From Catajapyx aquilonaris (lineage: Eukaryota): a stretch of 64,000 bases of DNA. Positions 1-64,000 of the stretch are shown here, piece after piece; within the stretch, counting starts at the first letter, position 1; each line of letters opens with the position of its first letter. The notes beneath the pieces were generated by a model that saw only the letters and a list, made by a program, of their open reading frames with translations, had not been told where the DNA came from and did not search any database. The stretch is taken from the NCBI GenBank assembly GCA_000934665.2, contig KZ538170.1:1-64000 (forward strand). Reading direction: 5' to 3'. Made by a program: the position numbers and the translations under genes.

Positions 1-163
1 TGAGACATTGCACCTGCACCTACGTTCCCTCCCCAAAAATCCCTACCCTTACCCAATGTCCTTGATTTCCCTGCACCGGAGTTGAATAAAAACCAAAGAT
101 AATTAAGAAAATATGGTGGTATCCCACCTCCCCTAAAAGAGCCACAGGCTCTATCACAGGGTA

Positions 164-345
164 GAAGAAGAAGACATACAAAATCGTGTGTAACTCAATG
201 AAAAATGCCTCGATTTGGCTGGAAACTATTTTGCAAAAATGTAGACAGTTGTCGATTTCAGATGTGTAAAAATAAAAATTCTGGGGGTGCATTGGAATTT
301 GTCTAATTAAAAAAAACGGAACTTACTTTCTGGATGCGCCTTGTA
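164..345 (+). mobile_element. Degraded 3' end of a mariner-type DNA transposon (transposase C-terminus relic plus right terminal inverted repeat)
   Basis: 164-244 translates EEEDIQNRV*LNEKCLDLAGNYFAKM*, resembling the mariner transposase C-terminus pattern (GIxKLVxRxxKCLxxxGxYxEK). It is followed by ACTTACTTTCTGGATGCGCCTTG-TA, whose reverse complement resembles mariner TIRs, with a TA flank at 344-345. Confidence 0.6.
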
Positions 346-454
346 TCATGCTGCAAGCTGCCTAGGAGAAAAAGCTGCCAATTAGCTGCTTTTATTTCAT
401 TATAGGAATCAGAATTAAGAATTATGCAAATAATATTAAAAGGGAATTAGGGAA

Positions 455-625
455 AGTATTTACGATATGTATTTAAATACTTCTGTATTTAAATACTCAG
501 AAATGTATTGAAATACAGTATTTAAATACAGGAACATCAATGTAGTTATAAATACATATCTAAATACCAAGAAGTATTTAAATACGTATTTAAATACATT
601 TGTATTTAAATACTGCCCATCCCTG
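455..625 (-). mobile_element. Non-autonomous hAT-like MITE fragment with repeated palindromic GTATTTAAATAC subterminal motif
   Basis: About six copies of the palindrome GTATTTAAATAC between 469 and 613. The right end reads CAGGGATGGGCAGTATTTAAATAC on the minus strand (hAT-style CAGGG terminus). The other end is not intact. Confidence 0.5.
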
Positions 626-649
626 CTACTAATAATATATTGTTGTTTA

Positions 650-882
<233 letters not shown>

Positions 883-3800
883 TATGACTGGCTGGAGTCC
901 GAAACTCTGTCCGCGATGAGCCATCACCTAATTAGTAACATTTTTCCCCGCATGACCAGAGTGGCAGTAGTATGCAGAGATGAAGGATGAGCGCCATCTA
1001 TGACTGAGATATAATACTACGTTCAAGTCGGGGGCAGTGTTGCCAAGTTTTGCCAACTCTCGTAATTTAATAATGATGCAGAAACGTTTATAAATTTACA
1101 GGATGTAAAAATTTGTCGATCATTACTACTTATGGGTGCCTTTCTACGCGCAATATTGTATCAGAATCCGAGGAGGTCGTGTCCGGAGGGTGATTGACCC
1201 TATTGTAAGCTTCATCCGGAGCGTGTATCTTTTTGTGATGGGCCAAAAAAAAGAGAGGTCTGGAACACCCCCCTCGGTTCTGATGGTATCGATTCACTCA
1301 TTGGCATTCTGTCCAGTTGGCTGGGGGGGAAATATGCGATATGAAACGCATGCATGTTCACACAATATCCGATCCTCATACTGCAACGATGGAGCTGTTG
1401 GAAAAAAAGGAGAATCCCCATTTTTTTGAGAGGAGTTTTTTTTTAAAAATTCGTATTGCTGAGAGGACAAAATGAGTGACCGAGTGCCAAATTGGAAACC
1501 CGATTTTTTGGTTGGAGGGAGAGTTTGTCCGGTCCTCCCAGCAGCGAGATGGAAAAATGGTAAGCGAACCGTTTGAATTCAATGGATGCCAGTGTCAACA
1601 CCCCCCAAGGGATCGCTTTATGCTCTTGTAAGGCACGTTGGTGTGGCCATAACAGACTCCTCTAACCCATGTAGCATGATGTTAACTAATGATCATTGGA
1701 AGAACCACCTGGAAAATATCGTGTTAACAAATATAATATGAAATATATTGCATAATTAATAAATATAACATGGTAAAGTATCTTATTTAAAATGGCATGC
1801 GTCTCTGCCTCTGTTTGTCCACAGTCGGTCATCAGTAATGTGTAGATTAGTAGAAGTGCATATTATTTCATTTCGTAATGTTCTATTCGAAATCGATGGA
1901 ATAAATGAAGTCTATGGGCCAGTAATTAGGTTTAAATCATTGGAATCATCCCTCCCGTTCAACTCGTTTCTGATTTAAAGCGGCTTTTGCTCTCCATGAA
2001 CAAAATAAAAATTGCACGGATCACTTGGTACTCTAATTCGAACGTTGATTTTGCAATAAATGAGCAGTCAGCCGCGGTTTAATATTAAACTATTGCACAC
2101 ACAGTATAAACGCACGATACAGTTCCAGTTAGGCTGATTAAAATGGGGATTATATAGTCGTCGTACGGTAACAGAACCTTTTAAACAAGTACTCCTGCAT
2201 TATACCTCTTAATGTGTGTGACAAGCCCATAATTTTTCAATAATATATTAATAACTCTTGTGGGTAAGTAGCCATCATCAAGTGCTAATGTTCCTAACTG
2301 CTTCACTCGTTGTTGATCAGAAATTAATCTCAGAGAGTGAACGGTTTTAACGCTATATATTTTGGAACAATTAGAGTGATGGGACAATTCGCTTCACTTT
2401 GTCATGGAGTGTACTTCTCCAGGTCTTTAGAAGCGTCAGTAAACTTGTTTCAATCCATCCTAGACCTAAGAGGAAGTCTCCTTTTTTTCTTTTACCCCCT
2501 CCCAAACCAACCCAACTTTGGCGCGAGGTAGATAAGCAACAAATGAGAGAAGTAGAGACAAGAGCGGGGAAGATCGCGAAAGGAATTCGCAAAAGGCATG
2601 GCATTCGCAAAGAGAAAGAGAAAGAACAAAAAAAGAGGAACAAAAGGGGGCAAAGTTACTCACCCAGTTTCAAAGTTTCGCTTTGTTTACGTTTTTTTTT
2701 TCTTCTCTTCTTCAACTCTTTTTCTCTTTCTCTGCTGGTTTCATGCTGCACTATATAGAGACACAGTTTCCGATCAATCCTTCCTTCAGAGAAACAACTT
2801 TATGAGCACTTCGTAACAAAGAGGAGGATTTTAGGTTAAGTTTATACAGGGTGATCTCTTCGCCCGAAACAAAAATGCAAATTTACTCATATTTTAACAC
2901 ATCGAACCTTTAAAAAATAAGTGCGCTTGATTTTTTTGGGTTCACAGAATGTGGCTGAACAATTTGCAAAATGACATACTGCTTATTACGAAAAGCAGCT
3001 AATTATGCAGAATTTCTAACTACGAGTATTTCTTGCTGCATTATTAGACCCTTGAATTATACTACAGCACACACTGCATTAAACTGATTAAATGAGCATA
3101 TAACTTGGGGATCTAGAGTTCAGCTTTTGTTAGAGCACATGAACTTGAAGAGGATTAATAAACTTGCAGACTAGCTCGTTACAAGTGAGTACATCCTAGG
3201 GTTAGCCAAACTTGCACTCCACATATTTGTATAGACCCCTTTGATTAATGCTAGGTTCAAATTATGCTTATGTGGCTGAATCTGTATGAATCGCCATTTT
3301 TTTAGCAATAAAAGCTCATCCTGACCCTATGACAATTTGCATATATATTACCAGAACTTTCAGATTACGCAACTTTCACCTGTTGGTTTGTACACGATGC
3401 CTATCCGAGAGAAGAAACACATACAAAAGAAAGATCTTCAAAACAATCACTGCGGAAAATTCAAAGTAAAAGCACCTTTTCTATAATCCTCTCCAACACT
3501 CGTTTTTTTTCCTTCCTTGTTTTTTTTCACTCTGAGTCGTGGGTAGGATTGCAATGGGAGCTATATGGCATATACACACTAAGTTGGTTCCGACGGTTCT
3601 TGTCACACGCCACGGCGAACACCAAAGAAGCCGGCTATCTTGTCAGAATCGCAATGGCCTCGCATCTCTCGCAAAAAAAAAAAACGTACAAAAAAAATTG
3701 TAAAGGGGTGAGATATATTTGTTACGCTTGCTTCGTTTGGATATAAATTCTGCTAGGCGGGCTGCATAGTACTATCTCTAAGAAGAAAAAACGTTGGAAG

Positions 3801-5070
3801 ATACCTTCCTGAGCATTTATCACAATGCCGATTACATTTTTCCTGCTTCGTAATAGCTTCTGGGAGATGAAACATAGTTGCCATGTTCGTTGTAAAAATA
3901 GTCGTATTCAATAATCGAAGCTGAACAACCAATAACCGATTTTTCCTGACTACATCCCAGCTTAACAGTCCAATAAAATGTAGTGTTTACCAACCAATAA
4001 AATGGACGGTGGGGTGTGCGAAAATTTGTTATGTCACGTGGAAAGCTCGGCAAACAATAACAGTGAAATGATTCGCACCACCACAGATTACACCTTACAT
4101 AATATAAATTCGGCTTAATTCCTCACAATTCTACGACACAGATCAAAAAACGTGCTGTGGTGAAAATTATTCATTTGCAAAATTACACCCTTTATGCTGA
4201 GCCACTGGCGGGTGACACTGCATTGTTGAGTGGCAGACAATGTGTAATTTCCGTAACTGCTGAGCAATTAAAATGTGCAGCCGAATTGTACCATAATTAT
4301 GTGCTCTAATTTTTCAATGGTTGGCTCATTTTTTTCAATTTCCTTAACATTTTAATTACAATTAACCATTGGATTTTTGGTCCTCAAACCGACTCAGATT
4401 TTTCCCCCATTTTCCACTGAATTTTCGCATTGAATCAGGACAACTATTGGTCTTCTCCGCCGAGCCGTTCAGAGATTCCCCAGGGCGCACTGCTCACTTG
4501 AAGATTTGTTCCTGCAGGAATTGAGTCTGCTGCCGACGATCCCTACATGGCTCTTTCTCTCCAGGAAAAGGGAAGAGGGATAGAAAATATAAAAAAGAGA
4601 GAGGAAGAGACCCACATAAATAAGTGTCCAGCATGAGTTATAACGGATTGAACCAGTGGACGGCGTCGTTGAAAAGAGAGAGAGAGAAAAAATGTCTGGG
4701 CCATGATTTTTTTGAAGAAAAAAAATTGGCGGATTCAATTTAATGGTTACGTGCTTTTTTGTGGTGGATTAGAATACAACGGAAATCAATCAATGGATTA
4801 ATATCAATATTGGCGGATTGGGGAATAATACGGAGAATTGTTGCGTCTCGACACACCCTCACTCATGACATTGTGAGCATAATTTAAAAATAATGACAAT
4901 CACACATCGACTCCAACAATTTCACCAGAAAATCACACGATTAAAGGAATATTATGTGATATGAAAATAATTGGCATGTTGATCACTCACAGTCAGTTTG
5001 ACGTATCTCTCTCAAAGTATTGTGTACATAAATGATACGCAACGTGTGTGTATTATTCTTTGTATACATA

Positions 5071-5250
5071 CGTACACATACTTTGTACTCGCACACATAC
5101 TTTGTACTCGCACACATACTTTGTATTCGTACACATACTTCGTATTCGTACACATACTTCGTATTCGTACACATACTTCGTATTCGTACACATACTTCGT
5201 ATTCGTACACATACTTTGTACTCGTACACATACTTTGTACTCGTACATAC
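5071..5250. repeat. 19-bp minisatellite, ~9.5 copies
   Basis: Unit CGTACACATACTT(T/C)GTA(C/T)T repeated head-to-tail; it accounts for the overlapping six-frame ORFs here. Confidence 0.95.
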
Positions 5251-8200
5251 TATAGTGTACGATGAAGACGCAATTTGTAAATGAATCAATGTACAACAAT
5301 TTGCATATCATGTTTGAGCACACACCCTGTGTACTTTCTTGTGTGCCCTGGATTCACATTGTTTTTAGAGAGACAATTAATTGCGAATTGGATTGCATAT
5401 TATGTTTTTTCGTATGGCAAATATATTTTTTTAAAAAAAAGTTCCACTATTTTCAGCAGAATCCGGATAAAATTATAGTAATTCCCACTCAGCCCAGCAT
5501 GACATTTAGGACCGTCCTCCGCAGATAACAATGCAGATAAGCGTAATTTCCAATGACAATTGCATTATGTTCAGCTCTCTTTTTTTCCCCCTGAACTTCC
5601 TTTTTCCGTACACCGGTATGCATAGAAGAGGAGTTTGGAACCTAAACAGGCTTAATCCTGCATTGTAATGAACGACGTCGCGTTTGGGATTACTTTTGTA
5701 TAATTCAAACGAGTGGAAGTTTCCCCCCTCTCCCTCCTCTCCCCCCTCCATTATTCCTGTAGAGGGGAAAGTCTATTTCGCTTGAAGGATACAACGTGAC
5801 GCTTCATTGGTTAACTGGCGTATGGAAAAGACTGGCGGGAATTCGTTAAAGCCACCGTCAACCTAGAGGACTGCTAATCCAATCTGTGTTGCTGAACCGC
5901 CTGGAACAGAATAAAAAAAAGAAAGAGAAAACGAGATGTATCGCACAGAAGATAGAACCTTGCTTGGTTTTATATAGCATAAAACGGGGGTTCGTTTTAA
6001 CTCTCTCGGTTATTACAGTATGATTGGTATGAATGAGACGTTAATTGAACTCTCGTTGCGCTGCGGCCTCATCAGCAAGTAGAGAGTTTTTTTGAAATTT
6101 TTCCTAAATGTGGAAAAACACACGTACACTCATAGTTTAATTACACGTTTATTAACGCCCAATAAAATGAACATCTATATTGCATATTTGGGGAGAGGGG
6201 ACAACAAAGCATTTTGCTGCATGGGAGGGCTAATGGATTCCACAATATGTGGTTGAATAAATATTGCGCAGGGTCGTTACTTTTAATAAGTTGTTGTAAT
6301 TAGGACGAATTAACCTGCGTTCGTGCAACAAGCCCTTGGGCCCTGTTGGTATCAGCTCAAATTAATGGAAATAATCTCAGATTAAGTGTTGGTAATCATC
6401 GGGAATTTTCCGTTATTTGTGTTGGTATACAACTGGCCATTTATATTTTAAAAAAAAATACATTCCACAGCTAATACTTATATTTCATTCTTAAAGTATA
6501 AGAATACAGTATAGTGCAAATAACAAATTATTTGAATTATATTGTGGAGCCGCTTGGGGAGCGCACAAAATTTAAAATTTGAATCCATATTCTCTGAATA
6601 ACGAGCATTTGGGTTGGTGCACCGTTACACACATTTTAAAATTATACATCCCACATTTCATATAGTGAAAATGACGAGTTATTTTAAATGAATTGGTGCT
6701 TGTGGAGAGCATATTTAAAATTTGAATAATTTTTTAAACTTTAAAATTCGATTACGTGTTCCTCTGAATACTGATGAGCACTGCTTTTTCAGAAAATGTG
6801 GTATATTTTCTCTTCACATTCAAACTGCTAGCTTGTCAAAAGCAACGTTGGAGGAGAAACTTTATTTGATATTCTGTATATATTTTTTGCATGTAACTTG
6901 CTTTGCCCTAGCTTTATTGCATTTTCTTAGAAATGCAGTTCCACTTGGAGAATTTTCTTCACTACTGTAACTCTTCAGTACATGAACATGTCCTTTGAAA
7001 GACTGCATATTATTGGGAATGATTGGATTTTTGGCGGAATAAAATGTTGACGCGTATACAGTAACGAAAATCGCGAATTTATGCGCACTTAAGTTAACTG
7101 GCATTTAACTACACTTCTGCATGACATATGGAGCGAACTGGACCGGGCTTTTCATTAGCCTCCTAATTGCATATGTCTTGTTTCACGACACAGAGCGACA
7201 CCCCCAGACGCAATATGAGTCGGTTTTGCGGACAGGCATCCGAAGGTGCTGGCTCCAGAACATTTTCTCTCCCCAAAATTTCAACTGACTGAAACACCAG
7301 AAGAAAGTGTGTCCATGCAGCACTAATTTCGTCTAGTTCAGGCAGTCAGCTCGGTGATTGTTGAGGAAGGGAGTGACTTACGCTATGTTTTATACCCAAC
7401 TTGAATTAAACTCGGGGCTTCAACTGAGGGTTATATTGTTGTTGATGGCTTGTGGCGGAAGTAAATGGGAAGAGATATACTGATGTTGTTGAAAGCAACT
7501 GGTCGTGTTACATTCTGGTGGAAACTTGTGAAAGCCTGATGCTGGTATAGCCATCATGCCCAGAGACTCTGAATCGTTTTCCTCACTAGATCTTACTAAT
7601 CTAGATCTACCATCAGCCAACACGTCAACAGTATTACTAATTAACAATTAATCAGCTCATTCATTAAAAACATTTTTCAGAGTAATTCTAAAACAAGTCT
7701 TTGAGATAATCTTGGCGGTTACTGACTTGACGTTCACTGACTTGGCGTTTACTGTATGTGTCTGTACAGCAAATGATACTTTCTTTGTGGCCCGTTGACC
7801 TCACTCTAAGAAGTGTAATAGGCGAAGCAAATTACTCTACGTGCACGTCAGCGCGATTTATCCTGCAAGCACACTAAATTTAGCCCGAGACTTAAGCTCG
7901 CTCTTAGACCACCCCCTTGCAAGGGTTCCCAATCGCGACTCTAATTTTCCATCCTACGTTCTCTGAAATTAGTGCCTAGGATGTTGAATGCTAATTGTCG
8001 CGGAAATTGCCCCGGTTGCTCCAGCCAAACTATTCGTGCTCCAGAATTTGAGCTATAGAGCTTGTGGAGGTTAAAAAAAAGGAAAGGCCCATCCAATTTT
8101 TTATTTTTTGAACCCGGTTCTTCCTCTTTGTAGTTGTCCTATCGGGAAATTCCTCCTCGGAGTCGGATTAGAAAGGATGAAAAAAAGGAGAGGAACGAAG

Positions 8201-11200
8201 GTATAGTATTGAAACAGGAGTCTTTTTAGGAATGACCTCCTATTGCGGAGCCATTAGAGGGAAGGAGACCTCCCCTGGCGATAGAGACCAAGATTAGAGG
8301 AGAGTACGTGCCAGGAGGCGTCTGGAGAAAGTGTTCCCCCTTGGCAGACGGCTAAAGAAAGCCAAAAGGAAGAAAAGAAAAGGGATCGCATGGCAAAGAA
8401 GGAAGAAAGGGGAGGGGGGCGGTCGTTCCCCCCTTTTTTCCTTTTTGTTAAGGGGAGGAAAACCCTCCCTTTTTGGATCGATCCCCCTTCTCGGTTCCGT
8501 CTTCAGCCAAAAACCTGGGGTCCAGTTAGCACCTTTCAACCAAGATTTGACAGGGAATGGGTCTAGAAAATATTCAGAGCTGGAGGAGAAGACTTGAAGA
8601 GAAAAAAAAAATGTGTGCAAAATTATTTTTGTTATATTTTAGTCATTTGCTGACAACCAGGAAAATATTTAACGCAATTGAGACACATTTGTGTTTAGTC
8701 CCCCAGAGGAATTCGCATGTTATTAAAATGTTGTGTGTGGCAACTGATGGTGAGATATCATGACATCGGACAGGTCAGTTTGTGCTGAGCGATGTGATAA
8801 AAACTATTAATCCATATTTTTTTTTGCGCTTCTGTACTCTGGAGTCCAGATAACACGCTCTGGACCAACCATGCATAATTTCCGGAGCCTCATAATTGAG
8901 ATAACTATGTTACACTTGGTGCTCATCTGGGCTGTCAAAAAATTACGCATGTCATTAACCATGAAGTGCAAGCCACGATTTAAATATTTATTCCCAGCAG
9001 TAATGTGAATTCACCACTGACAAATTAAGCTATCTAGATATATGCAAATGTGCAGTAATATCGGTAGAAAGAATTCGTATCAATAGTCACTAACGAGTGT
9101 TGTAAAAATTATGAATATTCTAGCCTGTATCTGAGAGGATCGAAAACGGTCAAGTCCACTGGTTGTAAAATGAGCGGGGTTGCTTAAATTTTACTGGTAT
9201 AATCTCTATCAGATATTGAAAACCGAAGTTTTAACTCTGGTTATAATCCGGTCTCTTTCATGTTAAAATGAAGAACAAAAGTATACTTCTTTATTTTCTA
9301 AATCCATTCACGAGTGACGAAACTTTGCCGACTCGACCAACCGTTTATATAAAACGAGGCGCTTAACGATCAAATTACCCTCTTAAAACCTGTAGGTTGT
9401 CAAAATGTTTAGCAAACGAGTTAAGAGGAGGGTAAAACTGGTGACGGGTGATAAATTACTCAAAATCACCATCCGTGTGATTTGCCCCCTCATCTCTTCA
9501 TCCTTTTGCAAAGGAATAGAGGAATCTGCCAAGGATTTTGGTCTTGAGAATTTCCTGCTCGACGTCCGTCGTTTTCGCCTCCAGGGAATAGCTGTGGCCT
9601 GCCCCTCCCAAACTCTCGGGGAGTTTCTGTTTACCGAACCAGTGCTATAACTCAATTGCAGCTGTGTGGTCAGGACCGACTTGAGTACCAACTTACTCCG
9701 TGGTGGACTACTAACACGGGGGAGGGGCTCTCTCTTCAGTACTGGAAAAGACTTGTCACGCTTCGCCAGGCATGAGCATCGGACCGGAAAAGTGTCACTC
9801 CGGATCTAGTCCTTCATTATACTCAAACGGTTGAGGTAGAAACCCGCAGGAAACTGTGGACAAATCTCCAATTGGATGCTATACATACTATAGTGCACAG
9901 ACGCCTCTAACAGATGGCAGGAACTCAATCTGCTCCCTGCTGCCACTCGTGCGGATGCGGAACTATCAGCTCGGACAAATAATAAGAGAATCATTGTTAG
10001 TGGATTTTCCCATGCCTTTCCGGGTAGTAAACAAAGCTTTTAGGACTTGCTGAACATTATTTGCGTAGATTAACTCAAAATCTCGGGTTGGGGCGAAATC
10101 CGCCATTTTTTTCATCTCGCCAAATGGAGTCGTTTTCTTTCTTTCTTTTTTTTCCTCCTGCAAACCCTCTCTCTGTGTCTCACTTTCTCGGGGCTCGGAG
10201 AAATAGTCGTCGTAATGAATGCACCAGCAGTTTCATCTTGGGCCTACCCTTTTTTGGGGGGAAAAAATGGTGTCGCCTGCAAAAGTGTTTCCCATGGCGA
10301 CTGTGCTTTTGCAGGAAATTGCCACTCGCTCATGTGACACCGCGTGTTTGTGCCGGGTCACGTAATAAAACCGCAGCAGCCGAGGAGAGAAACAATTGGA
10401 CGAGGTCCCTTGCATTAAGATCCAGGAAGGTGAGTTAGAAGGAGGAAAAAAAAATGAGTTAGGCCTACATTATACTTTTATAATAAAGAAGATGCTATGC
10501 TCTAAGATACAACTTTTTTTGAGGTCAAAATGCGACTATCTAGACGACTATCGTTATACACCTATTATTCAGGCTCCAAAATGCCATTACCGGTGCGTAA
10601 ATACGGTAATATCGCGTGGGGGGGGGGGGGGTGGAANGGAAAATACGGTATGCATGTCATTATCGGGCTTTTTCATATCAGATCAGCATGGCGGCTGTTT
10701 TATGATCGTGGCTGTGCCCAAGATTATCGGTTTAGTGCGTGGGATGGATTTGGGTCGGTTTTTCAACGACAGTATTTAGAGGGAGCTGCAGCATACGACT
10801 CAGGACCTCACCACACCACACACACAAAAAAAATGTGAACCATACTTATTTTTAATGACCCTATCAATATCTAGTGGGAGGGAGGTTGGATGTTCCGGAT
10901 CTTCATGTTTGATGGGGACCATTTTCGTAGAAGTTCTTCATCACCATAATGTCGTTAACGGATAGCACTTTTTTTTGAGGGAGGGTTCTTATCGCTCACG
11001 GTTTTTAACTGGGGAAGTTATCAATATTGGTTATCAAAATAGGCAGCGACTAATGCCAATTTTGTTAAATTAGAGCTGAACTAGTAGTTAACGCAAAATG
11101 TGGCAACACTGCCCGGACAGCCTCCACTTGCTGCAAACAGATGGCGCTGATGCTCCCTCTCTCAGGGGGCAAGTAGTACTACATGCACGTTGGTGATGAG

Positions 11201-12592
11201 TCACCTTGCGGACAAAGCCAAATTCTTGAATGAGGAAAGTAATCAAACTATGGTAGCAACATGCACTTAGGCGTGTCACGCCTAGCCAATTCTATATAAT
11301 GTCTCAGAGGTTGACTTGACTTTGATGCAAAGATTCGGATCCTCTGAGAAAGTAAAGGCAGGCATAGGTGTAGTGCCCTATCCCATTGGAACCACCCAAA
11401 GAGGATCAGAGGACGGAAAAGGAAGAAAAAGTCAACCTATTGGGGAGCAGGTCTTCTCTCTCTACCCCTAGCAAGCACTTTGAGAGAGGAAGAGGGCATA
11501 GTGGTTTTGGACCAGCAGCGACGCCTTCAACCTGAGTGATGGTCTCGACTTGCGTTGGCATCGCTCGATACCTTCAGATTTGCCCGCCCCGTAATGCGCC
11601 TAGATGGCTTGGGCACAGGAAAACGTCGATAAAGTGTATCATGAAATCATGAGCTCGTTTGCTGTTAAAAGGAGGGGGAAAAAAGGCTGCAGGAACTAAC
11701 ATTTAGATAGGTTAATTTTATATCAAATTAGCGATTGCTATACAGAGACACGAACCTACTTTTTTCCTCAGCCTCAGTTTGATAAGACTTTTTTTTCCGC
11801 TGCTGAAAAGTAAGAAAAATTGTATCCGTTTGTACCGTGCTTTTCGTAGCAATCACACCGGGAATGTGGATGGTGTGCTTTCAAGACTAATTATGAAGGA
11901 GATAGTGGGCATGAAGAGTGGCTTCCCCACTTAGCAGTTTTGGTTGTGACCGGCCTCGCTTCATGACAGCTCCACATTTCCTGGCTTCAAATCCATCTTC
12001 GTTTCCCTTTCCTTCCCCCCCTCCAAAAAGCTATCCGAAAATCTCTCAGCCCATGAGGACCAAAAACAGGCTTGATCAATCAAGCGCCTCTTTTCCTTCT
12101 TCTAGCCCCTAAAACTATACCTATATAACCAGTTTTTGTGACTGTCAGCAAGGCGCCTGCTTCACGTCACGCCGGAAGAAATTGTATGAGCTCTGGCTTG
12201 AGGAGAAATGTCTGCTGAGTGGTCTTGAGAAACAAAAGCAGTATCATTTTAGGGTCGTCTCGAGACCATTTTCATGTTGAGAGAAGCCAGGCGGAACTCG
12301 AGGAAATTTTTTGGATGCGCCCGTTGGCTTCCCACGTGACGCAAGAGAGCGGCTGGGATTGGCTGAAAGACTTTTTTAAAAAAGGGTTGCGTACGAATAT
12401 TGCATTAGGACCAATCACTTTTCGCAAACTGACTAGTTGCCATGCTGCAAATTGAGGAAATTGAGGATGGAAGAAGGATTTATAGGTATGAAACGTTATT
12501 AATGTCGTTAGCAGACCGTGCGCATTGTCTAATTAGTCGCAGGAAGCGGTTATTAAAATGAAGTGCTGACGGGGAGGACATGACGTGATCTG

Positions 12593-13033
12593 ATTTTAAG
12601 AACTGCTGAAAAAATAATTAATGATGTTTTTTTTAAACGAACGCAACCGAGTACGCACCAAATTTCGCGCAGAGTGCAGGCTTGGCATTATCAGTGATAC
12701 TTGGTAAGGTCTGTGTAGTGCCCTACACTTATTTCCAACACTATACTCTTGGTGAGAAACAAAATGGCTGACTTTTACGACGTTGCCAAAGCTCGCAAAA
12801 AGTAGTCTCTATTTTTAAAGAACTGATGCAAAAAAATAACTAATGATGATTTTTTTAAACGAACGCAACCGAATACATACCACAGTTTGCGCAGCGTGCA
12901 CGGTTGGCATTATCAATGATAGTTGGTAAGCTCTCTCACTTAATTACAACACTACTCTTGTGTGGGGAGGGGGGGGGGGGGCAAAATGGCTTGCAACGTT
13001 GCCAAAGCTCGCAAAAAAAGTAGTCTCTCTATT
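12593..13033. repeat. Local tandem duplication, two diverged ~220-bp copies
   Basis: Both copies (~12593-12812 and ~12811-13033) contain TTTTTTAAACGAACGCAACCGA, TTGGCATTATCA and CGTTGCCAAAGCTCGCAAAAA..GTAGTCTCTATTTT. Confidence 0.85.
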
Positions 13034-14127
13034 TTCTTTCGATTTCATCAATGATGATGACACTTTGGCAAAGTACCTAAGCTCGTCACAATTTTTCCTT
13101 CTTCGACCTAGCCATTTCCACCTGACGGAAATTGGCAATTCTATAGATGGCAGGAAATTATACTCTTGATAAAGGAAGCCTCATTAGTGAACTCCTCCTT
13201 TTTTTGCGGATTGGAAGAACGAGATCGAAGGCTTTTTGTATCGATGACGGTTGAAACGAGGTTGGAATCACTGATTATTTTTCTGCTCTTTTTGCTGGGC
13301 AGCCATCTCACTTGCCTCAGAAAAAATTATAATTTTGATTTGCATCGTGCAATTCGCACTGTGGGGATGTGTGGTCAGTTTGCAGTGTGTGTTTACAAGG
13401 CCCTAAATCTTTGAAGCGGTTTTCCAGCTTTAAAAACAGACAAAAAATCAATTGTTTGTGCCTGGGAGTTTGAATGACTTTACTGGAATTGGAAGGTCTA
13501 GCCATTTTTTTGAAATGCAAATGTGCAATTACCCGGTGGATTGAGCATGTCGGAAATGCTTGAAATTTGGGCCGTATATTATTAGTAATAAGCTCATTTC
13601 GCGGCTAGTTCGCATTAATTGGGACGAGGTAACTTCTCCCTTGAATATTTGAACGCGGACTCCGCAAATTTTTTGCATCAGGAAGCATGCAGTGCAGGTG
13701 AATATAATATTACGGCATTGACATCGTTTCAAAAAAAATGAGATTATGCTTATGCAATGCGGCATGTAGCGTAACTGCCTCAGATGTACTTTTTTTAAAT
13801 ACTAAGCGTTCGGAAAACACGAGTACTTTCAGTCTGCTATAGCATACATTAGACTACAGCCACGTACTGTACAGTAGTTGCGAGCAGTAAATGAAGGGAG
13901 GTCGCATTATACATGTACTAGGTCACTTGCATTTGCACTGCTTAAACCCCCTTTTTGATATGGCTCATGTGTGTGGTACAGGCTGCATTTGAAATGAGGA
14001 GTATACTGAAAGTGAGTTGTTAGGCTTGTAATCGGCATGCTTATAGTTCCAATTATTTAAAACCCCATGATTATATATTAAACATGTTGAACCAGAATTT
14101 AGCAGCCATTTTGTCATTAACTGATAG

Positions 14128-14280
14128 CAACCTCAACCTAACCCTTTTATAGCCAAACCTATCCTAACCCAACCTAAGCTAACATATCCTATCATATCCT
14201 TACCTTACCTATCCAACCTAACCTAACCTGACCTATCCTAACCTATCCTAACCTATCCTAACCGTCCTACGTCTAGTCTA
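14128..14280. repeat. Degenerate (AACCT/ATCCT)n pentanucleotide repeat (TTAGG-like on minus strand)
   Basis: AACCTAACCTAACCTGACCTATCCTAACCTATCCTAACC read directly. Confidence 0.8.
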
Positions 14281-15342
14281 AGAGACATTTTATTGTTATA
14301 TATTCTAACATTTTTGTGTACGCTGTTTCCATACGCTATTGTACTAAAACCATTATCTGGTTAAGTTGTACGCAATATTTGGAACCGAGCACCTCCTGTT
14401 AGAAAAGAAGAAAAACTGTCCAAAGATTACGTGACATAGTTTCCAGCCCGCTCAGAATTAGCCAAAGTTTCGCCAGAATTACCTCGAAATTAAAAAGTCA
14501 CCTCTCCCGGAAAACCCCCATGGCAGCATAGTCCTCCAAAATTTCCCGGAGTTGGTGTGGAGGGAAAATCCGGTGGTGCACACAGCAGCTAGACGAAAAG
14601 ACAAAAGAGAAAGCTTGCACGTCGACTAGACAATAGACGACCCCTGTAGACTTAATTATTACTAATGGCCTTTTTTTTGCAATGGGTGAGGAAAAGACAG
14701 TGGGCTAGTTCATCCTCAGTGGTAAATAAAATTCGATTCTCTCTGGGTTCCATGCAGCACAAAACGTTTGGCATTTAGCCCACTACCTGTAGCGGAAGCC
14801 ATTTTTAGGCCTCCTTTTCCCATCATCTCTCTAGGATTGTCCTCCTAAATTGGAATCGGCCAGAGAGAAATGGCGGGTGCGGGACCAGACAAAAAAATAT
14901 ATATGAAGCATGAAGGGGTAAGGGGACAGACAAATGGCTGCCTGGGATTAAAATCCGGAGCATCTTTTTATTATTATTTAAAGCCCATCCTTCCCAGCAT
15001 AGAGCGAGGTTCGTCCGGAAACGTCTCTGAAAATCGTATTTTTCCAAGCCCGTAAAGTACCGGTTTCCGGAAAATAGTGGGAATTTATTGAATGCCAAAT
15101 TTTTGCAATATTGAGACTGAAATGGGGCGTATTATTGCATTCCTGGAGCCTGCTGTCCAGTTGTCAATTTTAGAGGGTGAATCATTTTTTTTGGGGGGGA
15201 GGGGAGGGGGGGGGGCTAAATGTGACGGCAGAAGTTGAGCAAAATTTTTAAACACACACCAAAGCTTGTTTATAATGCACTGCATTTTATTGCATATAAT
15301 TATAACTATGTTGTCTAAAAATTTATTCACTTATTAGGTACA

Positions 15343-15406
15343 GTACTATATCGCTCAAAAACAGAGACGAAAAATCGTCTGTATATGTTTTTGAGCGATA
15401 TAGTAC
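15343..15406. repeat. Short hairpin or mini-MITE with perfect 21-bp inverted repeat
   Basis: GTACTATATCGCTCAAAAACA (15343-15363) is the exact reverse complement of TGTTTTTGAGCGATATAGTAC (15386-15406); inner AGACGA/TCGTCT also pairs; TA at 15344-15345 and 15404-15405. Confidence 0.8.
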
Positions 15407-17099
15407 ATAACCCTTTGCTGAGTCAGTCCTGAATATAGCCATCACTAAACGTGTTCACTGAATATATTTATTTATACAAAATAACTGACCATAAAAAATC
15501 AATTTCATATCTTGCTAATGCCGAAATATATTTTAAACAAATTTAAAGTGAATTTTTATCATGTGAGAAATAGTAGTTGCTGAATTTGACCCGAAAGCAA
15601 TTAGCAAAATTAACAAAACGCCCCCAGGGCGGCCATAAAAATAATGCGAACTGCCAGCGTCAGTGTGATGGAAAAGTTAATTTCATAGTGCGCACTTGAA
15701 GCAATTAGTTTTCGTCCTTTGAATTAATATGTGCTTCATAAAATGTACAGGTTTTTAGAAGTGAGTTTGAAAATGCGGGATATCGTCATATACTGTACAA
15801 TCCTGACCGGATTGATAATATAACAGTTTACAGTATTTACAAAATGGTATTTTTTCAAGAATAATTACTGTGTACTGCACAACTACGAGACATATTTACA
15901 TGAGTCACATTGGGAATAGAAATCCGGAAAAAGTGCCCTTAAATATTGTCTTGTGAAACACGAAAATTTATACATATGTTCACAAAGGTGTATGATTATA
16001 CTGAGTCTATCCGTAGTCGAACATGGACAAAAGTGATGAAAGTCATGAATACATCAAATTGTGGCAAGTTACTCTGCTTCAATGACGGTTAAGTGATGAA
16101 TAATAATTGAATCTCTCGAGCACGAAATCTGGAAGTTAAATATTCACCATTACACTGTTGGACAGGCACAGAGGGAAGGAAGAAACTTCACACATTTGGT
16201 GAACACATACAGTATTTACATGAACCTGATTATCATTCTCGTAACTTCTACGTACATTCAAAATTATGTACTTTCTCAAGATTTTTCGATTGATTTTAAT
16301 TTCGAGTAAAACATTGTACAATTGGTTGCCATATAATGCTGATGCATGCTTATACGTTTCATTTTTTATCAACTTTTCATCATCATTACCTGAGAATATT
16401 GCAGGGTGTGACATATGATTTACATTATGTGATTACAAGTTTAAAAATTTTTTCTCGAAAATATCTGGAAATTTTCTATATCACCTTTTCCTGATTTTCT
16501 CTCTACTCTTTTGGCTTCCAGCAGAGAGAAAGTCTAAGGAAAAGAGTCGGATGGAAATAACCGACAGTTTCAGACCTATCCATCTCAACAAATCGGGGGT
16601 CGTTACGTCACTCCTGACAGATACGACAAAAATCTGCCTTATGAATAGATTCCCAGGACTTTTTGAAGTTCCCCTCCCGATGAACTCTGATATCTACTCC
16701 CATCGTCTCACTCCACGTCTCAGAAACGAAATGAAGTCTAACCCCCCCTATACCCTCTCCCACCCACATTTTTACTTCTTTTTTTATATCCAAACCTCCG
16801 CCCCTCCCACTCTCTCAATACAATCACTTCAGCTGAGAAAAAGGAGGATTGGGTCCCATCAGTCTGTCAAAGTACCCTATTTTTGTGGGGGAGGGACTGA
16901 AGAGGGTCTTATCAATCATAATAATAATTTTTAAGAGAGTAGTTCAGGCTACTCCCCATACCACACCTCTGAGGTCCCGAGTTTCTTCACGAATACTGCG
17001 TCTACGGCACTTCCATCGCCTCAGTTTCTGCTGCAACACAATCAGATCGCAGCGTAAATTGAATTTTCATGCTACGGATGCATTTTCAAAATTCATATT

Positions 17100-17595
17100 T
17101 ATCATCGTATTAGGTATTCTCAATTTTATAGTTAATAAGATATTAATTTGATATAATTAATATTGATATAAGTGACTGTAAATTATATTTAACGTATAAT
17201 TGATGTAGTATAATGGTAATTTACGTATTAATATTTTATAAATGTATATAATTATAATATATTAATTTATGTATTTAAACTTGGTATTATTATAACGTAC
17301 ACTTAATATTATTATATAATCCATATTGATGTTAATTGCATATATTTAATGTTATGTCAATAATATGTTATTATATAATATAATGTTTCATTAAGTATAT
17401 TGTTGTTATTATTATGATATAAGTTATTATAACGTAATATATAGGTATATCTAATATAAATAATATATCTTATATCATACTTTTTAAATATTTTAATATT
17501 GTATGAGTATTGATATGAAACAGTAGGCTATTATCATTTTATTTAAAATTTATTTATGGTATTACAGTATTTTATTATTATATATCATATTCTTA
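17100..17595. repeat. Very AT-rich low-complexity tract
   Basis: Almost entirely A/T with TATAAT/ATTAT reiterations. Confidence 0.8.
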
Positions 17596-19487
17596 AAATA
17601 AGGCACGTCGACCAGGAAAACAATATACACCCCTCCGGAGAATATGGGGATTCAGCAGAATAATTACTCGCGGTAATTGTGCACGTTCACAACAAACATC
17701 CCTGCCGTTTTGTCCCCTGCATTTGCTCTCATGCAGGTAACACTGTATGTGCAATATTATTGTGGGCGGAAAAAGAGTGCGCCCCGGCAATATTGCCAAC
17801 GGAACAAGCCGCTAAATTAACTGAATTGTATGGTACCGGATGGTTCTGTGTACGGTGCACAATGGCCGGAAGTGCATAAATGATGAGATCATAGCGTTTA
17901 TTTGCGTCGTTTTTGTATAAATAATTAAAAGGCCCGCGGAGAGCGTGGGAGGTGTGCTCTTTGCCTAACATTGTACTGCATTTCTATACAGAATATCTTG
18001 CTATTATGACCAGGGCTTGCTGCATAATAAATGTTATTAGTCTTATTACCTGTCAAATAAAATAATATAAAAATAATTAGAGAAGAATAATGTATAAGTT
18101 AAATGAAGCACAGGTTGTTTTTCCAAGGGCGCCCACTTTCAGGTTGACAAATTTTTCAAGCTAACCATGTAAGATAAAGGCTTGAGCGTGCTCAAAAATT
18201 CATTCTAATTAAAACTTTAAAAATTAGGTGCTAGCACTTCTGACGAGGAATTATACCGCCGAGGCTTACTTTTTATTACCTGAATATCTTCCACGACACG
18301 TCGCTTGGAAAGTTAAGACAAATTATCCTCCTGTGATCAGCGGAAAAGGAGGGGGGCCTATATAGTGTTGTATAACCCGGAGAGAAAGCTTGGGCGGGGT
18401 TGTTTGTGTGGCCGAAAATAAAGCGGAATAGTTATAAGCTGAGCAGAGTTAGAAAGGATAGTAACACGCTCAAAAAAAATGAGTGGGAAACAAGTTTACA
18501 CTCTTCTCTGCTTCTTTGCTGTAATGGATGTAAGCACAGAGTAATTGATTGACTGCCTGATTACACCTTGGTTCTTGTGTAATGCAACGAGGGTGCAAAG
18601 TTAATTTACACGTGCCCCGATTTGAGCCAAATTTCAGTCAAAGTACTTACTGGCATTTCACAGAATATTAATTGATGTGAACTTATGGTCTAATTGCAGG
18701 CTAGTTACTTCGGCGTGATAATTTGCAAATAATGCAGACAGAATATGAAATGCCGAAGAACAGAGTGAGCCTGATGGGTATATGCTGTACTGTACAGTAC
18801 CTGTAGTGTACATGCAAGTACAGTGTCGCATGTTGTAAAATCGTGGGGACATTTAATACGTAGTGCAATTGCGCCTATATAATTTAGCTCCAAGGTAGTA
18901 TTATTTTTTAAATGCTTACTGCCTGCATTTTATTTTACATTTAATGCTAATCCATTATGTATTTAATTTACTAAATTTATTCTTATTTGTCTCATTGAAC
19001 TATTTGTTTTTTATGAGCTTTAATGACTTACCGGTACGTTTGAATTTTATTTCCGTGTTTCTGATTTTATTTGTATCGAATTTATGTTAAATATTAATTT
19101 TAGGCATCCTATTGTAAACGTTACATGTTCTCTATCCAAATAATAATTATATGATCGCTTAACATGTCTCACACAAAGACAGTAGCCTACTGTAGACTAC
19201 ACGATGACATATTCCGACTCAAACTACATCTTATGCACGTCAAATCATGCCAGCTGAAGAAGGTGAGAGTGAGAAAATAAGTCAGGCGCTAATTGCCCAC
19301 AAATTAGTCATACCAAGCAATTAGACACATTCTTAGACTTAATTACCTTAAGCCTCCTCCACTTATCCAAACAAAACCAGGCTTCACGAGCCTTCAGACT
19401 GACACATACACGACATGGCTAGGCTCATATAATACTGCCACGTACTTATGGCGAGACAAGTGAAAGTTTTCTTTCCGACGTTCATAA

Positions 19488-19625
19488 GTCTGTGCCTCTG
19501 TTTGTCCAGGTGAGTCATAATTTCTGCTTAGTTCATGTAGTACCATTACCCCTCGCAAATCCTGAGAGTGGCAACAGCGTACAGAGAGAGAATATGCGCC
19601 ATCTGTGGGAGCGATTTGGTACTAA
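19488..19625 (+). repeat. Longest copy of a dispersed short repeat family (TGCCTCTGTTTGTCC...CCTGAGAGTGGC...GCGCCATCT)
   Basis: Related copies at ~905-1021(+), 1801-1832(+), 25380-25436(-), 26305-26392(+) and 29320-29367(-). Confidence 0.7.
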
Positions 19626-19867
19626 TTGCCAAGGAAATAACAACAAAACACCCGGAACAATAAGTTCAGCCCCTTCTTAAGCAAATATTGCCCAATTTTG
19701 GAGCGGTACGAGTCCGAAGCGAGTTAACAGCATTAGTGTGTCGTTATTTGGGGGTTGTTCATAGCACGGAGGTGACATTAGTTGCAATTAGCTCTGGGGA
19801 ACTGGAGCAGTTTCCTGCAACCTCCCCCGACGAAAACAACACCCTGGTGGGCTAAAAAGGACCCCCT

Positions 19868-19869
19868 TT

Positions 19870-19934
<65 letters not shown>
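19868..19934. repeat. (CT)n microsatellite
   Basis: About 30 CT units read directly. Confidence 0.97.
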
Positions 19935-19941
<7 letters not shown>

Positions 19942-20225
19942 ACATGCATTAGTGTTGCGGACTACTATGGGGAGGGTTCAGACAACGAAACTTTTCAACC
20001 CCGGGGCCATCCTGGGCTATTTGTACACTTGGAGAAGAGCCCTGATGCTGCTGGGACGCGTATGTCTCTCTCTCTTCCTTATCTTAACGAGCGTGAAGCT
20101 GAGGAGAGAGTTACAGGGTGTTGTCGCAGCATCCAAACGATTCTAAATGAACAGTTGTGCAAACAAAAGTAAAATACTGCGAATTTATTATCGTTCAGAA
20201 TGATTTGCCACGTCTCAATAAGAGA

Positions 20226-20550
20226 AAGTCTACTCACGCGTTACAGATTTCATAAGTGATGCGCTTAAACACGAAAAAGTCTACTTATACGTTACGCGTT
20301 TCAAAAGTGATACGCTTAAACACGAAAAAGTCTACTTATACGTTACGCGTTTCAAAAGTGATACGCTTAAACACGAAAACGTCTACTTATACGTTACGCG
20401 TTTCAAAAGTGATACGCTTAAACACGAAAAAGTCTACTTATACGTTACGCGTTTCAAAAATGATACGTTTAAACACGAAAAAGTCTACTTATACGTTACG
20501 CGTTTCAAGTGATACGCTTAAACACGATAACGTCTACTTATACGTTACAA
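20226..20550. repeat. 51-bp minisatellite, ~6 copies
   Basis: Unit AAAGTCTACTTATACGTTACGCGTTTCAAAAGTGATACGCTTAAACACGAA; gives the 17-aa periodicity of ORF 20256-20606. Confidence 0.93.
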
Positions 20551-21747
20551 TGATACATCTAAATGGACGTTTCAAATATAAGAGTGTGGCATTCCGGAAA
20601 ATGTAGTCTATACAACGTACTGAATTTTAAAATATTTATTGGCAAAATTGGCAAATTAAAACCTATTTTGATTCTAAAAGCAATGTACGGGTTTGATAAG
20701 TGTGCGTGATTTAAATAATGTACATTATCCACAACCGGTACAGCCTGCCAATGAACAACTGCATACTGTATAGTGTACATTGCTCTGGAGGCAAATTGAA
20801 GCGATTTGAATTCGCTAATGGGTATAGATTAATAATGTAATACTCGGTAACCAATTTATTTACGTTCGTTGTACCGTTATCAAGCAGCAGATGTTCATTA
20901 TTTGTATCCAAACATTTTGCGAACCATGCACAGCATTTAATGCCCATTGATTTTCTTCCTAGTCCTCTATAAATTCAATGCCAGTACATACACATTGCAG
21001 CGGGAATTACGCACTTTGGGCGATGTTATCAGGTCTGAAATTTTAATCAGTGTCACCGCCGCGTTAACATGCCGTTATTTGATTCGCAATCGGACCTGCA
21101 AAAGTAGTTATCATAATCCAAAATAAATATTGAATTAAGCTGATCAGGCGGTTTAATTAGAACGGGACCGAGTCATTACAATAGCTCAAATTGATTTAGG
21201 CCCCCCTAGGCATCAGTTGGAAATTTCGGGGGGTATACATTTGAAACAACGAGTGATCGGAACTGGCGGAAGAGACAAATGGTGTCGACCTACGTTTTGT
21301 CCTACGATACGTCATTCTGTCGGAGATCAAAAAAAGGGGGACGACCGAAAATTCATTACGAGGAAAATTTGAACTGTCCCGTGTCCGGAAGAACATCACA
21401 GGTCGTAAAAGTAACATTTTTCATTTCATAAATTCGTTCTTGTCTTGTCCAGCAAAAATATATACGCTCTCTTTTCTTTTATATACACACATATTTTCCA
21501 ACCCGTCTATTTCTTTTCCACGCAACGACTTGGCTGTAAAAAGTTGGTTATCCGGACCATCAAAGAGAAGGTTTTGTGGCCCCAAGTTTCACATCTTGAG
21601 CTCTCTTTTGTAGTCCATCCGGTATAGTATATAGATGGCAATAAATAGAAGAATAGTATTCCGGATTTTTCGTTCTCAAGAAAATGTCAAACGCGAATAT
21701 TTCGCAAATTTATAGTTCAAATCAATGAGAGAAAACCTGAAATTAAT

Positions 21748-21955
21748 AATTTTATTCAGTAGTCAACTTATAACTATGAAAGGTGAATAATATCTCCCTT
21801 TATTAGTTTTCATGCATAAATACATGCGATTAGTGCAATTTAAATGTCAAACGTGTGAATAAAATGCACTCAATGCATACATGTATGCACTATTGTGAAT
21901 AAAGAGAAATATTATTCACATATCACAGTTTAAAGTTGACAAGTGAATAATGCAA
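21748..21955. mobile_element. Hairpin-type MITE (long imperfect inverted repeat)
   Basis: Left arm TTATTCAGTAGTCAACTTATAACTATGAAAGGTGAATAATATCTCCCTTTATT matches the reverse complement of the right arm (TTATTCACTTGTCAACTTTAAACTGTGATATGTGAATAATATTTCTCTTTATT); the interior is also partly palindromic. Confidence 0.6.
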
Positions 21956-23019
21956 TTTTTCAATGTGTTCAATGTGTGTATACCGTATTCATCGAGACTA
22001 TGGTTATTCCACTCTCCTGATTATTAACACAGCGGCTTCATTTCATGATTGAATTAAAATCCAATAGGCGATTCATTAATGATAAAAACGTGTTGCGGGT
22101 AGGATGCATTAAAATTTAGATTACGAGCGCATGGATCGCAGGTCAGGATTTTTCATGATAGCAAATTCCCACTGGAATTGGAAAAAAATATTTTTATCCA
22201 ACAAGTCGCAAAAGTAATGAACGCCATTATCCATGATGTTTAGTACTGAGCAGGTTGTCAAGTGGACACACTTCAGAGCGACCTCATTAAAAACGAACCA
22301 TCGGATTTGAACTCGAAAAAAATACGCATCCCTCTTGACATGTTTATTCGTGCATCTCGTATTGTCAACCCTCTTGTTAAAATGAATTTTAGGGCTCATA
22401 ACAAGGCCAGGATGTTTATTTATCATACGGGATGCTCCGCCAGCTTACCAACATCCGTCGCATTAAAACTTCAGAAAAAGTGGGGTTTGAAATCTGGTCC
22501 GCCATCAAAAGAAGGGTTGAAGTATAAGGGTAGGGGTCATATGGTTGTAACCCTCTACTACCAGCATTTACTCCCCTCGTAAAAATATATACTATAAAAA
22601 AGAGGAAGAGTAGTAGAGCCCATGGAAGTGGGTATCATTTTCCTGCCATCAGAAGCAGCCCACGTCGACCAGGATGCAAGTTTCCATCCATGTTCATTAA
22701 AATCAACAGCAGCTGGAGGGGGTTCAGACTACTGATAAACTTTGCAGGAGAGGAAGGATAAACCCCGACCCTCTCTTTAAATCGATCGGTAATCAACTAC
22801 CACCAAAACCAAAGACTATAGAAAATGATAGCAATCGGCCCCGGGTATATGGTCCAAAAGGTGAGATGACGTCGAAATCAAGAGGAGATTTGGAGATAAA
22901 GTGCATCGAGAGGAAATTGAAATTTGGTGATGCTACATTAATGCCAGGTTACTCTAACGATGAGGATCACAGCCAGAGAATATCTCAAATCATACGATAT
23001 CATCACGATATTTAATCAG

Positions 23020-23410
23020 TTATTTCTTATTATTCATTCATTTATTTCTTATTCACTAAATAAAATATTTCTTGTTCATTTATTTATTTCTCATTAATTC
23101 ATTTATTTCTCATTTATTCGGTTATTTCTTATTATTAATTCATTTCTTATTATTAATTCATTTCTTACAATTAATTCATTTCGTATTATTAATTCATTTC
23201 GTATTATTAATTCATTTCGTATTATTAATTCATTTCGTATTATTAATTCATTTCGTATTATTAATTCATTTCTCATTATTAATTCATTTATTTCTCATTA
23301 TTAATTCATTTATTTCTTATTCACTAAATGAAATATTTCTTATTCATTTATTTCTTATTCACTAAATGAAATATTTCTTGTTCATTTATTTCTCATTTAT
23401 TCATTTACGT
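23020..23410. repeat. AT-rich tandem repeat with 18-bp core TTATTAATTCATTTCGTA
   Basis: Near-perfect copies at ~23125-23290 with degenerate flanks; source of the (LLIHFV)n ORF. Confidence 0.9.
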
Positions 23411-26400
23411 TTATCATATTTATTGGTATTATTTTAATCAGGAATTAATTTGATAAACTATCCCCAGAAATTGTAACAGAACATGCAACGAAAAGTGTCA
23501 GGTTTCGTGTTTTAATTTTTGTGTAAAATACATATTCACATAGATCGTTTTGGTGAAGTCCATTTAGTCCTAAAAATGAGCCAGCAAGACAGGATTTTTT
23601 TTTTGTCTTCACTACTCGGACTTTTGTGGATTTCTCATGAATGCCCATAGCAAGCAACCTTTCCGACCGTCTCTTTTTATAATGCTTGAGTGTGGGGAAG
23701 AAGAGAGAGAAAAAAAACAATCAGGGTTAGTTGTCCCTGACAAGCCATAAACAAAGAATAGTTAGATTAACAGAGTAATGAGATTCCGGAGGTCCTGAAC
23801 CGTCGCCATGACGATCCGTGGAGACCTGGATTGATGTGAAGAGGGTTGGATTGAAGTGACACCACAGTTCTCTCTTCCACAGTGTCGAAAGATGACTGCA
23901 TGGAAAGAGGGGGGAGAGGAGGGATGGGGGAAGCTTCTAACCAGAAATTAAATCTCGGCTGTAACCGGATTTTAGGGTCCATTTCAAGGAGGCCAATGAT
24001 GCCGGATGGAAAAAGGGACTTTTTATGCACCGTAAATAAGGTTAGGTTCCTATAGGGAGGGGTGGGTTCGAAGAGATTGAAATCTGCAGGAGCGAGACTA
24101 GTAAAAGTCGTGTTTACAATGGTCCAAATAAATTTCAGAATCTAAACCTATTCGCCACACTCCATGTACTAATTTGCGCTGTTGTTGTGCGAAAAGGGTA
24201 TTGTTATTAAACTTCTGAAAATACGCAGAACAAAAGGTTGGTTCAATTCGTAACCTAACATAACCACTCTTACATGATGGTGCGCTTGAGTACTTATTAA
24301 GTTCACCACCATGTACAGGAGAGAAAAAAATTAAATGAGATGGATTGTGTACATAAACCCTATGCAGACCTTTATTTGAGTTTCTCCTTATTACGAGTAG
24401 TAGTTGTAGGAATTTCCCCAGGGATGGAACCGGATCTAAACCCCATTTTTATCTCTGTTGATCCTGAGCAGACAAGAGACCGAAGTTTTACCGACCACGT
24501 ACTGTACAGTTAGTTGGAAAGAGCTAGGGGGGAAAAAAATATCCTGGTCGTACGAGTCTGGAATCGAACACACGCACCTTCCGCTCGACTGACCAGTGAT
24601 CTCATTTGACCACCGTGACCTAATGTCAATTCCATTCGGTCTGGTCACAAATCTATACTTTTTTTTCAGATGCTTTAGAAGTGTGTCATTTATAGTTGTT
24701 GAAAAATCGCAGTTTGCTTTACTATTTTTTTCAAAGCATGAACCAGGTTCCAAATTAGTTGTCGCCACATTTTTACTGCACCCCACAAAAAACCGCACAC
24801 ACGACAGGAAAAAAAAATCTAACAATATTTGCCAGTGACAAACTTTGGGTAGTGGCCGAAGTTTTGTCAACACCCCGGTAACAGCCCGGTAAAAATTTTT
24901 TGCCGTCTAACCAAATCCATATTCCCTGCAATTTTTTTTTCTTTCCTCTTGGCCCTCCATTTCCAAAAAATATAAAAAATAAACATGAAAAAAAGTTTGC
25001 ATTTGCGATATACTCTATCGGTACACCGTAATAAATCCCCTGGAGTATAAACCATGTGCAATCGACTACCAATCTCTGATAGCAAAAGATTAAAGATCAG
25101 CACTTTTTTTTTGCGACTCAGGATTCAGTACTAGGGGGCACACCCGTGTAATAAACAGAGTATTGCGAGTCGGTATTTCTTATCGGTCAGTACCAGAGAG
25201 CCTGAAGACTACGAGGGCAATCGCATAAATCCTACATGATTGCACAGTTGTTTCAGAAACAATACCATGGGTATTGCACACTTTATTTTCCTCCAGGACA
25301 AGTTGCATGGAAATTGCACGTCTCCTGGAGCTTGCCCCCTTTTTTATTGAATTGGCAATGTCCAGTGTATTTGCAACGAGTACCGTATCCCTCACATAGA
25401 TAGCTCACTATGGACAAACAGAGGCAGAGACTCAATCCAAATTTTCCGGTCCAGTTTCTTCAGCTGTGTTCAGCATCTTGGGAGACATATTGAGTTGCGT
25501 TTGCTTTGGTGGGAAGGGGTCCTGCTGGCTTGGATGCTGTTGCTCTCTTGCTCGCTTTTAGGAAGCAAATTGGGTGGTGGTAGTGGTTCCTGGAGAGGGA
25601 AAGAGCTAGATCGATATTGTTGAGCTGCCCTCCATCTGGCGTCCACGTGCACAAAGTACGTGATTGCTCTTCGACTTTGGCTTTTTCTCCAAGGTGAAGG
25701 ACCTGGAGACACACATTTTTCTTCCCCATACAGGGTGTGGCGGCTGGACTTTTCCGCAATAAACATATGCATCATATTACACATGTCAACACGTAAGAAT
25801 TGGTTATGACAATTTGTGTCAGCAATGTTGGTGGAAATTATTTATGGTGATTAGTTATGGTTGGTAATGAAGTTTGCCACACATGTCGTAAGCTGACGAC
25901 AAACGATGACGTCCGATAGTGTGCGACAGAAATTGACTTTCACTTCCTCTCGTTTCCTGTCACTGTCAAAAAAAAAAAAAACACCACAGACGACGGTGGG
26001 GTTATTTTTACATGGACCACCTATTGGAAACTTCTCCTTCACTTGGCTGCAACTGACAACATTTTTTTCCCCTTCTCCGCAAACTTTTTGGGGGTTTATT
26101 CACAGAGCGACTGAAATATTGACAGAAGTTGGTGAAAAGTACAAGATTTACTCCAAGTACTGATAAGAAATTCTATTTCATATGTGACACCCTGTACGTG
26201 TACATGTGTCACATCGCATGAAACTGCTTCATTTAGGAGAGAAAAAAACTCCGCCAGGAGGCGATACTTGTGCTTCTCCATCATACTGTATATAGAATTG
26301 GCTCGAGTGTGCCTTTGTTTGTCCGGGGTGAGTCATCAGCTAGGTTCACGACTCCTGAGAGTGGCGCCATCTATGTGAGGGATGGTACTACGTGCATTTG

Positions 26401-28632
26401 GTTTCCTATGGGAGAAACCGGATTAATGTTTGAGATGTCCTAAATGGCAAATGGTGCCAAGGTGGATGGCAGGACACGTAGGATTTTGTGGGGAGGGAGG
26501 GNGCTAGTAATTAAGCCCCGGTTGTCAGGGCAGTAATCGTTAGCAAAAGGAGGTGTCAACGAGAAGGGGGGGGGGGAGCTCCCTGTAGGAAAACGGGGAT
26601 GTATGTAATCCGCCCCCGCGCACCAAATAGCGTGATTAGCCACTGGCGTTCATCTTTATCGCCTCGTTTACCCTCCGAATTAGCCTACACTCTCAAGTTA
26701 ATCATTGTCGTCGGATCGGGTCATTTCCAAGCTTGGTGAAGAGGGAGGGACTGCCCCTACCAGAATATTTTGAAGGGGGCCTCTCAAAATTAACGGCTGG
26801 TCTTTACATGAAGTCTTCCCCACCCTCTACAGGAGCAGATAACACAATCTAAATCACCTTTAAAATATATTTTCAACCAGCAGTAGAGCCCATTAATCGC
26901 AAGACCAAATGTACGAGCTCGTAGTAACATTTGTGCAGATCCGAATTTATGGCATGGTTGCCTGAACAAACACACAAACAAGCAATGAAACTTTGCCTTC
27001 TATAATAATAGAGAAGACGCCACACATTTTGTTAATAAATGTATACACAATCCGGTAAGAAAAGTGAGCATTTTCTTCTAAACAGTCAACGACCAAGCTT
27101 AACCTTAGTGTCACTATTAAAGACACTTCTTAGATTAATCGCGTTTTATTATGTGTATGAGCAGCAAAACAGGTTTATTCTGCCCCCCAATTTAAATTCC
27201 ATGTGGGATAGCTCGAGTTGATTTTATTTGAAAATTAATTAATCAAGGTACATGAAATTGCTGTTATAGTGATAACGTGATGAATTCCCCCCCCCCCCCC
27301 CCCNCCCCCCCCCAAGTTATTATTTCAAGTATATATATTTTATAGTGTAATATTTAAATTTAATATTGAGTGTCTGTTTCTGAGGTGGGCAGGGGTGGGG
27401 GGTGGGACAGGTTGTTTTTAGGTTTATTCTCATGAGTTTTATTAGTTTATATGTTGGGTTAGCTTGCGTCTCCCTTCGTCGTGATGTTGTTGTTGTTGTT
27501 GTTGTTGTATATATTTTTGTAAGTAGTAGCCTAATTATTTTGCAAGTAGCACTTATTTTTGTGCGTGGCTATTACTTCGGAAGTAGCTGTTACTTTGTGA
27601 ATATAATTGTGGTTTTGCGTGAATTATTATTTTATGCAAAATGAAACAAAATTATGTAGTACCTCGACCTCTCATTATAAACAATATTTTACGCTGGTTC
27701 GTACCAACTAATTAATTTAATTTCGCGCAGTTTTCGATAGCTTCGTTGGCGTAACAGCCATCACCGTCTGCTATCGGATCGTGAAGTACAGAACCGAAAT
27801 TAACACCCCCCTCCCCCCCATCTCCCTTTCCATCCTCCTCTCATAAACCAATCTGGCGTGACACTCACGCTAATTGAAAACCCATCTAAAAGGTTACGAT
27901 ACCGCCCGATGCCGACATGTCCTTCGATTGGATTCAGGCCTAGCCAACGACATTCCGCGCAATGGCCGCCCTCCCACCTTCCGGACGCTGCCTCCAGAGC
28001 GCGTCAGAAATTGGCATCTGAAACATTTCAGGGGTCCGGACCGGAGCGAGAGATATATCTGCAGGAAATGGATGGTTATCCGGGGCCAGGATCGGTCTGC
28101 TCCTTGTGATCTTTCACCTCCATTTCCGTTGCGGAGGGGGTTATTCTGAGGATTCGATGGTGCAGACATGGTTGCTGGGAAGGGAAGGGAAAAAAAGATG
28201 GAAGACAGCTTGCAAAAAGGATCGAGGGCACCATGCAGACCCCAGTATTGACTAGTTGTTCCTTGCAAAAAAAAAATTGCACGATTTCTTGGTAGGTATA
28301 AGGGGCAATGTCGTTTCGTCTCGCTTGACTTGCGGACTGTAGGGTACTTGTCATCAACAAATTCAACGGATATCAGTTTCTCTCAGGATTTATTGTTCAA
28401 GTTCTGGTGCCAGGGGACGTCGATTTGGAAAGCCAAAAGTTTTCGCTGTAACTGAGCAAGAACTTCGCTCTGTTTTTGCACCATTTGACTATACAAACAT
28501 ACCGAGTTGGTAAGAATTTGTGTACTTCATATGTAAACTGCAAGAAACATATTTCAGATAAATATTTAACATCTAATCTGCTTATTCTTACAGCAGGGCT
28601 GTAACATATTTGCTGCTTATATTTTTAAAAAT

Positions 28633-28668
28633 GTAATTAACACTTGTTGTCTCTCATTGCAGGTGAGT
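28633..28668 (+). promoter_or_regulatory. Candidate recursive splice site (juxtaposed 3' acceptor and 5' donor)
   Basis: TAATTAAC (branch-like), then ACTTGTTGTCTCTCATTGCAG|GTGAGT; AG at 28661-28662, GT at 28663-28664. Motif evidence only. Confidence 0.4.
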
Positions 28669-31090
28669 CTAGCCGGCTGAAAGTAGCTTCCGATTCCAGT
28701 AAGTCACCAGTAATTTGTTGCGCAATTAGTGATTGTTCACATACAGTTTTCCAGTCAGCTGATTTTCAACGTACATTGCTGAAAAATTACTCCGGATAAT
28801 GAGTAATTATTAGGACTAAAGTTGACCGTTTTTTTGGGGTCAATTTTAAACGCATGATCAGCTCTTACTTTAATGACTGCCAGTCAAATAAAGCCATTCA
28901 TTATGAAAATTGCAATTGTGCAGTTAACCTTCCATTTTTTTGCCCGAACAAAAAAGAGCACAAATTGACAGAGAAAATGTGGAATCCAACAAACCGAAAT
29001 ACGTATTGATTGAGCCTCAGCACTATTCAGCAATGTCACTTTGTGCGGCCCTTTATTAAATGTTGGAGCGGTAGATGACTAACAGGTATGTGGGTACTAT
29101 ATCGGTATGTGAGTGGAAAGGCCCAGTTTTGTTACGTGCCTAAGGGGCCTTTTTGACAACCGCCGCCAAAGCAGAACTACACAACTGTAACTCTGCAAAG
29201 TTAACGCATGTTTGTCCGTTCTATCAGTGAGGACACTGTAAACGCTTTGCAAACTGATTCGACCATGCCATGGGGCATACCACTGTGCTGGAGGATAGTG
29301 GTTTGCAATATGTCGACACATAGTACCATATATCTCTCCCCAGACAAACAGAGGCATAGACTCAATATGTAGCTCAAGTAATAAAATCAGCGAACGATCT
29401 GACTTGACTTACTGACACTAGTTAGTTCATTAATGTGTCCATATTAAGGAAAATGAGCTTCCTAATCACTCCAGAGTAGATTTTGACCTCTCATGTCCTG
29501 CTCAAAACCAGGGAATTTCCTATAGGGTTGACCAGTGCTGATTATCAAGTGATATAGCCCCCCCCAATGTAGAGAGAGCTGGAATTTGGACCGTTTCAGA
29601 CCCTACTCTCGCTAATTGGATCTTAATCTGCACCCATGGCAAACACAAATACAAACGAGGTCCCGAGAAGGAAATATTAACGGAAATCCAATATTGCTAA
29701 AAGCAAAAGGGGGGGGGGGGGNGAACCCCGTGAATCAACGGCGTTTGTTATCAAATGTGCCAGCAAAAGCGTGGGGCATGAATTAAACAATGAAAACGGA
29801 TACAATGTTGGTGCGTAAATTACCGGGCATATTATGTATGACACTCACTTAAAGGCAATAAAGTTTGCCGGCTATTAGTCTTTCCAGTGCAAAAGGGCAC
29901 GCGACTGCTGGATAAAAAGTTAGGTCCCCGAACTTTTGCTATATGAAGCTAAAGTTATATGAATCGTCGCGCACTATATTTATGATGTTTTGCATCAACA
30001 AAAATTATTATTATAGGAAAATTTCAGATTATGTTTTGCTAACAAAAGGAAAATGACTATACTTCTCTGGAAATCATGATGGCAAAGGATATTTCCTGAC
30101 AATATACTCCAGGATATTAAATCTGCAAAGTCAGCTCTATACTTACTATATACCGGCCCATAATAGAGCCTGGCAGTTAAACCGATTTCTCCACAACCGT
30201 GAAGCAGACCACCATAATGGAACGACTGACTTCAGTAATCCTTGAAAGACAAGGATCAGTCCCCGTAAGTAGATCACCTTAAGCTACTTATTGCCGGTCT
30301 ATTATTATGAAAGGCGTAGAGTCGGCAATAAACGCATCAAGCACCGATAAGACCCGGCCGTTTAATTAGCAAAGGGAATTGTTGCCAATGTACAGTGCGA
30401 TCCAACAAGAAACACTGCTTGTAATTAGTTTCAAACAATAGTAATGTACGACTATTACTCATTTTAAACCCTTATACGATCTCCTCTCCTTTTTTTATTC
30501 CAAGTCGATCCGGTAGCAAATGCAATCTTGTCACAATGACAGCGCCACCAGAATCCCATTATCTGCTGGGGAGGAAAAGAAGAGTGAGGTGCACGCTTTT
30601 GTGCAGATTGCCAGGCTTGCCTTGCTGGCCAAAGGATGAGGAACCTTTGGAGCTGAATAAGAAAGTCAGAGAGAGAGAGAGAGGAAGAGTCTTGCATATA
30701 TAGAGGACCTGAGGAGGAGGGACATTATTTTCAGGAGAAGATCCTCTGCAAACATTAGGACAAGAGAGGAGACAAGGAGTTATTCACTCAGGTTGTCAGT
30801 CAGGCTTATTTGTCATATTGATCGAAGGTTTGTTCTGGTGGAAGCGAATTTTTTTTTGAGGGAGGTGATTTTGACAGGGACATGTCGACAGAAGGGTTCT
30901 CTCATTATTCACGAAGGTTTTCTCAGGTTCGTCCACGTGCTAAAAACCGTTCCATATAATGTCTAATGGCATTGTCTTAGATTCCCCAATTAAACTAAAC
31001 CAGCTTGATATTATTTTGGATTATGATGATCCAGGACTATTTTTGAAAGTCAAATCTTTCATTATTTTTATATATATTTGTTAAGTATAA

Positions 31091-31495
31091 GATGGTCGAA
31101 CCTTTTCTTTGTGAAGGTGAAATAATATTTTCCTTCTTGAACACTACTAACAAAATTTGTCTGAAGGGCTAAGAGGGCTTTAGCCATTTCCATAGAGGTG
31201 AAATAAATATTTTTTTGCAGATAATTTTTTGTTTGAAATAATCTCCTGAGAGGCAGTATATTTTCTTGTCCGTGGTTTTTTTTGTAATTGTAATTATAGT
31301 AATTGTAAGTTTTTATATTTTTGTATAAGATTTGTTTCAGAAAGTAAAGATGGCGGAACCTTCTATATGTTTGATGGTGAAATAATTCTTCATTCCATAA
31401 CATTCTTAACAAAAATTGTCTGAAAGGCTTTTTCTTACTGTTAGAGACGGTGAATTTAATTATGTTTATAGAAAATCATGTTTGAAATATTCTCC
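31091..31495. repeat. Diverged direct duplication (~257-bp period)
   Basis: AGATGG..GAACCTT...GGTGAAATAAT...TAACAAAA.TTGTCTGAA.GGCT occurs at ~31091 and ~31348. Confidence 0.65.
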
Positions 31496-34400
31496 CAAGC
31501 TTCTCTTGCTCTTCGTTTTTGGTGACTTCTCTCAGAGAAAATTCCCATCAAGACTTGCTCCGTAAAAGGAAGCGGAACACAATTTCATCACTTCTTTTTC
31601 TCCTAATTGACCATAAATCAAACGCTTCTAACGTTAACAAGAAACTCGCTTCCGCGTCAAGATTAAGGATCGATATTCTTCTAATTAACCAGGAAATGAT
31701 GCGAAAACAATAAGCTTCCCTAGAGAGCAACATTTTTGCTCGCACATTTAAGGTTCATTTCCTTCCAAAAAAAAGGAAGCGGGGAAAACATTCGCATTTT
31801 AGCTAATTGCATTCAATGATTGAGGAGATGAAAAAGGGCGTGGCTTTTATACGAATGGCTATGCTTAAGTTTCTTCTTTTGAAGGCTTTTTTCAAACACG
31901 ACACTAAGCAGGGGAATGAAGTAAAAACCACCGTTCTTTTCTCTCTTTTTTTGAGCCAAAATTATCGAAGCATCTCTTAGGGAGGTTCTAGCCTCATCAG
32001 CATTTTCGCGAGAGGGCAAAAAAATGTTTTGCAGAATCTCCAAAAAAAATGAGACAAACTGTAATTTCCCGCAGGGTTTATGCATGTTGTTGCAAAAGAC
32101 CTTTCGCGGTGCGTTGCATTTGTCTTAACACACGTGGCAAAAATGGGAAAGTGGAGTCCCCAGATGTATAAAATTGCAAAGAGGTATTTTTTTTCGCTTG
32201 CGCAAAAAAAAGGAAGGCGTATTCAGTGCCTTAGAAAAGAATAGCGTGCACTGGCTTTAGTGTGTTAGGAGCCTCTTGTGGCCGTTCCAAGGGTTGAGAT
32301 ATGGCTTTGCGAGGAAACTGTGGTATCGATTGTTGTTCTGCACGCTTCAAGTGCTAGTCAAATATTATGTGCAGAACAAAACGACCGCCATATATATTGT
32401 AGGTAAGCAACAAAAAAAATCGTACGCACAACACTTATTTGAAGAAGGAAAAATCAACTTTCCAATAAAACTGGCTCTTCGTTTCATCTTATTCCAAGTT
32501 GCAATGTTCTTTGAGAGTATAAACGTTTAATTAATTAATTTCGCATACCTTTCAAAAGTTTCTGGTATGTTATAATGAGATTTGTGCTCCCAGTTTTAAA
32601 TTCAAATCGATTTCCCTCACCTCAGATTTTCCGTTCTGCTGGTCTTACATAGAAAATAATGCGTCTCAGAAAGTTGTACAGATTTTAACGAGATACTAGT
32701 TTTTCCTATATACATATTTTTTTTCTTGAAGAGTTTTAACTAGATATGTAAGTTGGATCGACCACCTTTTTAGGGAGGAATTCTCTTTGCCCAAAAATTA
32801 CTTTCAAGCCGCACAAAAATCACTCGTGCTGCTACTAGAAAATTAAAGACCGTAATTGGGACAAACCAAGATTTTATATATAGGGACTAAGAAATTATTA
32901 AAAAACCGTCAGCAGTGGGAGGCCTCTACGCTACTTTATATTCTATTAGAGAGGACCATCCGGAAAGATTAATCTTCCAGAGAAGGGACACATCCTTTTC
33001 CCACGATGAGATAAAGTTTTAATGAACGTTAATTAGCTCGCTTTTCCAATTTTGGATTCGGCTAGGCAAATATCTCACGGTGTAGAAAAATTCAAGGTTC
33101 GTTAGCAACATTTTTTTTTTTTTTTTTTTTTGCTTACTTGATCGTTGTAATATTAGAAAATGATATTGTGTATCTATAGTCGATGTTGCTTAATCAGGAA
33201 ACTGGATACTGCCAATCTATTTGGTGCAACACACACAAAAAGTAACGAGCGTGTCAATTTACGGGTGGTAATTAACGATTTCGATAAATCAATATTTGGG
33301 GCATATAAATTGATGAAACTTGAGGTTTAGCAAGAGAAGCCCGGAACGTTGTTATAGTCTCAATGGATTAATAGTGCTATAGACACTGTCTTCGAACTTA
33401 AACTGGCTACAGTTTACAGAAAAAGCAATTTTCTGGTAGCTAGAGTAAACAACTGGCCTTTCCCCTTGCTGGGCCATTTCACCACCCTTATGTGTATATA
33501 TTCCATGGAGCAACGATCCTAAATCATGAATGATGTAAGAATTTGTGCCGAATAGTGTTCCACTAAATTAAGCCCCCAAGGGCGATGTTACGTGCTGGGG
33601 TGAAATTTCTCTTTCTTTCTCGTTTTTTTCTCTTTCTCTTTCTCCAACCTCCCAGTCTCCCAATGTTAAAACGCAATAAGGTGGCTTCCAGTCCGTAAAT
33701 CCGAGCTATTTCTATCGCCAGCTTCGTCATTCTTACTTACCGACGCGTTTTGCAAGGAAATGTCCATGGCCATAAATTTCCATTTGGCCCACTTCCTTCC
33801 GCATTTACCTTCCATTATTCTCCAGGCGGCGCCACTAAAACGGTGACATTTTTTTTTGCCAGTTTCCGACTCTCACTTTTTTTTCCTTTCTTACACACTG
33901 CTTCAACTCTCAGTATCAAGACTGAAGACAAAATAATATGGGCGACATAAAAATTTGCAATCGTTCAAAAAAACAGCAGCGTCAGTCGCAAACCTTGGAC
34001 ACAGACTGAAACATTAATAATTATATTTAAAATTAACCAATAGTAAACCAAACTGTAACTCACATCACTATGCCATTATTTTGTTAGCACACGTTAAAAT
34101 GTGGGTAGATGGAAAATTCACATACTCTTTACCCTTATTATGTTGATCATAATTAACTGGTTGCCTTGAATAAGCATTTTATAAATTCTTCATTGTTGGG
34201 CTGTGGACTGTTTTTTTTCCCAAGCAGATTTTAACAATTTAACAACAATTTAACAAAGCTTTGGTTGGTCCTTAATGGGGGAAAAAATAATTTTTGCATG
34301 CCCGCCACGTTGTAGCTACTGCACATTGTACATTGTAGCAATCTTTATGGTCAGTACAGTAATTCGGCGTCTAATATACCCCACATACTAAAGAAGAAGA

Positions 34401-36508
34401 AAAAAACCGTATTGTTCTCTCACAAAGCTCGCTTGAAAAGTACTCAACTTTGCGAGACGTTTAAAATCGTCTTTGTGCCAAATTGTTTACGAGGTGGGGG
34501 GGCTTTAAAATATTCTGGAGCGAAGAATGGACGGAACGACTTCCTTACTGAATGTAAAGCTAGGTGTAAAACGCTGTGCTTAATAGTCCCGTTATTTCTG
34601 TACTGCCGCGAATAAAAGGCTGGAGGAAAACTGGAAAAGGCCACTACTTAAAATTCTTTATGCTTCGGTTTAATGGGGCAAGTGCGTCTCCTCTTCATAG
34701 CCCCGTAATGACGCCGGCTTTACAACTGGAAAAGTCTGTTTGAATATCGCTTTTGAGCCGGATAAAAAAAGTGCGCCATTTATTTTTTTTGTTTATTCTG
34801 TGACGCATGGCTAGGGCTAGACGAGTAGGCCTAGCCGACTAGGCCTAGATGACGAGAAGTCTGGAGCAGTATCTCCGCTCTCTGGTGCCCATCCGTCCAG
34901 AAGCTTGGGCTTATCGGCTTTGCTTCTCCAGCAACCATCGACAAGAGAAAGCCAGGCTCCGGGTTTATTCCGGAGACGCAACCTTTGTCGGATGCCAGGA
35001 TGCATCTATAGCTCACCCACCACGGGGCCATCTTGATGCTCGAATGATGATGAGACTAAAGAGCGTGCGTGGTTGCTTAGAAGGAGACGGATGTGCGGAA
35101 AAGGGTCTGGGTCCGGATGATAAGGTGTGTGTGGTCTCTTTGCTAATTGAGGGAGCTGACACATTTAATGCGGCGAATTCAGTCAACATTTTGGGGAGCA
35201 TGATCATCGTAACTTACACAACTTGGCAGGAAACTTTAGAGGTAAAAAATTGGTGCACTTACTCATCAAATACAGCCAGCATGTTGAGGAAATATGCCAG
35301 TCAGATGATCTTCTTGCCGTCTTCGTTGTGGAAATGAGGATATCCCCTGCACTCATTTTGCCTTGTCATTCGACACGAGGCCATTTTACCAACCTTTTTT
35401 TGTATACATATCGATACATTCAGCCGCTTCGGATTGAACAAGCAGGAATCAAATATATTGCTCAATTGTAACTTACTATATTTTTTACTAGTCACCACAA
35501 TAACTGACAAAGAGAGGACAGTGTACCTTATAACTGAAACCATAAAACGAGCGGTTTAACAACATATTTATTGAAGTATATCCGCGTCACTGTGCGAAAG
35601 ATCAAAAAAACCCCAAATAAACTAATGACCAGTGTGCCATGACATTGCAATGTCATGGCATACAGTGCAATTATCCCTGGCATTTGATAGGTATACATTA
35701 CTATGGCGATCGATCGTCTGTACGTGGGAGGAACAATGGTGCCCATTGTGGCGGAGAGGGATTATGAGCAATTTTCTAAATTGAACGTACGTATAACAAC
35801 TTATAATATTATAGGCAGGCTCTTTAAAGTGCATCATATCAACGCCTATCAACGCCAGAGCTTCACACTTCATTGTGGTGATTACGAAACAAGTTAATAA
35901 TTCCTCCCCTTTAAGGCGTTAACCTTGTGAGAGGCGACTGCAACTTCTGTTCCAACACTTGCTTCATATTTAATCAAATGCTAATATTTTCTAAAGCTTC
36001 CATGAACATGTACAGTATCATCTTGCTTGAGCTCTAGGCTGTAGACCTGTTGCGCTAAGTGCAAAGTTTTGCAATGTACTATGCTGTTTTCATAAGTGAA
36101 TGTGTCATTGCGTAACTTCCGTGAACAATGGTATATTACACAGTAATTCAGTGATATGACCAATAATGGCCAGGCATATGACAGTATAAAAAATATTGAT
36201 TAATCAGCACGATTATGACCATCTTCAGTAGTGTGTCTTACTTGTCAGTGCATCGCAAATGTACAATCATCTAATTTCTTAATAATCATCTGAAGATTGT
36301 TTCAATGCAATTTGTGAGTGTTACAGCTATTTTTGTGTTACATATCAGATTAGAAGTGTAATACTGGACTTTGAGTGGGACAAAATTGTTATTTACGATT
36401 AAACAGTGCAATAAAATACGTATGAGTTGTGCATGAAATACTTGATGAAATTGGATTATTCATGTTGCAAGTTTTGAGTATGAATGGATGAATTGACATG
36501 CAAATAAG

Positions 36509-38503
36509 TTACGGTAAAAATGGAAACAGTGGCTTTTTCATAAACAACGCCGTGAACATTACTTCAGAGAATAAAACAACTGTAGATGTGCACAATCCGA
36601 CCCACCACAAGACAAATGCTGCATTCAGTTCTTCCAAGGAGAAGGATTCGCTAGAACGCGCTTTAATTTCATCTTCTATGATTCTGGCACGTATTTTTGA
36701 CAAAAATGACAATTGCATGATAAACATCTCATCGGATTGCCACTTATTGCCAATTCCAGTTTCAAACAATGTTCTCCAGCTTTTTATTACGTCTGGGGCA
36801 TACACTTCACCTCGTCCGAATCCGGGACCAGAATAGAAGTTGAAGAATTTTATTGGCAGGTAATTCAGTTTACTTTTGCCATCATTATCTACAAACTCCA
36901 CTTCCATCAGTTTGTAAAACAGGCTTGATATTATACACGTGAAGTCTTCCTCCATCGCTTTTTGTAAGCATGTTCTTGGATGCTCCATCGTTTCCGTCTT
37001 GTTCATGACGTAAAGATATTGAGGAATCTCCACAAAAGGGAGCATAAGTTGTATTACGAAGTATTCAACCAATGACATACCCCATTTAAAATGAGACGAT
37101 ATCATCTCGCTTAAACTGGATGGAACCCAATCAGTAGGAGGATGGGCCAGAATTGAATCCAACTTGGCTTTGTAAGCACAACAAATGACAATGGAAAATA
37201 TCCAGAAGAACGCACAGAAGTTTCTGAACGACAACATTCGTGGCCCTGACACTGGTTGTTCAATCACAATTCTGTAGAGATGTATGAAGCACTGGAACAG
37301 TGTGTAAGTTTCTGTTTCATTCCCCATCGACGTGACAAAATACATTGCGATACTGGACAACACAAGAGTTATGCACAACAGCAGCCACGTTTCCCATGTG
37401 TAGGGATAAAACAAGACTTTCCAAGTGATCATTGCTCTCGGCTTTCGTGTCACAAGAGAGAAATCAGCGTAATAAGTTGGATAGCAGAGTTCAGCGTACT
37501 TAAAAGTGTCGGGTGTAAATAACACAATCAAAGAAAATCCTATTCTTCTATTTATGATGTCAGCCAAACTTCCTATCCAAGATCCGTTGGGAAGCATCTT
37601 ATCCAAATCCAGAACTTTCAAATCAGTTTGGTACAATTTGACCTTCAGGTTATAGTGATCCTCAAATGTTAATATTGCTCTCTCAGGTTGAGGAAGCTCA
37701 TATTCGCGTTTCCTTTTTAATTTTTCCCGGAGATCAGCACCTGTGTCATAATCACCCAAACTTCCTATGATTACAGTCCCACCGTGGTGATTTTTAGTCG
37801 TGTCAATGTAAGTCGAAAATGTCGAATTGTCATTCTTGAACGCCCCATGATGTACAACAGTAGGTTGTCCAGAATCACAATAAAAGCAATCTGTCCAAAG
37901 CTGAAGTGCTTGGTCACTCATGGAGTAAGCAGCCATCAGTTTGAATCTAATGCCTGAAGCTATGTCGGACAAAAGTGTTTTCTTCGGGTCAGTCTCTGGA
38001 GGCATCCAAAATAAGAACCGGTCGTACAGATTACGCAATTTGGACAACGAAGCGAGGTGAACCATCAGTTTCGGAATGGACTTGTGCGAGTCTGGTATCA
38101 GGATGTTAAACGCACAGGGTGATTCAGGCCTGATTTCACCACGGAGCTGAGGTGGAATTGTTGTGAATGAGAAGAGTTCCTTTTGCTTCACTAGTCCTGG
38201 ATAGTCTTCGTAGGAAAATGTGAAATGATGCATTGCAGTGCTTACTAGTGGACGATAACTGGCGTGTTGTCCTGTCCATATCCAGTCAATTCCAGCCTCG
38301 ATTCTCTTCTTCATGACTGCAATTACCATAGCGCAATGTGACGTGCTTTCTTCTTCAAACAGAGTTTCCAGAAGGGAAGTCATCAAAGTGTGCTCCATTT
38401 CACTCTCACATGATTTGATGGTGATGTTCTCTGCAGACACAGCGATCACGAAAAGTATCGCGCACCAGTGTAAAAGAGCTGCCATTTCGCTTCTTAGTGA
38501 CAT
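36509..38503 (-). CDS. G1: divergent ionotropic receptor (IR / variant iGluR), intronless, 664 aa
   Basis: Signal-peptide-like N-terminus; S1 motif LPNGSWIGSLADI; pre-M1/M1 LFYPYTWETWLLL; pore loop IVIEQP; M3 CCAYKAKLDSIL (SYTANLAAFL equivalent); M4 FSLEELNAAFVLW. Confidence 0.9.
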   Translation of the reverse strand: MSLRSEMAALLHWCAILFVIAVSAENITIKSCESEMEHTLMTSLLETLFEEESTSHCAMVIAVMKKRIEAGIDWIWTGQHASYRPLVSTAMHHFTFSYEDYPGLVKQKELFSFTTIPPQLRGEIRPESPCAFNILIPDSHKSIPKLMVHLASLSKLRNLYDRFLFWMPPETDPKKTLLSDIASGIRFKLMAAYSMSDQALQLWTDCFYCDSGQPTVVHHGAFKNDNSTFSTYIDTTKNHHGGTVIIGSLGDYDTGADLREKLKRKREYELPQPERAILTFEDHYNLKVKLYQTDLKVLDLDKMLPNGSWIGSLADIINRRIGFSLIVLFTPDTFKYAELCYPTYYADFSLVTRKPRAMITWKVLFYPYTWETWLLLCITLVLSSIAMYFVTSMGNETETYTLFQCFIHLYRIVIEQPVSGPRMLSFRNFCAFFWIFSIVICCAYKAKLDSILAHPPTDWVPSSLSEMISSHFKWGMSLVEYFVIQLMLPFVEIPQYLYVMNKTETMEHPRTCLQKAMEEDFTCIISSLFYKLMEVEFVDNDGKSKLNYLPIKFFNFYSGPGFGRGEVYAPDVIKSWRTLFETGIGNKWQSDEMFIMQLSFLSKIRARIIEDEIKARSSESFSLEELNAAFVLWWVGLCTSTVVLFSEVMFTALFMKKPLFPFLP

Positions 38504-39253
38504 TCAGTTTGTTTTGTTTCCCAAAAAAAACATCATTTTTGTCAAGGTCTTGCGATCGCTGTTGTCCATATAATTTACACTTCATTTTCTTGAGAGTCTT
38601 GACAATAACATAATAAAGAACTTCTCAATGGGATAGTCAATATTTCTAATAAGAAAACCATAGCGTCACATACCAACTGTCCAATCAAGCAAGCTTACGT
38701 GTTCAATATTTTATTACTCTGCATCCTGTATAATTTTCTCGCCTTTTTATGACTGTGCTAATGTGACATGTCGTGCAAAGGCCAATGTCAATAGGATTAC
38801 GTGACTAAAAGACAACATGCCCCAAACAATTATTTTGTCACACTGGAAATATTGGTTGGTGATGTAAAAAAAGTGATGCTTCTTACATACAAGAAGTGTG
38901 CAACATTAATGCCAAAGACAGGTATGATTATGTTATACTGTGCACAAACATTGATTTAGTACAATTAAGGTGAACTTACAATATTGGTCTGTGACATTCA
39001 ATCCTGTACAATCTCAGTCTACTTCATTTCAAGCACAAATGAACATAATATATGTAAAAATGTGCACATACCAACTTCACTGAATTCATAACCTGATATG
39101 AGTAATCATTATGTCAACTGATTGAATGAGAAATTGACGTTTATGTGTGCCTTACATTACTTGACATAAGAAAGCTGAAAATAGTGCTTGTTACGTATAA
39201 GCACAAAAAATGTGTACCAAGCGTACAATGGGTATTGATATATTGATCATTTA

Positions 39254-41158
39254 TCACAAAATACCTGCAAGATTTTCATGGTACATTAATCCTCGGAGAA
39301 ACATGAACCGCGTTGCAGAAGACATTACCACACATTCTATTAAACAAACAATGACTGCTACACCTTGCCCCACGTACAGCAAAAGAAACGCTGAATGCAA
39401 ATCCTCCTTTGAATAGACATCTTCATTCGCCTTGTCTATTTCTTCTCTCTCATTGAGCACTCGCAATTCGGGCAAATACGGCAACAGACGGATGTAATTA
39501 TCATCCGAAATCCACTTGAATATCACACCGGATTCAAACAATCTCTTGCTAGCTTCAATAACTCTTGGTGCGTACACTTCACCTCGACCGAATCCAACTC
39601 CTGCAAAATTCTGGTAAAAAGTGTCCGGATGAACCGCAACTTTGCTCTCACCCATGTTGTTCACAAACCAAAGTTTCTCTCTATCCGCAAATATGCTGCT
39701 TATTACGCACACAAAATCGGTGTGAAGTGTCCTCTCGATGCAAGCACGCCCATCTTTAATGAGCATTGACTTGTTATAGATCATTTGGTAATGAGGAATA
39801 TTGAGGTGCGGCACAGCATTTTGCATAAATATGTATTCGAGCAATGCCATTCCCCATTTGAACCCGGATTCGACCAATTCTTGGACACTTCCAGCCGGAA
39901 TATGCTCTTCAGAAGGTGATGTAATGAACGACACAAGTCTTGTCCTGTACCCGCAGCATATTACTAGAGCAAACACCCAAAATATGGCAACATGCAGTCT
40001 CAAAGGTGTAATTGAAGGCGTGTTCATCGGCTGCTCGATGAGAATGCGAAACACAATATTTAACGAGTGCAACAATGAGCTTTGGCTACGATGGTTCAAC
40101 ATCCTGTGTATTGTTAGGCCTGATAATAAAGCTGATATGAGCATCGCACACCACATGCTCCAGGTGAAAGGGTAGGTCAGAACCCGCCAGGTCATCACAG
40201 GTCGAGGCACTCGGGTCACCAGTAATTCGTGCCAATACACAGCAGGGTACGAGAGCTCCACTTTTTTCACCGAATATTCCAATGACATTGTTGTTATAGA
40301 CATGTTGACAGTGCCTGTTATTATAGCTTCAACACTACCTGTCCATGAACCGTTAGGAAGTTCGGCTCCAAGTATCGGAAGCTCTGTCAAATGTACCACA
40401 AGATTGGCATTCAACAGATTCTCAATCGTTTGTTTCATTCGGTATGAAAATGATGAATTTTTATGCTTCTTTGGTGTGCTGTCCATGTACAGGTAACTTC
40501 CAGCAATCAACACACGGCCATGTAAATCTCTGCTGTTATCCGGATACAAAACACTGGCGTCCACTCGACTTTTGGAGTGAAAAAGTCCAAGTTTGATCAC
40601 AATAGGCTGACCCAAATTGCAAAAGAAGCAAACAGTGGACAGTTCCAAAGCTTCCAGTTCTGGCATATAACTAGCCATCAACTTGAATCGAATTCCGGAC
40701 GAAATTGTGGACATCAAATGTTCAGGGTTCGTGTTAGGAAGCATCCATATTAAAAATCGGTCCTGCAAGTTTCGCAAATTGACGAATGTTGCCATGTGTA
40801 CAATCAGATCCGGAAGACTAGTGTTGTATCCAGGAATCACGACGTTAAAAGCGCATGAACCGGGCGAAAAATTGGAACGAATATCTGATGGCAAGTTGGT
40901 GAAGGAATATTCGTCGTAATTACGATGTGAACTTGATGTGATTGTTACTTGATAATTACTGGTCCGCCAATCAAACTCGCGTTGTTCAGTTGCGGCCACC
41001 ACTAAGGCACATTTGGACATATGAGGATCTTCAAGAATCTGGCTAATTAGTGAGTTAATCAGAGTTTGCTCCAGTGAGCTGCTGGACTGCGTGCCTTTCG
41101 AGATCCAATTAATTGCTAGAAGAGATACGTACCATTCCACACAAGCCTGGGATCTCAT
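39254..41158 (-). CDS. G2: divergent ionotropic receptor, intronless, 634 aa
   Basis: LPNGSWTGSVEAI; YPFTWSMW; RILIEQP; CCGYRTRLVSFIT; YSKEDLHSAFLLL; clearly paralogous to neighbours. Confidence 0.9.
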   Translation of the reverse strand: MRSQACVEWYVSLLAINWISKGTQSSSSLEQTLINSLISQILEDPHMSKCALVVAATEQREFDWRTSNYQVTITSSSHRNYDEYSFTNLPSDIRSNFSPGSCAFNVVIPGYNTSLPDLIVHMATFVNLRNLQDRFLIWMLPNTNPEHLMSTISSGIRFKLMASYMPELEALELSTVCFFCNLGQPIVIKLGLFHSKSRVDASVLYPDNSRDLHGRVLIAGSYLYMDSTPKKHKNSSFSYRMKQTIENLLNANLVVHLTELPILGAELPNGSWTGSVEAIITGTVNMSITTMSLEYSVKKVELSYPAVYWHELLVTRVPRPVMTWRVLTYPFTWSMWCAMLISALLSGLTIHRMLNHRSQSSLLHSLNIVFRILIEQPMNTPSITPLRLHVAIFWVFALVICCGYRTRLVSFITSPSEEHIPAGSVQELVESGFKWGMALLEYIFMQNAVPHLNIPHYQMIYNKSMLIKDGRACIERTLHTDFVCVISSIFADREKLWFVNNMGESKVAVHPDTFYQNFAGVGFGRGEVYAPRVIEASKRLFESGVIFKWISDDNYIRLLPYLPELRVLNEREEIDKANEDVYSKEDLHSAFLLLYVGQGVAVIVCLIECVVMSSATRFMFLRGLMYHENLAGIL

Positions 41159-41938
41159 ATTGCTTACGAGCCTTCAAGGATTGGACTGGTCTGAATTAAG
41201 TCACTTTTTTATTACATACCCTGCAGAATATTGCGAGACATATCTGTACTGAATAATGCGATTGATTCGATGCAAAATTCGGTCAAATAATGCATGTCGT
41301 TCATAACCTGAATTTTACTCGATTTTGCGACCATTTGCTCATTCTGGATATGCCAATATTTTTCTGGCCAGAGGAGGTGGCTATTAAGTGATGTGGGCGT
41401 CTCTGATGGTGACAAATGATGTCCAGTTCCATCAATTGATTTCCAATAAAATTACGTCTGTAAGTGGCCGGCAGCATGTGGTAATAGGTTTATGTAAGAC
41501 TCATTAGTGAGCCTTTTTAAATTTTTAAAAACTAAGTTATGTTTAGGAAATGTCTTTCAACACTGACTATTTCATACTGAAGCGGTCGTTTATTTTTTTT
41601 TTAATTTCGGGTGAATTTCCCTTGTTTACCAACCCACTTGCCAAAGTTCCCCGGGATTCATCCGTTATTCCTGAAAAGACATCATAGAGGAAATAATCTC
41701 TTTGATGTGCCACTTTTGCCCTCTCTTTTGGTGTTTGCAGAGGCGGGTTTCTTCTGATTGATCTTCGTCAATGTTAGAGACGACAAGTCCTATCGAAAGT
41801 TTCAATTTTGCTCATACACTTTGATAAAACCATACGTCGATGAATATATTTACCCTGTGCATATCATTACGTGATAACAAACTGTTACATTGTATGTAGT
41901 GTGCGGAAGCTGATGACTTCCTCAGTGACGGGTGAACA

Positions 41939-43906
41939 TTAATTGTTTTTCCAATTACACTTGATCGAATACGACATACATTCTGCAAGACTGACAAACA
42001 GAGAAATCAATATTCCAACAGACCAAAGCAGGAAAGCAGCCTTAAGATCTTCCAAAGAATACGCGCCTTCTAGTGACTCGATAATTTCATCTTGCAAATT
42101 AATCTTGCGAATTTCAGGTAACTTTGCAAAGTAATGCACGTAGTCTTCTTCCTGATGCCATTTGGTCAATATGCCGCTGTCAACCAGCCTTTCTGCAGCA
42201 GCTATCACATGTGGAGCGTACACTTCGCCTCGACCAAAACCTATTCCAGAGAAGGTGAAAAAATATTCTTCTGGCTGAGACACTATTTTACTCACCCCAT
42301 TGTTGTTGACAAATGTAAGCATGTCTCTATTAGCATAAAGAGTACTTGCTCCGCAAACTAAATTAGCCGTAAGAACCTTTTCCAAGCATTCATGTAGAGA
42401 GTTGATAAGTTTTGCTCTCCTGTACAAAATGTGATATTTCTGATCATCTATCAAACTCAATGTAGCTTGCAGAAGTGTATATTCCTTGATTGGCAATCCC
42501 ACGTCGTAATCGGAATCTACAAGTTCATGAATACCTTGAGGAATGTATTCTTTCTCTGGGGACGTGATGAAGGCAACAAGCTTCGTTTTGTAAGCACAAC
42601 AGATGATTAAAGCAAATGCCCAAAAAATCGAGACACAAATTTTCAGTGACATGACAGGAGGTAAGCTCCTCGGCTGCTCAATGAGTATGCGAAGGTAAAT
42701 GCTTAGGGAATCAATAAATGTCAAAAAACTGAACATTTCCCGAAAATATCGGGTCAGAATAAACCATGTCGTCACGGCAGAACACAAAGTGCTAAATGCA
42801 ACAGCAGCCCACATGATAGGTGTGAATGGATATATCAGACCTTTCCATGTCCCAAAAGATCTAGGCTTCCGAGTCACTGCTATTCCGTGCCAAAACATTA
42901 TTGGATGCGATAATTCCATTTTATCTATGGCATAATCCGAGTCCAAAACTCCGAAGGACGTGTGAACATTTCCCATCATAATGTCGTCTGCAATTTCTGT
43001 CCAGGTTTCGTTGAGCAATGGCAGGAGATCGTGAAAATACAAGCGTGTGTTAGCGTTCAAGTATTCTTTTATGCCATGCATCGCTAACCCTACCATTGTT
43101 ACAGGCCCTTCACCAAACCTGAAAACCTTTTTTGAAGTCTGTGGCAAAATTTGCCTGCTGCCAATTATTACTTGACGACCGTTAAGGTCTCTGCTGTAAT
43201 CTGGGTACAAATTGTAATTAGCCTTACTATTCCGATGTACTTGACCCAGTCTGACCACACTTGATTCGCCTGCATTGCAGAAGAAGCAGGCAGTGGACAT
43301 GTCCAATGCGTTTTGATCTGGGTCGTACCTGGCCATCAACTTGAACCGAATTCCAGACGCGGTTGTGGACAAGAGTGTTTCTTTTGGGTTGGAGTCAGGT
43401 GTCATCCAGAAGAGAAACCGGTCGTAGAGATTCCTCAGGTTGGCCACTGAGGCCAGGTGAACCATCAGGTTGGGAAGAGTCTCTTGAGACGAGGGGATCA
43501 GGATGTTGAAGGCGCAGTCAGATCCGGACCAGAAGCTTGAACGCAGCTCAGGAGGCATTGTTGTGAAGGACAACAACTCCTTCTGGCTCTTCAGGTTGGG
43601 GTAATTTTGGTATGAGAACGTGAAATCTCTCATGCGAGTGATGAGCAATGAACGATAGTTTCTACTGGCTTCATTGATCGCGGTTACTTTGCCTCGTTTT
43701 GAGTCACTTGCTATGACCAAGGAGCAGGAAGAATACAGTTCGTCTCCATATCTTTGCAAGATATTCGCCATCAACAGTTCTTCCGGATCAGGAAGTACAC
43801 GCACTTGAACTTGAATATCCGCATGAATTAGTGACAGAAATGAAGAAAGCAGAGCGGTGATTGTTGCCATTGTAAAAGGACGCGTATTCAGAGTTAGTTG
43901 AAGCAT
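41939..43906 (-). CDS. G3: divergent ionotropic receptor, intronless, 655 aa (alternative start ATG at 43870)
   Basis: YPFTPIMW; RILIEQP; CCAYKTKLVAFIT; GFGRGEVYAP; YSLEDLKAAFLLW. Confidence 0.9.
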   Translation of the reverse strand: MLQLTLNTRPFTMATITALLSSFLSLIHADIQVQVRVLPDPEELLMANILQRYGDELYSSCSLVIASDSKRGKVTAINEASRNYRSLLITRMRDFTFSYQNYPNLKSQKELLSFTTMPPELRSSFWSGSDCAFNILIPSSQETLPNLMVHLASVANLRNLYDRFLFWMTPDSNPKETLLSTTASGIRFKLMARYDPDQNALDMSTACFFCNAGESSVVRLGQVHRNSKANYNLYPDYSRDLNGRQVIIGSRQILPQTSKKVFRFGEGPVTMVGLAMHGIKEYLNANTRLYFHDLLPLLNETWTEIADDIMMGNVHTSFGVLDSDYAIDKMELSHPIMFWHGIAVTRKPRSFGTWKGLIYPFTPIMWAAVAFSTLCSAVTTWFILTRYFREMFSFLTFIDSLSIYLRILIEQPRSLPPVMSLKICVSIFWAFALIICCAYKTKLVAFITSPEKEYIPQGIHELVDSDYDVGLPIKEYTLLQATLSLIDDQKYHILYRRAKLINSLHECLEKVLTANLVCGASTLYANRDMLTFVNNNGVSKIVSQPEEYFFTFSGIGFGRGEVYAPHVIAAAERLVDSGILTKWHQEEDYVHYFAKLPEIRKINLQDEIIESLEGAYSLEDLKAAFLLWSVGILISLFVSLAECMSYSIKCNWKNN

Positions 43907-44554
43907 TACAGACTGTGTAACATCTGTGCAATAATTTTAATTTATGATGTGAGGTGTGAAGGACGTGATGATCATATAGTAAAAAACAAAAGCTCTTAAT
44001 GGAGTCTTGAAGGCCATCATTTTTATTTCTGTCGTGGCATACACTATTGGCATATTGGCATGTTAACAAGTCCCTTCTAGAAGGTGACAGGGAACATTAT
44101 TGGGACCTTCACCTGGAGAAATAATGCCCCAATGAAATGCTCAGAAGTTTATCCTAGATGTTTGTTGGAATTATTATGAAAAATCTGATATAATACGTAG
44201 TATTGATTTTAAAAAACATCAAAACGAACTGAGTTTTGAGACGCATTCCCTCCATCCAATTACATAATGTATTGTGCATTACGGAGAAACACATGTAAGA
44301 CCAAAATATTCAGGAACGTAAACCATTTTTTATTATGTGCATTTCATTTACTGAAAACTTTTTCTGCGACACCTTGTGATAAACAAAAGTTTCCAGAGTT
44401 CATATTTTTACCTGCGTGTCGTTATGTAATGATATATGATTTGAAACATGGTATTTACTCTAAGGAGACACTACCTTATCAAAATCAGGTGGAGATGATT
44501 TTTTTACCATTATGCTTGATTGAATACAATATACGTAATTATTATCCTATTCTG

Positions 44555-46543
44555 CTAAACTTTTCCCAAACTGTACCTGATCAAGTACAACGTATATTCC
44601 GCAAGACCCACAGAGAGAGATACAACTATTCCAACAGTCCAGAGCATGAAAGCAGCCTTAAGATCTTCTAATGAATAGGCCCCTTCCAGCGATTCGATTA
44701 TTTCATCTCGCATATTACGCTTGCGAATCTCTGGCAACTTTGCAAGGTAATACACGTAGTCTGCTTCTTGCTTCCATTTAGTTAAGAGACCGCAGTCAAA
44801 CAATCTTCTTGCAGCAGCTATCACATGTGGAGCATACACCTCCCCTCGACCAAAACCCATTCCAGAGAAGGCGAAGAAATATTCTTCTGGATGAGACATT
44901 ATTTTGCTCTCGCCATTGTTGCTGACGAAAGTACTCATTCCTCTAATGCCAAAAAGATTACTAACTAAACAAACATAATTAGTCGTAACAACATTTTCCA
45001 AGCATTTATGTACTGAGTTCATGAATGTCGCTTTGTTGAAGATATCGTGATATTTCTGATCATCTATTAAATGCAAAGCAGCACGCAGAAGCATGTACTC
45101 AGTCATTGGCATTCCGACTTTGAAGTCGGAATCGAGAATTTCTTGAAGATCATGAGGAATGTACTCCTTATCAGGCGATGTAATAAAGGCAACAAGCTTG
45201 GTTTTGTACGCACAGATGATGATTGAAGAAAACGCCAAATAAATTGCAATGCAGAATTTTAGCGACACGAGAGACGGCAATTTCATGGGTTGCTCGATGA
45301 GTATGCGAAAGTGAAGGTTCATAGAATGCAAAAAGACCATCAGCAATGAGTCCGCCCTATTTCTGAGATCATATCGGCTCAAAATATACCATGCCGTGAT
45401 ACTGGAAAAGAGAGTAGTTAGTGCAACAGCCCCCCACATGATCGGTGTGAACGGATATATCAGAACCTTCCATGTCCCAACAGATCTTGGGACTCGAGTC
45501 ACGAACATTCCATGGTAAAAAAACATAGGATACGACATTTCCATATGTGCCGTAGAATATTCAGTGACAAGCACTGCGAAGGATATGTGAACATTCCCCA
45601 TCAGAATGTCATCCGCAATTCCTGTCCAGGTTTCGTTCAATTCAAGTTCATGTGACGAAGGCGGGGGATCTTGAAAATATATCTGGGTCGCAGCTTTCAA
45701 ATATTCTTTTATGAAGTGCACCGTTAACACTGCCACTGTTACAGGCCCTTCACCGAATTTGATACGAGTCTTCGAAATTTCTGGCACATACATTCTGCTG
45801 CCAACAATCACTTGGCGACCATGAAGGTCTCTGCTGTAGTCCGGGTACAAATTGTAATTATAACTATTATTCCGATGCACTTGTCCCAGTTTGACCACAC
45901 TTGCTTCACCTGCATTGCAGAAGAAGCATGCAGTGGACATGTCCAATGCATTTCGATCTGGGTCGTACCTGGCCATCAACTTGAACCGAATTCCAGACGC
46001 GGTTGTGGACAAGAGTGTTTCTTCTGGGTTGGAGTCAGGTGTCATCCAGAAGAGAAACCGGTCGTAGAGATTCCTCAGGTTGGCCACTGAGGCCAGGTGA
46101 ACCATCAGGTTGGGAAGAGTCTCTTGAGACGAGGGGATCAGGATGCTAAAGGCGCAGTCAGATCCGGGCCAGAAGCTTGAACGCAGCTCAGGAGGCATTG
46201 TTGTGAAGGAAAACAACTCCTTCTGGCTCTTCAGGTTGGGGTAATTTTGGTATGAAAACGTGAAGTTTTCCATGCGAGTGATTAGCACTGAACGATAGTT
46301 TCTATTGGCTTCACTTATTGCAGTTAATTTGGCAATACCCTCTTGCGTCCCACTTGCTACGACCAAGGAGAAGGACGAAAAGAGTTCGTCTGCATGTCTT
46401 CTCAAGAAATCCGCCATCAATATCACTTCCGGATCATGCAGTACACTCACTTGCACTTGAATGTCCGCGCGAATTAGTGACGAGAATGTAGCAAGCATCA
46501 ACTGAACACTAATTGTTGCCATCGTTAAACGACTTGTACGCAT
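44555..46543 (-). CDS. G4: divergent ionotropic receptor, intronless, 662 aa
   Basis: Same IR architecture: NETWTGIADDIL, YPFTPIMW, RILIEQP, CAYKTKLVAFIT, YSLEDLKAAFMLW. Confidence 0.9.
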   Translation of the reverse strand: MRTSRLTMATISVQLMLATFSSLIRADIQVQVSVLHDPEVILMADFLRRHADELFSSFSLVVASGTQEGIAKLTAISEANRNYRSVLITRMENFTFSYQNYPNLKSQKELFSFTTMPPELRSSFWPGSDCAFSILIPSSQETLPNLMVHLASVANLRNLYDRFLFWMTPDSNPEETLLSTTASGIRFKLMARYDPDRNALDMSTACFFCNAGEASVVKLGQVHRNNSYNYNLYPDYSRDLHGRQVIVGSRMYVPEISKTRIKFGEGPVTVAVLTVHFIKEYLKAATQIYFQDPPPSSHELELNETWTGIADDILMGNVHISFAVLVTEYSTAHMEMSYPMFFYHGMFVTRVPRSVGTWKVLIYPFTPIMWGAVALTTLFSSITAWYILSRYDLRNRADSLLMVFLHSMNLHFRILIEQPMKLPSLVSLKFCIAIYLAFSSIIICAYKTKLVAFITSPDKEYIPHDLQEILDSDFKVGMPMTEYMLLRAALHLIDDQKYHDIFNKATFMNSVHKCLENVVTTNYVCLVSNLFGIRGMSTFVSNNGESKIMSHPEEYFFAFSGMGFGRGEVYAPHVIAAARRLFDCGLLTKWKQEADYVYYLAKLPEIRKRNMRDEIIESLEGAYSLEDLKAAFMLWTVGIVVSLSVGLAEYTLYLIRYSLGKV

Positions 46544-46955
46544 GGGACTTCGCAGAGTGCTGTATTACTGATGGTGGTGCTTTTAAATTTCAGTTTGTAG
46601 GGTGCGGTGTGGAGGATGCGATGGTGGTAGTGCAGAAAAAGACATCCTAATGGAATATTGAAGGCGACAACTTTTATGCCTGCCAACACAATGGAGTAGT
46701 GACATGCTGTCATTGTTATGAAATGGATTGCATGCTCGTGAAGATGGCGGAGAACGTCAAGCATTGAATTTCAAACAAGAGGGTCTCTGTATCATGTACG
46801 AGTACATATATTTCAAAGTTCACAATAGATTATAACCATGAAAATAAATGTCTTTAACTGCCTGTGACACAGTTGCCAGTATGACGGTCAATACTTGCGT
46901 GAAACGTCTCAGGAAACACAAATATTATTCATGAGTTGCAAGAATAAGACTGTAA

Positions 46956-47171
46956 ATTTCGGTATCGACGTGCGAGTTCCTCGTATGCGAGTCCTCGTAA
47001 GCGAGAAATCTTGTACGTCGAGTCGCCTCAGTCTTTGTCGCCTCAGGGCCCCTCTTGTCCCTCGAAAAGGGGATGAAAGTTTAAAATTTTCACATTTTCC
47101 TCTTTCCTCGTATCCGGGCATGCGCAGTTGGCTCCTCGTATGCGAGAAATCTTGTACATGGATACCGGCCT
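46956..47171. mobile_element. PIF/Harbinger-like MITE with TAA target-site duplication
   Basis: Flanked by TAA (46953-46955 and 47172-47174). Right terminus reverse-complemented (AGGCCGGTATCCATGTACAAG) resembles the degenerate left terminus (ATTTCGGTATCGACGTGCGAG). Absent at the paralogous spacer positions ~50700 and ~55865. Confidence 0.55.
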
Positions 47172-47803
47172 TAAGTCGTTGGGATGAAATTAATCTAAAT
47201 ATTTGCTATATAATTTACCTATTTCCCACCTTTACCGTTAGACATTTTCTTCCTTTATAAATTCAGTCATCTATCGTATTGAAAGTAGAGCTTTAAAGGG
47301 TTATTGGAAATCCGAGATGCAAAGCAATCTTTACAAAATACATGCCAGGTGTCCCATCAGAATACGTTGAACCTTTTCAACATAATTATTATGAACTACC
47401 ATATAAAATAAAAAAGGTCTATTCTGTAGAGCAGACATTTGTAAGACGAAGTATGAAGGACCTTGCGTACAGTATTGAAACAATAACTTCAAAATGAACT
47501 GAATAGTGATTAGCATTATTTACTTCATACATTTTTTTTACATATTATGTGAAAATATTCGATAGGTAACTACATCACAGAGAAACGTTCGAAATACAAT
47601 ATATAACGACATATTATCAAGTACAATGTGCATTACATTTTCCTGAAAGATTAATCCAGAAACCATGAGATAGCTATAAAGGTTGCTAAGTATATTTCAT
47701 ATCTGCCAGTGCATATCACTGTGTGATGATGTTCTGTGATGTATTACTGTAAGAAATAGATGCAATGGTACTAACGGTTGTACGTGAAATTTGTCTCACA
47801 TGC

Positions 47804-49746
47804 CTACTTGGTCGGATAAGATATATATTCTGCAAGAAACACTAATATAGATATTATTATTCCACAAGACCAAAGCATGAAAGCAGCCGAAAGATCATCC
47901 AATGAATAGGCACCTTCCAGAGACTCGATCACTACTTCTATCACGTTATCTTTGCGAATTTCAGGCAACTTTGCAAAGTAATGCACGTAGTTTTCTTCAT
48001 ATTGCCATTTGGCCAATAGACCACTATGAATCCATACTTTTGCAGCAGCTATCACATGTGGAGCGTACACCTCCCCTCGACCGAAAGCTATTCCAGAGAA
48101 AATGAATAAATATTCTTCTGGCTGGGTCATTATTTTGCTCTCTCCGTTGTTGTTGACAAATGTACTCATTTCTCTATCAGCAAAAGCACTATTCATCATG
48201 CAAACAAAATTATTCTGCAGTACCTTTTCGAAGCATTCATATTGTGAGTTCATGAGTTTGCTTTCTTGAAAATATCGTGATATTTCTGATCATCTATGAG
48301 AGGCAAAGAAGAACTCAGAAGCATGTATTCCCCCAGAGGCAGTCCCACGTCGAAGTTGGAATCGATTATTTCTTGAAAATCGCTAGGAAGGTACTCCTTA
48401 TCAGGCGATGTGATAAAGGCAACAAGCTTGGTCTTGTAGGCACAGCAGATGATAAAAGCAAAGAAGCAAAAAAATGCAACACAAACTCTCAGCGACGTAA
48501 GAGGTGGCAATTTCATGGGTTGTTCTATGAGTATGCGAAAGTGAATGTTCATAGAATGCAGGAAAATGAGAATACGTGAATTGTGTTGAGAATATCTGCA
48601 CAAAATACAGCCAACGGTGATAGCAGAGAACATAGCACTTATCCTAACAGCAATCCACATGATGGGTGTGAATGGATATATCAGAACTTTCCATGATATC
48701 TCAACAGATCTGGGGACGCGAGTCACTGCTATTCCGTGCCAAAGATTTGTAGGATATGACAGTACCATATGTTCCGTTGAATATTCCGAGACAAGCACTG
48801 CGAAGGATATGTGAACATTTCCCATCAGAATGTCATCTTCAATTCCGGTCCAGGATTCGTTCAAACCAAGTTCATATGACGAAGATAGGGGATCTTGAAG
48901 ATACGTGTCCGCATTAGCGTTCAATACTTGTTTTATGGCGTTCATTTCTAACCCTACCCTTGTTACAGACCCTTCCCCAAACCTGACATTCTTCTTCGCA
49001 TTCTCGGGCACATACATCCTGCTGCCAACAATCACTTTATGACCGTGGAGGTCTCTGCTGTAGTCTGGGTACAAATTGTAATTATTAGCCTTACTATTCC
49101 GATGCACTTGTCCTAGCCTGACCACCTTTGATTCGCCTTGGTTGCAGAAGAAGCAGGCAGTGGACAGGTCCATTGCGTTTCGATCTGGGTCGTACCTGGC
49201 CATCAACTTGAACCGAATTCCAGACGCGGTTGTGGACAAGAGTGTTTCTTCTGGGTCGGAGTCAGGTGTCATCCAGAAGAGGAACCGGTCGTAGAGATTC
49301 CTCAGGTTGGCCACAGAGGCCAGGTGAACCATCAGGTTGGGAAGAGTCTCTTGAGACGAGGGGATCAGGATGTTGAAGGCGCAGTCAGATCCGGGCCAGA
49401 AGCTTGAACGCAGCTCAGGAGGCATTGTTGTGAAGGAAAACAACTCCTTCTGGCTCTTCAAGTTGGGGTAATTTTGGTGTGAGAACGTGAAGTTTTCCAT
49501 GCGAGTGATGAGGACAGAACGATAGTTGCCATTAGCTCTCTTGATTTGAGTAAACTTGGCAATGCCTCCCTTTGTGTCACTTGCTACCACCATGGAGCAG
49601 GAAGCATAAAGTCACTGTGCGTGTAGTTGAAAGAAACTTTCCATCAATCTCTCTTCATAATCTTGGAAAACACTTACTCGACAGTTGGCAAATGCGGACA
49701 TGATTGCAGCAATGATAAGAATCAGTTGAAGAGCGATTACTGCCAT
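47804..49746 (-). pseudogene. G5: full-length divergent IR copy with premature TGA and a 1-nt frameshift
   Basis: ATG at 49744-49746 aligns with G6-G8 starts; in-frame TGA at 49612-49614 (codon 45, K in G6/G7); one base missing at ~48254-48258 splits ORFs 48250-49593 and 47804-48253. Confidence 0.85.
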
Positions 49747-50374
49747 CACAAACGTACGTTCTCAACCTTAGTTGAATGCTTGCTGACTGCTGTGTTCCGC
49801 AGTACTCTTTAAGGGTCAATTTCTGTGGTGGGGTTGAAGGGTTGACATTTGGGTAAAAGGAATAAGCTATTAATTCTGGACAACTACCTCTTACGAAAGG
49901 CGTTCACGTTCACCTGTGTGACATTTTAACATGTTACGTAACTGCTCAGATAGTGCTGTTATACAGAAGATGAACAATTACGCTTTCTCGTCTGCTTTTC
50001 GAGATATTTATTAAAAAGTTCAACTGTTATAGTTTTACCAGAATATCTACAGCTAACAGTACTGACAGGATCAATTGAACAGCTGCTCATGCCATTGAAA
50101 GGCGACATACGTATTTGAATCTTAATTGAAGCATTGGATAGTACTACGTTGCACGTTTGACACTGCACTGCTGTCCATGTCAAATGGGGGGCTGTTTAAT
50201 AATAAACTGCTGAAGAAATCTATCAACTAATGGACCCTACATAAAAATATGTCATGGTTGACCTTGCTTCTACACAATGAGTTATTGACTTTTTGGGTGA
50301 CGCGCATTAAGAGGTCGATTTGATATGAGTGTGAGTGCTCGTCGTTTACGTTGGAGTTTGGAGTTGAAATACCT

Positions 50375-50580
50375 TCACTCACAGGGTGAACTTAACTCAG
50401 GAAGCATTGTTGTGGGTGAAAATAACTCCTTCTTGCTCTTCAGGTTGGGGAAATTTCGGTATGAGAACGAGATATTTTCGATCCGACTTATGAGCACTGA
50501 ACGATAGTTGCCACTAGCTCTCTTGATTCGAGTAAACTTGGCAGTACCTCTCATTGCGTCACTTGCTACGACAAAGAAGA
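50375..50580 (-). pseudogene. Short IR N-terminal relic
   Basis: VVASDAMRGTAKFTRIKRASGNYRSVLISRIENISFSYRNFPNLKSKKELFSPTTMLPELSS aligns with the N-terminal region of G4-G8; no start and no remainder. Confidence 0.85.
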
Positions 50581-51320
50581 AAGAATAAGCACGACAATAA
50601 ATTACTTTACTCGCTCTGACACAGGTGCCACTCTGATGGTCAATAATTGCTTTGAACTTCAAGAAACACAAACATTAATAATGAGTTGCAAGAATATTAA
50701 GGTAAGTCGGGGGAAGACGCCCCAATCTTTCTCATTCTCCATGTGACTGAGATGTGATGATGTCTCCTGGTGCTAAGAGAGCCCCTATACTATCCCCCAC
50801 CTATAACCATGAGATGGAGTCAGCAGGATCAATTAAACAGGTCCAATAATTATCGAAACATTGTGAAAACTCTCATCATTTGAGCAGGTCATTATATTAC
50901 GATATAATGAACCACCACATAAAAAAGAAGAAGTTTATAATGTAGAGATTGTAGACGTTTGTAAGACAAAGTATGAAAGACCTTGTGTACACTGTACAGT
51001 ATTGAAACAATAACTACAAAATGAACTGAATAGTGATAAGCATTATTTATTTCCTACACTTACATATTGTGCGAAAATATTCGACAGATACTCATACAGT
51101 ACATCACAGAGAGACGTTCGAGATACAACATATTATCAAGTACAAGGTGCATTACATTTTCCTGATACATTAACCCAGACACCGTGAGATAGCCATAAAA
51201 GTTGCTAAGTATTTATATCCACCTGTGCATGTCACTGTGTGATGATATTCTGTGAGACATGGGAAACCCTGTAATAAATAGATGCTATGGTACTAACGTG
51301 TGCACGTGAGTCTCACGTGC

Positions 51321-53264
51321 CTAATTTTTCCAATACGATATACATTCAGCAAGAACCACTAAATTAGACATCATCATTCCACACGACCAGAGCATGAAAG
51401 CAGCCAAAAGATCTTCCAATGAATAGGCACCTGTCAGAGACTCGATCACTTCTTCTCGCAGGCTATCTTCTCGAATTTCAGGCAACTTTGCAAAGTAATG
51501 CACGTAGTCTTCTTCATATTGCCATTTGGAAAATATACCACTATCAAACAATGCCTTTACAGCAGATATTACATGTGGAGCATACACCTCCCCTCGACCA
51601 AAACCTATTCCAGAGAAAGTGAAGAAATATTCTTCTGGCAGGGTCATTATTTTGCTCTCTCCGTTGTTGTCGACAAATGTACTCATTTCTCTATTAGCAA
51701 AAGCACTAGTTGCCGTGCAGACAAAATTACTCTGCAGTACCTTTTCGACGCATTCGTATCGTGAGTTCATGTACATTGCTTTCTTGAAGAGAGAGTGATA
51801 TTTCTTATCCTCTATTAAAGGCAAATAATAATTCAGAATCATGTACTCCAACGGTGGCAGACCCACTTCAAAGTCGGAATCGATTATTTCCTGAATATAG
51901 TGAGGAATATATTCCTTATCAGGTGATGTAATAAAGGCAATAAGCTTGGTCTTGTAGGCACAGCTGATGATAGAAGCAAAGAACCAAAAAAATGCAACAC
52001 AAACTTTAAGCGATGTAAGAGGTGGCAATTTCATGGGTTGTTCTATGAGTATGCGAAAGTGAATGTTCAGAGAATGCAATAACACCATAATGCGTGAATT
52101 GGTTTGATAATATCTGCACAAAATGCAACATACGGTAATAGCAGAGAACAGGGTACTTAGCGTAACAGCAACCCACATGATAAGTGTGAATGGATATATC
52201 AGAACTTTCCAGGAAATCCCAACAGACTTGGGGACGCGAGTCATTCCTATTACGCGCCAAAGATTTGTAGGATATGACAGTACCAAATGTTCCGTTGAAT
52301 ATTCCGAGGCAATCACTTCCAAGGATACGTGAACATTTCCCACCAGAATGTCATCTTCAATTACTCCTGTCCAGGATTCGTTCAATTCAAGTTTATATGA
52401 CAAATATGGGAGATCTTGAAGGTACGTGTCCGCATTAGCGTTCAATACTTGTTTTATGGCGTTCATTTCTAACCCTAACCTCGATACAGGCCCTTCCCCA
52501 AACCTGACATTCTTTTTCGTATTCTCCGGCACATACACCCTGGTTCCAACAATCACTTTAAGGCCATAAAGGTCTCTGCTGTAGTCCGGGTACAAATTGT
52601 AATTAAACTTACAATTCCAATGCACTTGTCCGAGTTTGACCACCCTTGATTCGCCTTGGTTGCAGAAGAAGCAGGCAGTGGAGAGGTCCATTGCATTTCG
52701 ATCTGGGTCGTACTTGGCCATCAACTTGAACCGGATTCCAGACGCGGTTGTGGACATGAGCGTTTCTTCTGGGTTGGAGTCAGGTGTCATCCAGAAGAGA
52801 AACCGGTCGTAGAGATTCCTCAGGTTGGCCACTGAGGCCAGGTGAACCGTCAGGTTGGGAAGAGTCTCTTGAGACGAGGGGATCAGGATGTTGAAGGCGC
52901 AGTCAGATCCGGGCCAGAAGCTTGAACGGAGCTCAGGAGGCATTGTTGTGAAGGAAAACAACTCCTTCTGGCTCTTCAGGTTGGGGTAATTTTGGTATGA
53001 GAACGAGAAATTTTCCATGAGAGTGATGAGGACAGAACGATAGTTGCCATTAGCTTTCTTGATCTCAGTGAACTTGGCAACACCTCTCTTTGTGTCACTT
53101 GCTACCACCACGGAGCAGGAAGCATAAAGTTTTCCTCCTTGTAGTTGAAAGAAATTCTCCATCAATCTCTCTTCATAATCTTGGAGAACACTTACTCGAC
53201 TCTTGGCAAATGCGGACATGATTGCACCAATGATAAGAATCAGTTGAAAAGCGATTGCTGCCAT
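51321..53264 (-). CDS. G6: divergent ionotropic receptor, intronless, 647 aa from ATG
   Basis: ORF track start is a GTG; first ATG at 53262-53264. IR motifs RILIEQP, SCAYKTKLIAFIT, YSLEDLLAAFMLW. Confidence 0.9.
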   Translation of the reverse strand: MAAIAFQLILIIGAIMSAFAKSRVSVLQDYEERLMENFFQLQGGKLYASCSVVVASDTKRGVAKFTEIKKANGNYRSVLITLMENFSFSYQNYPNLKSQKELFSFTTMPPELRSSFWPGSDCAFNILIPSSQETLPNLTVHLASVANLRNLYDRFLFWMTPDSNPEETLMSTTASGIRFKLMAKYDPDRNAMDLSTACFFCNQGESRVVKLGQVHWNCKFNYNLYPDYSRDLYGLKVIVGTRVYVPENTKKNVRFGEGPVSRLGLEMNAIKQVLNANADTYLQDLPYLSYKLELNESWTGVIEDDILVGNVHVSLEVIASEYSTEHLVLSYPTNLWRVIGMTRVPKSVGISWKVLIYPFTLIMWVAVTLSTLFSAITVCCILCRYYQTNSRIMVLLHSLNIHFRILIEQPMKLPPLTSLKVCVAFFWFFASIISCAYKTKLIAFITSPDKEYIPHYIQEIIDSDFEVGLPPLEYMILNYYLPLIEDKKYHSLFKKAMYMNSRYECVEKVLQSNFVCTATSAFANREMSTFVDNNGESKIMTLPEEYFFTFSGIGFGRGEVYAPHVISAVKALFDSGIFSKWQYEEDYVHYFAKLPEIREDSLREEVIESLTGAYSLEDLLAAFMLWSCGMMMSNLVVLAECISYWKN

Positions 53265-53890
53265 CACAAAAGTACGTTCTCAACCGTAGTTGAATGCTTG
53301 TCGACTGCTGCGATGCACAGTACTCGGTATTTAATGGTCAGTTTTTGTGGTGGGGCAGGAGGGTTGACATTTGGGTAAAAGGAATAATCTATTAATCCTG
53401 GACAACTACCTCTTACGAAAGGCGTTCATGTCGACTTGTTTTTAAAAGCAATATTGATATTTTCACCGTGTTACGTAACTGTTCAGATAGTGATGTTATA
53501 CAAAAGATGAACAATTGCGCTTTCTCGTTTGCCATTCGAGATATTTATTAAAAAGTTCAACAGTCATATCCATGCACAGTTAACAGTAGGCTATTGACAA
53601 GATCATTTGAACAGCTGCTCATGCCATTGAAAATCGACATATTTAAATCTTAATCGAAGCAGTGTATATAATCCTACGTTTCACGTTTGACATATCACTG
53701 CAGTCCAAGTCAAATGGGGGGCTGTTTAAGTATTATGCTGAGGAAATCTATCAACTAATGGACCCTACATATGGTTGACCTTCTACATAGTGAGTTATTG
53801 ACTTTTTGGGTGACGCGCATTAAGAAGTAGATCTGATATGAGTGTGAGTCGGTGTGAGTGCTCGTCGTTTACTTTGGAGTTGCAATACCT

Positions 53891-54280
53891 TCACTCCCAT
53901 GGTGAACTTAACTCAGGAAGCATTGTTGTGGATGAAAATAACTCCTTCTTGCTCTTCAGGTTGGGGTAATTTCGATATGAGAACGAGATATTTTTGTTCC
54001 GACTTATGAGCACTGAACGTTAGTTGCCACTAGCTTTCTTGATTCGAGTAAACTTGGCAATACCTCCCATTGTTCCACTTGCTACGACAAAGGAGAGAGA
54101 GGAAAGCAGTTCGTCTCCATGTCTTTATAAGAAATCCGCCATCAATGTCACTCCTGGGTCATGCAGTGCACTTACTTGAACTTGAATGCCCTTGTGAATG
54201 CCCGAAAGAATTGGTGACAATAATGTATGAAGCCTCAAATGAACTGTGATTGTTGCCCTTGTCAAACGACTAGTACGCAT
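53891..54280 (-). pseudogene. 5'-only IR pseudogene of G4 type
   Basis: Begins MRTSRLT as in G4 (ATG 54278-54280), continues IQVQVSALHDPGVTLMADFL*RHGDEL; stops at 54125-54127 and 54020-54022; homology ends at TTMLPELSSPW. Confidence 0.88.
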
Positions 54281-54440
54281 AGCAAGTATGGACAACGCGA
54301 CTCAGAGTGGTGGTGGTTCCAGATTTTAGTTTGTGGGGTGAGGTGTGGAGGATGTGATGGTCGTAGTGCATGAAAAATATGCAAATGGACCATTGAAAGC
54401 GAAAGATTTTATAGCTTCTAATGCATAGAGTGCTGACATG

Positions 54441-55637
54441 AGGGGTGTGGAGGATAAACATGATAACTGACAAAGGAGTAATCTTTCAGGAGAGCGAATT
54501 TAAGTTAGCACTCTTGTCACAAATCAACATTATTACCTCAACTTGTAACACTGGGTTTTATTATATTGCCTGACTGTCTGTCTTGTCGTCCATAACTTTT
54601 GGAACACTCATTCCTGTAATTAATGGATATACAGGGTGTAACAAAAGATTCCGCCTCGATGACTCATGGATGATGTAATCGTAGATTTCAAAATCCATAT
54701 CTCACCAACGGCTCGTGTGAATAGCCATGTGCCTCATATATCATTCGAACCGCATTGAAAGGCCGCTCCCGCCAGATCCACTGCGCAGCTCCCATAGACT
54801 AGGCATAACAGCTACAACTATTTCTGTGGGGCTACTCGGGAATCATAAAAAAACGTTGCGGTGAAGTTTACGGGTTCAAAGAACGATTATATGAAAAATA
54901 TTCCTTAGAAGCCAATCTAATTAATTCCTAAATTCCCATAATTGTGCTAAGCTTCACACAATCTCTATCACTGCGCAAAGATCCTTTTCCAATATAGCCA
55001 CCTTGTAGACAGCGGAAGATGGCTTCATACGATAAAGTACGACAAAGCACTTGAGCGTGTGATTTTTGTGGTGAATTCTGCAGGGTTTGCTTGTGAATAT
55101 GCCGAAAACCGCATTCCTTTAGGATTGATAGATTCTTTGCAAAAAATAAAATAAAGTGAGTGTTCTTAAATCACGGACACGTCGGGCACTTGCAAGGAAT
55201 CTTCATGACAGACCACACATGCATTGCACACCTCTCATGATGACAAAAGCAGAGTGAGTGAGGATATGGACGGGAAACTGAGTCACACAGGGGGTTATGG
55301 GAGTATACAATATCAACATAAAAGATGACAGGTAACTTTAAAAAACTGAGAATTTCCCCTGTATAATATTGACTGGACCAGAAACCTTTGTTACACCCTG
55401 TATTAAAGGGAAGAATGCGAAGCGTATAAAAATAGGGGCAGTTATCGTGTTTTTCCGTTTGAGGAATTGCCTGAAAATATGGCATGTTGGTTATCATCCA
55501 GCCCATGTTGCCGTCTGGTGCATGATATGTGAACTTTGAGAATACCAAAATGTTTGTCTGGTCTTTTACATAGTTTCTAGGTGTTTAGTTCAAAAATGAC
55601 AAAAATGTCAGATATCATGTTTTCCCACCACACCCCT
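54441..55637. mobile_element. Non-autonomous DNA transposon, 32-bp imperfect TIRs, GACATG target-site duplication
   Basis: Left AGGGGTGTGGAGGATAAACATGATAACTGACA versus right reverse complement AGGGGTGTGGTGGGAAAACATGATATCTGACA (28/32 match); GACATG at 54435-54440 and 55638-55643; single GACATG empty site in the paralogous spacer at ~46701. Confidence 0.8.
54632..55400. mobile_element. Tc1/mariner-type non-autonomous element nested in the previous element
   Basis: TA-CAGGGTGTAACAAA ... TTTGTTACACCCTG-TA: 14-bp perfect TIR with TA duplication at 54630-54631 and 55401-55402. Confidence 0.8.
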
Positions 55638-56452
55638 GACATGTTGTCATTGTTATGAAATCGATTACCGGCTCTTAAAGATGCAGGAGGACGTCAAGCA
55701 TTGCCTTTGAGACAAGAGGGCCTTTACATAATATACGAGTACATGTCTCAATGTTCACAATAGAATAAGCACGACAATAAAATAATGACTTTTACTCGCT
55801 GTGACACACGTGCCACTCTGATGGTCAAGAAACACAAACATTATTCATGAATGGCAAGAATATTAAGGTAAGCAGGGGGTCATTCTTTGTGTGACTGAGA
55901 TGTGATGAATCTCTCCCGATGCTATGAGCGTCCATATACTTTCCCCGACCTATATCCTATTAAACAGGTCCGATTATCGAAAGATTGTGCGAAAACAGCC
56001 ATTATTTGAGCATGTCATTATATTACGATATTATGAACCACCACATAAAAAGGAAGAGGTTTATAATGTAGAGATTGTAGACGTATGTAAGACAAAGTAT
56101 GAAAGACCTTGTGTACAGTATTGAAACAATTAATTGCAATATGAACGGAATAGTAATAAGCATTATTTATTTTCTACACTAATCTTACATATTGTGCGAA
56201 AATATTCTACAGGTACATCACAGAGAGACGTTCGAGATAGAATATAATTTTAACGACATATTACCAAGTACAAGGTGCATTACGTTTTCCTGATACATTA
56301 ACCCAGACACCATGAGATAGCCATAAAAGTTGCTAAGTATTTATACTATCCACCTGTGCATGTCACTGTGTGATGATATTCTGTGAGACATGGTAAACAC
56401 TGTAATAAAATAGATGCTATGGTACTAACATGTGCACGTGAGTCTCACGCGC

Positions 56453-58399
56453 CTAATTTCTCCAATACGACATACATTCTGCAATAACCACTAAATTAGA
56501 CATCATCATTCCACAAGACCAAAGCATGAAACCAGCCAAAAGATCTTCCAATGAATAGGCACCTTCTAGAGACTCGATCACTTCTTCTCTCAGGTTATCT
56601 TTTCGAATTTCAGGCAACTTTGAAAAGTAATACACGTAGTTTTCTTCATATTGCCATTTGGAAAATATACCACTATCAAACAATGCCTTTACAGCAGATA
56701 TTACATGTGGAGCATACACCTCCCCTCGACCAAAACCTATTCCAGAGAAAGTGAAGAAATGTTCTTCTGGCAGGGTCATTATTTTGTTCTCTCCGTTGTT
56801 GTTGACAAATGTACTCATTTCTCTATTAGCAAAAGCACTAGTTGCCGTGCAAACAAAATTACTCTGCAGTACCTTTTCGACGCATTCATATCGTGAGTTC
56901 GTGTATATTGCTTTCTTGAAGATATCGTGATATTTCCTATCCTCTATTAAAGGCAAATAATAATTCAGAAGCATGTACTCCAACGGTGGCAGACCCACTT
57001 CAAAGTCGGAATCGATTATTTCCTGAATATCTTGAGGAATATATTCCTTATCAGGTGATGTAATAAAGGCAATAAGCTTGGTCTTGTAGGCACAGCTGAT
57101 GATAGAAGCAAAGAACCAAAAAAATGCAACACAAACTTCAAGCGATGTAAGAGGTGGCAATTTCATGGGTTGTTCTATGAGTATGCGAAAGTGAATGTTC
57201 AGAGAATGCAATAACACCATAATGCGTGAATTGGTTTGATAATATCTGCACAAAATGCAACATACGGTAATAGCAGAGAACAGGGTACTTAGCATAACAG
57301 CAACCCACATGATAAGTGTGAATGGATATATCAGAACTTTCCAGGAAATCCCAACAGACTTGGGGACGCGAGTCATTCCTATTACGCGCCAAAGATTTGT
57401 AGGATATGACAGTACCAAATGTTCCGTTGAATATTCCGAGGCAAGCACTTCCAAGGATACGTCAACCTTTCCCATAAGAATGTCATCTTCAATTACTCCT
57501 GTCCAGGATTCGTTCAAACTAAGTTCATATGACAAAGACGGGGGATCCTGAAGATACGTGTCCGCATTAGCGTTCAATACTTGTTTTATGGCGTTCATTT
57601 CTAACCCCAACGTCGATACAGGCCCTTCCCCAAACCTGACATTCTTCTTCGTATTCTCCGGCACAGACGCCCTGGTTCCAACAATCACTTTATGGCCATA
57701 AAGGTCTCTGCTGTAGTCTGGGTACAAATTGTAATTATACTGACTGTTCCGATGCACTTGTCCGAGTTTGACCACACTTGCTTCACCTGCATTGCAGAAG
57801 AAGCAGGCAGTGGACATGTCCAATGCGTTTTTATCTGGATCGTACTTGGCCATCAACTTGAACCGGATTCCAGACGCGGTTGTGGACAAGAGTGTTTCTT
57901 CGGGGTTGGAGTCAGGTGTCATCCAGAAGAGGAACCGGTCGTAGAGATTCCTCAGGTTGGCCACTGAGGCCAGGTGAACCATCAGGTTGGGAAGAGTCTC
58001 TTGAGACGAGGGGATCAGGATGTTGAAGGCGCAGTCAGATCCGGGCCAGAAGCTTGAACGGAGCTCAGGAGGCATTGTTGTGAAGGAAAACAACTCCTTC
58101 TGGCTCTTCAGGTTGGAGTAATTTTGGTATGAGAACGAGAACTTTTCCATGCGAGTGATGAGGACAGAACGGTAGTTGCCATTAGATTTCTTGATCTCAG
58201 TGAACTTGGCAACACCTCTCTTTGTGTCACTCGCTACCACCATGGAGCAGGAAGCATAAAGTTTTCCTCCTTGTAATTGAAAGAAATTCTCCATCAATCT
58301 CTCTTCATAATCTTGGAGAACACTTACTTGAACGTCACTGTTGGCAAATGCTGACATGATTGCACCAATAAGAATGAGTTGGACAGCGATTGCTGCCAT
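56453..58399 (-). CDS. G7: divergent ionotropic receptor, intronless, 648 aa from ATG; recent paralogue of G6
   Basis: First ATG at 58397-58399; near-identical to G6 over most of its length and downstream flank; IR motifs intact. Confidence 0.9.
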   Translation of the reverse strand: MAAIAVQLILIGAIMSAFANSDVQVSVLQDYEERLMENFFQLQGGKLYASCSMVVASDTKRGVAKFTEIKKSNGNYRSVLITRMEKFSFSYQNYSNLKSQKELFSFTTMPPELRSSFWPGSDCAFNILIPSSQETLPNLMVHLASVANLRNLYDRFLFWMTPDSNPEETLLSTTASGIRFKLMAKYDPDKNALDMSTACFFCNAGEASVVKLGQVHRNSQYNYNLYPDYSRDLYGHKVIVGTRASVPENTKKNVRFGEGPVSTLGLEMNAIKQVLNANADTYLQDPPSLSYELSLNESWTGVIEDDILMGKVDVSLEVLASEYSTEHLVLSYPTNLWRVIGMTRVPKSVGISWKVLIYPFTLIMWVAVMLSTLFSAITVCCILCRYYQTNSRIMVLLHSLNIHFRILIEQPMKLPPLTSLEVCVAFFWFFASIISCAYKTKLIAFITSPDKEYIPQDIQEIIDSDFEVGLPPLEYMLLNYYLPLIEDRKYHDIFKKAIYTNSRYECVEKVLQSNFVCTATSAFANREMSTFVNNNGENKIMTLPEEHFFTFSGIGFGRGEVYAPHVISAVKALFDSGIFSKWQYEENYVYYFSKLPEIRKDNLREEVIESLEGAYSLEDLLAGFMLWSCGMMMSNLVVIAECMSYWRN

Positions 58400-59168
58400 C
58401 ACAAAATTACGTTCTCAACCTTAGTTGAATGCTTGTCGACTGCTGTGTAGCGCAGTACTCGGCATTCAAAGGACAATTCTTGTGGTGGGGGTGGGAGGGT
58501 AGACATTTGGGATAAAAGATTCACCTTTTTAATCGACTACTACCGTTTACAAAAGGTGTTCGTGTAGCCTGTGCCGTTAAAAGCAGTATTGATATTTTCA
58601 CCGTGTTACATAACTGTTCAGATAGTGATGTTTGTAACAAAACTCGGTGCCATTCTTCTGTGCCCATTGTTATTCGAGTAATTAATTCGTAGAAGGTGAA
58701 TATCCACAGATAGCAGTATTGACAGAATAAATTGAACAATTGCTCATGGAATATTGAAAAGAGGCATAATTATTTAATCTTAATCGAAGCAGTGGAGAGG
58801 CATACATTGCATGGTAAGCCTACACATTGCACTGCAGTCCAAGTCAAATAGGGGGCTGGTTAATAACAATTGCTGAATAAATCTATTAAATAATGGAACA
58901 AATACATTTGAAAATTAATTAAATAAATAAATAATATTAATACTTAATCAATCTAAATAACGTACATAATACGTTATGGTTGACCTTTTGCCTTTACATA
59001 ATGAGTTATTGAATTTTTGGGTGGTATTAAGAAGCGATTTGATATGAGGGTGCATGTCCATCGTTTACGTTGGAACTTCATTACATTCACTCTGCTTATA
59101 AAGACACTACATGACTACAGGGACATTTGTTCAGAATATCCCGGCATGAATTAGTTTCTTTTCGCATT

Positions 59169-61109
59169 TTATTTTCTAATGCGGGTAATATTCTCTGCCA
59201 CACCTACTAATATAGAAAAAATCATCCCGACAATCCAAAGAATGAAAGCCGCCTTAAGATCCTCCAATGAATACGCGCCTTTCAGAGACTCGATTACTTC
59301 TTCTCTCAGAATATCTTTGCGAATGTCAGGTAACTTTCTAAAGTAATACACGTAGTCTTCTTCTTGTTGCCATTTCGGCAAAAGACCACTATCGAACAAT
59401 ACTTTTGCAGTAGCTATCACATGTGGAGAATACACCTCCCCTCGACCAAAACCTATTCCGGAGAAGGAGAAGAAATATTCTTCTGGCTGAGCCACTATTT
59501 TGCTCTCCCCATTATTTTTCACAAAGGTACTAATTTCTCTTTCCGTAAAAGAAGAAGTTACGCAAACAAAATTACTCTGAAGTACCTTTTCGAAGCATTC
59601 ATATCGTGAGTTCATGGCTATTGCTTTCTTGAAGAGAGAGTGATATTTCCGATCCTCTATTGAAGGCAAAGAAGTACACAGATGCATGAACTCCGTCAGT
59701 GGCATTCCCACTTCGAAGTCAGAATTGATTATTTCTTGAAAATCGGAAGGAATATATTCCTTATCAGGAGATGTGATGAAGGCAACAAGCTTGGTCTTAT
59801 AGGCACAGCTTATGATAGAAGTAAAGAACCAAAAAATTGCAATACAAAATCTTAGTGACAGAAGAGGTGGCAATTTCATGGGTTGTTCTATGAGTATGCG
59901 AAAGTGAATGTTCAGAGAATGGAGGATGAACATGAGAATACATGAATTGTTTTGATAATATCTGCACAAAATACAGCCAACGGTGATAGCAGAAAACATA
60001 GTACTTAGCATAACAGCAATCCACATGATGGGTGTGAATGGATAAATTATAACTTTCCATGATATCCCAACAGATCTGGGGACGCGATTCACTGCTAGTC
60101 CATGCCAAAGATTCCAAGGATATGAGAGTGCCATATGTTCCGTTGAATATTCCGAGGCAAGCACTGCGAAGGATATGTGAACATTTCCCATCAGAATGTC
60201 ATTTTCAATTCCTGTCCAGGATTCGTTCAAACCAACTTCATATGACAAAGATAGAGGATCTTGAAGATACGTGTCCGCATTAGCGTTCAATAATTGTCTC
60301 ACGGCGTTCATTGCTAACCCTACCCTTGTTACTGGTCCTTCTCCAAACCGGACATTCGTCTTCGCATTCTCCGGCACATACATCCTGCTGCCAACAATCA
60401 CTTTATGACCGTGGAGGTCTCTGCTGTAGTCCGGGTACAAATTGTAATTAAACTTACAATTCCAATGCACTCTTCCTAGATTGACCACCTTTGATTCGCC
60501 TTGGTTGCAGAAGAAGCAGGCAGTGGACAGGTCCATTGCATTTCGATCTGGGTCGTACCTGGCCATCAACTTGAACCGAATTCCAGACGCGGTTGTGGAC
60601 AAGAGTGTTTCTTCTGGGTTGGAGTCAGGTGTCATCCAGAAAAGAAACCGGTCGTAGAGATTCCTCAGGTTGGCCACTGAGGCCAGGTGGACCATAAGGT
60701 TGGGAAGAGTCTCTTGAGACGAGGGGATCAGGATGTTGAAGGCGCAGTCAGATCCGGGCCAGAAGCTTGAACGCAGCTCAGGAGGCATTGTTGTGAAGGA
60801 AAACAAATCCTTCTGGCTCTTCAGGTTGGGGTAATTTTGGTATGAGAACGTGAAGTTTTCCATGCGAGTGATGAGGACAGAACGATAGTTGCCATTAGCT
60901 CTCTTGATTTGAGTAAACTTGGCAATGCCTCTCTTTGTGTCACTTGCTACCACCATGGAGCAGGAAGAGAGTAGTTTTTCTGAGTTTTTTTGGATGAAAT
61001 TTTCCATCAATATCTCTTCATAATCCTGGAGAACACTTAGAACGTGAGTGTTGGCAAATGCTGACATGATTCCACCAATAAGAATCAATTGAAAAGCGAT
61101 TGTTTCCAT
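59169..61109 (-). CDS. G8: divergent ionotropic receptor, intronless, 646 aa from ATG
   Basis: First ATG at 61107-61109; RILIEQP, SCAYKTKLVAFIT, YSLEDLKAAFILW. Confidence 0.9.
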   Translation of the reverse strand: METIAFQLILIGGIMSAFANTHVLSVLQDYEEILMENFIQKNSEKLLSSCSMVVASDTKRGIAKFTQIKRANGNYRSVLITRMENFTFSYQNYPNLKSQKDLFSFTTMPPELRSSFWPGSDCAFNILIPSSQETLPNLMVHLASVANLRNLYDRFLFWMTPDSNPEETLLSTTASGIRFKLMARYDPDRNAMDLSTACFFCNQGESKVVNLGRVHWNCKFNYNLYPDYSRDLHGHKVIVGSRMYVPENAKTNVRFGEGPVTRVGLAMNAVRQLLNANADTYLQDPLSLSYEVGLNESWTGIENDILMGNVHISFAVLASEYSTEHMALSYPWNLWHGLAVNRVPRSVGISWKVIIYPFTPIMWIAVMLSTMFSAITVGCILCRYYQNNSCILMFILHSLNIHFRILIEQPMKLPPLLSLRFCIAIFWFFTSIISCAYKTKLVAFITSPDKEYIPSDFQEIINSDFEVGMPLTEFMHLCTSLPSIEDRKYHSLFKKAIAMNSRYECFEKVLQSNFVCVTSSFTEREISTFVKNNGESKIVAQPEEYFFSFSGIGFGRGEVYSPHVIATAKVLFDSGLLPKWQQEEDYVYYFRKLPDIRKDILREEVIESLKGAYSLEDLKAAFILWIVGMIFSILVGVAENITRIRK

Positions 61110-61340
61110 CACAAAACTGCGTACTCAACCTTGGTGGAATGCTTGTCGACTGATGTGTTGTTCAGTACTCGCAATTCAAGGGACAAAATATTTTTGTGGT
61201 GGGGTAAGGGAGAGCTGACATTTGAGTAATGATAATCTATTAATGGACTACTACCATTTACAAAAGGCGTACATGGTGACCTCTGTCTTTAAAAGCGGTA
61301 TTGATATTTTTATCGTGTTACGTAACTGTTCAGATAGTGA
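61110..61340 (-). promoter_or_regulatory. Putative 5'/promoter module shared by G5, G6, G7, G8 and the 62.6-kb pseudogene
   Basis: Conserved GTGGTGGGG...GACATTTG.GTAA...CTATTAAT block also at ~49826, 53347, 58483 and 63170; minus-strand TCAGTC (arthropod Inr consensus) at 61148-61153. Conservation may simply reflect recent duplication. Confidence 0.35.
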
Positions 61341-61819
61341 TGTTATAGCAAATGTGAAAAATATGACGCTTTCTCAACTCCCTTTCGAAGGGGAAATCAT
61401 TTAGTAAATCCGTTGTACACCGCCGCGTAAGTCCGACCTAAGTATAGTCCGACACTCTAAAAGTCCGTTGTACAGGCAGCACATGTACTGATTTTCCCGA
61501 ATTTCTGCTCGGGATAGTCCTACATTGCACGTTTGACATTGCATTGCAGTCCACGTGAAATGGGAGCTTTTTAATAATAAATTGCTGAAGAACTCTATTA
61601 ATTAATGGACCCTACAGAATATGACATTGTTGACCTTTGACATAATGAGTTATGGACTTTTTGGGTGAGACGTACATTAAGAAGTCGGTTTGACGTGAGT
61701 GTGAGCGCTCGCCATTTACTTTGGAGTTGCAAGACATTCACTCTACTTTTGAAGACACTACTACAAGTACACATTATTTTGCTCAAAATATGCCCGCAGG
61801 AATCAGTTTCTTTCCTCAT

Positions 61820-61950
61820 TTTATTTGATAAAAGCAGGAATATGCTCTGCCAGACCTTCTAGTACTATAGGAAATAATAATCATGCCGCCTGTCCAAAGA
61901 ATGAAAGCAGCCTTAAGATCAGTGAATACGCGCCTTCCAGAGACTCGATT
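61820..61950 (-). pseudogene. IR 3'-end relic (M4 region only)
   Basis: DLKAAFILWTGGMII plus a frameshifted ESLEGAYS-like segment; similar to the 3' ends of G8 and G9. Confidence 0.8.
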
Positions 61951-62615
61951 AATCATGAATTGCATGAAGAATACTGCAACACGTTTAGATGAAAGATTAA
62001 TGCAATTATTTTTTGCTATGTAATTTCTCAATTATAGGCACTTTTACTATTACGCTTATTCAGGCTTTTTCTTCCTTAATAAATTCAGTCACCTATTGAA
62101 AGTGGAGATTTTTTGTTGTGAATTTGAAATCTGAGATGAAAATCAAACTTGGTCAAATAAAACATGCCGTGTGTCGCAGAATTAGTTGAACAGTTTAAAC
62201 ATATTATGAACTACCACATAAAATAAAAGGAAAGAAGTTCAACCTTGACATTTGTAGGAGAAAGTATGAAACAATTTGTGTGCAGTATTGAAACAATAAC
62301 TACAACGTGGAATGAGTATTGATGCTGTTTGCATTTATTTCTCACAATATTACATTGTTTGCTAAAATATTCGACGTATTGATCAGTGATCACAGAGAGA
62401 CGTTAGAATGCAGTTCATATTTCTGAATCTTTAGCTCAGAAACCATGGGATGGAGAACATAAGTCTCAAAATATTTATATTCACTTCTGCATGTCACTGT
62501 GTTATATTATTCAGTGATTCATGGTACTCTGTAAGTGTAAGAATTAGGCACTATGGTACTTTCTCAGTAACAAGTGGACTGTACTTGAATTTATTTCTCA
62601 AGAATACTAATAGGG

Positions 62616-63113
62616 CTACTTGATCGGATACGACATACATTCTGCAAGACCCACAAACAAAGAGATTGTTATTCCCACAGACCAAAGCATAAAGGCGGTC
62701 TTAAGATCCTCCAATGAATACGCGCCTTCCAGAGACTCGATTATTTCTTCTCTCAAATTATTTTTTTCGGATTTCAGACAACATCGCAATGTAAAACACG
62801 TAGTCTTCTTCTTGTTGCCATTTGTCCAATAGACCACTATCAGCAAATACTTGTGCAGTTGCTTATCACATGGGGTAGTGTACGTACCCTTCACCTCGAC
62901 CAAAACCTATTCCAGAGAAAGTGAAGAAATATTATTTCGGCTGAATCATCATTTTGCTCTCTCCATTGTTGTTGACATAGGTACTCATCAGGCAAATACA
63001 TTCTGGTCCCAACAATCACCAGGTGACCATGAAGGTCTCTGCTGTAGTCTTGGTACAAATATTGTAATTAGACTCACTATTCCGATGCACTTGCCCGAGA
63101 CTGACCACACCTG
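62616..63113 (-). pseudogene. Heavily deleted IR pseudogene
   Basis: Retains the 3' end (LREEIIESLEGAYSLEDLKTAFMLW) with indels, joined at ~62990 to a short pre-S1 piece (YNLY/DYSRDLHG-like), which joins 5'-flank sequence at ~63113. Confidence 0.88.
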
Positions 63114-63753
63114 ATAGGTCGATTGTTGTGTTGCGCAGTATACTTGATATTAAAATTTAATTTTTATGCGGGAGGTGGGAGGCTTGACATTTGTGTAAAA
63201 AGTAATCTATTAATGGTCTCCCTTTTACAAAAGGCGTTCATGTTCACCTGTGGCTTTTAAAGGAGTATTGAATGTATAGTATTACATAAGTGTTCAAATA
63301 GTGCTATTATACAAAACGCGCAAAATTGTGCTTTCTCGATTATTCTTCGAGAAATATTAAATATTTCAACAGTCTTACTAAAACCTGAATATCCACAGCT
63401 AGCAGTATTGACATGATCCATTGAATAGCTATTCATGCCATTGAAAAGCTAGCGACATATTCAATCATTATTGAATCAAGGAAGAGGATTACATATAGCA
63501 CGGTACACATTGCACTGCAGTCCAAGTAAAATAGAGAGGAATCTATTAACTAATGAACACTGTGCAGAATACGTCATGGTTGACCTTTGCCTCTATATGA
63601 GTTATTGACTTTATAACGACGTTCATTCACACTCACTAGATGTGAATGGGAATTCCCGTCGTTTACTTTCGAGTTGCAATACATTCACTCTACTTAAAAA
63701 GACGCTAGTACAAGTAAGGTATATTTGCTCCGAATATGAATGCAGGAATCAGT

Positions 63754-64000
63754 TCATTTCCTCATTTCATTTGATAAGATCAGGATATACTCCACCAGAC
63801 CTACTGACATAGAAGTAACCACACCGACAATCCAAAGAATGAAAGCAGCCTTAAGATCCTCCAATGAATACGCGCCTTTCAGAGACTCCATTACTTCTTC
63901 TCTCAGAACATCTTTGCGAATGTCAGGCAACTTTGCAAAGAAATACACGTAGTCTTCTTCTTGTTGCCATTTTGGCAACAGACCACTTTCAACCAACAAT
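63754..64000 (-). CDS. G9: 3' end of a further IR paralogue (continues beyond window)
   Basis: LVESGLLPKWQQEEDYVYFFAKLPDIRKDVLREEVMESLKGAYSLEDLKAAFILW is open to the window edge; intactness of the rest is unknown. Confidence 0.75.
   Translation of the reverse strand, partial: LLVESGLLPKWQQEEDYVYFFAKLPDIRKDVLREEVMESLKGAYSLEDLKAAFILWIVGVVTSMSVGLVEYILILSNEMRK

Follow-up and report, generated by a model that had tools for sequence, protein, structure and literature searches.

Why should six neighbouring receptor genes that have otherwise diverged be almost identical over one short stretch of their N-terminal coding sequence, silent sites included? The window analysed here, a stretch of 64,000 nt of DNA from Catajapyx aquilonaris (contig KZ538170.1, forward strand), carries an array of intronless genes on the minus strand, and it is the six neighbours G3 to G8 that raise this question. 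Intact open reading frames are found for G3 (41942..43870, 643 aa), G4 (44558..46522, 655 aa), G6 (51324..53264, 647 aa), G7 (56456..58399, 648 aa) and G8 (59172..61109, 646 aa). The remaining member, G5 (47807..49746), is a pseudogene, as revealed by three-frame translation; its reading frame is disrupted by an in-frame stop near codon 46 and by the deletion of 1 nt near 48255. Two distant paralogues on the same strand, G1 (36512..38503, 664 aa) and G2 (39257..41158, 634 aa), are likewise intact and intronless and served as outgroups. Furthermore, the array includes two relics in the form of truncated 5' gene pieces, F1 (50387..50584) and F2 (53903..54257), both on the minus strand, as well as further deleted and truncated copies at 62617-63996.

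Genes G1 to G8 are ionotropic-receptor-like (IR-like), that is, chemoreceptor-like ion-channel genes. A scan for the Pfam domain Lig_chan (PF00060), which covered three of the eight genes, yielded 34.5 bits for G1 and 32.7 bits for G2, both above the cut-off of 30.8, and 21.6 bits for G4, below it. In the AlphaFold2 model of G4 (pLDDT 84.1), residues 234-597, representing the ligand-binding domain, matched GluA2 ligand-binding-domain structures with a Z of 21 and an rmsd of 2.8-3.0 Å over 231-238 residues, and a Foldseek search with the model returned full-length GluK2 and GluA chains (E 3e-21 and weaker). As modelled, G4 has a two-lobed S1S2 ligand-binding domain that is interrupted by channel helices. 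IRs are set apart from iGluRs by their chemosensory role and their dependence on co-receptors. The nearest named protein relatives of the genes in the window come from the springtails Orchesella dallaii and Allacma fusca, and no close relatives of these genes turned up in the protein libraries that were searched.

The near-identical block comprises 345 nt when its limits are aligned to codons, and it is present in all six genes: at 43274-43618 in G3, 45914-46258 in G4 (residues 89-203), 49141-49485 in G5, 52659-53003 in G6, 57791-58135 in G7 and 60504-60848 in G8. It is positioned in the N-terminal domain, just ahead of the ligand-binding domain. An earlier reading, made from the sequence only, had claimed such a block in six paralogues; our analysis confirms it, and the limits agree within 2-7 nt. 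Using the G4 block as a blastn query, the five other copies were recovered at 95.9-97.4% identity over 344-345 nt, compared to 71% for G1 and 68% for G2, while whole genes are 79-81% identical (blastn). Mean pairwise identity in 90-column windows amounts to 0.95-0.98 over the block versus 0.68-0.88 in the other coding sequence. Only 32 of the 345 block sites are variable, compared to 681 of 1554 outside (Fisher p 2e-38), and the same is seen for third positions (18/115 versus 295/518, p 2e-16). The 6 differences in 300 nt that had been counted by hand between G3 (43321-43620) and G4 (45961-46260) were reproduced exactly. For the 9 differences in 60 nt reported alongside them for the M4 region, which came without coordinates, it is worth noting that 60-nt windows of this pair contain 5-24 differences outside the block.

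Two-breakpoint fits for the nine pairs with G3 or G4 as a member placed the start of the tract at columns 91-100 and its end at columns 199-245, with a divergence of 2.3-5.1% within the fitted tract versus 24-29% outside. The limits of the tract track the landscape of protein constraint. The 5' limit is common to all nine pairs within 10 codons, which we count against conversion, since the same would be expected if the block were a functional element with a fixed edge. Of the block, the relics retain no more than the first 81-84 nt, and they are not homogenised. Over 81 nt, F1 and F2 share 85% and 86% identity, respectively, with the G4 block (blastn). In comparisons of the relics with the six genes, 69-71 of 84 positions match, as opposed to 81-83 of 84 in five gene pairs compared among themselves.

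The sequence-only reading had staked its claim on a difference in dS between the block and the rest of the genes, and such a difference was found: NG86 dS ranges from 0.054 to 0.151 within the block, averaging 0.095, as opposed to averages of 0.57 upstream and 0.45 downstream. In the eight pairs of old paralogues (G3 or G4 versus G5-G8), dS is 0.05-0.14 in the block versus 0.48-1.05 outside, while the youngest pair, G6-G7, is more different within the block than downstream of it (0.098 versus 0.059). Divergence of the block does not scale with the age of the paralogues, with block-to-outside ratios ranging from 0.09 to 1.57 and a Spearman correlation of -0.42. In comparison with G1 and G2, synonymous sites of the block are as saturated as those elsewhere (pS 0.61-0.79 versus 0.68-0.94), and its dN is the lowest of the gene (0.28-0.30 versus 0.53-1.2). 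Therefore, the block is under protein constraint, with no lasting constraint on its synonymous sites. The expectation that the N-terminal region is the least conserved part of such receptors, on which the sequence-only reading had drawn, fails in these genes, given this low dN and the fact that the block is recognisable in a 162-aa protein of another source (P0030). The approximately 30 residues that open the block are strongly conserved, yet they were modelled with low confidence, and this start of the block is probably flexible.

Base composition changes at the block as well. In 300-nt windows, GC is 0.50-0.54 at each block compared to about 0.36-0.45 in the remaining gene, which bears out a GC enrichment that had been proposed from two counts (31/60 at 45961-46020 and 20/60 at 45001-45060), both of which we reproduced. 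This rise is restricted to third codon positions: across G3-G8, GC3 amounts to 0.65-0.70 in the block versus 0.41-0.45 in the remaining gene, while the first and second codon positions show no shift in GC (0.41-0.44 versus 0.37-0.45). In the same columns, the outgroups have a GC3 of 0.50 (G1) and 0.47 (G2). Changes in the block that are private to one copy show no bias towards G or C (12 S>W versus 8 W>S), which we counted against biased conversion.

The genealogy of the block is not a scaled copy of that of its flanks. In IQ-TREE, unlinked branch lengths fitted significantly better than proportional ones with a speed of 0.31 for the block and 1.15 for the rest (2dlnL 78.1, df 10, p 1.2e-12), which rejects the notion of a block that simply evolves more slowly. 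While the ingroup tree length is 0.12 for the block and 0.77 for the rest (ratio 0.16), the branch to G2 is of similar length in both (0.87 versus 0.95, ratio 0.91). The tree of the block is star-shaped, its terminal branches measuring 0.009-0.025, and it does not recover the clade of G6 and G7, which is supported at 100/100 in both downstream segments. However, AU tests on the block, with its only 32 variable sites, rejected neither the G6+G7 clade (p 0.17) nor the G3+G4 clade (p 0.086), and the topological incongruence between block and flanks is not significant.

Mosaic sites were observed around the 3' limit. At its 3' end, the block of G7 carries the states of G3 and G4, which continue for approximately 8 codons beyond, to about column 222, and G6 equals G8 at about columns 227-232, just past the block. 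Furthermore, G5 and G8 share a long stretch of low divergence (columns 59-437, 5.8% versus 20%). When polymorphic sites were examined with a GENECONV-style run test, no clear signal emerged for the block, with p-values of 0.03-0.63 in the five pairs that have their longest run inside it; because this test conditions on polymorphic sites, it is blind to a block that has been homogenised in all copies.

Taken together, we consider it probable that the block is a tract of recurrent interlocus (ectopic) gene conversion among six tandem intronless IR-like genes. This conversion is best read as GC-biased and as limited to that part of the N-terminal domain, ahead of the ligand-binding domain, in which the protein is most constrained. 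The homogenised block of the pseudogene G5 also counts in favour of conversion. Mechanistically, one copy would serve as the template for the repair of a DNA break in another, whereby about 330-460 nt would be overwritten. Such conversion would last only where the copies still pair by similarity and where overwriting is harmless, namely in the stretch of the N-terminal domain under the strongest protein constraint, just ahead of the ligand-binding domain. The flanks, consisting of the variable N-terminus and the ligand-binding lobes, may be too diverged or selected to differ, which would cause tracts to stop there. A bias of the repair towards G and C would raise GC at the silent sites of the block, and conversion may still be ongoing.

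The sequence-only reading had offered a localised gene-conversion hotspot or a nucleotide-level constraint as explanations. Conversion is supported by the collapse of dS, the non-proportional branches, the raised GC3 and the mosaic sites, whereas the hotspot is no more than a candidate: since the tract limits follow the landscape of protein constraint, a tract limited by similarity and selection would explain them no less well than a hotspot of local initiation. Nucleotide-level constraint, by which an exonic regulatory element, a small-RNA target or a structured RNA would fix the DNA of the block down to its silent sites, is disfavoured, and we regard it as distinctly unlikely. It would explain the 5' limit common to all nine pairs with G3 or G4 as well as the joint reduction of dN and dS, and the predicted RNA fold of the block is mildly stable (z -1.99, matched by 2 of 100 shuffles; z was 0.39 and -1.12 in two stretches of G4 used as controls). 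However, this is at odds with the saturation of the silent sites against G1 and G2, with the rejection of a proportional slowdown and with the excess of block differences in the youngest pair. A GC rise at third positions only would not be expected from such an element, and the block is retained in a pseudogene. In addition, Rfam gave no matches in 36000-64000 at E up to 0.1, and 0 of 91 predicted base pairs showed a compensatory change, with variable sites being too few to test covariation. An element whose origin goes back no further than the G3-G8 ancestor is compatible with the data. Conversion might also maintain the block because its identity is itself useful, which we consider unlikely. 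As DNA or RNA, the block would then be a candidate small-RNA target or a candidate exonic site for choosing the expressed receptor, having arisen in the G3-G8 ancestor; as protein, it would be a candidate common docking module for a partner subunit, with selection favouring conversions that restore the standard sequence. Room for this possibility is left by the common 5' edge, the mildly stable fold and the conserved 30-residue stretch of low model confidence.

Unequal crossing-over or chimeric duplication, which would make the block a residue of recent recombinant duplications that generated mosaic genes, appears very unlikely. The long stretch shared by G5 and G8 and the deleted or truncated copies at 62617-63996 would fit such events. 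The same applies to the relics F1 and F2, which lie approximately 980 nt upstream of G5 and G6, respectively, so that the duplicated unit would consist of a gene plus a relic. However, an internal 345-nt block whose two flanks are both diverged in G3 and G4 requires two exchanges per copy and therefore amounts to conversion. Moreover, the same internal tract is found in all nine pairs with G3 or G4, and the rise in GC3 is restricted to the block. Finally, it is highly improbable that the block is an artefact of assembly or polishing, in which reads of different copies were mixed and the consensus wiped out copy-specific variants. While the block represents a near-repeat that is longer than a short read, and Logan unitigs break at or within it, 23 of its 32 variable sites are private to one copy, which argues that copy variants were not erased. 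The flanks are unique, and unitigs cross from flank into block without mismatch (e.g., record 3 of X1, 46153-46989). Unitigs shared between blocks have a depth of about 126-211 compared to about 25-45 for single-copy flanks (four short-read runs of one sample, which may be the assembly's own data), and this roughly five-fold difference is as expected for truly near-identical copies. Neither GC3 enrichment nor in-frame conservation is a product of polishing.

Gene conversion restricted to part of a gene has precedents. Noonan et al. 2004 (Genome Res 14:354) reportedly described it for the variable exons of clustered protocadherins, with raised GC3 in the converted parts. As in the protocadherins, tandem single-exon receptor-type genes are homogenised by conversion in part of their coding sequence here, while other parts stay diverse, although the two cases differ in gene family, animal group and domain. 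Between the human red and green opsins, frequent conversion is described to keep the neighbours alike except where selection preserves functional differences (PMC3924837). This resembles the present alternation of low and high divergence between neighbouring duplicates, but the opsins, according to the same account, are two mostly homogenised copies with a small divergent peak, in contrast to six mostly divergent copies with a small homogenised block here. For KRTAP genes, GC and GC3 are reported to climb as paralogue divergence drops, which the authors credit to biased gene conversion (PMC2528016). Low paralogue divergence goes along with high GC3 here as well; however, the KRTAP effect, as described there, concerns whole genes and differences between subfamilies, whereas here it is a sharp step within genes, at the third positions of one 345-nt tract.

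Closer to the present genes, a study of Drosophila chemosensory families including divergent IRs is described to have detected probable conversion by GENECONV in 8 of 14 ortholog groups examined, and conversion possibly altered the gene tree in two IR groups (PMC4122928). As far as it was covered, this account contains no description of a block common to many paralogues, of where in the protein it would lie or of a GC3 signature (PMC4122928). The genome of Campodea augens, a wingless hexapod, is reported to contain expansions of divergent IRs that lack introns, along with many pseudogenes and fragments, similar to the intronless IR genes arrayed with pseudogenes and fragments here, while the term 'gene conversion' has 0 occurrences in the main text of that paper (PMC6938034). 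The literature that was searched yielded no description of this case in this animal group. Nevertheless, the process of conversion is already known, and the array is a clean, well-delimited but ordinary example of it, which leaves current understanding unchanged.

In practice, any tree, duplication date or dN/dS scan of these receptors that takes in the block will be misled. Judged by the block, paralogues of old origin seem no older than the youngest pair, and GC-biased conversion can mimic selection. At the same time, the array constitutes a natural experiment on where conversion persists between diverging tandem genes: the homogenised tract coincides with the segment most constrained at the protein level, and the ligand-binding lobes escape and diversify. 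The block marks a conserved domain ahead of the ligand-binding domain as the functionally important, invariant part of these receptors, and this candidate module may serve assembly or trafficking.

The minus strand between 36.5 and 61.1 kb encodes eight genes without introns, each about 635-665 codons long: G1 (36512-38503), G2 (39257-41158), G3 (41942-43870), G4 (44558-46522), G5 (47807-49746), G6 (51324-53264), G7 (56456-58399) and G8 (59172-61109). Of these, G5 is a pseudogene: an in-frame stop interrupts it near codon 46 (about 49609-49611), and 1 nt has been deleted near 48255. All eight are members of the ionotropic receptor (IR)/glutamate receptor superfamily. In a Pfam scan that took in three of the eight genes, G1 (34.5 bits) and G2 (32.7 bits) scored above the Lig_chan cut-off of 30.8, and G4 (21.6 bits) fell under it. 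A HMMER profile built from seven of the window's proteins retrieved 2848 relatives at E up to 0.001; among the best eight matches, which were looked up, all four with an organism name came from springtails (Orchesella dallaii and Allacma fusca). The 38 aligned full-length matches are 15-20% identical to G4, and a word-indexed protein search with G4 returned none of 8000 scored candidates (360-1147 aa) at E 1e-5. For wingless hexapods, PMC6938034 reports expansions of intronless IRs that include numerous pseudogenes and gene fragments.

A segment of 345 nt in the N-terminal coding region (codon-alignment columns 99-214), referred to here as the block, is nearly identical among G3-G8. This near-identity had been proposed from the sequence-only reading, whose coordinates lie within 2-7 nt of the codon-aligned limits and whose three checkable hand counts were reproduced exactly; by blastn, the G4 block is 95.9-97.4% identical to the five others, while it reaches 71% in G1, 68% in G2 and 85-86% over 81 nt in two truncated gene relics, F1 and F2, and whole genes are 79-81% identical. 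In 90-column windows, mean pairwise identity is 0.95-0.98 in the block, 0.68-0.88 in the remaining coding sequence and 0.42-0.66 outside the genes. Variable sites number 32/345 in the block compared to 681/1554 outside (p 2e-38), and variable third codon positions 18/115 compared to 295/518 (p 2e-16). Two-breakpoint likelihood fits were made for all 15 gene pairs, and in the nine pairs that include G3 or G4 the low-divergence segment begins at columns 91-100 and stops at columns 199-245, with a divergence of 2.3-5.1% inside and 24-29% outside.

Synonymous divergence (dS) in the block is 0.054-0.151 (mean 0.095), with means of 0.57 upstream and 0.45 downstream. For the youngest pair, G6-G7, dS is 0.098 in the block and 0.059 downstream, whereas the oldest pairs show 0.05-0.14 in the block and 0.48-1.05 outside; the ratio of block to outside dS spans 0.09-1.57 across pairs (rank correlation -0.42). 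Thus, the drop within the block is not a scaling of the divergence found elsewhere. A proportionally slower block (speed 0.31 vs 1.15) was rejected against free branch lengths (2dlnL 78.1, df 10, p 1.2e-12). The ingroup tree length is 0.12 in the block and 0.77 elsewhere, compared to 0.87 and 0.95, respectively, for the branch to G2. The block tree is star-shaped and lacks the G6+G7 clade, although both downstream segments support this clade at 100/100; in AU tests on the block, neither G6+G7 (p 0.17) nor G3+G4 (p 0.086) was rejected. A GENECONV-style permutation of longest runs at polymorphic sites (p 0.03-0.63, five pairs with the longest run in the block) is uninformative, since the block is homogenised in all copies.

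Alternatively, the block could be a functional RNA or DNA element that is kept by constraint at the nucleotide level, the second possibility raised in the sequence-only reading. The 5' edge of the low-divergence segment, which is common to all nine pairs with G3 or G4, would agree with such an element, as would an RNA fold that is slightly better than that of shuffled sequences (z -1.99; two controls gave 0.39 and -1.12). However, none of the 91 predicted base pairs in the block, which has few variable sites, shows a compensatory change, an Rfam search of 36000-64000 gave no match at E up to 0.1, and the pseudogene G5 still has it, homogenised to the same degree as in the intact genes. Moreover, in comparison to the distant paralogues G1 and G2, the block is saturated at silent sites, as are the other regions (pS 0.61-0.79 in the block and 0.68-0.94 elsewhere), while dN against these outgroups is lowest in the block (0.28-0.30 vs 0.53-1.2 elsewhere). 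Together, these values indicate a strong, family-wide constraint on the protein, with silent sites that are free to change over longer times. A functional element is therefore disfavoured; one that arose only in the ancestor of G3-G8 is possible. The plus strand across the block contains antisense ORFs of 61-120 aa, which we regard as a side effect of a sense frame that is conserved and rich in GC3.

The homogeneity of the block is also unlikely to represent an assembly artefact. Copy-specific variants persist within the block, the flanks are unique to each copy, and short-read unitigs pass from these flanks into the block without mismatch, while the unitigs shared between copies are about five-fold deeper (126-211 vs 25-45). 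It should be noted that this unitig evidence comes from contigs of four DNA runs of one sample, which may be the assembly's own data.

The base composition of the block points to gene conversion as well. The greater GC richness that had been noticed in the sequence holds at every block (GC 0.50-0.54, compared to about 0.36-0.45 elsewhere in the genes), and it is restricted to third codon positions: GC3 of G3-G8 is 0.65-0.70 in the block and 0.41-0.45 in the rest of the genes, whereas GC at codon positions 1 and 2 is unchanged. In the block columns of G1 and G2, GC3 is 0.50 and 0.47, respectively. A rise confined to GC3 is what GC-biased repair of heteroduplexes during conversion would be expected to produce, and in this the block of G3-G8 resembles other families under concerted evolution, for which PMC2528016 describes GC enrichment. 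Changes in the block that are private to one copy comprise 12 S>W and 8 W>S and, at these small numbers, do not suggest that a bias towards G/C is acting at present. A moderate local rise was also seen in G1, where GC3 reaches 0.60-0.67 in 30-codon windows at columns 135-165 (about 37950-38100); G1 does not share in the homogenisation of G3-G8, and partners with which it converts may lie beyond the window.

Among the 32 variable sites of the block, 23 are private to one copy, three unite G6 and G7, and three at the 3' end separate G3/G4/G7 from G5/G6/G8. In the 3' terminal part of the block, and beyond it as far as about column 222, G7 agrees with G3/G4 and differs from its sister G6, and G6 equals G8 at about columns 227-232. 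This mosaic fits several overlapping events better than one. Furthermore, G5 and G8 are 5.8% diverged over columns 59-437, the N-terminal two-thirds (approximately 48501-49602 in G5), compared to 20% in the rest, which we interpret as an exchange or a chimeric duplication far longer than the block.

The array also contains remnants of further copies. The relics F1 (50387-50584) and F2 (53903-54257) are truncated 5' gene pieces that retain only the first 81-84 nt of the block; they are 15-18% diverged in this part, but, as they are dead and short, this divergence cannot separate conversion from selection. Their block parts are identical to each other at 80/84 positions, and each relic sits about 980 nt upstream of a gene, F1 of G5 and F2 of G6, a matching distance which implies that the duplicated unit was a gene together with its relic. 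The 5' part of F2 resembles the G3/G4 type. Additional family sequences are a 60-nt relic (61892-61951), a relic with an internal deletion (62617-63113), which passes straight from nucleotides 620-743 of G4 to 1585-1949, and the 3' end of one more copy (63786-63996), which continues beyond the window. Between the genes, unitig depth rises to about 670-1230 at 46566-47176 and about 250-570 at 54509-55730, compared to about 25-45 for the genes; these stretches are probably interspersed repeats or pieces of mobile elements. A poly-Tyr/Cys ORF at 460-927 corresponds to a tandem repeat that is long and imperfect and has a period of 9-15 nt.

The limits of the homogenised tract follow the profile of protein constraint. 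The amino-acid difference from G1 is 0.36-0.64 in windows starting at columns 0-75, 0.15-0.33 at columns 90-180, and 0.45-0.68 at columns 195-285. An AlphaFold2 model of G4 (46 sequences, mean pLDDT 84.1) matched full-length GluK2, GluA and GluD chains in Foldseek (E 3e-21 and weaker); residues 234-597 align with GluA2 ligand-binding domains (Z 21, rmsd 2.8-3.0 Å over 231-238 residues), and alignments with full-length GluA2 begin at residues 27-31 of the model and 99-113 of GluA2, with an rmsd of 7.8-22 Å. Folded alone, the N-terminal domain reached a pLDDT of 56.8, which is insufficient for a fold search. The block corresponds to residues 89-203, the second half of a domain of approximately 200 residues that is separated from the ligand-binding domain (starting at residue 234) by about 30 residues, and it is recognisable in P0030, a protein of 162 aa from an unrelated source. 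At the start of the block, residues 92-120 (about 46163-46249) have a pLDDT of about 50-54, yet are conserved in G1 and P0030; judging from the model, the first approximately 30 residues may be a flexible interaction motif.

The block would be the only segment in which old paralogues remained similar enough to form heteroduplexes and in which overwriting would be harmless, so that conversion could sustain itself there and die out in the flanks. Localised gene conversion, as put forward from the sequence, is supported by the drop in dS, the unscaled tree, GC3 and the mosaic of site patterns; a local initiation hotspot, which was part of that proposal, is possible, but the data are explained without it. 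The array is comparable to the duplicates under conversion and selection treated in section 3.2 of PMC3924837, which alternate between highly divergent regions and others with very little divergence; the review also cites protocadherin clusters (Noonan et al. 2004). Literature searches on chemoreceptor conversion and springtail IRs found no description of the block. Taken together, we consider the block most probably the product of gene conversion that recurred between the paralogues, was GC-biased and stayed within a segment under protein constraint. In practice, the block is mainly of value as a caution for anyone who builds trees, dates duplications or scans for selection in this receptor family, and it points to a conserved N-terminal module in these receptors.
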